Assembly (NCBI GenBank): GCA_010015805.1
Contig: ML978122.1
Span: 2,762,453 to 2,826,452, forward strand
Reading direction: 5' to 3'
DNA from: Rhizodiscina lignyota
Taxonomy: Eukaryota
Length of the DNA stretch: 64,000 nucleotides
The first letter of the stretch is position 1, and every line of letters begins with the position of its first letter. The position numbers were made by a program, and so were the translations under genes. The notes beneath the pieces were generated by a model. It saw only the letters and a program-made list of their open reading frames with translations. It made no database searches and was not told where the DNA came from. This document shows, one piece after another, positions 1 through 64,000 of the stretch.

Positions 1-1031
1 TTCGTATCCGCATCGGACTTGGACAGAGGGCTCTCTGGAGGAGAGCATGGTATGCTGCCATCATGCTGACGAGGAGGAGTCAAGGATGTAGTCGAGCTCG
101 AATTATTGCGATGATGAGACCCCGATGAATAATCGCCCTGCTTATATGGGCCTTGATGGCCGGTGTGGTTCGGGTACTTCAAAACCGCAAGCTGTTTATG
201 CGTTGGGTGGGGAACACTCGAGACTACGATGTTGGCGGGCGCCGGTACGTAGGCTTGATGCCGATAAGCACCTGAACCCGTTGGAGCGGGGAAGTAGGGC
301 AGGTAAGGGGCGTTCGGAATCCACTGGGGGCTGTGGAAGATGTTCGCGACAGGAAGGTGAGCGCCAGCAGTATTGTACCCTGCATAGCCATTGCTCATCT
401 GCGGCACTGGATAGTGATGATTCGCATATCCATGGACCGCCGAAGGTTGAGAGGTCCCGAGAGGCGCGCCATTAACGTTAGCATTTGGCATCATGCCGAC
501 AGTGTTGGGTGGTGGTTGCGGCATAATGAACTCCGGAGCCTCAACATTGAACTGCATCCCCGCCATGGTGTTAACTGACGTGTTCTGTGGGTTGTTGTGG
601 AACCCATCAGCCGCGTTGTCAACGCTCGTGTTCGTGTTTGAAATGCGGCTGGCCGCCATCAGACCTGGAGGAGGTTGAAGGCCAGGAGGGTACTCTTCAG
701 GGGGGACTAGCTCGCCACTATTAAGCCAGGCGCCAAGATGGGCCATTCCGGTGTGTGGGTCATTCGGCGCCTGTGAAGGGAAGTCAGGCGCAAACATCAA
801 CGATATTGGGCCGCGACGCGGTTTGCTTACCTTCTCGCAAGTCAACGAAATCACCTTTCCTTTCTCGTTTTTCTCGCCTTCGAAGAACCTAAGCTTGTTG
901 TCCAACGGCTTTGGGGCTTCGACAATGTCGCGAAGCTCGGCCTCACTATATAACCCGTTTGTACGATACTCGGTCTTGAAGCGGTTCGGCATTATGACAT
1001 TTGACGGAGTGCCGACGGTAAAGTCCGACAT
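1..1031 (-). CDS. Hypothetical Pro/Asn/Ser-rich protein, 3' end outside the window
   Basis: Minus-strand frame from ATG at 1031 (MSDFTVGTPSNVIMPNRFKTEY...) stays open to position 1. A possible 60-nt in-frame intron (GTAAGC..CTGAC..CAG, ~830-771) lies within it. No family recognised. Confidence 0.55.
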   Translation of the reverse strand, partial: MSDFTVGTPSNVIMPNRFKTEYRTNGLYSEAELRDIVEAPKPLDNKLRFFEGEKNEKGKVISLTCEKVSKPRRGPISLMFAPDFPSQAPNDPHTGMAHLGAWLNSGELVPPEEYPPGLQPPPGLMAASRISNTNTSVDNAADGFHNNPQNTSVNTMAGMQFNVEAPEFIMPQPPPNTVGMMPNANVNGAPLGTSQPSAVHGYANHHYPVPQMSNGYAGYNTAGAHLPVANIFHSPQWIPNAPYLPYFPAPTGSGAYRHQAYVPAPANIVVSSVPHPTHKQLAVLKYPNHTGHQGPYKQGDYSSGSHHRNNSSSTTSLTPPRQHDGSIPCSPPESPLSKSDADT

Positions 1032-2220
1032 GGTCTCTAGTAAATGCCACGAGGTTTCCGATTTCAATGCGATTTGTTGATTTGTAGAAATGCTTCGATG
1101 GGTGTGATGATGATTGACGACGGTGTGTGTATAGTGCACAAGTCGAATACAACTTCTGCGTTATCCAAGAGCTTGAAAATGGCGATTTTCTAGTGTCGGA
1201 GGCAGAGGTATCTGAGGTGCAAGACGTGTTGTCTGATGAAAAGGAAGAGAAGAAAGGGAGAGGGAGAGGAGGTGGTAAGAGGTTTTGATCCCCATCAACG
1301 ACACACCGTTGAAAACTACCATTGCCAAGGCTCTACCACACATTGTGAATTCACGTCCTAGTGTATGGCTGCAAAACGACCGCGTTGTCCGTACTTTCTA
1401 GCAGTGAGGTGAAGTATGTATGTAACAATGCAGGCGCGTGGACGACTAGCGTGCATTGCCCCTGAGAGACTCAGAAACCGCCATGGAACCATGGCCAATA
1501 CGATGAATTAATAAAGTAAAGGAATATATATAGCCCCGGGCTCAGGGTCTACATCGTTAAAATAGAGCTTATTAGCGGCTGCATTTATTGCAAAATGAGG
1601 CCGCAATAGATCAAAGAAATTCATAATGGGATTCACAATCCCATTGTCCAGGGGAGATTTGGATACGTTCAACGGCATGTACAAAGTCTCTTAGCATTGA
1701 CAAAGAAGCAGCAAAGCAGAAAGATTGCCCAATAGAAGGCAAGGCGAAATGGTAAGCATCAGATCGTGTACGAGAGATCGTATGGAACGGTAAGTAGCAG
1801 CTACAAACCTTGATTTTTGCTCAGCAACTTGATCGACTTCATTGTCTCACTTGCCATCTCCATTTAGTCTGACAGAGAGATCATACATATTTCACAATTG
1901 AAGTCGTTCAAACGTGTTCGTTATTTCAATATGGCTCTGCCGTCGTTATGCAGTTAGCGAATATTCATTTGTGCCCTGTTGAGACGAGCGCCTTCGCTCG
2001 ACGTTGAAAACAGATAAACAAACTGTCTAAAACGAGGTGGGTTGATTGGTCGACATAGAAGCAGTACGAAAAACCGGCCTTAATAGCAACCTCTCACCAC
2101 TCCGAAAGAGTTGACCGTTCTCACATCCAGGTTGGTGCGTCGCTCAAGGAGTTGCACAGCTGTGATTGCAAGCAGGTAAGACACCGATCATCACGAGCTC
2201 CGGCGTTCTGTCGGCCTGCA

Positions 2221-2240
2221 AAAACGCGTGAAAACGCGTC
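2221..2240. promoter_or_regulatory. Tandem MCB-like elements (AAAACGCGT x2)
   Basis: AAAACGCGTGAAAACGCGTC in the divergent intergenic region, ~270 nt upstream of the SDR ATG. Confidence 0.3.
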
Positions 2241-2508
2241 GAAATACTCTCTTCTTCTCGAACGAAGCACCAGCGTGGATGAGTAGACGTCAAACGAAGC
2301 GCAATTCAGCCTAATCCATATCCGTCAAAGTTCGGACGGATAACTACCGCGGCGGGGAGATCTCCGGGAATAATTGGCGGGGATGCATCGAGCTGCGACT
2401 GACGAACCAGTTGGAATTGATCGAGCAAGCTGACACGATTGTACATAAATTTTATCAATTGAGCTTGAGCTAATCTTCCGAGTTCATCTCACCTTCAGCT
2501 ACAGCTGT

Positions 2509-3641
2509 ATGCATTTCGCTCCTCGATTCATTCAATTGCGAACTGCTGCTGCTTTCCTTCGTAGCCCCTCCTTCAACCACACCACCCCGCAATTACCACG
2601 CACCTTTCAGCAACAAATAACCCGCACAATGGCTTCCGCGATGGAGAAGCGTCTTGCTGGCAAGACCATCGTCGTCACCGGTGCTTCGTCAGGCATTGGC
2701 AAGGCCACGGCACTGGAGTTTGCTAAGACGTCACCGAAGAACCTCAAGCTTATCATCACTGCCCGTCGTCTTGATACCCTGAAACAGATTGCGGAGGAGA
2801 TTAAGAAAGAGGTCGGAGACGGCGTCAAGGTCCTCCCGTACAAGCTCGACATTAGCAATCCAGACGAAGTCAGAGCTTTCCCAGGCAATCTACCTGACGA
2901 GTTCAAAGAGATCGATGTCCTCATCAACAACGCGTACGTTCTTCTTATCCGCAATCACAAAGAGAACAAAGAACAGTGCTAATGGTATCATAACAGCGGT
3001 CTCGTAAAGGGTGTAGCACAAGCCGGCTCCATCGCCGAGGAAGACATCAAAGTCATGTTCGACACCAACGTTACAGGTCTGATCAATATGACGCAAGCCG
3101 TCCTGCCAATTTTCAAGAAGCGACCAAACGGCGGCGCCGGCGATATCGTGAACATTGGCAGCATTGCAGGCAGAGAACCATATCAGGGCGGAACCATCTA
3201 CTGCGCAACGAAGGCTGCCGTGCGAAGCTTCACGGACGCCATGAGGAGAGAGCTGATCGCGACGAGAATAAGGGTTATCGAGATTGATCCGGGTCAGGTG
3301 GAGACGGAGTTCTCAGTTGTGAGATTCTACGGAGACAAGTCCAAGGCTGATGCGGTATACAAGTGAGTTCACCCTGCATCTGGATATCTGCTTCTCCAAG
3401 CTGATCAGGTTCTAGGGGAGTCGACCCTCTTTACGGCGAAGACATTGCGGAGGTCGTTGTCTTCGCTGTTGGACGCAAAGAAAACGTCGTTCTTGCTGAT
3501 ACCCTTGTCTTCCCCAACCACCAGGTGAGATCCCTCCTTCCTTGCCTCAATCTTTGACTGGTGTAGCGTCGCCGGCTTCCATAAAGCAACATCACTAACT
3601 TGGAGAAGGCGGCTGCAACAGTTATGCACAGAAAAGGATAG
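2509..3641 (+). CDS. NADP-dependent short-chain dehydrogenase, YdfG/YMR226C (3-hydroxy-acid / serine dehydrogenase) type
   Basis: TGASSGIG Rossmann motif, INNAG split by an intron, catalytic [15 protein letters not shown] and FPNHQ. Introns ~2934-2996, 3363-3415 and 3525-3608. Last exon [10 protein letters not shown] at 3609-3641, with an alternative at 3669-3725. Confidence 0.9.
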
Positions 3642-3872
3642 AAGAACCCATGTTCTAACAGCTCTCAGGCGGGCACCGGCAACGCGATGTACAGGAAGCC
3701 GGATCCCATCAAGGGTAAGATATGACCAGCAGCAGCAGGTGGGCTGCAGAAGCAAAAGCAAAACGTGTAGTAGATATCATAGATTCTTTTGCTGAATCCA
3801 GCTTTCGACTGTTACGCCGTTCTATATGCTCGATGTACAATCACGTAGTAGTACCACGACGATCAAGCTTAT

Positions 3873-4407
3873 CTATTTTGTCGAACCCCAACTTCCTTTC
3901 TTCTTCATAATTTCTTCCTCTTCCTCTCTCAGCTCCTGGTCGATCTTAGCCCCTTTACTTGGCTCGTTGCCATGTGAAACTGCGGGAAGCGTGGAGTCCT
4001 TTTGCGTCTGGATCGTCTCGAAGCTCTTCGGCTCAGGCTCATGTTGACGCTGCGGCCGCATTAGTACATGTCTATTTGCAGAACAGGATTGGAATGGCTT
4101 ACCTTCTCCTCTCGAGCTAGCTTGTTCGCGATTGTGCGCTCGTCCTCTACATAACATGCATGGTTAGCAGTGTCCATAAGGTGGTGGCAGTGAACAGGCT
4201 CAGGTGACAATCATACTGGAGTCGTTGGCGAGATGGCTGTTCGGTTGACCCTCCTTGAATCGTTCGCGGTCGTTGACTTCAGAGTCTTTGTAGTTCCTCT
4301 GGAAGTATTTGTGAGCTTGATAGAGGTTGCGTTGTTGAACGTAGTAATATTACCTGATCACCAGCCTCGTAGACGGAAGATTGGCCGACGTTTGATGTGC
4401 CCGACAT
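3873..4407 (-). CDS. Small hydrophilic fungal protein of unknown function (4 exons)
   Basis: Splicing three GT-AG introns gives MSGTSNVGQSSVYEAGDQ-RNYKDSEVNDRERFKEGQPNSHLANDS-KDERTIANKLAREEK-RQHEPEP...HGNEPSKGAKIDQELREEEEEIMKKKGSWGSTK*. It resembles a conserved uncharacterised ascomycete family. Confidence 0.8.
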
Positions 4408-5007
4408 TTTGAATGTGCAATGATGAAGATTTGTTTAGTGTGTTTTTAAGTCGAGAAGATTGAGATATGTTTGATAGAGGAATTGGAGATATTGGAGAGA
4501 TTTGGGCAGCACGCGAGCTTTTTGAAGGTGCTCGCTCAGATTGACGTCACCGCAATCGAAAATTGGAGAATCCGATGACGGAAACCGATCTGCAATTGCC
4601 ATTCAGCCCCAGCCCTTGACATCACATGTTTCAGGGAAAATTAATTGCAGCCCGTGCCTACCCAGGTACATATTGCTAGGCAGCGCTTATATGCGAGAAC
4701 CGAGATTGGGCTGGCTTCTGCGGCGATTAAACGCGGCGCTGCAGAACAGTTGAAGCGGAAGGAAAGACTCGTTGAACTTCACGGAATTGGAAGTTGAAAG
4801 TCTTGAATTCTCATCTCTAGGTCTCTGCATTTCAAGTGGTTCTATACATTTGTTGATATTCAGGTTCGACAGACCATTCTCTATTTTTGAGCTCGCATTG
4901 CAAAAATTGGTATCTAGAAACGTGCGATCCTTTGTCCATAGACATGAGAGCTTTCGACATCGTCCCACTCTATGAAGGGATAAATGAAGGGGTGAACTGT
5001 CACCATA

Positions 5008-6501
5008 TCATACAAGCACCCGCCTGAGCACTTCCGTGCCACCTAATATCTTCTTGCCCGTAATCGCATCTCTACCCTTACCGCTCTCCCACCGCCCCTC
5101 TCTACTACCTTCATCAGCGCCCCATCCCTCGTCTTCTTCCGCGCCGCCATCTTCTTCTTCGTTCTTTTTGAAGGTGGCGTTACCTTCCATGAACGCGATC
5201 TGGCGGTCATGCTCTCCCGCTACCCATTTGTGTATACATGTATAGCAGTAGACGTATCCGTACGGCGATGCTGTCGGATTTGTGATAGAGTCGCCACAGA
5301 TGGGGCAGAGATGCGATGTTGTTGGTGTCGGAGGTGAGACGGTGAGGATGGGGAGAAGGGACGTCGATGAGATTGGAGGTAATGGTTTTGAGCGTGGTGT
5401 CGCCGATGAAGTCGGTTCCTCAGGGTCGGAGGGTTGAGCAGGTGTCGATGCCGCAGCCTTCTCTACAGCCCGAGCCTTTGCAGACAGTCTTGCGAGGCCA
5501 GATATTATTGGCGGTGGCAGCTCAAGACCTTCGGCCGCTTTCCGTGACAACTGCCGCGCAAAGTCGGACGCGTGCCACCACTCCAGGAACTTGAGCGCAA
5601 AGATGCTTGCTGGCAGTAGTATTTTCAACGAGCTGAGCAGTCGTGGGCCAACCGTCCTCGCCATCGTCCGGGGATTGAATATTGAGTTGCTCTGGCCCGG
5701 TCTCGCAGCCGCAGCAGTAGCCGCGTTTGTCGCACTCTGCGTCGCCAGCTCAATGGCCTTGTGATCCGCATCTCCCATTCGTCTGATCCGCGTACCTATA
5801 AGCCATAGAAACGGAGAGTGGAACTTCGAGCTGTCGAAGAGATACGCCAGGTTGAACGCCAGTATGGCAAAGTAGTACGCCGCGTTCACGCTCGGATACA
5901 CTTTCCGCAAGAACCACTTGTAGTAGTAAAGAAACCTCTGCTTGAAGCTCGCGTCTGCCGGTAGTTCTTCTCGCGACTGCCAACCCGGTCCCAGAACATT
6001 AGTATGCGCGGCGTGGATATCATACCCCTCGTCCAACTTCCTCTTGATATATGGCAGTCCGATCATGACCGCAAGATTGAGCCAGACATCTCGATCACGC
6101 AGCTTCAGCGTCTCACGAACTTGTCCTGATGAACCAAGCTGTGCTCGTGGAATCTCCCCACTGCGTATCCGTAGTACCCGCTCGCGCTTGAGGCCATAGA
6201 AGTTCTCAGTGAAGCCGCCGCCATAGGTGCGGAGGTAGTGGCGCTCTACGAGGAGGGAGACGAGGGCGTAGACTTCGTCAAAGGAGTTGAGAATGCGCAG
6301 AAGGTAGCGGGGATGGCGGTGAGTGGCGACTGCGAGGAGGTAGCGGAGAGACGGGGGAAGAAGGGCGGATAGTTGTTGTTCGGAGAGGAGCTCTAGATGG
6401 GGTCAGTAAGAGATGGATGGCGAGGAGAGGATAGTAGGAGTACCGAAGAGTGATGGCTTGAGCTCGTCCAGGCCGCCTTGGAGATGGGTCATAAACTCCA
6501 T
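5008..6501 (-). CDS. PEX12: Peroxin-12, RING-finger peroxisomal ubiquitin ligase subunit
   Basis: [19 protein letters not shown] / intron 6443-6393 / [20 protein letters not shown]...[13 protein letters not shown], then [11 protein letters not shown] and the degenerate RING CPIC...[13 protein letters not shown]. Confidence 0.95.
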
Positions 6502-6902
6502 TCTCGGCGGAGTTCGCTGTGCGGCGCAGGACGCGCGAAAAGGTTGAATATTTGTACTCTGTCGAGTGGTGATGTGCTCCCAGGTCGGTCGTGATGATTG
6601 CAAGGGTTGGTGGAACCTCGGCACACGTCTTCAAGAGGGCTCGGTTTTGTCAGGATAACACGCGACTCATGTTCCGAACAATAGTATTGGGAGCATATAT
6701 ATATTTGGAAAGAAGGCTATCTCCAGCATTTTAGTGGTATTGTTGAAGTGCATATTATCACCTCTACGAATATTCCTCAGTACAGTTGTGAGTCCGCACT
6801 CATATAAAAACCGTCCTAGGCTTGCTCCAGGAGCATTGCCCTGTCTTTCCATAGTTTCCAGATACCACCAGATGCATTCAAACGCCCGAAAACCAATGCA
6901 TA

Positions 6903-7989
6903 TCACCACCGTCGACCTCCTCTACCACCTCCTCCACCTCTGCCTCCACCGCCGCCGCCGCCGCCATACCCGCCCCATTGCTGCTGTCCTGCTGGTGCTT
7001 GTTGTGCTCCAGACTGTCCCATGCCTGGCATCCCTCCCATGCCCTGCGCCTGCATGAATTCCTCAAAGTTTAATTGACTCGGATCCGTGATCCCTCTTGC
7101 GCTCATCATGCCCATCATGTTCTGGAACATCTCTTGCTCTGAAGGCATGCCAGTAACTCCAGTCCCTGGCATCGCACCACCCACTTGCTGCTGCCCGGGC
7201 TGACCTCCTGCTGCTGGCGCATTCGGCATTGAGGGCATGCCCGGCATGCCCGGCATACCACCCATATCTAGCATCGCCATTGACGCGTTGATCGATTGCT
7301 TGGTATCTCGTCCAAACTCCGCCATGGACTTTTGCTTCATAACATACGTTGCCCATGTGAACTCGTCGAATCCATAGTTAAAGTAGTCGCTTTGATCGGC
7401 GCCTGGTCTTCTCCAGGGCTTGTCGTGCTCTGCAAGGTCGGCATCGATGTCGACTTCTGTTATTGGTTTACCTACATCAGCATATACTGGGGGTTTGCCA
7501 TTCACATCGACTGTCGAGGTGTGCACTTCGGGGTACGTATAGCCGGGTTTCAGATTTTGAGGAGAGGTGGTAGTGGCTGGCGTAGTAGTACTTGTTGGTC
7601 GAGGTGTAGGCGATGTCCTTTGAGCTGTACTTTGTGAGAGAGGTTTTGTGGTTGTATCGGTGGATGTTGCGCGCTGTTCTTGCTTGATAGGTATTGCTCG
7701 ATTAACTTGTCTATGACATGTTAGTTTGGAACCCAAGATGGACGCGCATCGAGCCTTACGGTGTTGGTTCTAGAGGCGGCGCGTCTTTGCGCTCTACGAT
7801 AATGTCGATGTCCTTTACGCATATTAGCTTTGATATGGTCCTCTTCAGTGAATTGGCGCATACCGAGTCGCTTTCTTCCTCCTCCTCGTCTTCGCCATCT
7901 TCCATCCCTTCGTCCATTTGCTCTGACTGGTTATCGTCACCCTCGTCGCCATTGGCGCCGTAGAAATCTTCGTCTTTTTCTTCTTCCAT
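6903..7989 (-). CDS. FIP1: Pre-mRNA polyadenylation factor Fip1
   Basis: Fip1 motif [24 protein letters not shown], acidic N-terminal exon, two introns near 7863-7810 and 7758-7710, and a G/M/P-rich, RGG-ending tail. Confidence 0.95.
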
Positions 7990-8270
7990 GGCTTCGCCGT
8001 GACAGAATGCAAGCGTAGTGGGGAGAAAAGAGAGGTGTGGTGGATATCAGAGCTAAACATTGGAGCTATGGCCGTGGTGGTCTCTATAATGCCAAACCCC
8101 CTGCTCACACAAGCCACACGCCGCTGCACGTTGAAGGTCACGTGCGTTTACGCGTCAACTTGAAGCTCAAGCTTTCCGCGTGTTATTTTCACTTTGAACT
8201 CCCCACAACCTCACTCGAACACGCCTTCCTTTACAACAACCACAAAGCGTTCGCGCGTCCCTCCAGCAAA

Positions 8271-10492
8271 ATGGCGGGTTTTGGAAGGTCCAACTCGCTG
8301 AGCATAAACACTGGAAACAATCCTTTGTGAGTTCCCCCATGCCCTTTCCTTATCCAGTCCATACTTTTATGGCTGCCAACAGCGCTGGTGCCCTGGACTC
8401 CGGTTTCGATCCTATGGCAAAACGTCGCACAGATATCGCTTCAGAACTCCGTCCTGCGAAGAGGATATCGATGCCGCAGAATACTCCTTCAAGCTCTCCA
8501 ATTTTCCCTGCGAGCTTCTTCCCTCCTCCACGCCCTCCTCCTCCCTCGGGTTCTCCAACAAGCTCATTCCTCGCTCCGTCTCCTTTTGACGGTTCTTCAA
8601 CGAACCCATTCCTCCCTCCAACTCCTTTTGGCGGTCGCACGAGCTCATTCCTTCCACTACTTCCTCCTGGAACTTTCCGAGCGGGCCCAGGCCCTCCTCC
8701 AGCTCGAGGACGAGCTAGCGCTCTTTCAGCACCATCGCGAGCTCACCCTCTCCCTCAGGGCCCTCCGCAGTTCTTCGGCCACCACGCGGCTTTTTCCAGT
8801 CTTTTATTGGATCCTCAAGGCCCTCGTAAAAAGTCTACTAAGAACCCTACTAACCCTTTCAGTGGCGCTTCTAGCAACACAAGCCAGCCTGCCCAAGGCA
8901 GCAACCTCTTCGGCGCAGCCGCAGCTCCGACCTCCAACCTCTTCGGTGCTTCAACAAACACGAACCAGCCTCAACAGTCGAGCAATCTCTTTGGTGGATC
9001 TACACAGACAAACACTCAAGGCGGAGGCCTCTTTGGCAACAAGCCAGCGACAGGAGGCAACATGTTCGGTGCAACCACTACTTCTCAACCTCAGCAGACC
9101 GGTGGCCTCTTCGGAGCTACCTCTACCACTTCAACCGGCCAGACAGGCGGATTGTTTGGCGCAGCGCAATCACAACCTCAGCAACAGCAGACCGGCGGTC
9201 TTTTCGGCTCGACTCAACCCTCTGGTGGACTGTTCGGCAACACTCAGCAACCTCAGCAGCAGCAAACTGGTGGCCTCTTTGGTGGTGCGGCTCAGCCACA
9301 ACCACAGCAGCAGCAAACTGGAGGTCTCTTCGGCGCGTCGCAGGCACAGCCTCAGCAGCAGAGCGGTGGTTTGTTTGGTGCGTCCCAGCAACAACCTCAG
9401 CAGCAGAGTGGCGGTATGTTTGGTGCGTCCCAGGCACAGCCTCAGCAGCAGAGTGGCGGTATGTTTGGCACATCCCAGCAGCAACCTCAGCAGCAGAGTG
9501 GTGGTATGTTTGGCACATCCCAGCAGCAACCTCAACAATCTGGCGGAATGGGAACCTCGCTGTTCGGCGCATCGGCAGCTCAGCCTCAACAGATTGGCGG
9601 ATTCATGGGCGGCTTGACTATGGGTCAAGGCGCCGCGCCAACGCAGCAGACAGTCCCGGGCGTGAAGATCGACATCTCGAACATCCGCGGTAACACCCGT
9701 TTCTCCGATCTCCACGAAGACCTGCAGAAGGAGATCATGGCTATCGACGAGTTCATTCAGGCGCAAATTCGACTCAAAGAGCAGATTGATTCGTTCATTC
9801 CGAAGACCGACGAGAACATCAGGACGCTTGCGCCGGACGTTGAGTACCTCTCTGGCAAGGCCGAGACAGTGGAGCTGGCGCTCGAGAATGATGCTCATGC
9901 AATCAAAGGGGTCAAAGACCTTGTCGAGGAAGATGCAAACGATGCGAAATTGGCTTTCAGGGCCATCGAGAATCTCAAGTTGCCTCCACAGTTCCACTAC
10001 AACAACGGATGGCATCACAGCGCAGGTGCTACAATTGCAGAAGACGACCCGGCCGCTCCACCAGACCTCATCGCCTACTTCTCTAACCGCACGGATGCCC
10101 TGGACGCTCAGCTCCAGCGCTATGTGGAGCACGTGACCGAGATCGAGGCACATCTTAGGACGATGGAGGAGACTGCTAAGGCTGAGACACATGCCCTGGT
10201 CATGCGCAATGGTGGCGGAATGCCAGCCTTCGACGGCAGCTTGCAGGGTAGAATCAGGGAGCTAGCACGTACGATGAAGATCTTCGAGGATGCGATTGTT
10301 AACATCGCTACGAGAGTCGGTGCCGCGAGGGAGGAGGTTGTGGAGTTGAGCATGGGCAAGTACCTTGGCGGTAGCGGCGGAGGTGGTGCCAATGGAGGTG
10401 GAGGTGGCAATGGTTCGTTCGGTGGTTCCTTTGCGTCTGGCAGCATGAACCCACCGCCTGTCCCAAGGGATAGGCGCATTGGTTGGTCCTAG
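8271..10492 (+). CDS. NUP49: FG/GLFG-repeat central-channel nucleoporin Nup49 (Nup58 family)
   Basis: Exon 1 MAGFGRSNSLSINTGNNP (8271-8326), intron GTGAGT..TACTAAC..CAG (8327-8862), many GLFG/NLFG/GMFG repeats, then a coiled-coil region beginning GVKIDISNIRGNTRFSDLHEDLQKEI. Confidence 0.85.
9341..9540 (+). repeat. 45-bp coding tandem repeat (~4.4 copies) encoding Q(A/Q)QPQQQSGG(L/M)FG(A/T)S
   Basis: Units start at 9341, 9386, 9431, 9476 and 9521 (partial), with near-identical DNA. Confidence 0.9.
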
Positions 10493-10749
10493 GTTGCCCT
10501 TCAACGGGCGCTCATGGCGGTTAAAAGGCCCTTTGGCATAGCACGGGAGGGCGTCATGTGTACAAAACGATAGAACTCATAACATGCCTCACACGGAGGC
10601 CACAGAGCAATGAAAGTGATTCTGCTCTCAATTTTCTCGTATTTCCATAATGCCGTCTTGTTCCATTTCGTCGCTCTCCTAATCTCCAACGGGTCTACTC
10701 AACCCAGAGGTGAAGACGAAGGCATAGCATTGCAGACTCCCGCAATTTC

Positions 10750-11088
10750 AATTGATTTCAAGGTCTTTACAGCTATGCCCGGGTTCAAGCCCAAATTGCA
10801 CCTGCTGAAATCTATCAATAAAGCCGCCGGAGGAAGTGTAGTCGTTCATTAGAAGCACCAGATTGCAAATCAATCTCGGCTGTGACAATTCCCTTACCAA
10901 GTTAACAGTCTCGTACTTCAAAATCGTCTAATCCCCTTTCACCACTCACAGGAATCTCAATGGGCTACTCGGCCAGCTAGGTAAGAGGAAGACCAAGTTT
11001 TACAATACAATGCTTTTTAATAAATTCCATAGACTTTGCTGGTACATGGAGATTCGAGTGCAAGTTGCACCTGCTGAAATCTATCAAT
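10750..11088. repeat. Decayed direct repeat pair (~70 bp) with a 24-bp identical core
   Basis: TTGCACCTGCTGAAATCTATCAAT at 10796-10819 and 11065-11088, with patchy similarity for ~45 bp upstream of each. Confidence 0.75.
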
Positions 11089-11155
11089 GTATTCTGCCCA
11101 AAAGCGTCGTCTGCTACACATGACACTCGTCTACTTCCATCAGATCCCACAATGA

Positions 11156-12205
11156 TCACAACTTCCCTGTCAACTTCGCACTGCACTTACTCAGCGTCTC
11201 ACAATTCGCTTTAGCTCCGTTAAGCATCAACGACAGATCCAGGCCTCCCAGGATCCAGCGGCAACCCATCTCGTTGATAAGCCGCTCCATCAGATCGGGC
11301 CGGTGGTAGAGACCGCCAATTCCGAAGATCTTGCCGTGCTTCTTGCACGCGGCGGAGACCTTCTCCAACGCGGCGATGAATCGCGGATGATCAAAATCTG
11401 GTAGCGTACCGATCCTGAGGTACATTGCCGCGTCAGAAGCATTTCAAAACAGGGCCGGATGGAGATGCTTACTCAATGGAGAGATCGTTCGCGCCTACAA
11501 GCAAAACATCACAACCCGGCAGCGCAGCAATGGCATCCACATTCTCCAACGCATCCTTCGTCTCAATCATTAAGAAAACCGTAGATCCCCTCTCATTCAA
11601 CAACGGTGCCGTCACCGGTGCAGGCAGCGGCTTGAGATCAAAGTGCGGCAGGCTGCCCGTCAGACTGCGGTGCCCGACCGGCGGGTACTTCGAGATGCCG
11701 ATGACCTTCTTGGAGTCCTCTACGCCGTGGATGTGCGGCACGACGATGCCCATGGCACCGGCGTCGAGCACGCGCTGGATGAAGCCGTCGCCGCATTGGT
11801 GCGGAACTCGCACGAAAGGGGTGATGCCGGCTTGCATGGCGGTGATGCAGAGTTGGCCGCAGTCTTTCATCGTGAGCGTTGTGTGCTCGAGATCGATGAA
11901 AACGGAGTCATAGCCCGCGGTTTTGGCAACGAGGATGGTTTCTGCGAGGGGAAAGCTGCGGATTCCGAGGGCCTGAGAGATGGGCATTAGTGGAGAGGAT
12001 CATATTCAATCAGACAATGGATAGGGGGTTCAAGATAGGTGTGGTGACATGAAACAACACGACCATTCGCCTCTTCTTTCGCAATGTATTTGCCAATCAA
12101 GTATGAGATATGTGAATTTGAGGTTTGGACCATGCTACCTACAGTGGAAACTTTATTCTGGGCTACACGATCCAACAAATTGTTGGCGTGGAGTTGAGAT
12201 GCCAT
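11156..12205 (-). CDS. HpcH/HpaI-family class II (metal-dependent) pyruvate aldolase
   Basis: Exon 1 at 12205-12143, intron to 11973, second intron ~11472-11418. Motifs FIDLEH, PFVRVP, LDAGAMGIVVPH, YPPVGHRS, LMIET and VGANDLS. Confidence 0.9.
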
Positions 12206-12586
12206 GTCTATATCCGTATAAATGGAGACGTCCTTCCGACTTCGCTATGTTTTCTCGATACGGAAATTCAGGAAAGTTGGTCGATGGCGAGATATGCTGA
12301 CTGATACAACAAATATGATTCTCAGGACCTTAGACCCATTGAACAGCAATAAGGAATATATTGAAGCTATTAATACTCAACTTTCGCAAGGCGTGGCGTG
12401 GGCCGCCGGTATTGAATGAGTGAGCGGACAGTGTTGTGCCTTTCCCCGCATAACTTATCCGCAACACAACCATCCAAGGTTAACGGAAAAGGCAAGCTCT
12501 ATAATGTCAAAACTATTAAAGGAGACCATATACTGTTGATGCAAACGTATATTTCGTATTGGACTCCTGATCACAGTCACTTCTGT

Positions 12587-13351
12587 TTACAACTTGTTGG
12601 TATCTCCGCGTCGGTTGCATGAGACCCATACTCGGTCGAGCTGCACGAATTGGAAAACTAAACCAACTTGGGATTTCTTTACATCATCGGCCTCCTCATC
12701 GCTACGACGCTTCCTTCCTACAGCCTCGCCGCCATCACGACCTCCTGTCATTGTATTCTGGCTTGTAACGACATCCAGGATCTCATTATCGCTATCAGTC
12801 TCTGATCCTTCACCTGCGGCCTCCGTCGCTCGTGACCTGGCGATAAAGCTGCCCAGGTCGTCATTGGTCCTTTCCGGGGCATCAACGCTTGGAGGAGGAT
12901 TCGCTGGAGCATCAACGCTCGGAGGAGGATTCGCCCGGGCATCATTCGCTTGAGCATCACTACTCGGAGGATTCACTATAGGCGGCTGAACCTAGGAATC
13001 CTGCTGTGTTTGGAGCCCGAGATATGACGGCCCTTGAAGGAAAGAATCTCCGCGACGACTCTCCGGCACTAGCTGAGTGAAATTCACGCGTCGTTGGAAG
13101 GTAGCAAAGTCTGGGGATCGCAAAGGGCGAGGTGGAGGCATAAGCTGGGAGTCCTCCCCCTGAGTACTCCCAGCTTGTGCGTATGTTAAGGGAGCATTCT
13201 CCTTCTCCGTTGGCGGCGGAATAGTGAGTAGTACTCCCTTTATAGGGGACTTAGCACCTAGGGTGCTTGAGGTTGATCGAAGGCTACGACGGCGCTCGTT
13301 TATGTTAATCTAGCCTAAGGGGGACCTCTGTGAAGTACGTAGAGGTGGCAT
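12587..13351 (-). pseudogene. 255-codon low-complexity frame interrupted by two in-frame TAG codons (RIP-like)
   Basis: One frame runs from ATG 13351 (MPPLRTSQRSPLG*ININERRRSL...QQDS*VQPPIVNPPSS...) to TAA at 12587. Stops at 13312-13310 and 12994-12992. Many CTA/TTA/ATA/GTA codons and an AT-rich upstream flank. Confidence 0.6.
12877..12976 (-). repeat. 30-bp coding tandem repeat (ANPPPSVDAP x2 plus a diverged copy)
   Basis: GCATCAACGCT(T/C)GGAGGAGGATTCGC repeated at 30-nt spacing on the + strand. Confidence 0.8.
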
Positions 13352-15135
13352 TTCGATGATTTCAATAAAATAAATGACAAAGGAACGAGTTAATGAGTGA
13401 ATAGGTACAAGGTATAGCAAAAACAACAAATAAATATAGTAAATTAATGATTGTATACGAATTCGAAGCTTCGTTGCCAGGATATTTGAAAAGGAGGGTG
13501 AGGCTATTCGGGAAATTATAGCCAAGTGTCAGGGATTCTTAGTAATTAGCTAATAAACCTGGACTAGCGTGCACGGGTGACCGGCACAGGCCACCGCAAA
13601 CAACAAGAAATCACTGGTGGTGGGGGGTGGCAGCGTGATTGCAAAATGCTGTAGTAAACCGCTGTTCAAGGTTGCCGTTAGTTTTAGGTAGCCGGGGCTA
13701 GTTTAACATTATTCAATATCAAGAAGCAGAGCAGCAGACTTTCATGACTCCTGAATGATATTCATGGGAAATACAATAATGTGACTGAACATGCCGATGT
13801 TTTGGATATGGCCAATATCATCACTTTTGGGGACTTTGTAGTCGCCGACTGATAGCTCTTAGGTTCCCGTACGGTGTCTGAAAACATGAATCAGTGTATC
13901 GCCGACAGTAAGATGAGAGTGATAAGATCGCAAAGTCAAAGGCGAAGAGTTGCGTTCTTTGGAGAATAGCCAGGTCGTAAGGACAGATTTCTGATATTGC
14001 TGCGGCTTGCGACAAGCTTCTTCATTAGATGCGCAGGGGAAAGAGATAAGATCCACTTCAGACGCATTGTACGAGCCGGGAAGGCTATTGAATATCGGCC
14101 GACGGATACTCCGTATACGTGTTTGAAGGCGTCTTTCGTCCGTTCGAAAGCTGAACATTCGCCACCGGACCACTCTTGAAATACGATACCAATCAACAAC
14201 AAAGCATCTTTTTGCTAAGTAAGCGGGCCTATTGTTGAAGAGGATGTCTTTGTAATAAGCACTATTCCTTCTTAATTGCACCATGCGAAACGAGCGACCA
14301 ATCTTCGCATTACCACAGATCCCGTTTAATGATCACTTTCAGCTGCGGAGCTAATCATTAGAGTCCGGATTAGGTATCATATACCGGTTTGAGAGTGATT
14401 ATGGAATCTTTGGGACGTGAAAATCGCTTATAAGTATGCAGTCCAATGGGGAGTAAGCAATAATATATGATTCTCCCAAAGAGGGGTATTTCTTAAACAC
14501 CTCTGCGATATCCCTAACAGCCATCCTAGTCTCATTAGCCTCATTCAGCTTAGTCGCTACTTTCCTTCAACTCCACGTCTCGTTTCTGCATATACCGGAG
14601 GCGTATCGAAAGCCCGCTTGCTAAGCTACCATGCTAAAGTCTGAGATCATAAGCTTATCTTGGACATGCCCTTTCTCGAGCATCAATACCCCGGATCGCA
14701 TGCATGCGAGCCCTTGTCAGCCGCTTTTCAATTTGGACAGATCGGACGATGAAAGACGGCGAAAGAGGATTCCTCATAATTCGACAGCATCAATCTCTAT
14801 TTAATCGAGTCTGGTTAAGCTTCGTCTGACACTTGCATGGACAATCTGGCTGGATGTAGCTAAATTCCACTCTGACTCTTACATACTCTAGCGGCATGGA
14901 TCAAAGCTTCGGTCAAAATATCGGGTTGTCCAGTAGATGTAGAAGATGTCGACCATAGGGCGTTGGACCCTGCGATCGGCTGTTTCCCTCAAACTAATAA
15001 ACAATTTATATACAGCTCTCGCTTACTTATTTCGGTTTTAAGGACTCCTGTTCAGAGTTAGATTCGAAAAGAAAGGAGACTCAAACTATCTATCAAATTT
15101 GTCTTGTCAACTCAACCATTTCCCAATTACTCACA

Positions 15136-16747
15136 ATGGCAGTCAAGAATGTCCTCCAGTATACTCCAGTCGAGGAGATACCAGCGATGGTAAAGAGCTT
15201 GGACGACGTCTTCCGCTCCGACAAGACTGAGTCCGTGGAATGGCGCAAGGGCCAGATCAAGCAGTTGTGGCGTATGATGGACGAGAAAGAGGCAGAATTT
15301 CAAGAGGCCCTCCGACTTGACGAGGGGAAGCCGCAATTTGAAGCTCAAGTGTTCGAAATGGGCCTTGTGAAGAATGACTGCCTGCATATGCTTGCGGAAT
15401 TAGATGGTTACCTGGAGCCGGAGGCTGTCGCAGTCCCTCCGCCATTCGAGTACTGGCAGCCGAAGATCCTACGACAGCCAAAGGGAGTTGCTCTGATCAT
15501 AGCCCCATGGAATTTTCCTATCAATCTGACAATGCTCCCTCTCCTGGGCAATATCGCTGCTGGAAACACAGTCGTCATCAAACCGAGCGAGTATACGCCT
15601 CATACCGCGCAAAGGCTTGCGGAATTTCTTCCTCAATATCTAGATCCCGATTGCTTCAAAGTCGTTAATGGCGATGCGCCCATCGTAGAGGCACTCTTGG
15701 AACAAAAATTCGATGTCATTTTGTTTACTGGCTCGAGGAAGAACGGTCATAGTGTGATGGCAGCTGCGGCAAAGCATCTCACTCCTGTCATCCTTGAACT
15801 TGGCGGCAAGAGCCCTGTCATCATTTCAGATAAGGCGAATCTGCCCATCATCGCCAAGCGCCTTGCTTGGGGGAAGTTCTGGAATCTTGGACAAATCTGT
15901 ATGGTGCCTGACTACGCTCTTGTTCAGGAGAGTGTGTACGATGAGTTTGTGGAGTTGCTCAAGAAGGTATGATCAGACTTCTCTACACTGCTCCAATGAT
16001 ATGCCAACAAAATATACAACAGGAAATCGAAAGCCAATATGGACCCAATCCCCGAAAGGTTACGGCTCGGATCATCAATGAGAACCACTTCCAGCGCTTG
16101 TCAAAACTGCTGTCCGGGACGAAGGGCAAATTTGCAGTCGGAGGGAAGGATCTCAGTATTGATGAACTCTTCATTGAGCCGACGGTCATTAGAGACGTAT
16201 CGGAAGACGACGTCGTCATGCAAGACGAAATCTTCGGCCCTATCTTGCCCGTACTCAAATACCAGAAACTTGAGGACGTCCGCGCGATGGTTCGTAAAAT
16301 CGACGAGAACCCACTCGGCGGATACATTTGCAGTGAAGATCAAGCAGAGATCGACTACGTGGTGAAGTACATACGCGCAGGGGACGTAAGCGTCAATGGT
16401 ACAGTGCTTCGCAGCATCCTTGTTTGCATTTATAGGCTAACTTATCCTTCCCCAGATATGATGGCCCACATCGCAGTAACAGGAGCCCCATTCGGAGGTA
16501 TGCAGGCTTTTTTTCACGCCTCTTGACAATCGGTCGACTGCTTACACACATTTTAGGTCAAGGCGGTAGCGGTATGGGCCGGTATAGAGGCAAAGGAAGC
16601 ATCCTCGCGTTCACTCATCCCAAGAGCAACGCCACTGTCTCGACGTCCGATCAGTTCGAGGGCATGCTGAGCTGGAGGTACAAGAACGGGGAACGTGTGG
16701 GAGATTATGATTTTTACAAGCAGCATCTGGAGCCTGCTCTGAACTGA
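15136..16747 (+). CDS. Aldehyde dehydrogenase, ALDH3/Hfd1/CarD-like
   Basis: IIAPWNFP, KPSE, FTGS, ELGGKSP, catalytic GQIC and DEIFGPILP; APFGG-QGGSGMGRYRG joined across an intron. Introns ~15967-16022, 16399-16455 and 16498-16556. Confidence 0.92.
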
Positions 16748-17753
16748 GATTTTCCATCGATCTTACAAGGGCTCCATGTTCAAAGGAATTGTTAGGAACT
16801 CTCCTTAGCTTTAGGATTAACCCAATATCAAGGGTGACAAAAAAAGTCGCATCCCAACTGCGACGCCTTGAACTGCTAGGCTGTACGGAGTAGTCCTCGT
16901 TCGTTTGTCGATGTCATCTTCGAAGAAGATGTGCGTACTCCAGAAGTACTTTCCTGAGCATGTCAAACTAAGCTTCTGGATGTGCTCTCGCTCGCATTGG
17001 AGAGCAAACCTCATCTGCGCTAGACTTAGAGGTACATACACCCTCAACCTACGCCGTGGCGCGTCAGTTCCGTCAGTTCCGTCAGCCTTGGCCGCTATTT
17101 CTCGTTGAATAGCGGAGTTGACCGCTCGCAAAAAGTCGCTCGGGCTAGAAAGATTTGATGATGTTTGATTCCCGCAAGATACCCAAATCATTTGAGACGT
17201 TCAAAGTAAACCGTACTGTCAGTCAGGCAGGGAGGACGAAATGGATTCGACTAGAGTAGCTCTGCTCTACCTTGCTACGGCACGGGTTCGGCCCGATGCG
17301 CTTCAACACCCCCCCCTGCGCCACACCTCTGGGGAGTCAATCCACATTTCGCGTCAAATGGCAGGACAGCACCATGGGCCAGATGATGACCATTTACGAT
17401 CGTATGCGCACCTACGCAATTCCCACGACCTGGGAAGGTGGCTTCAAACTGTTGAAGATGATTGGATTCTGGTGCGCCCGCAGCCTCAATGGCGTTCTCT
17501 ATGTTTCAGGACTGCGGTGCAGCGGCAGAAACGGCGATACGCACGTCAGCCTTGCGGCACAGCAGTCCTGAATTAATGTACCGAAAGCTCTCTGTGCATA
17601 CGATGGCTCTGAGATTACTGCCGTGTCTTCATTTTGCTTCAACTTATGTATCTCAATATTCTCGCTTTCCAATTGTTTAGTAGTTTCTTTTCACCTAGAC
17701 AGGATTCTGACTGAATGATCTCCATTTTCGATTCATTGGTCCACATATAAACC

Positions 17754-20700
17754 ATGGACGATTCTTCTGTAGAGGATGCACGAGAGTTCATCGATAAGCT
17801 ACGATATGAAAATGGGGGCCTGACAAAAGAGGATAGAGAATATCTAGAAAACAGACCCACACTGCGTCAATCGTATGACAATCTACGCCGGAAGCTTGGG
17901 GTATCAACAAGAACGTGAGTTACTTCTAAAAAAAAATCATGCATCTTGGGTGTCCTGCCGATCCATACCGTGCTAATGTCTGAGTATCTAAAATAGTCTC
18001 GCTGAACAGTTATACGCAAAAGACACCCGCTTTGTGTACGAACTTATCCAGAATGCCGAAGACAACAACTACACTACTGTGAATGGCTTATCTGACCTCC
18101 CCTGGCTTCGTTTCGGCCTGTACCAAGATCGAATCGAGATTGATTCAAACGAAGATGGTTTCTCAAGGGCAAACATCAGAGCCATCTGCTCGACTGGCGA
18201 GAGTACCAAGACAAACGTCAGAGGTTACATTGGCGAAAAGGGCATTGGTTTCAAGTCGGTGTTTAAGGTTGCATATAAGGTGCACATTCAGTCCGGAGTA
18301 TATTCATTTGCGTTTGAGCACCAACGCGATGGAAACGACAATGGACTCGGAATGGTCACCCCAGTGAATGAACCACATCGTATAATCCCCGACGTGCGGA
18401 CTCGGATGATACTTTACCTTCTCAAGAGCTGCGATCAAGATTCACTTCGCAAAGATCTCCTCGACCTACCAGAGACCCTCCTGCTGTTCTTGAGGAAGTT
18501 GAAAAGACTGTCGATTCTCATCGCGCTCCAGGAGGATGCACCACAAGAGCGGCATTACTCCTTGACTTCATCCGGAAATCGTGCCACAATCCACAAAGCA
18601 ATACGGCCTTCTATATCGGATTCATCTAGGGATTATTTGATCACGCGTCGATGGGCCTCCAACATGCCACTCGACGGCGCTCGCAAAGGCATCACTGATG
18701 CAGAAATTGTACTTGCGTTCCCACTAGACGCACACAATGCTCCCATTGTCGAGGAGCAGCACGTATTTGCTTTTCTTCCACTGCGAAAGGTTGGCTACAA
18801 GGTCAGCTTAAAATTTTCTTCTGTCGATTTCTCTAATATAATTGACGGGTTTGGCCTAGTTCCTCATTCAATCCGATTTCATCGCCCAGGCAAGCCGTGA
18901 AGATGTGTTCGACAACAAGTGGAATAGACACCTCCTCGAGGAAATCAGTAAAACTTTCATGAACAGCGTCGATGCTTTTTTGGAACACCCAACCCTCAGG
19001 CATTGTTGGGTGCGATACATTCCAACCGACCGGATTGCGGATGAGTTTTGGGGACTTCTTCAAACCCAGATATTCTCCAGGGTCTCTTCTTGCAGCGTGT
19101 TCTCTTCGAGAGACAATTCTCTCTGGAAAGCGAAGGACTTGTACGTGGTGCCTCGTCAATATAGAGACGCCGCTATGCAGCCCTTGATACCTGACTACGT
19201 TGGCGGACCAACCGCATATATATCCGAAGACTACGATACGATCTTAGATGTTCCGATCTTGAGAAAACTAGGAACTACCACTCTGTCAACCGGAGGTTTT
19301 CTGGGCAGGATCAATAAAGATCTTGACCGCCTTCATCCCCGACTCCACACCATGCCGCCTCAGCTTGCAACCGACTGGCACACCAGAGTCGCTGATCAGC
19401 TAATAGCTGCTATTCAATTGAATTCTCGGAACCGTGACTTCCTGCGAAAGTTGCCAATTGTGCCACTGAACAATGGGAGATGGGTCCGAACGTTCAACGC
19501 TAGCGTCTTCTTTCCAACATCAGGCGGGACCGAAATTCCTCCTGACTTACCATTGAACCTCGTCAATGATGACGCACTCCAGAATGAGAGCCGGAAGAAG
19601 CTTTTCAGTCAACTCGGCATCGCTGAGTGTGCGCCAGCGAGGATCTTTCCGCTGATCGAGCAAACATATCCACTTTCCGATCAAAACTTTGACAAGAGCC
19701 TATCCCACGTCAAATTCATGTTCTGGCATCACAAAGAGCTCCCATCTCAAGGTTTACGCGTTTCACTGGCTCCAAACGACAACAGTGATTGGTTCAGGCC
19801 CAGTGACGTAGCGCATGGCTGGGTATACTGCCCCCTTCCTGGAGATGGATACGCCGCATCATCACTTATTCCGGCCTCCCTACCGGAAGAGTTGAGAGGC
19901 GAGATGCATTTTGTCAAGTCTGACTATTACAACATGCTTCGGCAGTGCCCCATCCGGAATGGCCAAGAAGGAGTCGATTGGTTCCGAGAATTCTTCCAAA
20001 TCAAGCATAATGTGCAGCTTTACTGGAGAAAATACTCGACTTCGACTTCATATGAACTGGACTATATTCGCAAGTGGCGTCCAGAGTCTTTGCTTGGGGT
20101 GCTTGAGGCCAGCTGGTTTCAGTATAATGAGTGCAAGGACTGGGACGATTCTTTCGCAGCCGCAGAAGTCCCAATACTTAAGTCACATCAGCGAAAGCGC
20201 CTTGACTCTACATATCTACCTCTTCCAAAGCTCGTATCAATCGTCCGAGGCCTGGATCTCGAAGATGACTTTGGCTTCATTCAAGAGCTACAATCCATTA
20301 CCGAGATTTCCTCCATCAAGTGGTCCTTTTTGAAACGCTTTGGGGTCTCTATCGAAGAGAGCGTGACATTTTGGCTAGCGCTCTTGACTCAAGCAAAGGC
20401 GAAGAAAGATATTGAATGCAGGATTATTTTTGAGATATATCGGAACTTGCAAAAGTTTAGCGCATCGCACGATGGAGACAAAATCCGGTCAGTCTCATCC
20501 TTGTCCGCTTTGCTTGACGTTAGCTAAATCTCAACCATAGGCGCGCCTTTGAACAGGATGTCATCTGTCTACCTCCAGAATCTCAGTCCGACAGTGCGGC
20601 ATGGATCGCCCTTGACTCATGTGTTTGGATGGGACCAGATTGGTTCACCTTCAAGACTCGCTTGGGGGCCTTGAAAGAGTACGGCACACTATACGGCATC

Positions 20701-22950
20701 TTCGTTAACACACTACGCACCAGCGATGCAAATTTGAATGACTTTTTGGCTTACCTACAATCTATTCAAGAATCCAAAACTTATCTGACGTCAAAAGATG
20801 AGGAACGAAAGATTACTTTGCTGTACAAGGAGCTTCAAGGTAACGTTACGGACGACACCGCAGTAAGACTTATTCGGTGCAGTAGTTCCCAAATTTGATA
20901 TCCAGTGTATGAGCCATTCTAATGTTTTTAGATCTCGATTTGAAGACCGAAAGCTTATCTACGATTCCCGAAACCTGACGTGGCATGCTCCATCTTCATG
21001 CATTTGGGCTGAAGATCGGATCCAGCTTCCCAGAAAGGTGTCTCTCGCTTCAGCATATAAGGGGTACCAGTCATTCTTCACCAAGACCCTTGGAGTCACC
21101 AAGCCAAACTTGCAGATGCACATCAATGCTCTGGAGCAGAAAGCTGCAAATGAGCCAGAGAAGCAAGATATACTGCAAGAGATGCTCAACATCTGCGCGT
21201 TCAACCCTACGCCGGATGCCCTCAAGAGACTGGGAAACTGCGAATGCTTTCCAATCAAGCCACAGTTGGGTAACCTCGCTTGGGTCAATGGCTCAAGCGA
21301 TTTCGCAATTATAGATCGTCGTGAATATGGTGAACTTTTCAGCGGAAAACTCAAAATCTTGGATCTCACGTTAGAGGAAGTCCACAGCATCAAGGACTTC
21401 CTCGATGCGATGCAGTTAGAGGAGAGATACTTGTCGAGTGCTGTCAAGCCTAAGACTAGCGCCGAAGGTGGCTCGCTCAGCCGGACACTGACGGATGATC
21501 TGAGAAAGAAATCATATGCGATTTGTCGGTGAGTTTTCACAAGTTCAAGTTCCACACGGCGCTAACCTTTGCAGTTTTGCCGCTCACTTCGGCAGTGCGA
21601 GAGTCAGACGGGACCCAGCTACTGTACAGTCGATGCTTCAGAGCATGGAAGTCTACAGCAGTAGCGGCATATCAATGTCCCTGTCGATCAAACAAGCAGA
21701 CCGTGAGGTGACGATCGATCAAAAGAGAGCCTACTTCCACCTTAAAGAAGAGGAGGGTAAGCTGACACTCTATGTTCCAAAAAATGGGGCCCAGCGACAA
21801 GTATGTTATGCGTCTGAGCTTCCAGCTGCGATTCTCAAACATTTCGGTGCTCAAACTGCGGAATCTGCACGATTTGGCCACGTAATCGCTGCACCTGGCC
21901 TTTCTGCTGTCAACGAGCTTCTCGAAATCAATGGGATCATCGAGGTTGCTGGAATAGAAACACCAAACGACGATAGTGGATACGAATCCGATTCAACAGA
22001 AGGCGTGGATACACCACCTGGCAACTCTGCGACACCGCTCGAGTCGACGTCCTTGCACGAAATAGCACAGTCATCCTCGCATCAGGCCGCGTCTCCCTCT
22101 TCTCGAGAGGCATTCCCTCCAACGGTTGTAGAAGAACCAGAAGTGGCACCAGCTCCCTCAAGTTTTGCACCATCTCGATCTCCTACCCCACAGCCACGAG
22201 TGGACCAGTACAGGGAGCTGTTAGATGTTTTGATTCGGCAAGCACAGGGACTGTCAAGCCTTCCCCATGCTGGACAAACCATTCGGGCAGCGGCGGCTGT
22301 GGAAGACCGTGGACTGAATACTGTATTCGCAGTGGAGTCGTCCACTCCTGGGGAAAGGGAATTTAGGATAGGTGCAGCTGGAGAGCTGTTCGTATGTGTA
22401 TCCTAAAGCGCGACCAGCACCGCAACCAAAGCGTGCTAACATGATACAGGTGTTTGAAGTGCTGAAAAGCCTTGCGCTTCCGAACTTCTCGCTTAACCAT
22501 TGGCAGAGCACGATCCGTGGCCGAGTCAGTGTACATGACGACTACCAGGGTATTCGTAACTGGATAGGCACCGAAACCGCTGATATTGTCTATCACGACT
22601 ACCGTAGTGCGCTCACTGAAAGGCTGATCAGCCTGGGCTATTTGGGCTCCGCGTGGAGAGCCCGCACTCCGACCTACTACATCGAAGTCAAGTCGACTTT
22701 AGGGCTGCTGGAGATGCCGTTCTTCTGCAGTCAACCACAAGTTTCTCGCATGGACGGTATGCGATTGTCGGCCTCAAATCCGCTTTCAAACGATGTCTAT
22801 CTCATCTTCAGAGTATTTACGTTAGGTGACAGAACCGGATTCAAGATCTACTTCGATCCTGGTACTCTAAAGCACGAAGGCGAGTTGGAATTTAGAGCCG
22901 ATAAGTTTGCTGTGACATCACGACTCCGATTTCATCATGACGGGTTATAG
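17754..22950 (+). CDS. Sacsin/NO VEIN-like GHKL ATPase with a C-terminal DUF3883/NOV_C-like PD-(D/E)xK nuclease domain (~1,614 aa)
   Basis: Exons 17754-17914, 17997-18801, 18860-20487, 20541-20876, 20932-21528, 21575-22391 and 22450-22950 join in frame (4,845 nt). N-terminus has YELIQNAEDN, SNEDGFS, STK..IGEKGIGFKSVF and FLIQSDF..ASREDV..WN. C-terminus has IGAAGELFVFE, ADIVY, YYIEVKST and FFCSQPQ. Confidence 0.85.
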
Positions 22951-23319
22951 ATAGAGTATATGTTGCACTCGATGGTAGTTTGATCTGAGCACGGCCCTTT
23001 ATTTCCTAGAACCGATAACTCGGCAACATGCGGTGGATCAGGACGATTTTGGCAATCATAGAAGGTAACCTCAGGAAATTGTATTTGTCGTCGCTTATGC
23101 AATTTGATACACGATTACTGACCCGACTCGCTGTAAAAACAAATGAAAAGTAAAAGACCGTAAAGTCTAGATGCTGAGCCAATCAGAGGGGGTATTTAGC
23201 CATTCAGAACTCCGTCGCGCGATGCATCTGACAATCTCTCCTGTCCGCAGGATGCCCATTCAAACGCCCAAATCCAAATGCAAATTAGGGTAAGAAAACA
23301 AAGCAAGAAAAGAGTGATT

Positions 23320-26300
23320 CTATGCCTCCGCCATCACCTGCTCGCCTTCATCCAACATGTTCATAATCAGCGCTACCTTGCGCACCATCTCATTTGCCTG
23401 GCCAACGAGTAGAAGCTTCTCCGCATTCGATGGAAGACCAAGATATGTTGGAGGCTCGCGCTCAGGCAAATTCTTCACCCAATCCATAAACTCTCTCCAT
23501 CCAGTGCCCGCTGGCAGAGTGAGAACCTGGCTGTTTTCAGCCTGCGCTCCGGTAGGCTGGATGTCCTTGATGATATTGTAGTTCTCCTCGAATGCCGCAG
23601 GTGTCATGAAACCAGTAACCAGCTTGTTGAGGGTTTTGAAGTCACTCTCGTCATCAATCTTTCCGCCATACATCTCAGTCGTCAAAGTGCGAAGCATATC
23701 CCAGGGGATATTCTTCGGAGCAACGTTCGTTCTTCCGCCCGCAACAGATTCAACCCATGTATCAATGATGAAGCTGCAGCACTCGTACTATGAAACATTA
23801 GCATCTGTAGAATAACAAGCAGACTCAAAGAACTTACGTCGCTATCATTGAACTCCCAGAAACCCTTCCATCCGAGCGTTGGAGCATAACGTAGTCTCTC
23901 TTGAATGACCGCATGAAGGAAGCATAACAAGAGGTAGATACGGCCGCGTTCGACAGGCTGCTTGGTTGCTCTTGCAGAGAGAGATGATAGAGAGTCCTTC
24001 ATGTTTGCCCTGATTCCAGCGGGCTGCTCGTACATCAAGACTCGAGATGCTCGAAGTAGGTTGACAGGGATCTTGGGATTCGTCTCCATTGACAAGAACA
24101 AGCGGAAGTCCGGATGTGGTTTGAGCGAGTCGATACGTTTCTCAAGACTCTGAAGCCACTGCGGAGCCAGATGTACGTTCTTGACAATGACCCAGGAGCC
24201 AGTTTGGGCTGCATTACTCACAGCTTTGTCTGCGCTGGCCAGGCCTTCATTCGAACCCATGGCAATGGCTGCACAAGTAGCATGCATCCTTTCGACGAGG
24301 TTATCGACTTTGTAGCTCGCGTCGAAACCTGGACTAGAGCTTAACGCGATCGGAACACCCGCGGATACTTGCTTCACGACATCCTCTAGGTCTCCAGTAA
24401 CATCAAGAATGCCATCTCCAAATACAGAAGTGACGAATCGCTCTGCAGCTGGGACCATGCGATCGACGCGGAAGATCCTGATAAGAATGAGGGAGAGTAG
24501 ACCTTGGTCGAGTGGGCTAGTATCTTCAGGCCATACTTGTGGCACATATTTCTCTGCAAATTCTTGAGTCGAGAACTCGTTCCAGGCTGAAGTTGGGATG
24601 TCGGCGATATGCTCCTTGAAGAGGCGATGCTTCGAAGCTCGCTCCATGACCTCATCAGATCGATGTGGGTGAGTTGAAACATCCACCCCTACGATATCCT
24701 CATCGAGAACAGCATCGATCAGCTGCTTGTCCATCTTGTATGGTGCAGCCTGTGCAAGAAGCATAGCAAAGACGACACGATCTCTCTGTAAGAGAGACAA
24801 CGATGTCCGACGGTAACTGACGGAAAAGAGGTTCTTGAGAATAAAGTCGATCCTCGCGTTGTGGCTTGTTTCTGCGGATCGCCTGGCTTCTCTAAGAACG
24901 TACTCGAAAATGTCGACAAAGAACTGCAGCGAGAATTGATAGAAGTGGTTAATGTGGTGAAGTTGTTCCAGAACAGCAAAAATCGCTGAGCAGGATCGAG
25001 CGATAACGGAGTATTGTTGGGTGACGTTGTCGACCTCTTGCATGACACCTTGTGTCTCTGCTGCCTTAGCATTGATCTCTGCAGCTTCCTTCTTCAGCGT
25101 CTCGAGAGTTTCCATAACGCGGTCATCGTCAAGAATGTTTCCGCGTGATTCGTTAAGAGCCTGAAGCAAGCGCTTCTCGAGATGCCGCAGACGAAGACTG
25201 AATTCACCTTGCATCTTAATCAGGTTGGATCGGCGCTCATCGACATCGGGACGCTCGGACTTGAGTACTTCGTTGAGTGATTGAGTCTGAAGACTGCTCT
25301 GGGTGACTGTGAAGTTGACGAACGTTGTTCGAGAGCATATGTCAGGAGCGAAAGTAGCCGACGGATCGCGAGTAGACAGGAAAAGCTTGAACGATGGCGA
25401 AAAGTCGATCTCTTGTTTGCCAAGCTGGATGAGAACACGACCACCTGTCTTCTGGTACTCCTTGTTAAGGACATGCGTGAGGATAGGATCCAGGTGTTCA
25501 GCATCTTGGATCAAGATTGGATTACCGAAACGCAAAGAGCTCTCCAGCTGCTTCACGAAAGAATCATCCAAGAAGCTAGTGACAGTGAGCCTGCGATCTT
25601 TACATTCATTCTGCAAGAACTCGGTGACACGGCCAGATGGATCGATGATAAGTGGGTATCGGTTGAAGCGCTTGAGGATGATCGCATTCTCAGTGCAGAG
25701 ATCATCGACTGGAAGTGAGTTCTCTTGCCACTTGAGACGTTCGTCTGCTGTCGAAAGGTACTCCGTTACTGGGTTGATTGGCTTGTACTGAATGTTGGAC
25801 AGTGACATATGGTGAAGCCAGTCTTCGGTCATTGCTTTTCTGTATTGCTGATCGTAGAAGCCTCCATATGCAATGAAAGCTGCTGCAACAAGGACGTCGC
25901 CAACAATCGTATCGATTTGAGTCGAAAAGGATCGGCTACTCTCTTCCCAACGTGCGCGCTCGGATGACAAACTGTCAAGGAGCCTCATGCTACGGTCGAC
26001 CTTCGACTGAACGCTGCTCATCTCCGATTTGATGGCCTGAGTTTCGCTGATGAGCGCAGCATATTCGGTCTTGTAAGTAGCAATGCTCTTTTCCAGATTC
26101 TTAATTGTTTCGTCGATGGCCTGCGCCTCTGCCTTGGTCTGTAAAGCCGCTTCTTCAAGCTCTTGAACTTCTTCCCTGAGCGGGCCGACTCTGTCGAGAA
26201 TCTCCGAGTAGGTGACCTGAGCCTCCACCCACTGCACAAGCGGACCGCAGGCTTTGCTGGCCCTGTTAACACGCTCAAACGAGAAGTCGTCCTTGGACAA

Positions 26301-29300
26301 GAATTCATTCCGCATCCTGATACGATGGTTCCTGGTCATCTGTCGCTCATTGTCATAGTTGACGATGCTTGCAATGAAGTCATCCTTTCTTACGATAGCC
26401 TGAATATCCTTCCAATTTGCCACCTTGTGACCAAGAAGAGTGCAAACAGATTCCAATGCTAGCTTAACACCAGACGGAGGATTCTGCATTGATCTGACTT
26501 CAGTAAGATGTTGACGCTTGATATTGCTGACACTCTTCTTTGCCTCTGCGACTGCGGGTTCGGCGTTTGCAAGATCGTTGAGCACAACTTCACGACGGGT
26601 CTCAACTTCCTGCTCCTGCTTTTCGAGCGCAGCTTGGATCTCAAGGGAAGCCGACTTCCGTTGCTCAGCTTCGCGCTGATCAGCAATCATACGTTGCAGC
26701 TTCTCGTTTGCCTCTGCATCCTTCTTCTCGAGTTGACCCTGCTTTGCCGCGAGGCTCTTGCGAAGATCGCTGACTTTGTCCACAGTCTCTCGTAACTTGT
26801 CGAGACCGACGTTGAGATGCCGTTGCTGCTCTTCAAGGTCTTCTCGCTTCTCGTGGTATAGCTTGACGTACTGCGCAACAAAATCAAGGAAGTGGCGAGG
26901 AGTAAGGTATGTGATCTTATTCTGCTGCTTCTGAAGGCGAACGCTGAGTTTCTGCAGTGAATAATGGACATAGACCATAGCATTAACAACTGCATCGCGA
27001 TGGTTGAGTGGTAGGCTGAGCTCGCGATAGACCAACTGTACGCTGTCCGGCGCAGAATAAGATGGCCGATCAAGATCGACGCTCTGTGTAAGCTCAGAAC
27101 CAACCTGGAATAGAGCTTGGTCGGACCAGTCTCCAAACCAGTTGAGGACGCAACGATTGAACAGGGCAGGGCTAGTCGCAGCTTTTGAAGAGAGACCTTC
27201 CTCTGGCGGGTTCATAGTGAAAACAACGTGAAGGTTCTTGACGATTTGCTGTGTAAACCACTTGTAAAGCTCTTCTTGGGAGTCCAGAAGAAGGCCCTGT
27301 CGCTGAGCTCCTTCGCGGCAAGCAGTCATGAGAGTTGCATATTCGTCGCCTTCAAAAAGACCCGGTACTTCAGCATTGGCGAGAAGCGTGTTCATGCGCT
27401 CCAGGAAACCCGAATCAAGGACATTGGACTCGTCCATGATGAAGCAGACCTTCTCACCCTTACAGCCGCAGCGTCGAAGTACATTTCGCAGATCCTCATC
27501 GAAGTCCTCAGCGGAGTATTTGCCGTGGACTTTGATCTGGAAGACCGTAAGGCCATTCATCCAAGCTACGAAACGGGACAATGTCGTCTTGCCACTGCCA
27601 CTGACACCGATCAGGATCAGATGGCCTTGCGGTTGCCGGAAGACACGATCGATGCGGAGAACGTGTTCTAGCACGTCGTTGAACAGGATGAGTGGCACGT
27701 CGAGCTCTTCTTCGCAGAAAGTCTTGAGACGAGCTTTGACGAAGTCGCGGAGTTGCTCCCTCTCCACAGGTACGTAATTCTTCGATAGCCAGTTGGAAAA
27801 CAGTATTGGACCTCCCAAGGCCTTATCTTCATCAATGGTAGGGAAGTGCTCGAGAGCAATCCGCTGCACGCTGTCTTGCGTCCAATTTCGCTCATCCTCG
27901 TCAATGAGACGATCCTGGAAGAGTCGAAGGGCCTCGTGCGCCCAAATGCGGACTAGGCCTTCCAGCGTGAGACTCTCAAGTGGCTTGATAGCCTCATACA
28001 AGCCCCGAACCCACCTAGTCAACTCACGAGGCGAGTAGACATAGTGTGGTTGGATATCCGGTGTGAAGCGCTTCTGCGACTCGGAGTACAACTGCACCAT
28101 GGCCTTCGTAAGAGGCTCGGCATAGCCACGCAAAGCTGGGATGATCTTCAGCACGGCGTTGTTGAACGTGCCGTAGATCTGGTGAAGTGACAATTCGCCC
28201 GGATAGTCGACCATCACGAGAGGCGCATGACGAAGGAATCGGAAGCCCATAGGTGTACGTCCAGCATCTGTAGGAGGGTTGCAAGCGCCGACGAACTGTA
28301 TGCGGTCAAGAGTAACCCAGGTCTTGTCGCTTGTCCTCCAGAAGCCATTCTGTTCAATGAGCTGACGCAAGAATGAAATTGCTCGCTGAGTGCCATAGTG
28401 ATCTGGAGCAGGCAGGTTGATTTCGTCGCAGAAGATGACTAGCCAGCGTCCAATTTGCGACGGTGTGAGCATAACACCATTCAGTGTCTTCTTGTACTCG
28501 CAGTATTGCTCGAAAGTCTTGATCAGTAGATCTGGAGTTGTTGCGCTTGAGAAATTCAAGCCTACGACCTCCATGTTGGGAAGTTTTCGCAGCGCACTGA
28601 ACAATGTCATGGTTTTACCGGAACCTGGAGGACCACAGAGAATGAGTGGTTTGTGCTCTGCGAGCCATGAGTAAAGGATGTCCTCGTGCCGAACGGTGTC
28701 AAGTGTCGGTATGACCACGTCCGTCTGAGTTACTGAATGTGTGTTGACCTCAATAGAAGGCACTTGAGATTGCCACATCGTCCAATCTGCAGTTGGGAGA
28801 GAGACATCAAAGTCAATGAGCGAAGTGCCCTGGCCGAGTGGAGGTACATCAACTGTCGTGAGACCTGCTATGTGATCCCCAAAGAGTTTTCTCTCTGATA
28901 GTGGGCAGTCGCCAGTGAAAGACCAAGTCATCGCTAGAAGCAGCTTCTTCGAGAGGTATGCATCGATCTGTTCAACCTCAAGTGGGAAATCCGGGTGCTG
29001 AATATTGTACTCAAGCAACGAGCGGCAGGCCTTATTAAGCAGCGAGAAGAGAGTCTTCAGTGCACGAATATCGCTATACTCCATAATGTGGCGGAGAGGA
29101 CGGGCTTCAGTGAGAGCCTTATGGACAAGCTGCTCGCTCTGTAGATGGGCTTGGAGGAAATCGGCGGCCTGGCCTTGAACAGTGAGCAGCTTCTGAGGTA
29201 ACTGGCCAGGCGGTACTGTCTCGTCCTCTACATCTTCGAATGGCAGCTGGCGAAGGGCAGAAAGGTAGTTCTCGACCATCATGTCTGTTGTAACCGTATC

Positions 29301-32300
29301 ATCGCTGAACCAAACCATACCACAACGACTGACTGTAGCAAGAGTAGCGTATTTGAGGGTCTCGACTTCGAACATGATGCGAACATTCGCAGGCAGATTG
29401 AGGCGCTCTCCATTCGGCAAGGTGAGCAGCTTGTTATCATCAAGAACACTGTTCAAGTTCTCAACCCATTCGGGATCAACGTCACCATCGAAGACGATCC
29501 AGTGTCTCTTTGTGTCTTCACCACGGAGGTTGTCGACGATCTTTCGCAGGATGCTCGTGAATAAACCGTCTGTCCACTCACGCGTCGTGCTGTCGAGACT
29601 ACCGTACAGGTGCTCTTTGCTCATGACCTTAGGATCGATAACGTGGCAAACACCTTCGACGCCTTCCACCTTCTGCAGCGCCTGGAGGAGAATCCTCCAC
29701 GCACTGGACTTGCCAGAGCCTGAGGAGCCCACCATCATGACACCATGATGTAGGCATTGAATCTGGTAGAGTTGGATGACCTTGGCCATCCAGGAATCGC
29801 TGACCACGAATCGAGATGCAGCAGCAACCTCGCGGATTGCCTTCTTGAGCTCTTCAAGTGGAGCAGGTACGTACTCGACACCAGGGAAGGACTCTGCCTC
29901 GATTGTCTCCATGACTTCAGCATCCTGCCGGATCAACTTGGGTCCCATGGTTTCGCGTAAACTTTGCACAATGATCTGTGGCTCCAGAATGTCGTCATGA
30001 AGGCTCTGATCTCCCTTTGTCGACAGTCTTGCGCGCTTCAGTCCTCCCGAACTAACAAGCACGCTCTTCAGGGCACGTAATCCGAAGTCGTAATGTGCCT
30101 GCTTTGACAAGCTCGCAGCGCATTTATCGAAGAACGGTACGGTTTGCTTGCTGAGCTCCTTTGCCCTTGAGAAGCCCTGTGAGAACAGCATAACTTCTGC
30201 GATAAGTTCCTTGTCGGGCTTGGACATGGCAACACTTCGGAATAGCTTCTTCAAGTTGTCTGGAAGATTAGAACGCCCAGCGTAGCCCGGATTCATGGTG
30301 ACAAAGATTCCAGTATTGTTGTGAACGTGCAAGCTACGACCAACGAGGTCGATTTGAACCTTCTCATCGACTACACCGCGACGCAGACCAAGCTGGATAT
30401 TTTGTATCTGCTGAGACACTGCGGACAAAATGCGCTCTTCGAGACGGTTGAATTCGTCAAAGCAACCCCAAGCGCCGACTTGGCAGATACCAAGGAAGAT
30501 CCGTCCCATGGCTTGGAAGTCAAAGGTATCGTCGCAGCAGAACACTAATGTGAAGCGACCAAGCTGAACACCAAGTGCTTTGACTGACTCTGTCTTACCA
30601 GTACCAGCAGGTCCATATGGCGATCCACCCAGCCTCTGGCAAAGGGCTTGAGTGAGAGTGAGGAAGCATCGGTCTGTGAGCGGTGTTCGAACGAGGCGCT
30701 CCGCCACACCAAGATACTCAAACCCGTAGGGAATGATTGCGTTCGCCATTTTAACCTTCAGCCGATCGAGCAACTCTCCTTCGTTCGCGTACACGTAGCG
30801 CATCTGGAGTTGCCACATGTAGTAGTTGGGTGAGTCGGCGTTTGCAGCTTTCAGCTTGCCAATTACATCGCGTTGATGGACGAATTCGGTGATGAGATGC
30901 TCTGACTTTCGCCTCTGTAATGGTTCCAAGTTTCCAAGTACAGACGAAGCCAGCAACCGAAGCAACTCGACGTGGCGATCATAAAGTGCTCCCAGGGATG
31001 CACCACCTTCTCGAAGCGACTCCTCGACAGATGCAGTCCAACAGCACTGGGTAGCCAGGACGACGATCTGAGCCGGGAAAGCAGACATGTAAGCTTCGAA
31101 AGCCGCTGCATCAAGGGTGTCAGCTTCGACAATTGCCTTGAATTGTTCCGATGCGTCCACCAAGAGTTCGGCAAGAGTGACCTTCATGCTGTGTTCAAGT
31201 GCACCGAGCCACTCATTGACCTTGGGGGTCTTGATGAGAGAAACTTCGCGCTTCATCATAACCTCTTCCCCTTCCTTCGAAACGAAGCCGATAATAGTCG
31301 TGTCTTCAGTCGTGATGAGACCGGCGAGGCCGGCGAACATTTTGCGAAGGTGTTTCGCGACGCGCCCAGTGTCATTGCTGTTGCCAATGATCTCCAGCAA
31401 GTCCTCGTCGCCGACAAAGTAGAAGCGTGGGAAAGATACGCGCTCACGCTCAAGGTATTCTCCCAATGCTTTTTGGATCTTGTTGAGTAGCTCTGCCAAT
31501 CGCTCGAGAGACTTCTGCACTCCTGCAATGCTGAGAACCTCCATGACGAATGGCTGCTTCGCGACCTTCCGCATGACTGAAAGGAACTCATTGTCGATGT
31601 TCTGGAAACGCGAAGATTCCAGCGGGAGCAAATGTTTGATATCAGCATTGCCGGTGAAGACGCCCTCAAGGTAGACCCATTGCCTCTGCACATCTATCCA
31701 AACATCGAACAAGACGTGGACGCGGTTGAGCTTCTCTTCCCAGAGCGACGCATCCTCCTCAAATTCTTTGTAGTAGGGGGAATGTCGCATAGCTTGGAGA
31801 GAGTTCAAGTTCTCGGAGCATTTTGCGAACAAGTCGTCCCAGCCGCGAATCAATCGGCATTTGTTGTGATAATTGACCAGGTCCAGGGAGTAGTTCTGCC
31901 AAGTCTCTTTCACTTGCCGAATGAACTCTTCCAATGCCATCTCACCTTGCGCTTGAGCAATGACATCTCGGATAATGACTTCGTTTGCGCTGAGATTGAG
32001 ATCCCAGACATCGCCAAGCGTCATCGAGAGTTGAGAATAACGCTTTGACGGTTTGAGGGTTTTAAAGATGCGGTTCCAGTGTCTTTCCCTTACAGCCTCA
32101 GATCTCATATCTGCAAGTAGCGGGTTCATCTTCAGTAGCTGGCGCAGCTGGTTCTGTACATGCTCGAATGCCGCGTACTGTCGCATTCGGCTAGGCATCT
32201 CCTTGGTCATTTTAATGAGGTTGTCAAGAGACTGGCGCAACTTGCGTGGCTGAATGCTATTCCACAGAGACTCCCGGAGTTCATTGATGCTGTTCCAGAT

Positions 32301-35300
32301 TGTCCCAAGGGCTGCCCAGACGGACTGGAAGTCTTGTACTTCCTCCAGTAGAGTTGAAAGTGCCGTTTCTGGGCTGGCAGGAAGATCCAAGGCTTCTTTC
32401 GCTTTCGCTACCATCTCAGATTCTGACTGGAGCTGCGTGAGCTTGCTGCTAAAAGATTGGAGAGTCAACGAAGCCTGCTCGTGTGGAATAAGGCCGGAGA
32501 CGGGTTTCTCCTCATTCCATTGCGTACTGATCTCTGTGATCTTTTGGTGAACGAGCTTGTCTTCTGCAACAATCTTTGCACGGAGTGCATCAGTCTGGTC
32601 CTGAACGATCTTTGCCTTGCGCTCAAGGATATCGTTCAAAATAGCCCACTCGTGATCAATCTGGTCGACATGCAGCCAGTCCGCAGGGAATTGATGGCGT
32701 TGTCGTTGAAGCATCGTCTGGCCCTGACGAAACACCTCGACTTCTGGTGTCCAAGCTTTGACCTTCCGCTTCGATTGTTGGACGACAGTAATGAATGCAA
32801 CCGCGTGACCGGTAGTTGAAGCCTCCAGTGACTGGCTCTCCAAATCTTTGCGGGCCTTCTCGATATCTGCGTGGACTTCGACCATACGGGTCCCAAGCTT
32901 CCCCGCAAATCGAACCAATATATCGTGTTGCCATTGGTCGTACTTCGCATTAACCTTCATCTGCACTTGCTCGTAGTCCACGTTTACGTGACCAAATGAT
33001 CTGCTGACTTCAGAGGTGTCAAAAGTTGACCGGCTCTTCCTGATCTCTTGCAGAAGCTGGAGCCATTGCCCTAGGTCGTCTCCAAGGGCGTCGTATACTT
33101 GCTCTGCGCGGAGATCCCAAAGAGATTGAAACTGTAACCACTTCGCAATGTATTCGTTTACATGGCCCAGACGCTCCTCGATGGCGTCGTAGACTCGGGA
33201 CAAGGCTTCCATGCAGCGCACTGGAAGTTCGATATATAGAGACTCGGCCAAAACCTCTGAGTCCTGCACACGATGCTCATATCTTGTAGCCTTGACTGTC
33301 TGTAGGTTGCAGACGATGCCAATCCAAGAATGAAGCTGTTCTAACCATGCAGCTCTCGCGTACTCTAGAGGCGGCTCCAAGAAGATGACTTGGTTGCGCA
33401 TTGAGATTTCCAGTACCAGTTGATTTAGTTTTGGCACGTTGCGCTGCATCGGATCTAGATCTTGGTCGGCGTCCCTACTCCTTGGTCTGTCAAATGATGT
33501 CTCATTACTGGTAAAGACTTCAATCCAGTCGTCGATAGCGCGCTGAAGTCTTGCGGTAAGGATATCCTCGATCTTGCCATTCAGCTCAGAAACCCAATAA
33601 GACAAGTTGACATAGTTCTGGAGGTGAAGCTGATCGACAGAGTTTTGGATTGAGTCGAGCGTTCTCTGGAAGGCTTCCTCGGTGTACGGGCAGGTCTCTA
33701 ATTCCGCCAAGCAATTCTGAATGGTAGAATGCAAAGTGGTAAGAGTCGTAGACTTCTTTTGCAGCTCCTCGACGGCGTGGGCAAACTCTCGCACAAACTG
33801 AACGTGCTTGCTCTCGCCTCGCACTCCACTCGTGTCTCCAGGTGCAAGCGTACCGTGCCGAATATGCAGGTCGTAAGCGTGTACAAAAGACTCCCATCTC
33901 AAATACACGCCTTTGGCGATCAAGGCCCGGACATCATTTCCGTACCCGCTTAAGAGAATGGTAACATCTCCTAGTTCCGTGACGGAGCGTTGCGTCTGAG
34001 CGTAGGTACGAATGCTTTCCATCATACTAACAGCGTACGGGTACACGCGTTTAGCTTCCTTGGAAACATTGTTGATAGCATGTGGGACCTGATAATTTAG
34101 CCACAGCAGATTCCGCACTTCCTTGAAGAGCACGATGATCTGGGGGTCAAAATTAACATTGATCTCAAGCACATTGCCGGCTGCGCGGTTGCGTGTTATC
34201 GTGAAGAGGCGCCCTGATATCGAGAGGTTACGTCGCGCGACGTTCTGATACCAGGACTCGAAAATGGGCCGCGTTTCGAGCTTCTTTCGGAACATGCTGC
34301 TCTCGTTTTGCAACTTCTGTCCCTCTGCGTGGAGGGCCCAGTTCTCGCCAAGAATGTCCTCGACTTTCTTCATGTACGCGTCCAGTTGTCGCTCGATTTG
34401 TCTGGCCCAAATGATTGCGCCAGAAACTGGAGGGATATCTCTAAGGCTTGCCATGGCATGCGCTTCCGATTTACCGTACTGCTGCTTGAACCGCTCATGC
34501 AACTGAAGGATATCATCCTTGACATTGTCGATCAATTGCGTCTGGTACTCGGATATTGCGCTTCGGATCTTGGGTCGCACAAACAGCGCGTTGAACTTGG
34601 AGAAGACTCGGAACATCTCATTGGCGTTCTTCGCTATCGCAAGTCGGTCTCTCAGCCTGGCTATGATCGAATTCTCGACTCGCGCAGTCCGCTCATTGTA
34701 AAGCTCTTCGGCATGCGCCCAGATTTGTGTGCCTTCTGGGGACACGTCCAGGACGTCCACATCTTTAAGCGCAGCATAGGCCTGCGAAACTTCTTCCACA
34801 GCATCAACATCACCAATTTCTTCAACGATGACCGGGCCAGTTCCATTAGCCAATTCTGCAGTGTCCTTTGGTCCTGTTGTTGGGCCTAACACGTTGACAA
34901 TCGTTCGCTGCAGCTGCTCGTGGTTATGCCTGAAGTTGTTGATATATTTTAGGCGATCCTGTGTCTTGATGTGCCTTGCCGTAATGCGGATTGGGATAAA
35001 TCTATCATTTCGCTTCCTCGTAACTTCGCGGGCTACATTGGTGAACTCCTTAACATTGTAATCCCACGCCATCCAGATCTCATCAGCGCTCTTCATGAGT
35101 GTCTGAAACTCGGGGAATTCCAAGTGCATCAAAGATCTGCCGCGCATGAGAGTATGCAGTCTGTCGTCAAGATCGCCAGAGATTGCTTCCACAAGAGGTA
35201 ACGCCCGCTGTACTGGATATGGACTTATGCGCAGCTTCTTGTTCATGTGCACAAAGATTTGGTCGATCGATTCCTTCACCTTCTGCAGAGATGTTGCCGA

Positions 35301-36480
35301 CAACAACTCATCTAGAGGGAACTCGCGCATGAGTTGGTTATAGCGCTGCACAAGATCCATCTTCTCTTTCAGTCCGGTATCCGTGCTAAAGCTGATTGCC
35401 GTACCAAATCGTTTCGCATTCTTCAATACCTCGAGCGTGAGAAGGACGCCACCACTACGCAGCTGACTCTCAATAGAGTCTAGTCTCGCTTCCATGGCCA
35501 ACCAAAAGTTGATCTCTTGTGAGGCAGTTCCTTGCGTTGGGTCCCTCGACGTGTCTGTTATCGTGCGTATCGCCTTGATCCACCCATTGACAGAGGTCTG
35601 TAACTGATTATGGAAGGCCGGATCGTCCGTTAAGGTCTTTGGCTTGATCATGTCGATCGTCAGCTGTTGGCCTTTTGGCTCGGCCTCCTCCACAGCTTCT
35701 TGGATGACCGGATGAAGTGGGAGAGACAAGGCAGGGATCTCGACATTTTGCTGCAGCTGCAAGAGATTCAGTTCCAGCTCTGCAATCTTGCGCTTCGTGC
35801 CAGGTATGCCAGTCCGTGCATCGCTGTCTGCCTTGCTCCAAGTCCGGTTCAGCACGTCGTTGTTCTTTGTCAGGGCCTCAAAGTATGGTCCCAGAGCGTA
35901 GTGAAGATACGTATGCACCACCCCTGATGCAGCAGCGGACGAGCCTTGATTTGCGGCTGCGGCATCTTGACTTGATATACCTGGTAGGTATATGACCTGG
36001 ACTTGTGATGTAATCGGAATTTGAGGGTCTAGTGGCTGCGCATTTGGTTTGAGAATGGCAATGGTAGCAACGCAGGTCGGCGAATTCGAGAGGTCTGAAG
36101 AGAGTGTATAGGTGAAGCGTTGAGAAGGTACTGGTAATCTTTGTCAGTATATAAATTTTGATTGCTTGGGAGATATTAAACTAACATGCTGTACCGTTTG
36201 CGCCGTTGGTGTGTAGTGGCTCGGCCTCAACGTCTTTTCGAACATACAGTGCTGCAGCCTGCGGCTCTGAAGCAAATCGCGAACAACGTTGCAGAGTTTC
36301 TGGCAACTCTGATTGCGACAGAAAGCTCGGATATGCTTCCAAGTCAGACTTTGGAGCTCCTAAGGTGACGGTGATGAGATTCGAGAGATGGTCCACCAAC
36401 ACTTGGGGGTCGAATGTTGGTGGACTGGCAGCGTTGGCGATGCCGTTGGCCCCTGGCGGAGCGACCAGAGGGCCTTCCAT
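23320..36480 (-). CDS. DYN1: Cytoplasmic dynein heavy chain (NudA/Ro-1/Dyn1)
   Basis: Over 4,300 codons in 3 exons (introns ~36185-36132 and ~23837-23788). Four P-loops [24 protein letters not shown] and [16 protein letters not shown]; stalk coiled coil; [17 protein letters not shown]. Confidence 0.99.
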
Positions 36481-38431
36481 AATATTTCACGTTCCTCTCG
36501 CTGACGTAGACATGTGGATGCAACCAGAGCCTCAGAAAAGTCGGACTGAGGTGGTGCAGCGTTCGTTCGTTGTTGAATTCTTGCGTTTCGCCAACTTTCG
36601 CGAGCGTGAGTTATCAAACGCGTCTGGTGTTTTTGCGCTATTCCGTTCAGGCCTTAGCGCCTTCTCGGGCGTTATTTGACGGCTGCAGGGGTCCAACATC
36701 CATGGATGCACTCCTGACCTCTCCTTTTCTCTACATCTTTTAGCCGTCCAATCATAGTTGGCCGTTCAAAACATTTTGGGGTGATTCTCTGGCTCTGTCT
36801 GCCAATTGTTGACTCGTTCATAACCAAACTCGTCTTCTGGTTCACATTCGACAATATCTTTGTCCTCAACTGACAGCAGTGTCACGACCACTCGTCAAGC
36901 TCAGTGGGGCAAACATATGCCTTTTGATGGCGAAGATTACGATTAATGTTTCAGATTCATACGCATAGGCCATTCGAGTGGATATCCCCCATCTTCGTAG
37001 CTGAAGCCTGAAGACACGCGCTTGGGCTCTCTGGGCCCGAATCCGAGCGATTGTCCTTCAACGAGAGTAATGTCCAAGAGCAGACCAGTCTTATTAAGTA
37101 CTGCGATCCATCCGACTAACTTCAACAAATACCATTTTATTGCGAAAAGATTGTACCGCGAAATGAATTGTGCCCTAAGGGTGTTGGAGTACCTTGTAAC
37201 GTACAAGCTAGTGGCATACGAAGAGGTGAAGAAATCGATCCTTAATCCACACTGCTTTTCCGACTAAAACTGCCGAACATTATCTTGTAACCTTTGGTTA
37301 GAGATACGAAGACCATGTGAAGCGAGGATACCGCAAGAGGAAAGACTGAAGCTGAAGAATCGTCAAAAGATATCGTGAAAATTCAATCCTCGTCCGATCC
37401 AGTCCGGTGATCTCATCTAACACACGGACGTAACAGTTGAACTAGAGAGCTACTCAATATAACCCTAAAACGTTCCAATAAAAGAGGACACGTCGTTGAT
37501 CATGTATCCGCCGAAGATTCGAATTATTGTCGATAGCCTAGCATTCTCTAGCCGGCCTGATCAATAAAGTCGGCGTGAAGGTGAGTTGTTCGCGGAGATC
37601 CTTCTTCCGTCCGAACTGTTCAGCAATTTTGAACGCGAACCTGAGAGATGCTCTCTGTTCTCACACATCCTGCGGGCCTGACATGATTTTGATATATCCT
37701 TAGTCATATTGACACTGCCTAACGTTTACATACCCAGAAGTCGGTTCCGATTGTCTGGATACCGCTTCTGTTCCTAACGTGCGCCTCGTCATTTCGCATG
37801 CGAGACCGACTATGTCTTGACGCGGCTGTCCTTCCGTAAAGGATGCACGCAGCATCACCCACGGAGCTGAACTGTGCAAGCTCCGCTCCTATATTCGTCT
37901 ATCGCCCGCATCGGAAAGATTAAATGTCCTATGACTAAGCACGGCAACATTGATGAGCGCTCAACCATGCGGTCGAAAGGATCTTGGTGGCCTTCGTAGT
38001 TTCGTGGACGGGGTTTGGTGGCGCCGTTGCCCTCTTACGGCCGGTGAGGGATGCAAACCCCAGCGCAGCTGCGCACAAGGGTACGTCTCCTGCTGCTCAT
38101 AGGCTTGAATGACCATCGAAATACGGCCGACGCAAACTTTGCTCCCTACGAGATGAAAGGGCTGAGCCTGAAACGGGTAGATGAGCGATCTGGGCGTGCA
38201 TTGCAAGAAGATGTTGCGTACGAGTGAAATGTATATAGAAGGGATGTCTTTCGCCTCGAAAGATGTTCATTCTCAGCCAGCATTGCCTCGAAACAGTAAA
38301 GCAACTACCCAAAGCACAACAACTCTAGCAATCCGACAAATCACGTCCTTAATCACCTTGATAAATTCCTCAAATTTCTACCTATCAGCTTAATCTCATT
38401 TCCTCTCGAACATTTCTCGAAATCTCTTACA

Positions 38432-39349
38432 ATGGTCAGCGCCGCAGACTTTAAGGGTCTCCTCAAGCCCGTCGTCGAAAAGCCCAAGAACCAATCCAGA
38501 AACACAGAACACATTTTGGGCCCACTTGACAGCGGACTTGCAGCTATTCTTCGCGACCAACTCTCTCTATCCTCCTGGCTTGCACTTGGCGCCATAGTCC
38601 AGGGTCTTCTCTTCCTCGTTCTGGGTCGTGTCGCTCTGATCCTCCCCATCACACTTGTCGGCTGGCGAGTACTCGATGCATTTCTCCAAGCGCAAGGACT
38701 AAAGCCGAATCCGCATATGGAGGGCGTCATCAAGAACAAATTCTCGGCACAGTTCCCATCTGAAGACGGTCAATACGGCAACAAGCCTGCCAATGGCGAA
38801 GTCTGTGTGCTCCTACTCGGCTTCAAGAGCAACCATCCAATGCAAATGCTCGCGCCGGGCTTCAAAGAAACAGGCGACCATTTCAACAACATGATGGTCG
38901 AGTTGCAAGCACACAAAGAGGAGAACGGCCTGCTGGGCACTACGAGCTGGATCGGTCTTGGGGAGCGGACGACAGCAAACGAAGTCATGACCACTTTCTA
39001 CTTCCGCTCCCTCGAGGACGTCCACAACTTTGCGAATGGAAAGGTCCATCGCGATGGCTGGAACTGGTGGAACAAGAATGTCCACAAGCACCCACATCTT
39101 ACCATCTGGCACGAAGTCTTCCGAGCCACTAGCGGCAACTGGGAGTCCATCTACGTCAACTCACCTCCAACCAGCCTTAGCGCGACAGCATTCAAGGGTA
39201 TTTCTGAAGAGACCGGCGAAGAAGTTTGGCATAGTCCCATTGTTGATGCCAGGAAAGGTCTGCTGAAGACCAGCGCCGGAAGAATGTCGCGTTCTCAAGG
39301 TGATGAACACGACAAGTACAACGATGATCCGTACGGTAACTACGCTTAG
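38432..39349 (+). CDS. DUF4188 / Af470(FmaE)-like dimeric alpha-beta-barrel monooxygenase with a hydrophobic N-terminus
   Basis: Intronless 305 aa. Motifs VLLLGFKSNHP, YFRSLEDVHNFA..HRDGWNWW and IWHEVF....WESIYVN recognised from the family. Confidence 0.75.
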   Translation: MVSAADFKGLLKPVVEKPKNQSRNTEHILGPLDSGLAAILRDQLSLSSWLALGAIVQGLLFLVLGRVALILPITLVGWRVLDAFLQAQGLKPNPHMEGVIKNKFSAQFPSEDGQYGNKPANGEVCVLLLGFKSNHPMQMLAPGFKETGDHFNNMMVELQAHKEENGLLGTTSWIGLGERTTANEVMTTFYFRSLEDVHNFANGKVHRDGWNWWNKNVHKHPHLTIWHEVFRATSGNWESIYVNSPPTSLSATAFKGISEETGEEVWHSPIVDARKGLLKTSAGRMSRSQGDEHDKYNDDPYGNYA

Positions 39350-39764
39350 TGGTTGGGAGAACTTGGGATGGAAATGGTGTTCAGCGGGCTTTGCTTGTGC
39401 TATAGTTGTCTGTACCAGTTGATCCCCTTTGTCCTCATACCCGTAATGAAAACATTGCACGTTCACGTCATCGTCTTTCCACCCCAGTGCACAGGTATCA
39501 TCCGAGAAACGATACCCAAAGACTCCATTCCATGAAAGTGATTATCCCTGAGCGACCGCTCTATCTGGACCCACAAGCTCTTCAATCGTCGTGATCAATC
39601 GTCGTGATTTGCGTTCGGCAGTATATCTTCGGAACAGATTTGTCGCAGAAGTCGTAAATGCTTAATAGTAGAGGTAATTGCAGTCCATGTAGTTCATATC
39701 CGATAATCCATTCACTTACACCAGACTCCCAGACAAAACCGATGAAGAGCAGTGCGCACGATGC

Positions 39765-40565
39765 CTAGATAGTACGGCTCCATATGCCTGGAATGTTTTT
39801 CGTCTCCCAGGGGCCCTGCATTTCGTTAGTTCTCCATTTGCGGCGTGATGATGAGAAATACGGACGTAAATCGGAGTGCCGAGACGGTTAAGCACAAAGA
39901 CGATCTGATGCAGTGCGTCAGCAATAGAGAGATTCTTGCTGTGCCTGGTGAACTCACGTCGGTCACGGTAACTGTCTTGCGGCCCTGGTGGCCGACAATA
40001 ATGCAAGCTTGAGACAGAATCTAAAAAGATCTGTTAGCAGAATGTTACACGTAGCATAAATGCAACCGACCTGTTCGAGGCGCTTCTTGACCACACAACG
40101 AACTTCGTCATAGATAGTAGCGGAAATGCGCTTGATTCCGCCGCGGCGAGCTAGGCGACTATTTGGAGTAAGACATAGGCAGTCAACCCTTGGTGCAATC
40201 GCAAATATCGCTTAAACAAGCTAATGATAAGGCTGGACTCGGAGGAAGTTATGTTTCACTTCGCGCGTACCGAATATCGTTCTTCTGCGTATCATATTGG
40301 TACGGTTATCACCCTTTTTCGGTAAGAATAGAACGTACTGTGATGCCGCGAATGTTGTCACGCAAGATTTTCCTTTTCGTAATGTTCGTCAGCCCGTGCC
40401 CTGAAGCAAAAACACTATGCATGTAAGGCTGGTGTTGATGTTTCGGCCTCACCTGTGTCTTTTGAGGGTCTTGCCGCCCTTGCCTTTTCCTGCACCTAGC
40501 CCTAAACTGGACTTTCCACCACCCATTGGCAGCCCAGAGCGTGCTGTTGTGGATGGCTTCACCAT
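39765..40565 (-). CDS. Divergent histone H4 variant (H4E/hH4v-type), 133 aa, 7 exons
   Basis: Exons 40565-40453, 40372-40339, 40284-40271, 40158-40071, 40020-39958, 39904-39866 and 39815-39765 total 402 nt in frame, with six GT-AG introns. They encode [32 protein letters not shown]...[23 protein letters not shown]. Confidence 0.9.
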
Positions 40566-40752
40566 TGTCGCGAAATGGTGAATTGGAGTGGAGTGGAAGG
40601 TGGTTTGGGATTGGATTTGAGGTTTGTTTAGAAGAGTAATACCTCACGCTCGGAACGCGCTAAACCGTATTCTGCGATGGTGCCTAGGCTACAGCACCAA
40701 TCCTAGTCACGCCAAGATCCCGTAGACCCGCTATCTGCTCTAAGTCATCATT

Positions 40753-40770
40753 TCAGGGTTAGGGTTAGGG
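40753..40770 (+). repeat. Short interstitial telomere-like tract / telobox (TCAGGG TTAGGG TTAGGG)
   Basis: Read directly; ~190 nt upstream of the H4-variant ATG. Confidence 0.6.
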
Positions 40771-41283
40771 TAGTCCGCTGATGACCATCAGACTGATGCG
40801 ACCTGGAAACCACCTGAGCTTAAAGTATTTGTTGTATTACGTATACATGGAGTCCTGTACATAGTCCTGCAATTGCCATGGAAATTGCCTGCGTATGACT
40901 CTTCAAGAATTCAGGACATTTCACCTACTCGAGGGTGACAAAAATTTGCCCACATCTTTCAGGACACTGAACAAACAATAGTGTGCAACCTGTGCAAGTT
41001 AACAAAGGGAAATTTTGACGGTTCACCATTATTTAGCACATTCCAAAGGACATATAACTAAGCTCCCGGAGATAGTCTCGCTTGCCTTAAAAGTGTAAGA
41101 GCTATTCGCCCTTATACGTTACAACTTGGCTGGCGGGCAAATGTTTCACATCAAGACCTATAAATAGAACGTACACCGAGTATGTCACAAAGTGATACTA
41201 ATTCGAACTATGTGCAATAGCTAAGTACAAGGTAGACGATACCGGTTATACAGTTAGCGGAGGATAGGGTCGAAAAGGGCAGA

Positions 41284-44175
41284 CTACAGCCGCGACTCGA
41301 AACCAGTCCAATGCCTCTCTCCCGGCCAGTGTGCATTTGGCCAGACGTGCCTCATAGCCTCCCAAATATGCCTGCACGAAAGTTAGCATAACTACTCCCA
41401 AAGGTTATAGAAGGAAGAACTTACTGCACATGGATGATCTCCAGTCCCTGCTTGACCTCTTCTGGTAGATCCTTCACATCCTTCCTGTTGCCCTGTGGTA
41501 ATAATACAGTCTTGACACCTGCCCTCAACGCTCCGATCAATTTCTCCTTGATTCCTCCTACAGGCGTGACCTTCCCTCTAAGACTAACCTCTCCCGTCAT
41601 CGCCATTGTCGGAGGCACCGCCTTTCCACTGAACAAGCTGATCAGCGCAATAGTGTGGGCAAGTCCTGCGCTCGGTCCATCCTTCGGTATCGCACCGCTC
41701 GGGCAGTGCACGTGGATACTCCGGTTCTTCATGATATCCTCGTTGGGGTCGTGTGTCAGACCGAGCTCAAATGCGTGTGCCTTAACCCAGGTGAGTGCGA
41801 CTTCGACAGACTCTTTCAAAACATCGCCCAGCTTGCCGGTGAGCTGGACGCGGCCGGTGCCAGGCATGTCTGCGACTTCGATGAAAAGGATGCTACCCTG
41901 GCCGCCGGTGCTGTACGCCACGAGACCGGTGACGACGCCGGGACGAGAGCTCTTTTCCGCGATTTCCTCATCGAAGCGCTCGATGCCGAGGATATCCTCG
42001 AGATCTGCTTCGTTCACAACTGGGTTGTATTTCTCGAGTTTATTGGAATCTTTAGCCTCTGCAAATTCGACCGCCTTCGAGCGGCAGACGGAGCCAATCT
42101 CACGCTCGAGATTCCTGACACCTGATTCACGGGTATATGATGTAATGATTTTGTCTAGGGCGTCCTGCGATAGCTGGACCCTGTCAGTTGCAAGTCCGTT
42201 GGTTGTTATTTGCTTTGGGATTAGATGGCGAGTTGCAATATGTCGCTTTTCGAGTGTGGTATAGCCTGAGAGTTGAATCATCTCCATACGATCAAGAAGC
42301 GGAGGCGGAATGGTGTCCAGAGAATTAGCAGTGGCGATGAAAAGGACCTTGGAAAGATCGATGGGTATATTAACATAGTGGTCCACGAAAGTGTGGTTCT
42401 GTTCCGGATCTAGGACCTCGAGCATGGCCGCCGAAGGGTCACCGTGGAAGTTGGACATTCCGAGCTTGTCGATTTCATCGAGTAGGAAGACTGGATTGGC
42501 AACGCCGACCTTCTTCAAGCCATTGACGATCAAACCTGGCATAGCGGCCACATATGTCCGACGATGACCTCTTATCTCAGCCTCATCTCTAACGCCGCCA
42601 AGGGAAATGCGATGGAACTTGCGACCGAGAGCGCTGGCGACTGATTTGGCGAGACTGGTCTTTCCAGTGCCCGGTGGTCCCACGAGAAGCATGATTGGTG
42701 ACTTATCGATCATGCGCTTTGTTTTAAGTAGCTTCAACTCCTCTTCGTTTGTTGGCTTAGTCTTCGCAGCGGTATCGCCAGCCTTTTTCTCCGTAGTGCC
42801 AGAAGTCTTGCCATGATCACCATCGGTCAACTTCTTGATCTGTGCTTCCAAGTCTGAATTGACAGCCTGCTTAAGCTTGAGCACTGCAAGATATTCTAAT
42901 AATCGCTTCTTGATCTTCTCCAGTCCATAGTGATCGTCGTCGAGCTGTTTCCTCGCTCGTGCGAGAGTGTCACTGTCGAGATAGTCTTCGGTGACCTTGG
43001 TCCACGGAATCTCGGCCAAGTTCTCCAAGTAGTTCCTGCACACTTGGTATTCTGCCTGTGCTGGATTCATCTTCTGCAGCCGCTGCAGTTCTCGCTGTGC
43101 CACCTTCTCTGCCTCTGGTGTCAACTTCGCATCTTCCAATCTCTTCTTCAGCTCCTCGAGCTCATTGCTCTCTTCCTCTCCGCCCTGGCCTGGAAAGCCT
43201 GGTGGCGCTCCTCGCATACCACCTGGCAACCCTCCACCTCTACGCAACGCCTCCTGTTGCATCCGCCTCAGGCTGTTCATATCCAAGTCATTATTTGCAG
43301 ATGTAGATGTGATTAATATCCTTCCATTGCCTTGCAACCCGGATATCTGCCTCTGCAGGACCTCGACAACGCGCTCTAAGCGATCCTTGATGGACAAAGC
43401 TGCCAAGATCCTAAGCTTCTCCTCGTGCGACGTATCGAGAACGTTGGCAAGGAAATCAGCAAGCATGCCAGCATCGGAAATATCTTTCCTCGCGATGAAT
43501 AGCTCGAGACGGCGCGCTAGGAGGGGCGAGAGGGTAATGGTAGCACCTCGTGGGAGGAGGGAGGACAGTCGAACGAGGGCGAGGAACTCGCGTGACAGCT
43601 GCTTCAATTCGGCGAAGGAATTCTGGATGTCGGAATTATTCGGATCAATGACTGCGATGAGCATTGGAGTTAGCAAGAGTCTTCCAGCCATTATGAACAC
43701 CTCCATGATGTCTGATATGCGACTTACCCTCATCCTCATACGGTAGTACAGTTGCCTCAAAGTATGGTCGTTCCTGGAGAACCTTCTCCACAACGAACCT
43801 GCTCAGACCCTCCACTATGATCGCAACTTCACCCTGTCTTCTGCCCTGCACACCTGTGACCTTTGCCATCGTTCCAAAGCTGAAGAGGTCCTCCTTCTTC
43901 GCATGTGCCGGGTCCGCCACGTGATGCTCTTCGCGCTTCTCGTTCGCATCCTCGATGAGTTTCTGGCCCTCGCCATTTAGGTATGGAGACTTGACAGGCA
44001 CACACCCAATAATTACGGAGTCCGATTTCGTTGCCGCCTTGCTGTAGATGTGGGCGAGGAGCGCAGCGATATCAGGGCGGTTCGCCAGCTTCACCCGAAC
44101 CGTCACGCCGGGCAAGACGACATCGTTCCGCGGGAGAGGGACGATTGGAATACGCTTCGATTTTGAGCTACCCAT
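41284..44175 (-). CDS. Peroxisomal Lon protease (LONP2-type)
   Basis: Lon N-domain ([10 protein letters not shown]), AAA+ GPPGTGKTS and LLDEIDK, catalytic KDGPSAG and GGIKEK. Two introns (~43727-43654, ~41423-41373). The last exon ends ...GFESRL*, a PTS1. Confidence 0.95.
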
Positions 44176-44341
44176 ATTTGCGATAGAATGCAGTGCACCA
44201 CCCCGCAAGAGGTAGCAGCACCTGTGACTGATATAGAAGAGGGAGATGGAAACGCGGAGAGGTGATTGTTCTAGAAAGCGATAGACTCTCGAGATAGGTG
44301 ACGCGAGCCTCGGCTGATGACGGCACAGCTGGGGCAGGGGT

Positions 44342-44868
44342 TATAGTGTCGAGCCGGGTATAACGCTTGTCAAAGGCAATTGAATTCCAGACGAAGTCAC
44401 GAGGAGACCTTTCCCGTCATTAGACATATAGCAATGGAAGTGTTTGAATAGCGTAAATATCTCCTTAGACTTAGTTGTATTACACAACAAACAGTTTAAA
44501 GGTAAATAAGTATAATTTATAGTCCTCAAGAGAGCCTAGGGATTGAGTGAATGACATTCATAGGGTAGCCCGACATTATAAGCAGCGAGACAGGGTAATG
44601 AGCGCTTAAGCATGGGCTATAGTGTCCAGCCAAGTAAGACACCAGGCAAGGGCAATTGAATTCCGACGAAGTCACGAGGTGGCGATTCTCGCCGTTAAAC
44701 AGATTGCTATAGAAGTGTTTGAATAGCATCAAGCCTTCCTTTGACTCAGTGAGATTATGTAATAAGCATTTCAAGGTGAATAAGGATAGTCCCTACCGTT
44801 CAAGAGACCCTAGGGGATGAGGACCTACCATTCATGGGATAACCCGACACTACAAGGAATAGGACTAG
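44342..44868. repeat. Two diverged tandem copies of a ~276-bp non-coding unit
   Basis: Colinear blocks TATAGTGTC, GGCAATTGAATTCC(A)GACGAAGTCACGAGG, GAAGTGTTTGAATAGC, TCAAGAGA..CTAGGG and CATTCAT.GG.TA.CCCGACA recur, with copies starting at 44342 and 44618. Confidence 0.9.
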
Positions 44869-44997
44869 ATGTGGAGGTCATCACGGTAAAACAGTAGTGT
44901 GAAGGCAGACTAATCGAGCACTCAACATCACTTTCATTCCATCTAAAGCTCAACCTTCCGCAGCCAGCGCGTGAGGCATGAGGCAACACAACTAGCA

Positions 44998-46141
44998 TTA
45001 TACTGCTTGTATTTTTTCGAGCAGCCTTGCCAGCTGTGCTACCTCAGCCTCCACGCGCCTCTGCATCCTCTCCAGCACCGCCTCCGCCCAACCCAGCTCA
45101 CTCCTGACCTTCTCCAGGTCTTGGGCTACGCCCTCCTTATCCACAACCGTCCTGCAGCGCCAGGCGGTTGTGGGCGAAGAGGGCATAGCCGGAGCCTCCC
45201 CTTCATCCTCTTCCTCGTCCAGCACCGGCTCGCCGGCCGACGCGCCGCTCTCACCTTGAGAGCGGACTTGCTTGGTGACCTTGGCGCCGGTCCTCCAATC
45301 TCGCTCCTTGATAAGGTTATTGCTGTCAAATACATTCAGGAATTCAGCGGGTTCTTACCTCGTACTTCTCCAGCTCCCGCTCGGCGGCATTGCGCCCAAT
45401 GCGCCGACGGTATCCCTCGCGACGGATCGCGATCCCGATGCATTCTCGGTAGAACTGCTCCAGATCTCCGAGAATCGCGGCCGTGAGTTTGGCGAGGGTC
45501 GCCTTGCCCTCTTTGCTGGGCCTGTTGGCGCCCTCCTCGACCTTCATCTCCTGCAGGATTCGGCGGAGGTCATCCGCAAAATCCGGCAGTGTGATGTCTT
45601 CGTCATCGGGAATCTCGTCCGCCCGAGAGTATGCCATGGCGGCCTCATCGTCGCTGAGCGGGCTGTCTTTATCCACGCCGGGATGCAGGACCTTCCAGAC
45701 AAGCTGGACGTCCTGTGTTGTGACAGCCACGTTCCTCTCCAGCGCCTTTGAGATCCGCTTCTTCTCCTTTCTCTCCTTCTTCGTCATGGGCGTGGGCGCG
45801 GCCACGTCTCCATCGGCTCTGTCGGCCTTCTGTGGCGTCGATGCCCTTTCGAAGGGCGTGTTTGGGTTGCTTTGCTTGGACGCGTCGACAACACCTCCCT
45901 TCAGCTCTCGAACGAGCTTTGCGATCTCGCGATGCCGGGTTTCATGTCGCTCATCGGTATCGCGACACGGTTTGCACTCGTGCGAATGTCCTCTCATGTG
46001 AAGGCCGTAGTGAAAACGCCAACAGACGACGGCATGTGAGCCCCAACACGTCTTCACGGCAGAGGGATGCTTGAGCGGCTTCGAACAAACTGGACAGTGA
46101 TGCTCCAGGCCGGAATGGCTGTGCCATTTCTGGTACGACAT
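44998..46141 (-). CDS. Hypothetical protein with a Cys/His-rich N-terminus, basic patch and C-terminal coiled coil
   Basis: ORF 46141-45360 joins through a GTAAGA..AAG intron (~45359-45308) to ERDWRTGAKV...VLDEEEDEGE...LLEKIQAV*. N-terminus CPVC..CWGSH..CWRFH..HECKPC. Confidence 0.7.
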
Positions 46142-47107
46142 TGTGTTCCGTCCGCGTGTGGTGTCAAAGGTCAGGAGGTATAGAGATCGGTTTCAATGTC
46201 GCCGGTGGTGTTCTGCGCATACTCCTGCGGGATGAGCAGCTAGAAACGGTCTTCGAGGTCTGATGTTCTTCTGGGAAGCTGTTTGATAGCAAGAGAAAGA
46301 GGGCTGGCAAAGATGAGTTCTTGCTCCAAGAAGTTCTGCAAACGGGGAAGATCGGGGCGTTGTTGACTGAAGAGCAAGGTTCGCGTTTTGTACTGGAAAT
46401 TGTTGTTGATGCGTTTAATGAGTGCCGAAATTACCCCGTAGTACATGTGTTGTTGACACGATTTGACTTTTGCCACCTGGAGGCCGTTGCCTAGTGACAC
46501 CAGAGTCGCGCCCAGGTGATAACTCTCTCACGTGGCACCATATTGTATAAAGCTGGCGTTGCTTTACCAACACAAGGACAAGAATGATGTCGGTCAGTGG
46601 ACAAGTTGTCCACTGCGCGAGCATGCAGAGACGGTGGTGTATAATATCGGAGTCGGTGCGTGGCTGTCTCGGATACCTGCCTAGGTGTTTTTCGACCTTC
46701 TCAAAGGAATGATATGAGAGCTCGAACCAATGGATACAGAATGAAATAGGCTGCGGGACTGACTATGTCGAAAACGAATAACGTGAATACTAACAATTTT
46801 CGAACTCCTTTTTAGCACGGTTCCAGAAATTGACCATCGAGAAACTTTGGAGATACGGTGTACGTCGGCTTCCGTCGGTTGCTTGCAGACGTCAAGCCCT
46901 GCTTATTCTCTCATTTGGTGTTTGAATGTTGAGCGAAGTGATCCTACCCCGTTTGACTGATACACTCGCCTTGGTAGCTTGGATATGCTCTTATAACTCA
47001 ATGCCGTCACCCTCCTCGCTTGTAGTCAATTCAAAATTTGCATATCCAGACCCAGACAGCTCTACCGATGGTATTTCCCATGCACAAGACTCTGTCGGAA
47101 ACGAAAT

Positions 47108-48211
47108 TTATCCAGCATTAGCCTCCTTTAACTGCTCGGCACTAGGATCCGATAGTGCATCATGAAACCTGCGACTAGCATGCTCGGTAACCGCACGAGC
47201 GTCGTGTCTCGCTATGTCATCTGCATCCTCCCGCACCGCTTCTTCTTCTTCTTCCACTTCATCACCCGCCATCGCCAGCTCCGCTCGTCTCGACCGACCA
47301 GTCCACAACTTTTCTAAATCAATATCCTCTCTTCTCTCTTCCGTAAACATCTGCACCGCCAACGTGACCTTGTCACTTATCTCATCAAATCCCACCAGAT
47401 CTTCCCGTTTCGGCACGCTGCTGTTCCAGTTCGGTGATGGTTGAATTCCATCCACCAGCACGCAAACCCATCCCGATCTCAACTCTTCATTGCTCTTTGT
47501 ATCCATAGCACCGACGTTCGCCATGAGTCTTGTCCGTCGTGCCTGGCGTCTCATGCGGATCTTCAGCTCCCCTCTTCCCATCAATCCATCTGCGTGCGCG
47601 CGGAGCTTGTGCGTGCTCCGCAGGTATCTGCAGAAGCGGTCTGCGGAGACGTGCAGATGCTTCTCGCTTCTCGCCGAGCCTATCACCATAATGAGATTGG
47701 AGCCCAGAGCTGGTGGGGGATCGAGATTGCGGAGGTCTAAGAGCGAGAGATCATCCAGGCCAAGGTCGACAGAAATGTGATCGAGCAATGTCTGTAAGAT
47801 AGGAGGTGGTTCAGAGGGCAGGTCGGGTAGACGTTGGCGGTCCGTCAGAGACCGTGATTGCTCATCTTTTTGGGACTCCTGCTCTTGAATGCGAAGGTAC
47901 CACGGCAGTGATGAATCGGTCATGGAGGATGGAGGATCCGGCGTTTTATTTGGGTTCCATTCCACTTTCACTTCGACCTCTTTAACTCCCGCTAGCCCAG
48001 GGTTGCTCTGATCTCTCAAGAACCCATTGTCAGAACCAAGATGCCTGGATACAGACAGAGTGCGAGACTGCGATGCTGCAATTGCGCGTCGTAAGGGAGC
48101 CGGTGGCACAGGAGTGAATTCCAGGCCAGATAGAGATGCAAGACTGCGGTATAAAGCCGTGCGGCAGTTAACACATTGTAAGGCCGAGTTGGTAGCCCTA
48201 GAGAGCGCCAT
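47108..48211 (-). CDS. ATP25: Mitochondrial ATPase synthesis protein Atp25 (RsfS-like domain)
   Basis: Presequence-like N-terminus, PWYL, DLGLDDLSLLDLRNLDPPPALGSNLIMVIGSARSEKHLHVSADRFCRYLR, ADGLMGRGELKI, GWVCV and VQMFTEERR. Confidence 0.9.
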   Translation of the reverse strand: MALSRATNSALQCVNCRTALYRSLASLSGLEFTPVPPAPLRRAIAASQSRTLSVSRHLGSDNGFLRDQSNPGLAGVKEVEVKVEWNPNKTPDPPSSMTDSSLPWYLRIQEQESQKDEQSRSLTDRQRLPDLPSEPPPILQTLLDHISVDLGLDDLSLLDLRNLDPPPALGSNLIMVIGSARSEKHLHVSADRFCRYLRSTHKLRAHADGLMGRGELKIRMRRQARRTRLMANVGAMDTKSNEELRSGWVCVLVDGIQPSPNWNSSVPKREDLVGFDEISDKVTLAVQMFTEERREDIDLEKLWTGRSRRAELAMAGDEVEEEEEAVREDADDIARHDARAVTEHASRRFHDALSDPSAEQLKEANAG

Positions 48212-48480
48212 AGCCAAATTGTAGAGTGGTGGTTCGAATTACTTCTCCATTGCGCTCCTGAGCAGAAAAGTTCGGACGGAAGACGTGAAGTCGGCAAAAA
48301 TGTCGCGCCACTTCTGCGCTCAAGCCACACATTCAGCGCCACATATCCCCGCCACGCCACTGGCGTCGATTGACAGGGGTCTTCCACAAATCTGTGAATC
48401 GCATTTTGAAGGCAAACATCTACAACATCTCCATTCTTCGACATATTCCCTCCAAACCCTTTCACTACACCGCCGCAGCC

Positions 48481-50071
48481 ATGGATTTGGACGGACCAGT
48501 AGCATTTCAGCCAACGGCTTCAAATCCTGCAACGTACGCTATGATCGACTCTTTACTTGGCTCAATGCTAACTTCAACTTAGAATCCTCTGTTACAACTG
48601 CGGCGCACCGATAGACGGCACTTCCTCAGCTGGTGCATTATGTAGCGACTGCGTCAAGCTCGAAGTCGACATCTCACAAGGCATACAAAGAGAAGGAACG
48701 CTCCATATGTGCCGAGATTGCGATCGATGGCTGTCGCCTCCCAATCAATGGGTCGTTGCGCAACTGGAATCACGAGAACTGCTGGCGTTATGTCTCAGGA
48801 AACTGCGAGGGCTGAATAAAGTGCGAGTCATAGATGCGGGATTCCGGTGGACAGAGCCGCATTCAAGAAGGGTCAAAATCTACATCACTATCCAGCAGGA
48901 GGCGTTCCAAGGCACCATACTACAACATACCTTCGAGGTCGAGTTCGTCCAAGCCTACCAGCAATGTCCTGATTGCGCCAAATCCTATACGCACAATACC
49001 TGGCGTGCTGTCGTCCAAGTACGACAGAAGGTCCCCCACAAGCGTACATTCCTCTACCTCGAACAGCTCATCCTCAAGCACTCCGCGCACAAAGACGCTA
49101 TAAACATCAAGGAGGTGCATGATGGTATCGACTTCTTCTTTGGACAACGAAATCATGCTGAGAAGTTTGTCGACTTCCTTAGCTCCGTCGCGCCGGCCCA
49201 TGTCAAGAAGTCGCAGGAGCTGATATCGATGGACATCCACACATCCACCAAGTCATACAAATTCACCTACTCGGCGGAGATAGTACCGGTATGTAAGGAC
49301 GACCTTATCGCACTTCCAATCAAGCTTGCCAGAGCCCTTGGGAACATCGCCCCCCTCGTACTTTGTCACAGAGTCGGGACCGCTGTCAATTTCATAGACC
49401 CAGCAACACTTCAAACTACGGACCTTCAACCCAAGCAGTATTGGCACACGCCCTTCAGACCGCTCGCAGACGTCCAAGAGCTCGTCGAGTTCATAGTGCT
49501 GGACATCGAGCCTCTCGGCCCTGCAAAGGGACGTTTCGTACTGGCGGAAGCAACCATAGCTCGGGCAGCAGACCTGGGCGTTAATGATACAACGTACTAT
49601 GTGCGGACACATCTGGGCGGCGTGTTGCACCCAGGAGACTCAGTCATGGGATTCCATCTCACAGGCACCAACTTCAACAATCCTTTATTCGACGACCTAG
49701 AGAACCACAAGCAGTATTCCTCGCAGATCCCCGACGTCGTGCTAGTGAAGAAGTTCTACGCGCGGAAGAAGAAGAGCAAGACGCGAAACTGGCAGCTGCG
49801 GCGTATGGCGAGGGAGGAGGGCGATATGCTGCCGCGGAAGCAGGATCAGGATAGGACGGAGCGCGACTATGAGATGTTCTTGAGGGATGTGGAGGAGGAC
49901 GAGGACATGAGGCAGATGATGAGCGTGTACAAGGCGCAGAAGAAGGCGCAGAAGGAAGAGATGGAGGTGGATGGTGAGACTGAGGCTGGCAGTGAGGATG
50001 AAGGCATTCGAATACCGATGGAGCAGTTGCTGGATGATTTTGAGGGGATGGGAATTGAGGATGATAAGTAG
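48481..50071 (+). CDS. NMD3: 60S ribosomal export adapter Nmd3
   Basis: Short exon 1, intron ~48534-48581, then ILCYNCG..LCSDC..CRDCDRW, WTEPHSRR, CPDCAKSYT, AVVQVRQKVPHKRTFLYLEQLILKH, and a C-terminal NES-like MEQLLDDFEGMGI. Confidence 0.97.
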
Positions 50072-51947
50072 ATTTGCATTTGATACGGCTTTTACATGTG
50101 TCATGAGCACTCATGATGAGAATGAGGATATGTCTCAATGACCCAAGCGAATGAAAAATTCTCCTGAGTATTTCTCCGCACAGCATCGAAATTTGAAGAC
50201 ATGTGCCCAGGCGTGATCACTCGTATTTGAAAGACTTGGTACTATTCAGGGGCTGAGGGCTTACCATCCTTCAAGCCATTTCCCAGTTGTGGAAGATATG
50301 CGGTACTACTTTCACTCCAGAGCAATGGACATTTGCAGCCTTACTTCCTGAGGCACCCATTTCAGGCAATCCTGAGGCATAAAGGCTGGGACCGGTACGC
50401 TCGATTGAATTTCGTCTGTGCTCGGACTTCGCAATCCGCCCAAGAAGAGGATGTGGCTCTGTCTCCTCAGGCCACCAAGGGCGCAGACCCCAAACGTGAT
50501 CGTGGTCTAGTTTACGGAGCTTCATTTCGCATTTGCTTTGGAATCCGGTACTTCGTACAGCGAGCTGTATACCTAATCAAAAGAATACGCACGCTGAGGA
50601 CGGCCTGGCGATGACGGTTGCTGCGCCTCCTTCGCAGAGCATGGATACAGGAACATGAGTTTAGCGTGGAGATGCGACGGCTAGCATCTCGCATCCCGCG
50701 CGCAAAGTGAACGTGCGACTCCGCTCTCCTTTCCGCAGTCGGATAGGGAGCGATTGGTCGGAAGAAATATAGAGGACAGTGTGCGCGCAAATGTGCCGTA
50801 TATGTCCTAGGGAGAGGTTGTGGCTGGCGATGCCAACCAACTCGGCCGGGTTGAGACGACTGGGGCTTGACCGATCTGTCTCGCGCAATGTTCCTTATTC
50901 AGCTCTTGGAGTTTTCCTCAGCCCATGTAGCTGGCAGCTACTCCTGCCAGGTTTCCGTCGGTAACAGACGTCGTTGTGCTTCTCCGCCAGTATGCGCCCG
51001 GACATGTGCCACAATGTACAACCAAAGTACAAGTAGACTGTTTCAGAGGCGGCCAATGATGCCTCGCTGGAACAAGGTAACGCCCAGCTGTACAAGCCGC
51101 GGCCGAATGAGAACAAGCGACTGCAAGAAAGCCCAAGAGAATGACGGACCTACGACAAGCTTCCTCCATTGGTCTTATGCTGTCATACCAAGACCGCGCT
51201 GCATAATGTGAGCCCGCCATTCGTTTTGCAGAAAAAGCAGGAAATGCTGCCTGCCACGTCGCATGTTGGGTCGATGATGCGCTGCCTCTGTGAGCTCACA
51301 TAATGAAGGCGATCTGGCTCCCAGGCTGTGATATTCGCGCCATAGTAACAGTCGCCCATTGACCGTCTCATCGCTCTCGACAAGCCACATCGGTGTCGTC
51401 ACGTCACGAACACGCACGAAGGCGGGACGTGAAACTGAGGCGGTGCGCAGCCGGTGCCACCAGTGCAAGGAGACAACCGAAATTCGTGGCGCCAGTAATT
51501 GGCTCCTCTCGCCGATCCTCCAGCTTGTAGCCATCGCAAGGGGAAACTCAAATTTCTCTTCTTCAACCTCGCTGCTGCACTGCCCTCTAGGCTTCCAACA
51601 TTCCTGTGGCCACGGGCGAGTACCGGAATCCCCACCTTCATATATCTTTGTTCTTGCGCGGCTGCACAAGGCTGAAGAAGGTCCATCGAAAACAATAGGA
51701 CAACAACTTTGGCCCCCCCGGTCCCTTTTACGCGCCAATACATTCGAAACGACCGAGCCATTGACGTCGACGCGTTCGAACATTTCCAGAATTTCTGCAG
51801 AGGAACAACTCAGCGGCTTTCGAAACAAACTTCGGCGACTCAGCAAATAATATATCGCGTTGTTTGCGGTGTTGGTTGCTGTGACTGCCTCGCATTCTCC
51901 AACAATCCTCTGCGCTGCGCCCTACCTACTAGCAGCAACCTGACACG

Positions 51948-53984
51948 ATGCGTAAGTCTGCCTCCGCCCTGTTGCCTGACCTACTTAGTGTCCCATACGC
52001 CCGATTGCCTCGCCTTACCCCTCATTATTGCGCTATTTCGGGTGGTTCTATTGTGTTTACAGCTTCAATTAACTAACAATGGCGTTTATAGACAAGTTTC
52101 GCTCCGCAGCGCGGCACGGTGCCTGGAAACAAGATGGGACTAATTTCAACCCATTCGCTAGAATACCCTCAAGACCGCAGAGAGCAGAAGGAGACGTGGA
52201 GCAGAATTTAGTACCCGATACGGCCTCGACACATTCGGAGAATTGTGCGCGAGATATTGAGGGACTGGACGCACCGAATCCTGGCCCGAAGAGAAGTGAG
52301 ACCGCACCGTCAAGCTCAGAGCCCACTTCGGCAGCAACACAACATCCTCCCGTTAACGCACTATCGGATTCCAGGGGCACAGATACCGAGAAGGGCGAAA
52401 ACGGCGCGCCATTAGAGAATGAGAAGACTGCTGTCGATGAGGGTGGGCCGAGGCAGAGAAAGAGACTTGGACAGATGGCGTCGTTCCAGGCGTTTGGCAA
52501 GAGGAGAAAGGATGACCTTGACAAAACCGAATCCGAGGATGAGAGCAAGAAGAGACTGCGCAAGAAGATTCCTATCAGAACGCAATTGAAAGCGGTGCTC
52601 TATCCACAATGGCTGACCATCAACTGGCTTCTGGTTCTTGTTCCCATCGGTATTGCCGTAGCGCAGGTCGACAGCATACCTGCGATCGCTGTCTTCGTCA
52701 TCAACTTCCTGGCCATTGTTCCGTTGGCTGGAATTCTTAGCTATGCGACCGAGGAGATTGCGATGCGTGTCGGCGAGACCCTCGGTGGTCTCCTCAATGC
52801 GTCTTTTGGGTAAGTTGATCGTCGTTTCATTATTATAGCGAGCTATTATTGACTAATTCAAACAGTAATGCCGTCGAACTGATTGTTGGCATCATCGCCC
52901 TGGTCAAGAATGAGGTCATCATTGTCCAGACTTCTCTCATTGGCAGCATGCTATCCAACCTTTTGCTCGTCATGGGCATGTGCTTCTTCTTCGGCGGTAT
53001 GAACCGCCTGGAGCAGAACTTCAACGTCATTGTCGCGCAGACAGCAGCTTCTCTCCTTGCCCTGGCGTTTGGCTGTCTCATCATCCCCACCGCCTTCACG
53101 TGGGGCGTGGGCGGCTCGTCAAAGACCAACTCGGATGAAAAGATCTCCAGAGGAACGGCGATTATCATGCTTATCGTTTACATTTCCTATCTCATCTTCC
53201 AGCTCAAGACCCACAAGGAGATCTACAACACCCCCAGCGAGAAGGTCGAGAAGCGCAAGGGCACGAACAAAGACGAGGGCGAGAGCATTCAAGCACTCAT
53301 GCGCGCGGGCGCTGGCCAAGCCGCTATTATTGGAGGCTCGATCAATCGCGAGAATCTTGTTCATCCCGTTGAAGAGGACGAAGAGGACCCGCAGCTGAGC
53401 CTCGTCGGCGCCATGGTCACTCTCGCTGGCAGCACAGCGCTTGTCGGAGTTTGCGCAGAGTTCCTCGTCGACAGCATTAACAAAGTCACTTGCCAGTATC
53501 ACGTCTCGCAGTATTTCGTCGGTCTCATTCTCCTGCCGATCGTCGGTAATGCCGCCGAGCATGCTACCGCGGTCACTGTAGGTAAGTTTTTAAATCCAAC
53601 TCAACCAATCATGACATAAAGCTGACAGCCCAAAATCCTGCAAGGATAAGATGGACCTAGCGATAGGCGTAGCAGTCGGCAGTTCCATGCAAATTGCGCT
53701 CTTCGTACTCCCACTGATGATCGTCCTCGCCTGGATCATTGGCGGCAGAGATCTCACGCTCGTCTTTGACGATTTCCAGATTGCTGTCCTGTTTGTTGCC
53801 GTACTTCTGGTGAGTGACAGAATGAGCCGGTGGCTCGTACAGATACTCACCTCAACAGGTCAACTATCTGATATCTGACGGGAAATCCCACTGGATGGAG
53901 GGCGTGTTGCTCATGTCTCTCTACATTATTATCGCGACGTGTTCGTGGTTCTATCCTACCCCCGCGGACGAGAACCAGTGCTGA
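51948..53984 (+). CDS. Vacuolar Ca2+/H+ exchanger, Vcx1/CAX family
   Basis: Alpha repeats GGLLNASFGNAVE / GSMLSNLLLVMG and GNAAEH / AIGVAVGSSMQIA, plus SDGKSHWMEG. Preferred start is the 4-nt exon ATGC (51948-51951) + intron 51952-52091; the alternative start is ATG 52079. Further introns ~52810-52865, 53582-53636 (non-canonical) and 53810-53858. Confidence 0.92.
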
Positions 53985-55669
53985 GCGCGCTCACTCTGTC
54001 TCCAAACACCGAGCTCCACGCTCAGGGAGTATCGCCAATCGAGAATGGCGAAAAAGTGTGGGCCATCATTCCAACATCTTGCACTGTTGAGATGTGTGGT
54101 GTCTTCACTCCATACAGATTATAATTATTCAGGCTGTGCTTTCTCTATCAACAGGGCTTGGGGAACATCAAGGCCAGCTTTCTAAGATGCCCCAGCTAGT
54201 GTTTAAGGAAAGCAAGACTCATTATTCTGCACTCGCTTCGACCAATTACTGAGCGGCAGATTCTGATTAGAAGCACCAAGGTTACAAGAGATACCCAAAA
54301 TCGGCGTTTGAATTGAACAAGCAGGGGAAATGAGCAAACACAGGCTGTCGTTACTGCACTCATCAGGTGTGATATGGCGTTTTTATGAGTTTTCGGACAG
54401 CCATACCATGGTGTTTCGGTCTATTCGATTTCACGGCTGGCTTTCTCCTTTGTAAAATTTCGGATCGAGACTTTGCATTCTGAGGCGACTCAACGTGTAC
54501 ATATGGCGATGGTCCTCTTTGTAATCTTTATATTTTGTCTTCAGACAGAGTGTCTCGGATTGTTATGCATGCCGGTGACAATGAAATGGTCGATGAAGAG
54601 ATTGAGTTGGACAGTAATCAGGTGAGTCAATGTTTAGAAGATGCTTATATTCGTAAGCTAACGCCTAATTTCATGGAGCTCATCACCCTTCACCACGGGG
54701 ATCTTTGTTAAAATGCCATGCATCGAGCAGAACCCCGTGAGCGTAGAATGCGCGCTGCACTCTCGATCCCACAATTGAAATCCAACTGCACATGTGAAGA
54801 TTGGATGGCATTTAGCATTAGGTGTATCAATTTCTCATTCCGCAAAGAGTTTTAGACTGGACGTTGCCGTAGAGCTCGCGCAAGATCATGCTCTGTCGAG
54901 ACAACTCCTACAAGACTCTGTATAAGCCAAAGTTTGTCTCGATGCGAACTTCGATCCTAGCGACTTTGAGATAAGCATTCACTTCATCGCAGAGACGGAA
55001 CTTAAAATGATTCGCACCTTGACCTCTCGTTCTCACTGGTTCAAGCTCAAACTTCCCCATTTCCATTCACTGCCTCTTCAGATTCTTCCGCCGCAAGATC
55101 CTATGAGATCTTATTAGCTTTTCGGTCTTTCTTCCGATCCATCTTATTTGCGCCTACATAAAGCTCTACAACCAGCTTCGATCCATCTTTCCTCAATAAA
55201 CTCTTTTGCATCAATCTCCTTGACAACTTCATCTCGTCCCTTAACTTGCTGTCGTGCAAAGACGGACTTGGTCCTATCACGGCAATCCAAATCAATCATC
55301 AACATCACTCGAACATTCATCAGCGACTGCAATTCACCTCAAAACCCAAGAACTTCCAACTTCAAATCAAGGTATGTAGCAGTCATGTGCATACCACAAA
55401 CCTTTCAAATTGCACAACATCTTTCGTGCCTTCCTCAATCAAGAGCAACGTTTCTCACCGCCGGATCAATATCGGATCAACGCCCAAGCATTGCCTATGT
55501 ATATATATCCCCCTACCCTTCCCTATTTCCTTCCACCAAACATCTACCAAGCATCTATCTTTTGCCTGGCAATCCTTCCTTCTTCTCTTCTTCCTTCTAC
55601 TGCCCTTCCATTCCAACCCATCTAACACTATCACAGCACTAAGTCATTGATACATCTTCGAGCAGCAAG

Positions 55670-58600
55670 ATGCCGCCCTCTCAGGAGCCCGGCCCTTCTG
55701 CAGAGGATGACATCCATTCTCAAGCTCCCGACGTCAATATGGGTGGCAATGATAACGAGCACGATCACTCGCTCATCGTTGATTCACACACTGATGTCCA
55801 GATGACGAATGCTGAAGGTGGCGACTTGCCGCGCAGCATGGCGAATTCAAACTTGCAGGACAACCCGACCGACAATGGCATTGTTCCAGAGAGTGGTGAA
55901 ACAGCCGAAAAGAGCAGTGCTCCTTTGAGCACGATGGGAAACTCTGATGATACAGCAATCAATGTCGAGACCTTCATCAAGTCTGAACCAGCCGAACCCG
56001 ATAGACGTGTCTTCGACTTCACTCCATTCATCATGTACCCCAACACCATTGACACACCGATTGTACTTGACGAGGACGACGATGTTCCAATGGCCGAAAC
56101 TGCAGCACCGCAGGAGAGCTCCTCCACAGAAGTCATTCCTAATGCTGAGCCAGACACCAACGTCGAACCGCATGTCTTCAACCTTGGCAAGTCAATCCTT
56201 CGACCTTCTAGCAAGCCCAAAGAGGGCGCATCCAAAGATGACACGCCTAAGGATGATATGCGCAGCAAACTCAGGGAAGCTCAGCGCATGATGGCCAAGA
56301 AGCTCGAAGCTAAGCGGGCTGCTGAGGCCCAAAAGGCTACAAGCGCATTGAACGACACCGAAGAAGACATGGGAAATGGCATGAATGAGGCAGAAGTGGA
56401 CCATAAACGACTCTGCAAACTGTGGAAGAAGAAGGAGAAAGCCTACAAAAAGAAGGAAGAGAAGGGCTTGACGACCTTTGATGAGGAGATTGATTTCATG
56501 AAGGCCCAGAAGGAGGAGAATACTCGAGTCCGTCGCTTCGAAGAAGATCGTGAGAGAGCAGACGAAGAGCGCCAAAATCAGTCTCGCGAGAGTTCGGATG
56601 ACGAGATATTTGTCGGTCCTTCCAGAGTGGCCGGAGTCAGACGCTCCTTTAACGCTACGATTGCTTCTGATGACGATAATGACGGCTATGTCGATAATGA
56701 AGACGACGTCCTTGAACGCAAGCGGCAGCGTGTGCAGGAGCAACTCCGGAAACCAACCAGAATCCCGCGACTTGTGGAAGCAGAAGCTCTGTCAGCTTTG
56801 CTAGACGACGAACGCGGTGAGCCAGCGGAGTCTTCAAAGAAGGGTAAGAAGAACACATCACCGAGAAAGAGCAAGGCGAAAGGCAACGATGATCCGGATC
56901 CTTCAAATGCCAAGAGCAACTCCAAGAAAAACGCATCTACCACTGCAGCGAAGGGCAAGAAGAAGCAGGGCCGTACGCAGAAAGACAAGCCGGACAATCC
57001 GCAAAGCAATCCGCTTGGAAATGTCGAGTCTCTGCTGACCTCGAACATCTTCCGCGACGCCGAAGGCAATGAGAATCTTGAAGCCCAGCCTACTTTCACA
57101 TCGGGTACCAGGGACAAGGCGCTGAGAGAGTTGCTCGCCGGCCTGTCGAAAGAGGAGCGCAAGACCGCAAACGTGGACAAAGCATACTTGCAGGCTGCTT
57201 GCAAAGACTTCGTCGGTCAGCGTTCTGTCATGGCGATTGGCCATGACAAGAATCCCGACGGAGAGACAGGCTGGCAGGTCAGAGGAATGACATGTGTCCT
57301 CAAACATTACCAACTGCTTGGTGCCGCCTTTATGAGGCGCCGAGAGCGTGGTGACGACCAACCACCTGGGGGATTGTGCGCGGACCAGATGGGCTTGGGA
57401 AGTGAGTTTACCAGTATTATACACATTCTCGATTTTCAGCATGGCTAACTCCTACACAGAGACGATAATGATGCTCGCCAACATAGTCAATGGCCGTGTC
57501 CCACCCAAGAGCAAGGAGCCCAGAACTACTCTAATCGTAGCTACTCCAGCACTCATCAACCAGTGGGGCGAGGAGATTGCCAGACACTGCAACATGAAGG
57601 GCTTTGAGGTAAGTAATATCTTGTCCAGCACATTGAGTCTGTTGAAATTTCACTAAGTCATTTAATAGGTTATTAAATATTGCGCTGGACACAAGATCAA
57701 CAGTACGAACATAACGACGATCCTCGAAACGTTTGACATCGTTCTTACCACCTATTACGAGGTGATGAGAAGCTGGCCAAAAGTTGAATACCCGGCACAC
57801 ATCATGACTGCGGAAGCCAAGGCGGAGTATAAGCGCGAGTATATCATGGAAAACAAAGGCCCTCTGCACCAGATCCACTTCCAGCGCATAGTGCTTGATG
57901 AGGCGCAAGCAATTAAGAACCGGCAGTCTCGAACCTTCCTCGCCTGTAAAGGACTTATGGCCAAGCATCGGTGGGTCATCAGCGGTACGCCTCTGCAGAA
58001 CTCCGTGGAGGAGATCTATCCGTACTTCAAGTTCCTGCGCGTACCCCACTCAGGCAGCTATCGGGTCTTTAAGCAGAACTTCCTCGGAGACGACGATCCG
58101 GACAAGCAGGCACGTCTGCAGCAATTTCTGAGCAAGGTGCTCCTTCGGCGCACGCACACCGACCGTCTGTTCGGCCGCCCACTTGTCAAGTTGCCGGCAG
58201 CCTCTAACAAAATCCATTGGATCAAGTTCAACGACCTGGAGCGAAATGTCTATGAAATTGTCAGACGACGTATGATTCAGCGGATCAACACATATTCGAA
58301 GAATGATGAGCTGGAGAAGAAGTATCACAATGTGTTGGTGATGCTGCTGAGGCTGAGACAGTTGACTGGACACATCATCTCTATTGAGGAAGTGTTGCGC
58401 GATTTACTTGGTAAGTTATCCTAAGCTACAAATATGAGATAATCATGCTAACCTGCTCCACTCATTTAAATAGAGTTCGAGGACCATGAGCGCCTCAAAG
58501 AGCTGGCTGAGGAATACGTAAACCCGAACACGGCCAAAGACCATAGAGAACAGATCGAGCACCTGCGCCACGTGCTTAAAAAGCAGGATATGATAGAGCA

Positions 58601-59928
58601 GCGCAAGAAGGAAGGCGAAATTCCGGATCCCGATGAAGAGGAACCTTCCCGAGGCGAGCCAAGTGGAACTGCTACGCCCGGCACTCGAGCAGATTCGGTG
58701 TTCACACGCGGTACGAGTGTGTTCGGAGGTCAGCGAATCAGCACTGGACATACGCATGGCCTTACGTACGATTTCACCAAGTACCTGGCAACGCTTCGAT
58801 ATGGCGATACATGGGAGAGACTCAAGACTCGCCAGTCATGCGCTATATGCGATCAACCCCCGGTGACGCCGTGGATCACATCATGCTTTCACATCATGTG
58901 CGCGGATTGCCTCGAAATCCTTCAAACATCGGCAGCGGAGAGGGACATGTCACACGCACGCTGCCCGGACTGTGGCGATATGTTCTACATGGCGAGCCCT
59001 CTTACGGACTGGAGCTTCGACCTTCCGGACGGTGAGGAAGAGGATGGACCGAAGAAAAAGAAGAAGAGAGGTAAGAAAGATGACGGAGGCGAGAAAGGCG
59101 TACCTAGCTGGCTCAATATGCCGAACCAATACCTCCTACCGAGTTCAAAGACAGTTGCAATCAAGGTAAGTTTCCGCGAGAACTGCGACTTAGCGATATA
59201 CAGCTAACTGACTTCTATCTAGGCGCAGATTCTGAACTGGCTTGAAGAGGATCCCGGCACCAAGGTGATTGTCTACTCCCAATTTCTCAGTATGATCCGC
59301 ATCCTCTCTCGTGTATGCATGCAGGAGAAGTGGGGCTACCAGGAGGTAAAATATCATCAACGCTCAACACTAAGGTGTAAATTAGCTGACCAGCTCCAGT
59401 ACCATGGTGAAATGACCATTACAGAGCGTGAAGCTGCAATCAAGAATTTCAAGGAAGAAGATGGAACCAAGGTCTTGATTGCCTCCTTGAGGGCAGGAGG
59501 AGTCGGTCTCAACCTCACGATGGCTAGCAAAGTCATCGTAGTCGATCCATGGTGGAATCTCGCTGTTGAAGAGCAAGCCTTTGCCCGAGTCTTCCGCATC
59601 GGCCAGAAATCTGAGACAGCGATGACACGCTTCGTAGTGGAGAACACCGTCGACGAAGCCATGACGAACATGCAGCGGCGCAAGAAGAATGATATTGACG
59701 AGGTCATGGAGGATGGATCTGGCGGTCGCCGCAAGTAAGTAACGCCCGTTCGAGTATTGTTGGGAGCACATTCTGACATAGAATAGGTTGAGTACAAAGG
59801 AGCTCCTGTCGCTGTTCGGGCCCGTACGTGAGGATGATAACGGTAAGCCGTTTGTGCTTGTTGAAGACAAGGAGCTGGAGCCGGACTTTGATCCCGACGA
59901 TGACGAGGAAGACGGTGACGACGAGTGA
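55670..59928 (+). CDS. SNF2-family helicase with an inserted RING finger (Rad5/Rad16/Uls1 group)
   Basis: GGLCADQMGLG-KT across an intron, TLIVATPAL, IVLDEAQAIKN, SGTPLQN, LLRLRQ, RING CAIC..SCFHIMCADC..CPDC, ASLRAGGVGLNL, DPWWN and QAFARVFRIGQ. Several GT-AG introns; long charged N-terminus. Confidence 0.92.
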
Positions 59929-59973
59929 AATTGGTGAATTGCTTGGATTGAAGGCGTTTGGATGGGGTTGGAA

Positions 59974-60333
59974 AAATGGGTTCAATAATGAACGGGATCC
60001 ACTCGACGGGTTTGGGACTTAGGATTTTTTACGACTTATGACACAACGGGGACTTGGGCATTCTGACTTGGAGTTATTGGAAAAGTGGCGTTCCGGAAAA
60101 ACTATGTACACTATGATGACAGCATGAATATCACAAGAGTATATCTTAATTTCAAACTAAGCTTCAGAAATAGGTTCAACAATAACCAGGATCCACTTGA
60201 TGGCCTTGGAACTTAAGGGTTTAAATAGATTCAACAATAACCAGGATCCACTGGACGGCCTTGGAACTTAGGGTTTCTTACGACTCACAATATAACTGGG
60301 ACTTAGACACTCGACGGCCTTGGGACGTAGGAT
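59974..60333. repeat. Degenerate ~55-bp repeat family (about 4 copies) between convergent 3' ends
   Basis: AAATAG(G/A)TTCAACAATAACCAGGATCCACT(T/G)GA(T/C)GGCCTTGGAACTTA(A)GGGTTT at 60168 and 60223, a diverged copy at ~59974 and a partial copy at ~60308. Confidence 0.85.
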
Positions 60334-60350
60334 GATCATACATAAACGCG

Positions 60351-63265
60351 CTAAGCGTACCATTGACTCTCATCATAACCTAAGAAACCTCCGAAGCCCA
60401 GACCCTGACTTGTTGGAACTACCGGCCGGGTATTAACACCATTCCCATGCAAATTACCCATGCCCTGTCCCATACCCGCTGCATTTGCACTTTCCATTGC
60501 ACTTAACGCCTTGATTAAAGTACTATTAGACGCCGAAGTGCCCATAGTCATACCTCCTGCATTGCCCATAGCACCACCGACAGGGCCGCCAGAAGTTGGG
60601 GCCAATGGCGGAGACGTCTGCGTTGTAGAACCGAAAGCAGACTCTGGCATGCCCGCCGCAAACCATGCGCCCGCAGCTTCGGCATCTGTCCAGTTGTCGA
60701 AGCCAAGTGCAAGCTGGCTCTGATCATGCATCCACCAATCCTGGCCGTTGTCGCTTGTTCGGAGCAGCTGGTCCACACCGCCGAACATATCCGATGGACT
60801 TGCCCTGGATACCGGTGTAGCGTTTGCAACACTGTCGATGCTCGGTCTCGATTGGATGGTCCCCGGATCGGGCGATGCGCTGGTAGTTGCGGGGGTGGCG
60901 GACGTAATATTGAGATATGCTTGGAGTTCTTGTGCGCTTTGGGGCGGTGGGATGGATCTAGGCGATGCCGCAGCACCACCAGGGAAGTGATTCTGCGTTG
61001 CAGTAGCAGTCGTGACTGGGAGTGGAGGAAGTTGCATGACCTGACTAGGTGAGATCTGTGGTGGCGATAGAGACTGTCTCTGTTCCAACGAGAGATTCTT
61101 CGTCTTTGGCGAGGTAACATAATCAAGCGTGAAGGGACCGAATTTCTCTTCGCATCGTGTCAGGACTTGCGACGCTTCTTCCGGTAGCTCTATATTCCAC
61201 TTTTTGCTCAAGACGCTGAGAATGCTGAGCGTTCGTCTAGCGCAGAGCCACGATTCGGCGATTTCCTCGAGATGCTTCACGCCGTGGGTGATGTCTCGCT
61301 TTGCGTTCTTCTCAGGGAGATTGAGAAGGTGTATTGTGCATGCGTTTTGAATTATGTATATTGCGACATTGCAGATCTGGCGGAGACCGTGAGAGCGTTT
61401 GTACAATCGAAAGAGTTTGGATATCATGGCAGCAGCGCTGGTGCAGAGTTTTCGAGGCGACACATTTGATGGGAGAGGGGAATGCTGAGGAGAGTATTTT
61501 AGGAAAGGACGGAAGAGGTGGATATAAAGCAGTTGGAAGAACATGCTAGGAGGTGTAAGTGCCACATAGATCCCAAGGTTGTAGATCGCGACTTACTGAG
61601 CGACAAGCATATTTGGCAAACCACCTTCCTTCGGCTCGAATTCTTTCGGAAGGTCTCGTCTCCATCCTTCAAGCCGTTGATGAATTTCACTAAGCTTCTT
61701 CAGCTCAGCTTGCTTGCCCTTGGCTTTGTCTATATCGATTGGGTTGTAAAAGTAATTCATGAGATCACCAGAAATCTCGCAGAGCGATGATATTTGCCGT
61801 GCGACAGCTCTTGTCCTGCTCGGCTGGGCATGCGACTGGTTGAATCCTGAATCTGTGTACGCAGCCCATGTTTCCGCATCTTCCGCAGGGAAGACCTCGA
61901 ATTTTGGTACCGTGATTATGGACGAAGGCAGTTGAGGAAGGCGCCCGAGATAGTTGCTCCAGCACTTGTCGAAAAGGAAGCAGCCCCAGAATGTTATCCT
62001 CCTCGCATCTTCGTCTATTTCGTCGCGTGTTGCTAGTGCACCAGAATCCAGATTCAGTCCGAGGTCACAGGCCATTCGGAAGCTCATCCCTGAGTACACC
62101 CAGCCTTTAGCTTCTCTCCCACACCCAGCCTCCCTCACAGACATCAAAGCAAGCGCTTGCACTGTCGGAAGGGATGGCTTCTCATGCTCGTCATTCTCCA
62201 AGATAAGCCGTTTTGCCTCTCTGAAGAAATGTTCTCCGGCTGTAGCAGAGTCGTCCGGATCTGACCTAGCACTTGGACGTGCTGTGAAATGGCATCCCAA
62301 AGCGCACATCGCGTTGACAAGGAGAGGTGTGCAATACTTTCGTCCATTTCCAGATGGCGGATTGCCGAGCATGAAGTCTCTGAAGAATAGTGATTTGGAA
62401 AGCGTCGTGAAATATGCGTAATGCCAGGTGAAATACATGTTAAGCAGATGGGTGACCAGATCCGCTTCGGTCGTAACGGTCGTCCAAGACGTGATGGGAT
62501 TCTCCTGCTGCATCTCGTCTATAAAGTCTAACGACATCATCCCCTCGCCCACATCTTCTCCAGCGCTGTGTCCCGCGAATAACAGATGCGAAGTGCCGCC
62601 GATATATCTCGTGAAGCCATCTTCCAGTCGTAGTTCACCCATCTTGCCGGACAACTGCTTCTCAAATTCGGGCTTTGTTGACATATCCTCTTCATCTTCG
62701 GACGCGAAGTCCTCATCCTCCTCTTCTATGCCAGCTTCCTTGGCAAGTATGCCTTCCGCAACCGTGTCGAGACTCTCGCATGTTCGTATGGATTTTATCA
62801 GGTCTGGTACCTCTCCTTCAGGATAATTCAGGATTGCTTGTATGAGTACCTCGAGCGTCGAGTTCCGCGTCTTCAGCTTGTCAATGTCCTTCTTGTACAC
62901 TCCCTTCCGCCGATGGTCAGAGTTCGGGTCGTACACGCATTCGGTATTGTATACAGAGGCGCAAGACGAGCACGCAGGCAAGTTACCATCGCACTGGGAT
63001 TCAATATCAGCTTCATGCATACAACCGCGGCGACAATTGCATTGGGATCCGCGCCATTGGGGCATACTTTACTCTTCCGCCGCCGACACGCTATACACGC
63101 GGTACTAACACACCTCCTCTTTGCCGCCTCGTCTGCAGAGACATCCTTTTTCCGATTCCGCACGCGCGCCTTTGGTCTCTGCGCCTGCTCAGGAAGCTGT
63201 GTCGCGGCGTAGCTCTCAGCATTGGTGGCGGGCGGAGCGGGTTGTAGAGGGCTAATGTTGTCCAT
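60351..63265 (-). CDS. nirA: Zn(II)2Cys6 nitrate-assimilation transcription factor NirA/NIT-4
   Basis: CVSTACIACRRRKSK / intron / CDGNLPACSSCASVYNTECVYDPNSDHRRKGVYKKD, NES-like QLSGKMGELRLE, fungal TF middle domain (YFTWHY, GWVYSGMSFRMACDLGL, RRITFWGCFLFD) and a second intron ~61597-61547. Confidence 0.9.
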
Positions 63266-64000
63266 TGAGCCTCAGGCTGTTCGAGCAGTAGCCTAGAAGC
63301 ACTCTCAGGTTACTGCGCCATGCCGCGCATCGAATATTTACTTGATGTCCGGGGTCTGGGAGTCAGAAAGGTCTTTAGTCAGGCGCCCGCTCGGTCGTAA
63401 ATCTAGAAGGCGGTCGGTGCCACGGAATTTGTCCGCGGCTTGCTGTTGATTTCAATCTTTGCGGTATTTCTGATCCGAGAAGGATTTGACGTGACTCCCA
63501 AAGCTCACAGAATCAGGATTAAATGAATCTCGAGGTTGAGGTATATTCCTGCTTACAAAAGAACGAAATTGATAGGTGGTGCCCAGCTGAGACGCCAGTG
63601 GTGCCCCCACCTCCGCAGTTATCAGCCCAAAGGGGAAAGGTGTGGAAGATTCATGCATAATCTGTGCAGAACCTCAGATATCTGGCGGATCGGAGATAGA
63701 TCCACTATCTCGCTAACTCGATGGGCAGACAGGGGCAGTTTCGCCGTCATTCTGATGTAGTCTCGTCCATGATGTTAAGAACCAATGTGCCAATGTCGAC
63801 TTGACTGTATTGGGTCTGATTCAATGCAAGTGCATAAGGGCGACAACAATTAGAACGCAAAACTGTATTGATAAGAATTCATAACTGTCTTGTATTCGTA
63901 CTCGTAACTCGTAGTTCATTCATCATAACGAACGTCGGGGGTATCATACCATGCACTATTCTCATGCAATCCCAAGCCACCTGCGCAATGCAATGCCGTC

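Follow-up and report, generated by a model that had tools for sequence, protein, structure and literature searches.

We find that the window analysed here, a stretch of 64,000 nt from Rhizodiscina lignyota (contig ML978122.1, positions 2,762,453 to 2,826,452), carries what its sequence marks as almost certainly an intact fungal gene from the Tiamat/NO VEIN branch of the sacsin-type GHL ATPases. The present analysis establishes how the gene is built, that homology extends over the full length, that the motifs are intact and that a nuclease fold is predicted, and the best overall explanation, a Tiamat-type protein with the mechanism and the role in conflict discussed below, seems to us reasonably probable. 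In Bacillus cereus and other prokaryotes, Tiamat (TmtA) serves as an anti-phage system made up of one gene, and it is represented by the PADLOC models PDLC03964-03972. It was reportedly discovered by Millman et al. in 2022.

Gene structure and domain composition

The protein of 1614 aa is encoded by a 4845-nt coding sequence of seven exons, in which the sole stop is the terminal one (Table 1). Open reading frame fragments in three forward-strand frames are joined by six GT..AG introns of 82, 58, 53, 55, 46 and 58 nt, and an in-frame TAA lies immediately 5′ of the ATG at 17754. A sequence-only reading of the window had joined these fragments and an unlisted first exon into one gene of ~1,614 residues, which proves to be the exact length, and all seven motifs quoted there are located in the spliced translation, as is the proposed order of ATPase, long middle region, linker and C-terminal PD-(D/E)xK domain. 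That reading had also called the frame uninterrupted; it is indeed open on the homologue-backed splice, but the basis for this is homology rather than transcripts. The public hypothetical protein of R. lignyota, P0151 (1617 aa), differs from our model only at residues 965-976, a difference in the splicing of intron 4 where homologues back the model against the public annotation.

Table 1. Features of the gene, in positions of the window
Feature	Position	Strand	Remarks
Whole gene	17754..22950	+	7 exons; stop TAG 22948-22950; P0151 agrees outside residues 965-976
Exon 1	17754..17914	+	Residues 1-53, short helical N-terminal lead-in
Exon 2	17997..18801	+	Hsp90/sacsin-type GHL ATPase domain; Pfam SACS and PADLOC TmtA matches
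ELIQNAED (ATPase motif I)	18040-18063	+	Exon 2
NEDGF	18148-18162	+	Exon 2
GEKGIGFKS	18232-18258	+	Exon 2
Exons 3-5	18860..21528	+	Family-specific middle region; introns 20488-20540 and 20877-20931; hhalign to prokaryotic Tiamat
Intron 4 region	20840..20931	+	Three candidate donors
Donor GTAACG	20840	+	Chosen by public annotation, paired with acceptor 20885
Donor GTAAGA	20863	+	Stronger-looking; with the model's acceptor leads to a stop at codon 976
Donor GTGCAG	20877	+	Weak; sole in-frame splice with homologue support
Exon 6, first 135 residues	21576..21980	+	Compact five-stranded sheet, then three helices (predicted model)
Linker	21981..22190	+	Disordered, Ser/Pro/Thr/Glu-rich, tethers nuclease domain (pLDDT and composition)
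C-terminal PD-(D/E)xK (NOV_C-type) nuclease domain	22194..22947	+	Split by intron 6 (22392-22449); predicted fold
GAAGE	22371-22385	+	Catalytic candidate E at 22383-22385
ETADIVY	22573-22593	+	Catalytic candidate D at 22582-22584
YYIEVKST	22675-22698	+	Catalytic candidates E-V-K at 22684-22692
FFCSQPQ	22720-22740	+	Contains Q

The sacsin-type GHKL/GHL ATPase proposed for the N-terminus is well supported, as Pfam SACS matches exon 2 at 40.7 bits (cut-off 32.8), the PADLOC TmtA model covers residues 10-584 (E 2.1e-74), and E69, Q72, N73, N105, E106, G108 and G133-S141 are invariant among 27 fungal sequences. A fungal family profile compared with the PDB matched Hsp90 N-domains, TRAP1 and sacsin, the last weakly (chain 5v44). 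From the shared ELIQNA(D/E)D motif and general knowledge of the Bergerat fold, E69 would correspond to E44 of B. cereus Tiamat.

An hhalign comparison of the fungal profile with one built from 11 prokaryotic proteins having SACS plus NOV_C gave a probability of 100% (E 1.5e-117) over 1054 columns, fungal columns 5-1225, with fungal column 5 (approximately residue 1) paired with prokaryotic column 1. By this alignment the middle region is homologous to that of prokaryotic Tiamat, and it may be described as a transducer-like ATPase extension followed by a sacsin-repeat/solenoid part, fold names that we borrow from the preprints cited below. Pfam DUF3684 found no match on the exons, P0151 or 27 other fungal proteins; since the 16 prokaryotic Tiamat-type ORFs lack a match as well, DUF3684 in the Pfam copy used does not discriminate. 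A precomputed annotation assigns PF27504 (DUF8348 in Pfam 38.1), and the Atlas neighbours include clusters with DUF3684 in 13-35% of members. The first 135 residues of exon 6 were modelled at a pLDDT of ~85-95; this sheet-plus-helices domain had no significant match in the PDB, and a wide search chiefly aligned the opposite end of the model. As to the Wss1-type metalloprotease-like pseudo-enzyme fold and the TPR-like folds expected of a Tiamat middle region, for which exon 6 was the part modelled, the SPRTN entry 6mdw was listed without significance (E 0.42, probability 0.28). We suggest that the domain is probably what bioRxiv 10.64898/2026.09.30.755639 calls the "beta-sheet motif", the closing part of the sacsin repeat.

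A disordered linker of ~70 residues is predicted to follow. Ten-residue pLDDT block means are 38-62 over exon-6 residues 131-200 and below 50 over 141-200, disorder is predicted for residues 150-201 of the exon-6 translation, and Ser, Pro, Thr and Glu together account for 47.5% of the residues in a segment of 80 aa, in agreement with the Ser/Pro/Glu-rich linker noted earlier.

The C-terminus is predicted to form a PD-(D/E)xK nuclease domain homologous to the NOV_C of Tiamat, with E, D and ExK intact, as had been proposed from the motifs. Its model (pLDDT 92.5, pTM 0.91) places E on the helix 54-73, D at the strand 112-115 and EVK within the strand 141-148, and 27 sequences share E64, D111, E145 and V146 without exception, while at least 90% of them have K147. 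All 50 matches listed in a fold search are restriction-enzyme-fold nucleases, the best being the SPARDA nuclease domain (Z 7.1, rmsd 4.1, 118 aligned), and about 48 of the 50 listed in an all-against-representatives search have this fold, judged by titles, with Z scores of 5.0-5.8 for a homing endonuclease, for Hjc and for restriction enzymes. All Z scores are middling and below 8, so that they support the fold class and no particular family; Foldseek with the same model returned nothing at E 0.001 or better. SPARDA and the Hjc-type Holliday junction resolvases, the best fold matches (Z 7.1 and 6.0), likewise have E, D and ExK distributed over helix 1 and strands 2 and 3, but they are 9-16% identical to the fungal domain with no detectable sequence kinship, and insertions set them apart from it in two places, one lying between helix 1 and the strand that bears D, the other between that strand and the one that bears EVK.

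Pfam NOV_C (DUF3883) stays below its cut-off of 22.1 bits, as exon 7 scores 11.9 bits and P0151 has no match at E ≤0.1, and none of 28 fungal proteins scanned reaches it, the best scoring 21.1 bits; two insertions in the fungal nuclease domain bring the score under the cut-off. The C-terminal parts alone aligned with Tiamat NOV_C by hhalign with a probability of 96.4% (E 1.2e-9, 111 columns). In the Atlas 27 of 30 feature matches fall in NOV_C clusters, and UniRef names the protein "Protein NO VEIN C-terminal domain-containing".

Relation to Tiamat, NO VEIN and sacsin

The restriction-type prokaryotic counterpart anticipated by the sequence-only reading does exist, under a name absent from it, Tiamat. 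TmtA was the top PADLOC match for all nine fungal proteins tested. Tiamat and the R. lignyota protein share the order of their parts, the ATPase motifs and a similar length (prokaryotic ORFs ~1500-1650 aa), homology spans residues 5-1225 plus the nuclease domain of the fungal protein, and, comparing our model with preprint text, both have a disordered tether ahead of the nuclease and extra C-terminal strands behind it. The fungal gene differs in being eukaryotic with six introns, in an identity of ~30% across the first 580 residues, in the two nuclease insertions with the sub-threshold NOV_C score, and in its place in the tree. In a tree including prokaryotic homologues, one branch separates all 56 sampled fungal sequences from the 16 sampled prokaryotic ones, which is consistent with long residence in fungi. 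Among the fungi the classes are intermixed, and one pair of 86% identity is drawn from two classes, a hint that the gene may have been transferred between fungal classes.

Arabidopsis NO VEIN (NOV) shares with the fungal protein its ATPase, the sacsin-repeat middle, the beta-sheet motif and a NOV_C nuclease, and its active sites are conserved. It differs in its long conserved N-terminal region with three eukaryote-specific motifs, an extension absent from the fungal protein, where 54 residues precede the ATPase. This short lead-in, the in-frame stop before the ATG and a start that aligns with Tiamat column 1 rule out a eukaryotic NOV proper. Human sacsin belongs to the same ATPase family (Pfam SACS) but has three repeats with J and HEPN domains, against a single repeat and a PD-(D/E)xK nuclease in the fungal protein; P0151 has a single SACS match, DnaJ and HEPN were not found on it, and we rejected sacsin identity.

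Fungal "Tiamat-like" proteins are already in print as preprints (bioRxiv 10.64898/2026.09.30.754977 and 10.64898/2026.09.30.755639, both 1 Oct 2026), and so the gene adds another member to a known group. Those proteins are of the same kind, with a Tiamat core lacking the eukaryotic NOV N-terminal region, occurring in Ascomycota and in some relatives fused to a heterokaryon-incompatibility (HET) domain. Preprint 10.64898/2026.09.30.755639 reports that fungi lack the NOV N-terminal region, as the R. lignyota protein does, and in its tree fungal homologues lie far from plant and animal NOVs. Type I-A of 10.64898/2026.09.30.754977, found in bacteria, archaea and eukaryotes with divergent PD-(D/E)xK domains missed by InterProScan, is a description that fits the R. 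lignyota protein; a HET-fused protein (Type VII of the same preprint) was rejected, as P0151 has no HET match. Both preprints call the fungal members sparse or patchy, sparsely detected in their terms, whereas in our database searches the ATPase exon matched 2811 proteins and exon 3 matched 1405 cluster representatives, figures that are not gene counts because many matches are exon-sized fragments. Our literature searches agree with the earlier statement that no fungal member has been functionally characterised.

The sequence-only reading had set its proposal against a gene that is single-copy, syntenic and housekeeping-like; on copy number this does not hold, since there are two paralogues in R. 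lignyota, as in Mytilinidion, and five in Eremomyces. The nearest relatives are 52-56% identical, and identity to three of them is 62-67% in the ATPase, 55-57% in the nuclease, 50-51% in the middle and 20-26% in the linker, so that the two catalytic ends are the best-conserved parts. Against members from Aspergillus and Monosporascus the middle is 25-28% identical and the ATPase 45%, and the middle region thus evolves fast. One relative, P0165, lacks the nuclease motifs and has in the nuclease's place a HET domain at 110 bits.

Proposed mechanism and alternative roles

Homology with GHL proteins, B. cereus Tiamat among them, suggests that the protein would act as a dimeric ATP-driven clamp. 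Its parts are, in order, a lead-in, an Hsp90-like ATPase with a transducer-like extension, a family-specific sacsin-repeat region of ~850 residues ending in the small beta-sheet domain, the linker and the predicted nuclease with all its catalytic residues. The N-terminal ATPase domains would close on ATP binding, the middle region would grip a ligand, protein or nucleic acid, and the tethered nuclease would then cleave DNA. We consider this mechanism fairly probable, with dimerisation, ATP gating and substrate all argued from analogy: ATPase and DNase activity and protection from viruses are demonstrated for B. cereus Tiamat only, which cuts single-stranded DNA or nicks duplex DNA.

As to its role, we tentatively favor a watch kept on non-self or selfish DNA, or execution of cell death in non-self recognition, over housekeeping, while placing this role at somewhat less than an even chance. 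A role in defence is plausible because the family is multi-copy and patchy with HET-domain fusions; the paralogues, the class-mixing tree and the relative with HET in place of the nuclease all argue for conflict, and NOV knockdown is reported to weaken antiviral responses in a plant. Against the explanation as a whole stand the sub-threshold NOV_C score, the middling fold scores, a best-looking intron 4 donor that truncates the protein before the nuclease, and the genomic setting. The gene had been placed among non-core and decayed sequences, which is wrong, because its neighbours are core genes in a gene-dense stretch: an aldehyde dehydrogenase gene flanks it on one side and a gene read as dynein heavy-chain on the other, and Pex2/12, Fip1, Nup49, Lon, NMD3 and a SNF2-RING gene lie in the surroundings. 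None of 26 ORFs scanned matches a transposon-type family, no AT-rich block was found, and the interval 14000-26000, with the gene inside it, holds no direct repeats of at least 20 nt. The gene thus lies in ordinary core genome rather than on an island. Most known mycoviruses have RNA genomes, and against these a DNase would be useless.

The same setting would suit a nuclear enzyme with a housekeeping or regulatory task, co-opted, in the manner of plant NO VEIN, for transcription-linked, chromatin or repair work on the cell's own DNA or RNA and with no part in conflict. The strong conservation of both catalytic ends and the one-branch split of the tree point the same way, and conserved catalytic residues fit a housekeeping enzyme equally well. 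Plant NOV has essential developmental, non-defence roles; Arabidopsis NOV is nuclear and essential, and its authors suggest a part in fundamental nuclear processes. Nevertheless, a copy number unequal among species, the sparse or patchy distribution, the fast-evolving middle, the HET-domain fusions and the low identity even to the nearest relatives speak against housekeeping, and we regard it as rather unlikely. We also give a limited chance to the conflict role in its strongest form, in which the large Pezizomycotina clade that includes this gene is actively engaged in innate immunity or conflict. The protein would then be an ATP-gated DNase, and its fast-evolving middle would detect either non-self proteins once hyphae have fused or foreign or selfish DNA, such as ssDNA viruses and intermediates of transposons or plasmids; the family's diversity would be kept by gene birth, loss and inter-class transfer.

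Intron 4 could also be read as the sign of a decaying or switched-off gene, spliced mostly at GTAAGA, 14 nt 5′ of GTGCAG, to give a 975-aa ATPase-only product, with the full-length protein rare or absent. The in-frame GTGCAG backed by homologues is a poor donor match, the nearby GTAAGA breaks the frame and the public annotation used yet another, third donor. However, the peptide running to GTGCAG agrees well with homologues, which supports this donor as a correction of the annotated splice; all other exons are open, and the catalytic motifs 3′ of intron 4 are intact and conserved, which would be unexpected if that region were never translated. Decay therefore strikes us as very unlikely. A sacsin-like chaperone for protein quality control, whose C-terminal domain is a non-catalytic dimerisation or nucleic-acid-binding module, would account for the sacsin match in Pfam and the Hsp90, TRAP1 and sacsin N-domains found by the profile, and the Tiamat preprint does propose that the nuclease domain doubles as a dimerisation domain, but (near-)invariant E, D and E-V-K are needless in a purely structural module, J and HEPN are missing from P0151 and the characterised relative is a DNase, so that this seems highly improbable.

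In practical terms little is gained beyond a correction of the gene model, evidence for divergence of the fungal nuclease to below the Pfam NOV_C cut-off, and the hint of transfer between classes. Two intact copies in one fungus offer a tractable case for asking whether an anti-phage module common to bacteria and eukaryotes is still defensive in fungi or has been repurposed, and fungi are informative here because related copies are fused to HET domains. If the Pezizomycotina clade is indeed a conflict family, it would provide a directly testable fungal counterpart to a bacterial anti-phage system.

Gene structure and the position of intron 4

Three frames of the ORF track hold plus-strand stop-to-stop ORFs across 17751-22950, and with six introns taken out (see table) the coding sequence is 4845 nt, encoding 1614 aa with the terminal stop as its sole stop in a script check. 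An in-frame TAA stands immediately 5′ of the ATG at 17754. The sequence-only reading, which had proposed one uninterrupted gene of this length, is thus borne out with homology-based splicing, and all seven of the motifs that it quoted were found in the gene sequence. A DNA-type Logan re-assembly contig matches window positions 17700-23000 letter for letter and may have been assembled from the reads that gave the window.

With exon 3 as the query, a database search recovered P0151, a protein of 1617 aa that is 100% identical across the searched region and is recorded as 'hypothetical protein NA57DRAFT_31443 [Rhizodiscina lignyota]', the species being a Dothideomycete of the order Aulographales, and named in UniRef as 'Protein NO VEIN C-terminal domain-containing protein'. 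P0151 and our 1614-aa model differ solely at residues 965-976, where the annotators cut intron 4 at 20840-20885 and the model cuts it at 20877-20931, altering 12-15 residues. When 21 full-length relatives are aligned, the model's peptide ahead of SRFED fits the family pattern; the Zopfia protein matches this peptide closely, whereas the annotated version departs. The model's donor, GTGCAG, has a poor consensus. A consensus-like GTAAGA donor lies at 20863, 14 nt upstream of the in-frame GTGCAG, and its use with the same acceptor ends the frame at codon 976, giving a 975-aa product without the nuclease; this site could be an alternative splice site or a mere decoy. For intron 4 itself we favor the model's cut, which appears supported over the annotated one by comparison with homologues.

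Features of the gene and its upstream neighbor
Feature	Window position	Strand	Remark
Intron 1	17915-17996	+	GT..AG
Intron 2	18802-18859	+	GT..AG
Intron 3	20488-20540	+	GT..AG
Intron 4	20877-20931	+	GT..AG, homologue-supported
Intron 5	21529-21574	+	GT..AG
Intron 6	22392-22449	+	GT..AG
Exon-6 domain	21576-21980	+	Confident model, sheet plus helices, ahead of linker
Aldehyde dehydrogenase			Directly upstream of gene (Pfam)

Homology to Tiamat, the ATPase and the middle region

Exon 2 matches the Pfam sacsin ATPase domain family (SACS) with 40.7 bits (cut-off 32.8). In a library of defence systems, models of TmtA (Tiamat, a one-gene bacterial anti-phage system) were the top matches for nine out of nine fungal proteins tested, and the match to the protein of this gene has an E of 2.1e-74 over residues 10-584. 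Prokaryotic relatives were found at a minimum of 532 loci, one genome per species being scanned, with about 30% identity across the first 580 residues. ORFs were derived at 30 of the 79 loci kept, and 16 long ones were scanned for domains: SACS matched in all 16, above its cut-off in 13, and the DUF3883 nuclease domain (NOV_C) scored above cut-off in 11. These 11 proteins are canonical Tiamat. The prokaryotic relatives without NOV_C include those at L028:4974-9593 and at loci L012, L018, L033 and L035, and one archaeal ORF shows a weak HNH match at the NOV_C position, which would agree with the effector swapping that has been described among Tiamat-like proteins.

We compared a profile of 27 fungal proteins with one of the 11 prokaryotic NOV_C-bearing proteins. 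At full length the two matched with a probability of 100% (E 1.5e-117) over 1054 columns, fungal columns 5-1225, and the leftover C-terminal parts matched with a probability of 96.4% (E 1.2e-9) over 111 columns, a stretch that spans the GAAGE helix, the EVK strand, the S..Q helix and the terminal strands. On the strength of both matches, the homology to Tiamat extends over the entire length of the protein.

Residues E69, Q72, N73, N105, E106 and G108 of the ATPase and its GEKGIGFKS loop are invariant among 27 sequences. The family profile gave weak matches to the N-domains of Hsp90, TRAP1 and sacsin among solved structures, and exon 2 alone had no match among PDB sequences. Identity to the three nearest relatives is 62-67% in the ATPase, 55-57% in the nuclease, 50-51% in the middle region and 20-26% in the linker. 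In the model of exon 6, 135 residues form a confidently predicted domain (five strands, then three helices) and some 70 more are disordered; fold searches with this domain gave no significant match among solved structures, and a match to the SPRTN protease was weak (probability 0.28). The domain probably corresponds to the 'beta-sheet motif' that the accessible part of a preprint on plant NO VEIN (NOV; 10.64898/2026.09.30.755639) locates ahead of the nuclease. When the C-terminal exon was compared with proteins of similar length it matched six fragments alone; as none of these carries a precomputed Pfam domain, the location of PF27504 was narrowed merely to past residue 850 or so.

The predicted C-terminal nuclease domain

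The Pfam NOV_C model scored 11.9 bits on exon 7, which is below threshold, and found no match at E ≤ 0.1 when run on the whole protein, while sub-threshold matches were obtained in 9 of 21 relatives (best 21.1 bits). The alignment places insertions in the fungal domain at two points, one behind the first helix and one separating the D strand from the EVK strand, and we attribute the low score to them. Divergent Tiamat-like nuclease domains escape InterProScan, according to the accessible part of another preprint (10.64898/2026.09.30.754977). The same part describes extra C-terminal strands in the Tiamat family, which are likewise present in our nuclease model.

This model, built for the last 232 residues from a 27-row alignment, has a pLDDT of 92.5 and a pTM of 0.91. 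It places the conserved E on helix 54-73, the D at the opening of strand 112-115, E-V-K within strand 141-148 and the Q on helix 161-169. Foldseek returned nothing at E ≤ 0.001, its top match being an Hjc resolvase (probability 0.84). Against 48,161 representative chains, the best 50 rows had Z values of 5.8 to 5.0 and included a homing endonuclease, Hjc, a viral nuclease and restriction enzymes; from titles and family knowledge, we take nearly all of these 50 to have the restriction-enzyme fold. Re-comparison of the Foldseek candidates gave a Z of 7.1 for the SPARDA nuclease domain (rmsd 4.1, 118 aligned), and all 50 rows shown were nucleases of this fold. In a language-model look-up, 27 of 30 matches fell in NOV_C clusters. 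The structure comparisons agree in direction, with Z values that are middling and would not be strong evidence by their size; the nuclease assignment relies instead on the uniformity of the fold matches, the placement of the motifs and the profile match. The proposed architecture of a sacsin-type ATPase with a DUF3883-type nuclease was right, given the SACS score, the Tiamat profile matches and the nuclease model.

Spread of the family, genomic setting and putative role

Among representatives of 50%-identity clusters, 1405 match exon 3 (E ≤ 0.001), and 2811 of 5188 candidate proteins match the ATPase exon; these figures are not gene counts because many matches are exon-sized metagenome fragments. 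Named matches come from Dothideomycetes, Leotiomycetes, Eurotiomycetes, Lecanoromycetes and Sordariomycetes, and several Aspergillus species are among the carriers. By protein-database counts, Mytilinidion has two copies and Eremomyces five, and R. lignyota has a second copy elsewhere in its genome (P0179, 1288 aa), with an ATPase 55% identical and all five motifs kept. A metagenome scan, which missed the 9-kb contig behind relatives P0174 and P0168, gave 26 loci, the closest with 61-68% identity on contigs of 1.5-1.7 kb. A 45-kb metagenome contig carries a full-length relative with 36% identity to the window's protein and, immediately 5′ of it, a 2468-aa ORF without Pfam match (L081:2-7408).

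A FastTree phylogeny was built over 1173 columns from 56 named fungal proteins of at least 1250 aa and 16 prokaryotic ORFs, the latter drawn from the 30 loci with derived ORFs; rooting on the prokaryotes was our choice. One branch (support 98) sets off every fungal row. The gene's protein falls in a seven-row group of Pleosporomycetidae and one Xylogone (Leotiomycetes), and P0179 is sister to a Botrytis group, apart from the window's copy. The Xylogone sp. protein (P0152) and that of the Dothideomycete Mytilinidion resinicola (P0153) share 86% identity over 1629 aa and are nested as a pair within the Dothideomycete group, a likeness that would point to transfer between fungi or to a mislabelled strain. 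By simple patterns, all five catalytic motifs are kept in 43 of the 56 fungal proteins and the three nuclease motifs in 47, some of the misses probably being annotation errors. In P0165 (Pyrenochaeta sp., 2163 aa) the nuclease motifs are absent and a HET domain (110 bits, residues 1609-1760) replaces the nuclease, corresponding to the HET-fused type in the accessible parts of the 2026 preprints.

A defence role had also been argued from a setting among non-core and decayed sequences. This description does not hold: 16 of the 26 window ORFs scanned (≥ 130 aa) match ordinary cellular families in Pfam, including Pex2/12, Fip1, Nup49, HpcH aldolase, Lon protease, RsfS, NMD3, a Na/Ca exchanger, a SNF2-RING protein and a Zn-cluster factor, none of the 26 matches a transposon-type family, and GC stays at 0.45-0.60 across the whole window. 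The stretch 14000-26000 around the gene lacks direct repeats of at least 20 nt and has just two inverted repeats, both short and imperfect. We rejected a mobile-element context, as flanking direct repeats and transposon-type matches are both absent, and the genomic-context argument for a defence role fails. Fewer than 400 nt separate the end of the gene from that of a convergent single 4153-aa ORF at 23682-36143 (-), which reads as a putative cytoplasmic dynein heavy chain.

Tiamat homologues throughout eukaryotes, Ascomycota included, and HET fusions of Tiamat-like proteins in fungi are reported in what is accessible of one preprint (10.64898/2026.09.30.754977, 1 Oct 2026). The accessible part of the other (10.64898/2026.09.30.755639, 1 Oct 2026) relates plant NOV to Tiamat and describes for fungi the Tiamat-like core alone, with a sparse distribution that fits transfers from prokaryotes; the distance to plant NOV is taken as described there. 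Among the papers listed on DUF3883/sacsin, Tiamat and fungi, or sacsin and heterokaryon incompatibility, none characterises the function of a fungal member. In conclusion, the gene is a member of the Tiamat/NOV family, in a fungal branch that has already been described, and a role in defence may reasonably be inferred for it.

Follow-up and report, generated by a model that had tools for sequence, protein, structure and literature searches.

Variants of histone H4 are rare. In the Pezizomycotina, the H4E family, exemplified by hheA of Aspergillus nidulans, has been described as a third H4-like gene beside two canonical ones, lying between nudA and svf1 and characterized by longer tails and a retained basic patch (Flipphi et al. 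2024, PMC10878826). According to the accessible parts of that paper, A. nidulans H4E is nuclear, binds H3 and is up-regulated in nitrogen starvation; it cannot replace H4.1, and its deletion is without phenotype. For Neurospora crassa, the accessible parts of a preprint report that H4v is required to silence a perturbed tetO array, is present in MNase-resistant nucleosomes and in a complex with H3 and ASF1, occupies about 2,700 sites, is partly needed for DIM-2-dependent RIP and loses all of its chromatin signal without SAD-6/ATRX (Carlier et al., bioRxiv 10.64898/2026.08.11.744009), a role that supersedes the 'unknown function' given to the variant in the initial annotation of the present locus. 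Published work thus already covers the family with its intron pattern and its Dothideomycete divergence, and the preprint supplies a function; with the family newly linked to ATRX-driven genome surveillance, one more orthologue by itself adds little. Searches of the literature on H4E, hH4v and H4v found nothing on the gene described here, the sequence of which may be listed in the supplements of both family papers.

The window (the whole 64,000-nucleotide stretch of Rhizodiscina lignyota DNA under analysis) also carries an H4-like gene that is third to two canonical ones located elsewhere in the genome, and the best overall explanation, to which we give a probability of about 0.75, is that it encodes an H4E/H4v acting in ATRX-type silencing. 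The seven-exon H4 variant with a 14-nt micro-exon that had been proposed from the letters of the window is real: on the minus strand, from 40565 to 39765, 402 nt encode 133 amino acids followed by TAG (table 1). When the exons are joined by their window coordinates, the 133 codons contain no internal stop, and the product, compared by eye, is the 133-residue protein given earlier.

Table 1. The modelled exons of the H4E gene and neighbouring features, in window coordinates.
Feature	Coordinates	Strand	Description
Dynein heavy chain gene (nudA-type)	23682..36245	-	long ORF at 23682-35651; first ATG probably close to 36245
Exon 7	39765..39815	-	51 nt; G99, F100P, two-Trp C-tail, TAG
Exon 6	39866..39904	-	39 nt = 21 + 18, residues 86-98; Y88F, K91N; R92 and Y98 kept
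Exon 5	39958..40020	-	63 nt, residues 65-85; D68Q, V70C, Y72I, E74G
Exon 4	40071..40158	-	88 nt, residues 35-64; hallmark exon of the H4E family
Exon 3 (micro-exon)	40271..40284	-	14 nt, residues 31-35
Exon 2	40339..40372	-	34 nt, residues 19-30; 32 nt in L016 and L017
Exon 1	40453..40565	-	113 nt; carries the ATG, the lengthened Gly/Ser/Lys N-tail and the beginning of the basic patch
Telomere-type repeat	40755..40770	+	16 nt, 190 nt upstream of the H4E ATG

All six introns are of the GT..AG type, with lengths of 50-112 nt and phases 2, 0, 2, 0, 0 and 0, and a consensus branch motif is found within 30 nt of the acceptor in five of them, intron 2 being the one without. Homology with other H4E genes suggests that all six would be removed. 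Retention of intron 1, 2 or 3, or skipping of the micro-exon, would end the protein at 38-65 residues, the skip shifting the frame so that it stops at 65 amino acids. A tandem CAG-AAG acceptor precedes the micro-exon (40282-40287), and splicing to its second AG would remove K31 without changing the frame. The gene is 'hidden' because a Pfam search with exon 4 alone gave no match and scans of the genome for the CENP-T_C and Histone families did not pick it up; Pfam gave no match to the Aureobasidium protein P0033 either. An explicit gene model is useful, as gene callers often mis-splice such genes. Database models of H4E are often wrong: P0014 and P0158-P0164 start inside intron 1 or in mid-gene or enter the last intron, and P0030 fuses H4E with svf1.

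The gene is almost certainly the genome's single H4E/H4v, the identity that the initial annotation had proposed and that is borne out by intron positions, the phylogenetic tree, the nearby dynein gene and the fact that the genome has two canonical H4 genes besides. In canonical numbering, the introns fall within R19 (phase 2), after T30 (phase 0), within R35 (phase 2) and after residue 64, D85 and Y98 (all phase 0). The R19 and D85 introns recur at L016 and L017, those at R35 and 64 at L015, L016 and L017, and the last one at L015, and intron 2 is placed 2 nt downstream of the phase-1 site usual in the family and found in L016 and L017. As five of the six positions are the same in independent H4E loci and the sixth is off by 2 nt, the structure of the gene is not due to chance. 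It is the shift of intron 2 that reduces the usual 16-nt exon 3 to 14 nt (34 + 14 nt with phase 0, as opposed to 32 + 16 nt with phase 1 in the published pattern). Exon 4 has the same length in the window gene, L015, L016, L017 and the published model, and the phase-2 introns 1 and 3, the short exon 3, the 63-nt exon 5 and a Dothideomycete-type last intron, 18 nt past the usual site, are likewise those of the family in the accessible text of PMC10878826 (where a figure legend gives 60/18/21-nt exons and the text 63). Unlike the published genes, which have seven introns, the window gene lacks the one after R92, and its exon 6 fits the loss of this intron combined with the 18-nt Dothideomycete spacing described in that paper. 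On this ground the filamentous ascomycete that carries the gene is probably a Dothideomycete.

The two canonical H4 genes of the genome (L003 and L004), one of which adjoins H3, have identical products and introns at R3 and M49 (both phase 1), none of the six window introns being in common. Over residues 20-99, the window protein is 59% identical to them, sharing the histone fold, the K16-K20 patch, R45, R78-K79, R92 and Y98; N. crassa H4v (NCU04338) is 62% identical to canonical H4 in the accessible part of the preprint, and the core is ungapped in both. A reading as canonical H4 was rejected, as P32, A33, F61, D68, V70, Y72, E74, Y88 and K91 all differ, each being kept in 233-236 of 236 canonical-like sequences; this control was drawn from 263 sequences examined, obtained in two profile searches dominated by canonical or tandem H4s. 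CENP-T, CENP-S/Mhf1 and TAF6 were rejected too, since the 60 PDB matches listed for exon 4, out of 88, are all histone H4; on our reading of the results, these other H4-fold proteins are carried by the separate loci L001, L002 and L026. A search of the genome with an H4E query returned the window as the only close locus besides the two canonical H4s; two far weaker matches (E 0.003 and E 0.06, both with stops) contain no H4.

Xylariales and Aureobasidium account for most of the 46 proteins that a query with exon 4 returned. Metagenomes scanned for a motif yielded four loci, of which three are distinct over the gene (L018 is the same as L017) and none is a close relative. The alignment leaves out 25 of the 46 exon-4 matches (mis-spliced, partial, redundant or non-fungal) as well as P0160, a near-duplicate of P0159, and L018, and the tree also leaves out P0158, which is partial. 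In this tree (38 rows, 80 columns), the gene groups with H4E and not with canonical H4: the Aureobasidium H4Es and six further proteins join it in a clade of 17 rows (support 94/89), nested in an 18-row clade (86/90); no clade containing it reaches the starred support threshold of the tree. The Aureobasidium H4Es (P0024, P0033 and others, and locus L015) together with P0014 and P0158-P0164 are 62-74% identical to the window protein over residues 20-99 and have in common with it R61, I/V72, F88, N91, P96 (S in one) and the intron after Y98, Q68 being common to the window gene and the P0014 group. Aureobasidium has lost intron 2 and the P0014 group apparently introns 2-5, all of which are present in the window gene.

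The neighbourhood is that of the published family only in part. The dynein heavy chain gene begins about 3.5 kb downstream of H4E, so that the proximity to nudA is retained, but svf1 is not adjacent as it is in the accessible account of PMC10878826, the two lying on one contig but about 285 kb apart; for this reason, and because a monooxygenase-like gene comes before the dynein gene, synteny is only partial. That gene, af470-like (38432-39349), converges on H4E, the two stops being 416 nt apart, and seems to have been inserted into the nudA-H4E-svf1 block as published. Upstream of H4E lies a Lon protease gene. The neighbours of the window gene were found in the flanking sequence of none of the four metagenome loci; L016, however, adjoins svf1, which, with the fused svf1 + H4 annotation of P0030, ties the homologues to the published H4E locus. 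At 17 kb from H4E, a SNF2 gene with a RING finger (57765-59207) is distinct from the ATRX-like gene on contig C12.

Between the window gene and L015, rough estimates over 80 codons give dN of 0.255 and dS of 1.76, and the three codon positions are 72, 82 and 44% identical. With dN far below dS, the comparison indicates long-term constraint on the gene; the near-saturated dS would possibly be compatible with a recent decay or relaxation. RIP damage was rejected, as the gene has no RIP-like dinucleotide bias at the thresholds that we take to define one. It may be asked whether H4E has recently begun to decay, the gene being intact, selection relaxed and loading no longer efficient. The gene has a long end branch (0.51, where the median is 0.1), E74G and F100P are private, intron 2 is weak and, in the accessible text of PMC10878826, several lineages have lost H4E and laboratory strains can do without it, all of which would fit. 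Such a decay is nevertheless very unlikely given that the seven exons and twelve splice sites are intact without a stop, that RIP-like bias is absent and dN far below dS, that an ATRX-like gene is still present and that strongly divergent Dothideomycete H4Es are already on record in the same paper.

The tails and basic patch are as first described: compared with the genome's canonical H4, K16-K20 is unchanged, the N-tail has 18 additional residues ahead of K16, 15 residues follow G99, the modelled exon 7 codes for two Trp, and two Cys are gained (G56C and V70C). C70 is common to 9 of 10 Aureobasidium-type sequences, and C56 is private to the window gene. K16 is accompanied by five Lys in the N-tail before it, many H4Es being Lys-poor by the accessible account of PMC10878826. 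The extensions, of 18 and 13 residues, are shorter than the 25 and 35 of N. crassa H4v in the accessible part of the preprint. At L015 (5817-5871), a GT is missing from the usual intron-1 donor, and an in-frame read-through adds 18 residues inside the basic patch; a similar insert is present in P0017 and P0020, and the read-through of L015 might reflect an allelic variant or a fault in the assembly.

In descriptions of the H4-H2B interface, as far as they are accessible, Y72 and Y88 of H4 stack with Y83 and L80 of H2B (bioRxiv 10.1101/2024.12.31.630874), K91 bridges to E71 of H2B, and D68 and R92 bond to H2B (PMC8025322). The window protein has I72, F88, N91 and Q68 at these positions. The remodelled H2B interface that had been proposed holds insofar as Y72I, Y88F and K91N are real with respect to the genome's canonical H4 and fall at described contacts; it needs to be qualified in that the changes are clade-wide, Y88F conservatively keeps the aromatic ring, and H75, D85, R92 and Y98 are kept, as are R78 and K79 in exon 5. 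Indeed, I/V72, F88 and N91 occur in 17 of the 17 nearest H4Es and Q68 in all seven of the P0014 group, so that the changes at 72, 88 and 91 are, at the level of sequence comparison, a clade trait and not private. A weaker H4-H2B bundle is a plausible consequence, and the loss of D68, Y72 and K91 would loosen the hold on H2A-H2B in the nearest H4E clade. The H4-H2B face is not discussed in the accessible text of PMC10878826 or of bioRxiv 10.64898/2026.08.11.744009.

These residues also raise the question of whether the H4E of this clade has changed its job, forming unstable, H2A-H2B-poor hexasomes or tetrasomes or acting outside SAD-6 silencing. In favour of such a change are the contrast with the 16 Xylariales-type H4Es, all of which retain Y72 and K/R91, the near invariance of the described contact residues in the canonical-like sequences (Y72 and D68 in 236 of 236, K91 in 235 and Y88 in 233), and the genome's one H2B, which looks canonical at the residues facing H4, these being placed by an H2B numbering that we assume. 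It is, however, an unlikely change, since H75, R92, D85 and Y98 are unchanged and Y88F is a conservative replacement, since Neurospora H4v, with 62% identity, still makes MNase-resistant nucleosomes (bioRxiv 10.64898/2026.08.11.744009, accessible part), and since looser nucleosomes would be compatible with a role in ATRX-type silencing too.

The C-terminus sets the window gene apart. F100P is the reading obtained beyond G99 when the sequence is taken without the gap that MAFFT placed there, and both it and E74G are private, E/D74 being found in 35 of 35 other H4Es and F100 in all 28 with a usable C-terminus. The Sordariomycete H4Es compared, among which the N. crassa sequence does not figure, keep Y72, K/R91 and F100; Aureobasidium and the P0014 group keep E74, and Aureobasidium keeps F100 but alters H75. 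Neither F100P nor the Trp tail is a feature of the published H4E in the accessible text of PMC10878826, and no homologue resembles the exon 7 tail, the homologues ending in G-F-D. Together with a donor, GTCCGT, that is atypical and has another GT 4 nt further on, this makes it conceivable that the model of exon 7 is wrong, in which case F100P and the Trp tail would be artefacts and the true C-terminus different. We regard this as quite unlikely: the donor codon is the same as in L015, all seven of the nearest proteins read on into the intron past Y98, and the acceptor used keeps G99 and has an ACTAAC branch motif 12 nt upstream, no other YAG in the 280 nt from the donor having such a motif. 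Alternative donors and acceptors of the last intron were rejected; none of 25 AG sites tested restores G-F.

F100 is not among the H2B contacts in the accessible descriptions of the interface (PMC8025322 and bioRxiv 10.1101/2024.12.31.630874); it inserts into a pocket of ASF1 and contributes nearly a third of the H4-ASF1 buried area (PMC13638128, accessible part). Its loss, in a protein that also carries E74G, could weaken the ASF1 step, and it is a guess that the Trp following P100 fills the pocket. More tentatively still than the silencing role itself, and on balance doubtful, it may be proposed that the clade of Aureobasidium-like H4Es and relatives fixed the loss of Y72 and K91, and that the window gene, having also lost D68, E74 and F100, forms unstable nucleosomes that shed H2A-H2B, with an altered ASF1 handover. 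If true, shedding nucleosomes would offer a structural reason for ATRX needing an H4 variant at disturbed chromatin. As a natural mutant at an H2B contact and at the ASF1 pocket, this H4E lends itself to testing which H4v surfaces the SAD-6 pathway needs.

The genome contains the partners that such a pathway would call for. Among 30 SNF2 loci (from 35 matches), the motif that we take to be of the ATRX type is present in one, L049 on contig C12, with an open frame of 2144 codons and ATRX as its best PDB match (1.6e-72, the second best being at 1.4e-55); its SNF2 subfamily was not settled by the ESM Atlas. An ASF1 gene was found, together with one H3, CenH3, H2A, one H2B and H2A.Z, and the histone search of the genome returned no co-evolving partner histone variant; one Pre-SET protein and three DNA-methylase genes, all of putative identity, are present as well. 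The N. crassa and window genomes have in common an H4 variant with N- and C-terminal extensions, an ATRX-type remodeller, ASF1 and no H3.3-like second H3, as far as the accessible part of the preprint goes. The presence of the ATRX-like and ASF1 genes makes the silencing role of Neurospora H4v, by analogy, likely for the window gene, in an ATRX/ASF1 pathway of the N. crassa kind. Gene structure, orthology, long-term constraint and the ATRX-like and ASF1 genes are established here; nucleosome incorporation, SAD-6 dependence and silencing come from other species and would apply to this H4E by orthology. Counting against the silencing role are the single preprint, on a Sordariomycete, from which the function is known and the absence of a phenotype on deletion in A. 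nidulans.

The SAD-6/ATRX-ASF1 mechanism, carried over by orthology, is probable, if somewhat less so than the overall explanation. Removal of the six introns would yield a low-abundance replacement H4, which would pair with the genome's one canonical H3 and be carried by ASF1; the ATRX-type remodeller SAD-6 would then deposit it in a minority of nucleosomes at nucleosome-poor or disturbed chromatin, such as repeats, telomeres, tRNA and rDNA loci and foreign DNA, where it would help to start H3K9me3 silencing while being unable to stand in for bulk H4.

Finally, the telomere-type repeat upstream of the gene, which was matched in 0 of 100 shuffles and was not found upstream of H4E in L015-L017, may possibly be a promoter element. 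Its 12-mer has 68 copies in the genome, of which 28 belong to two contig ends and the other 40 are internal, and, with 7 copies for the reversed control, the internal copies are enriched.
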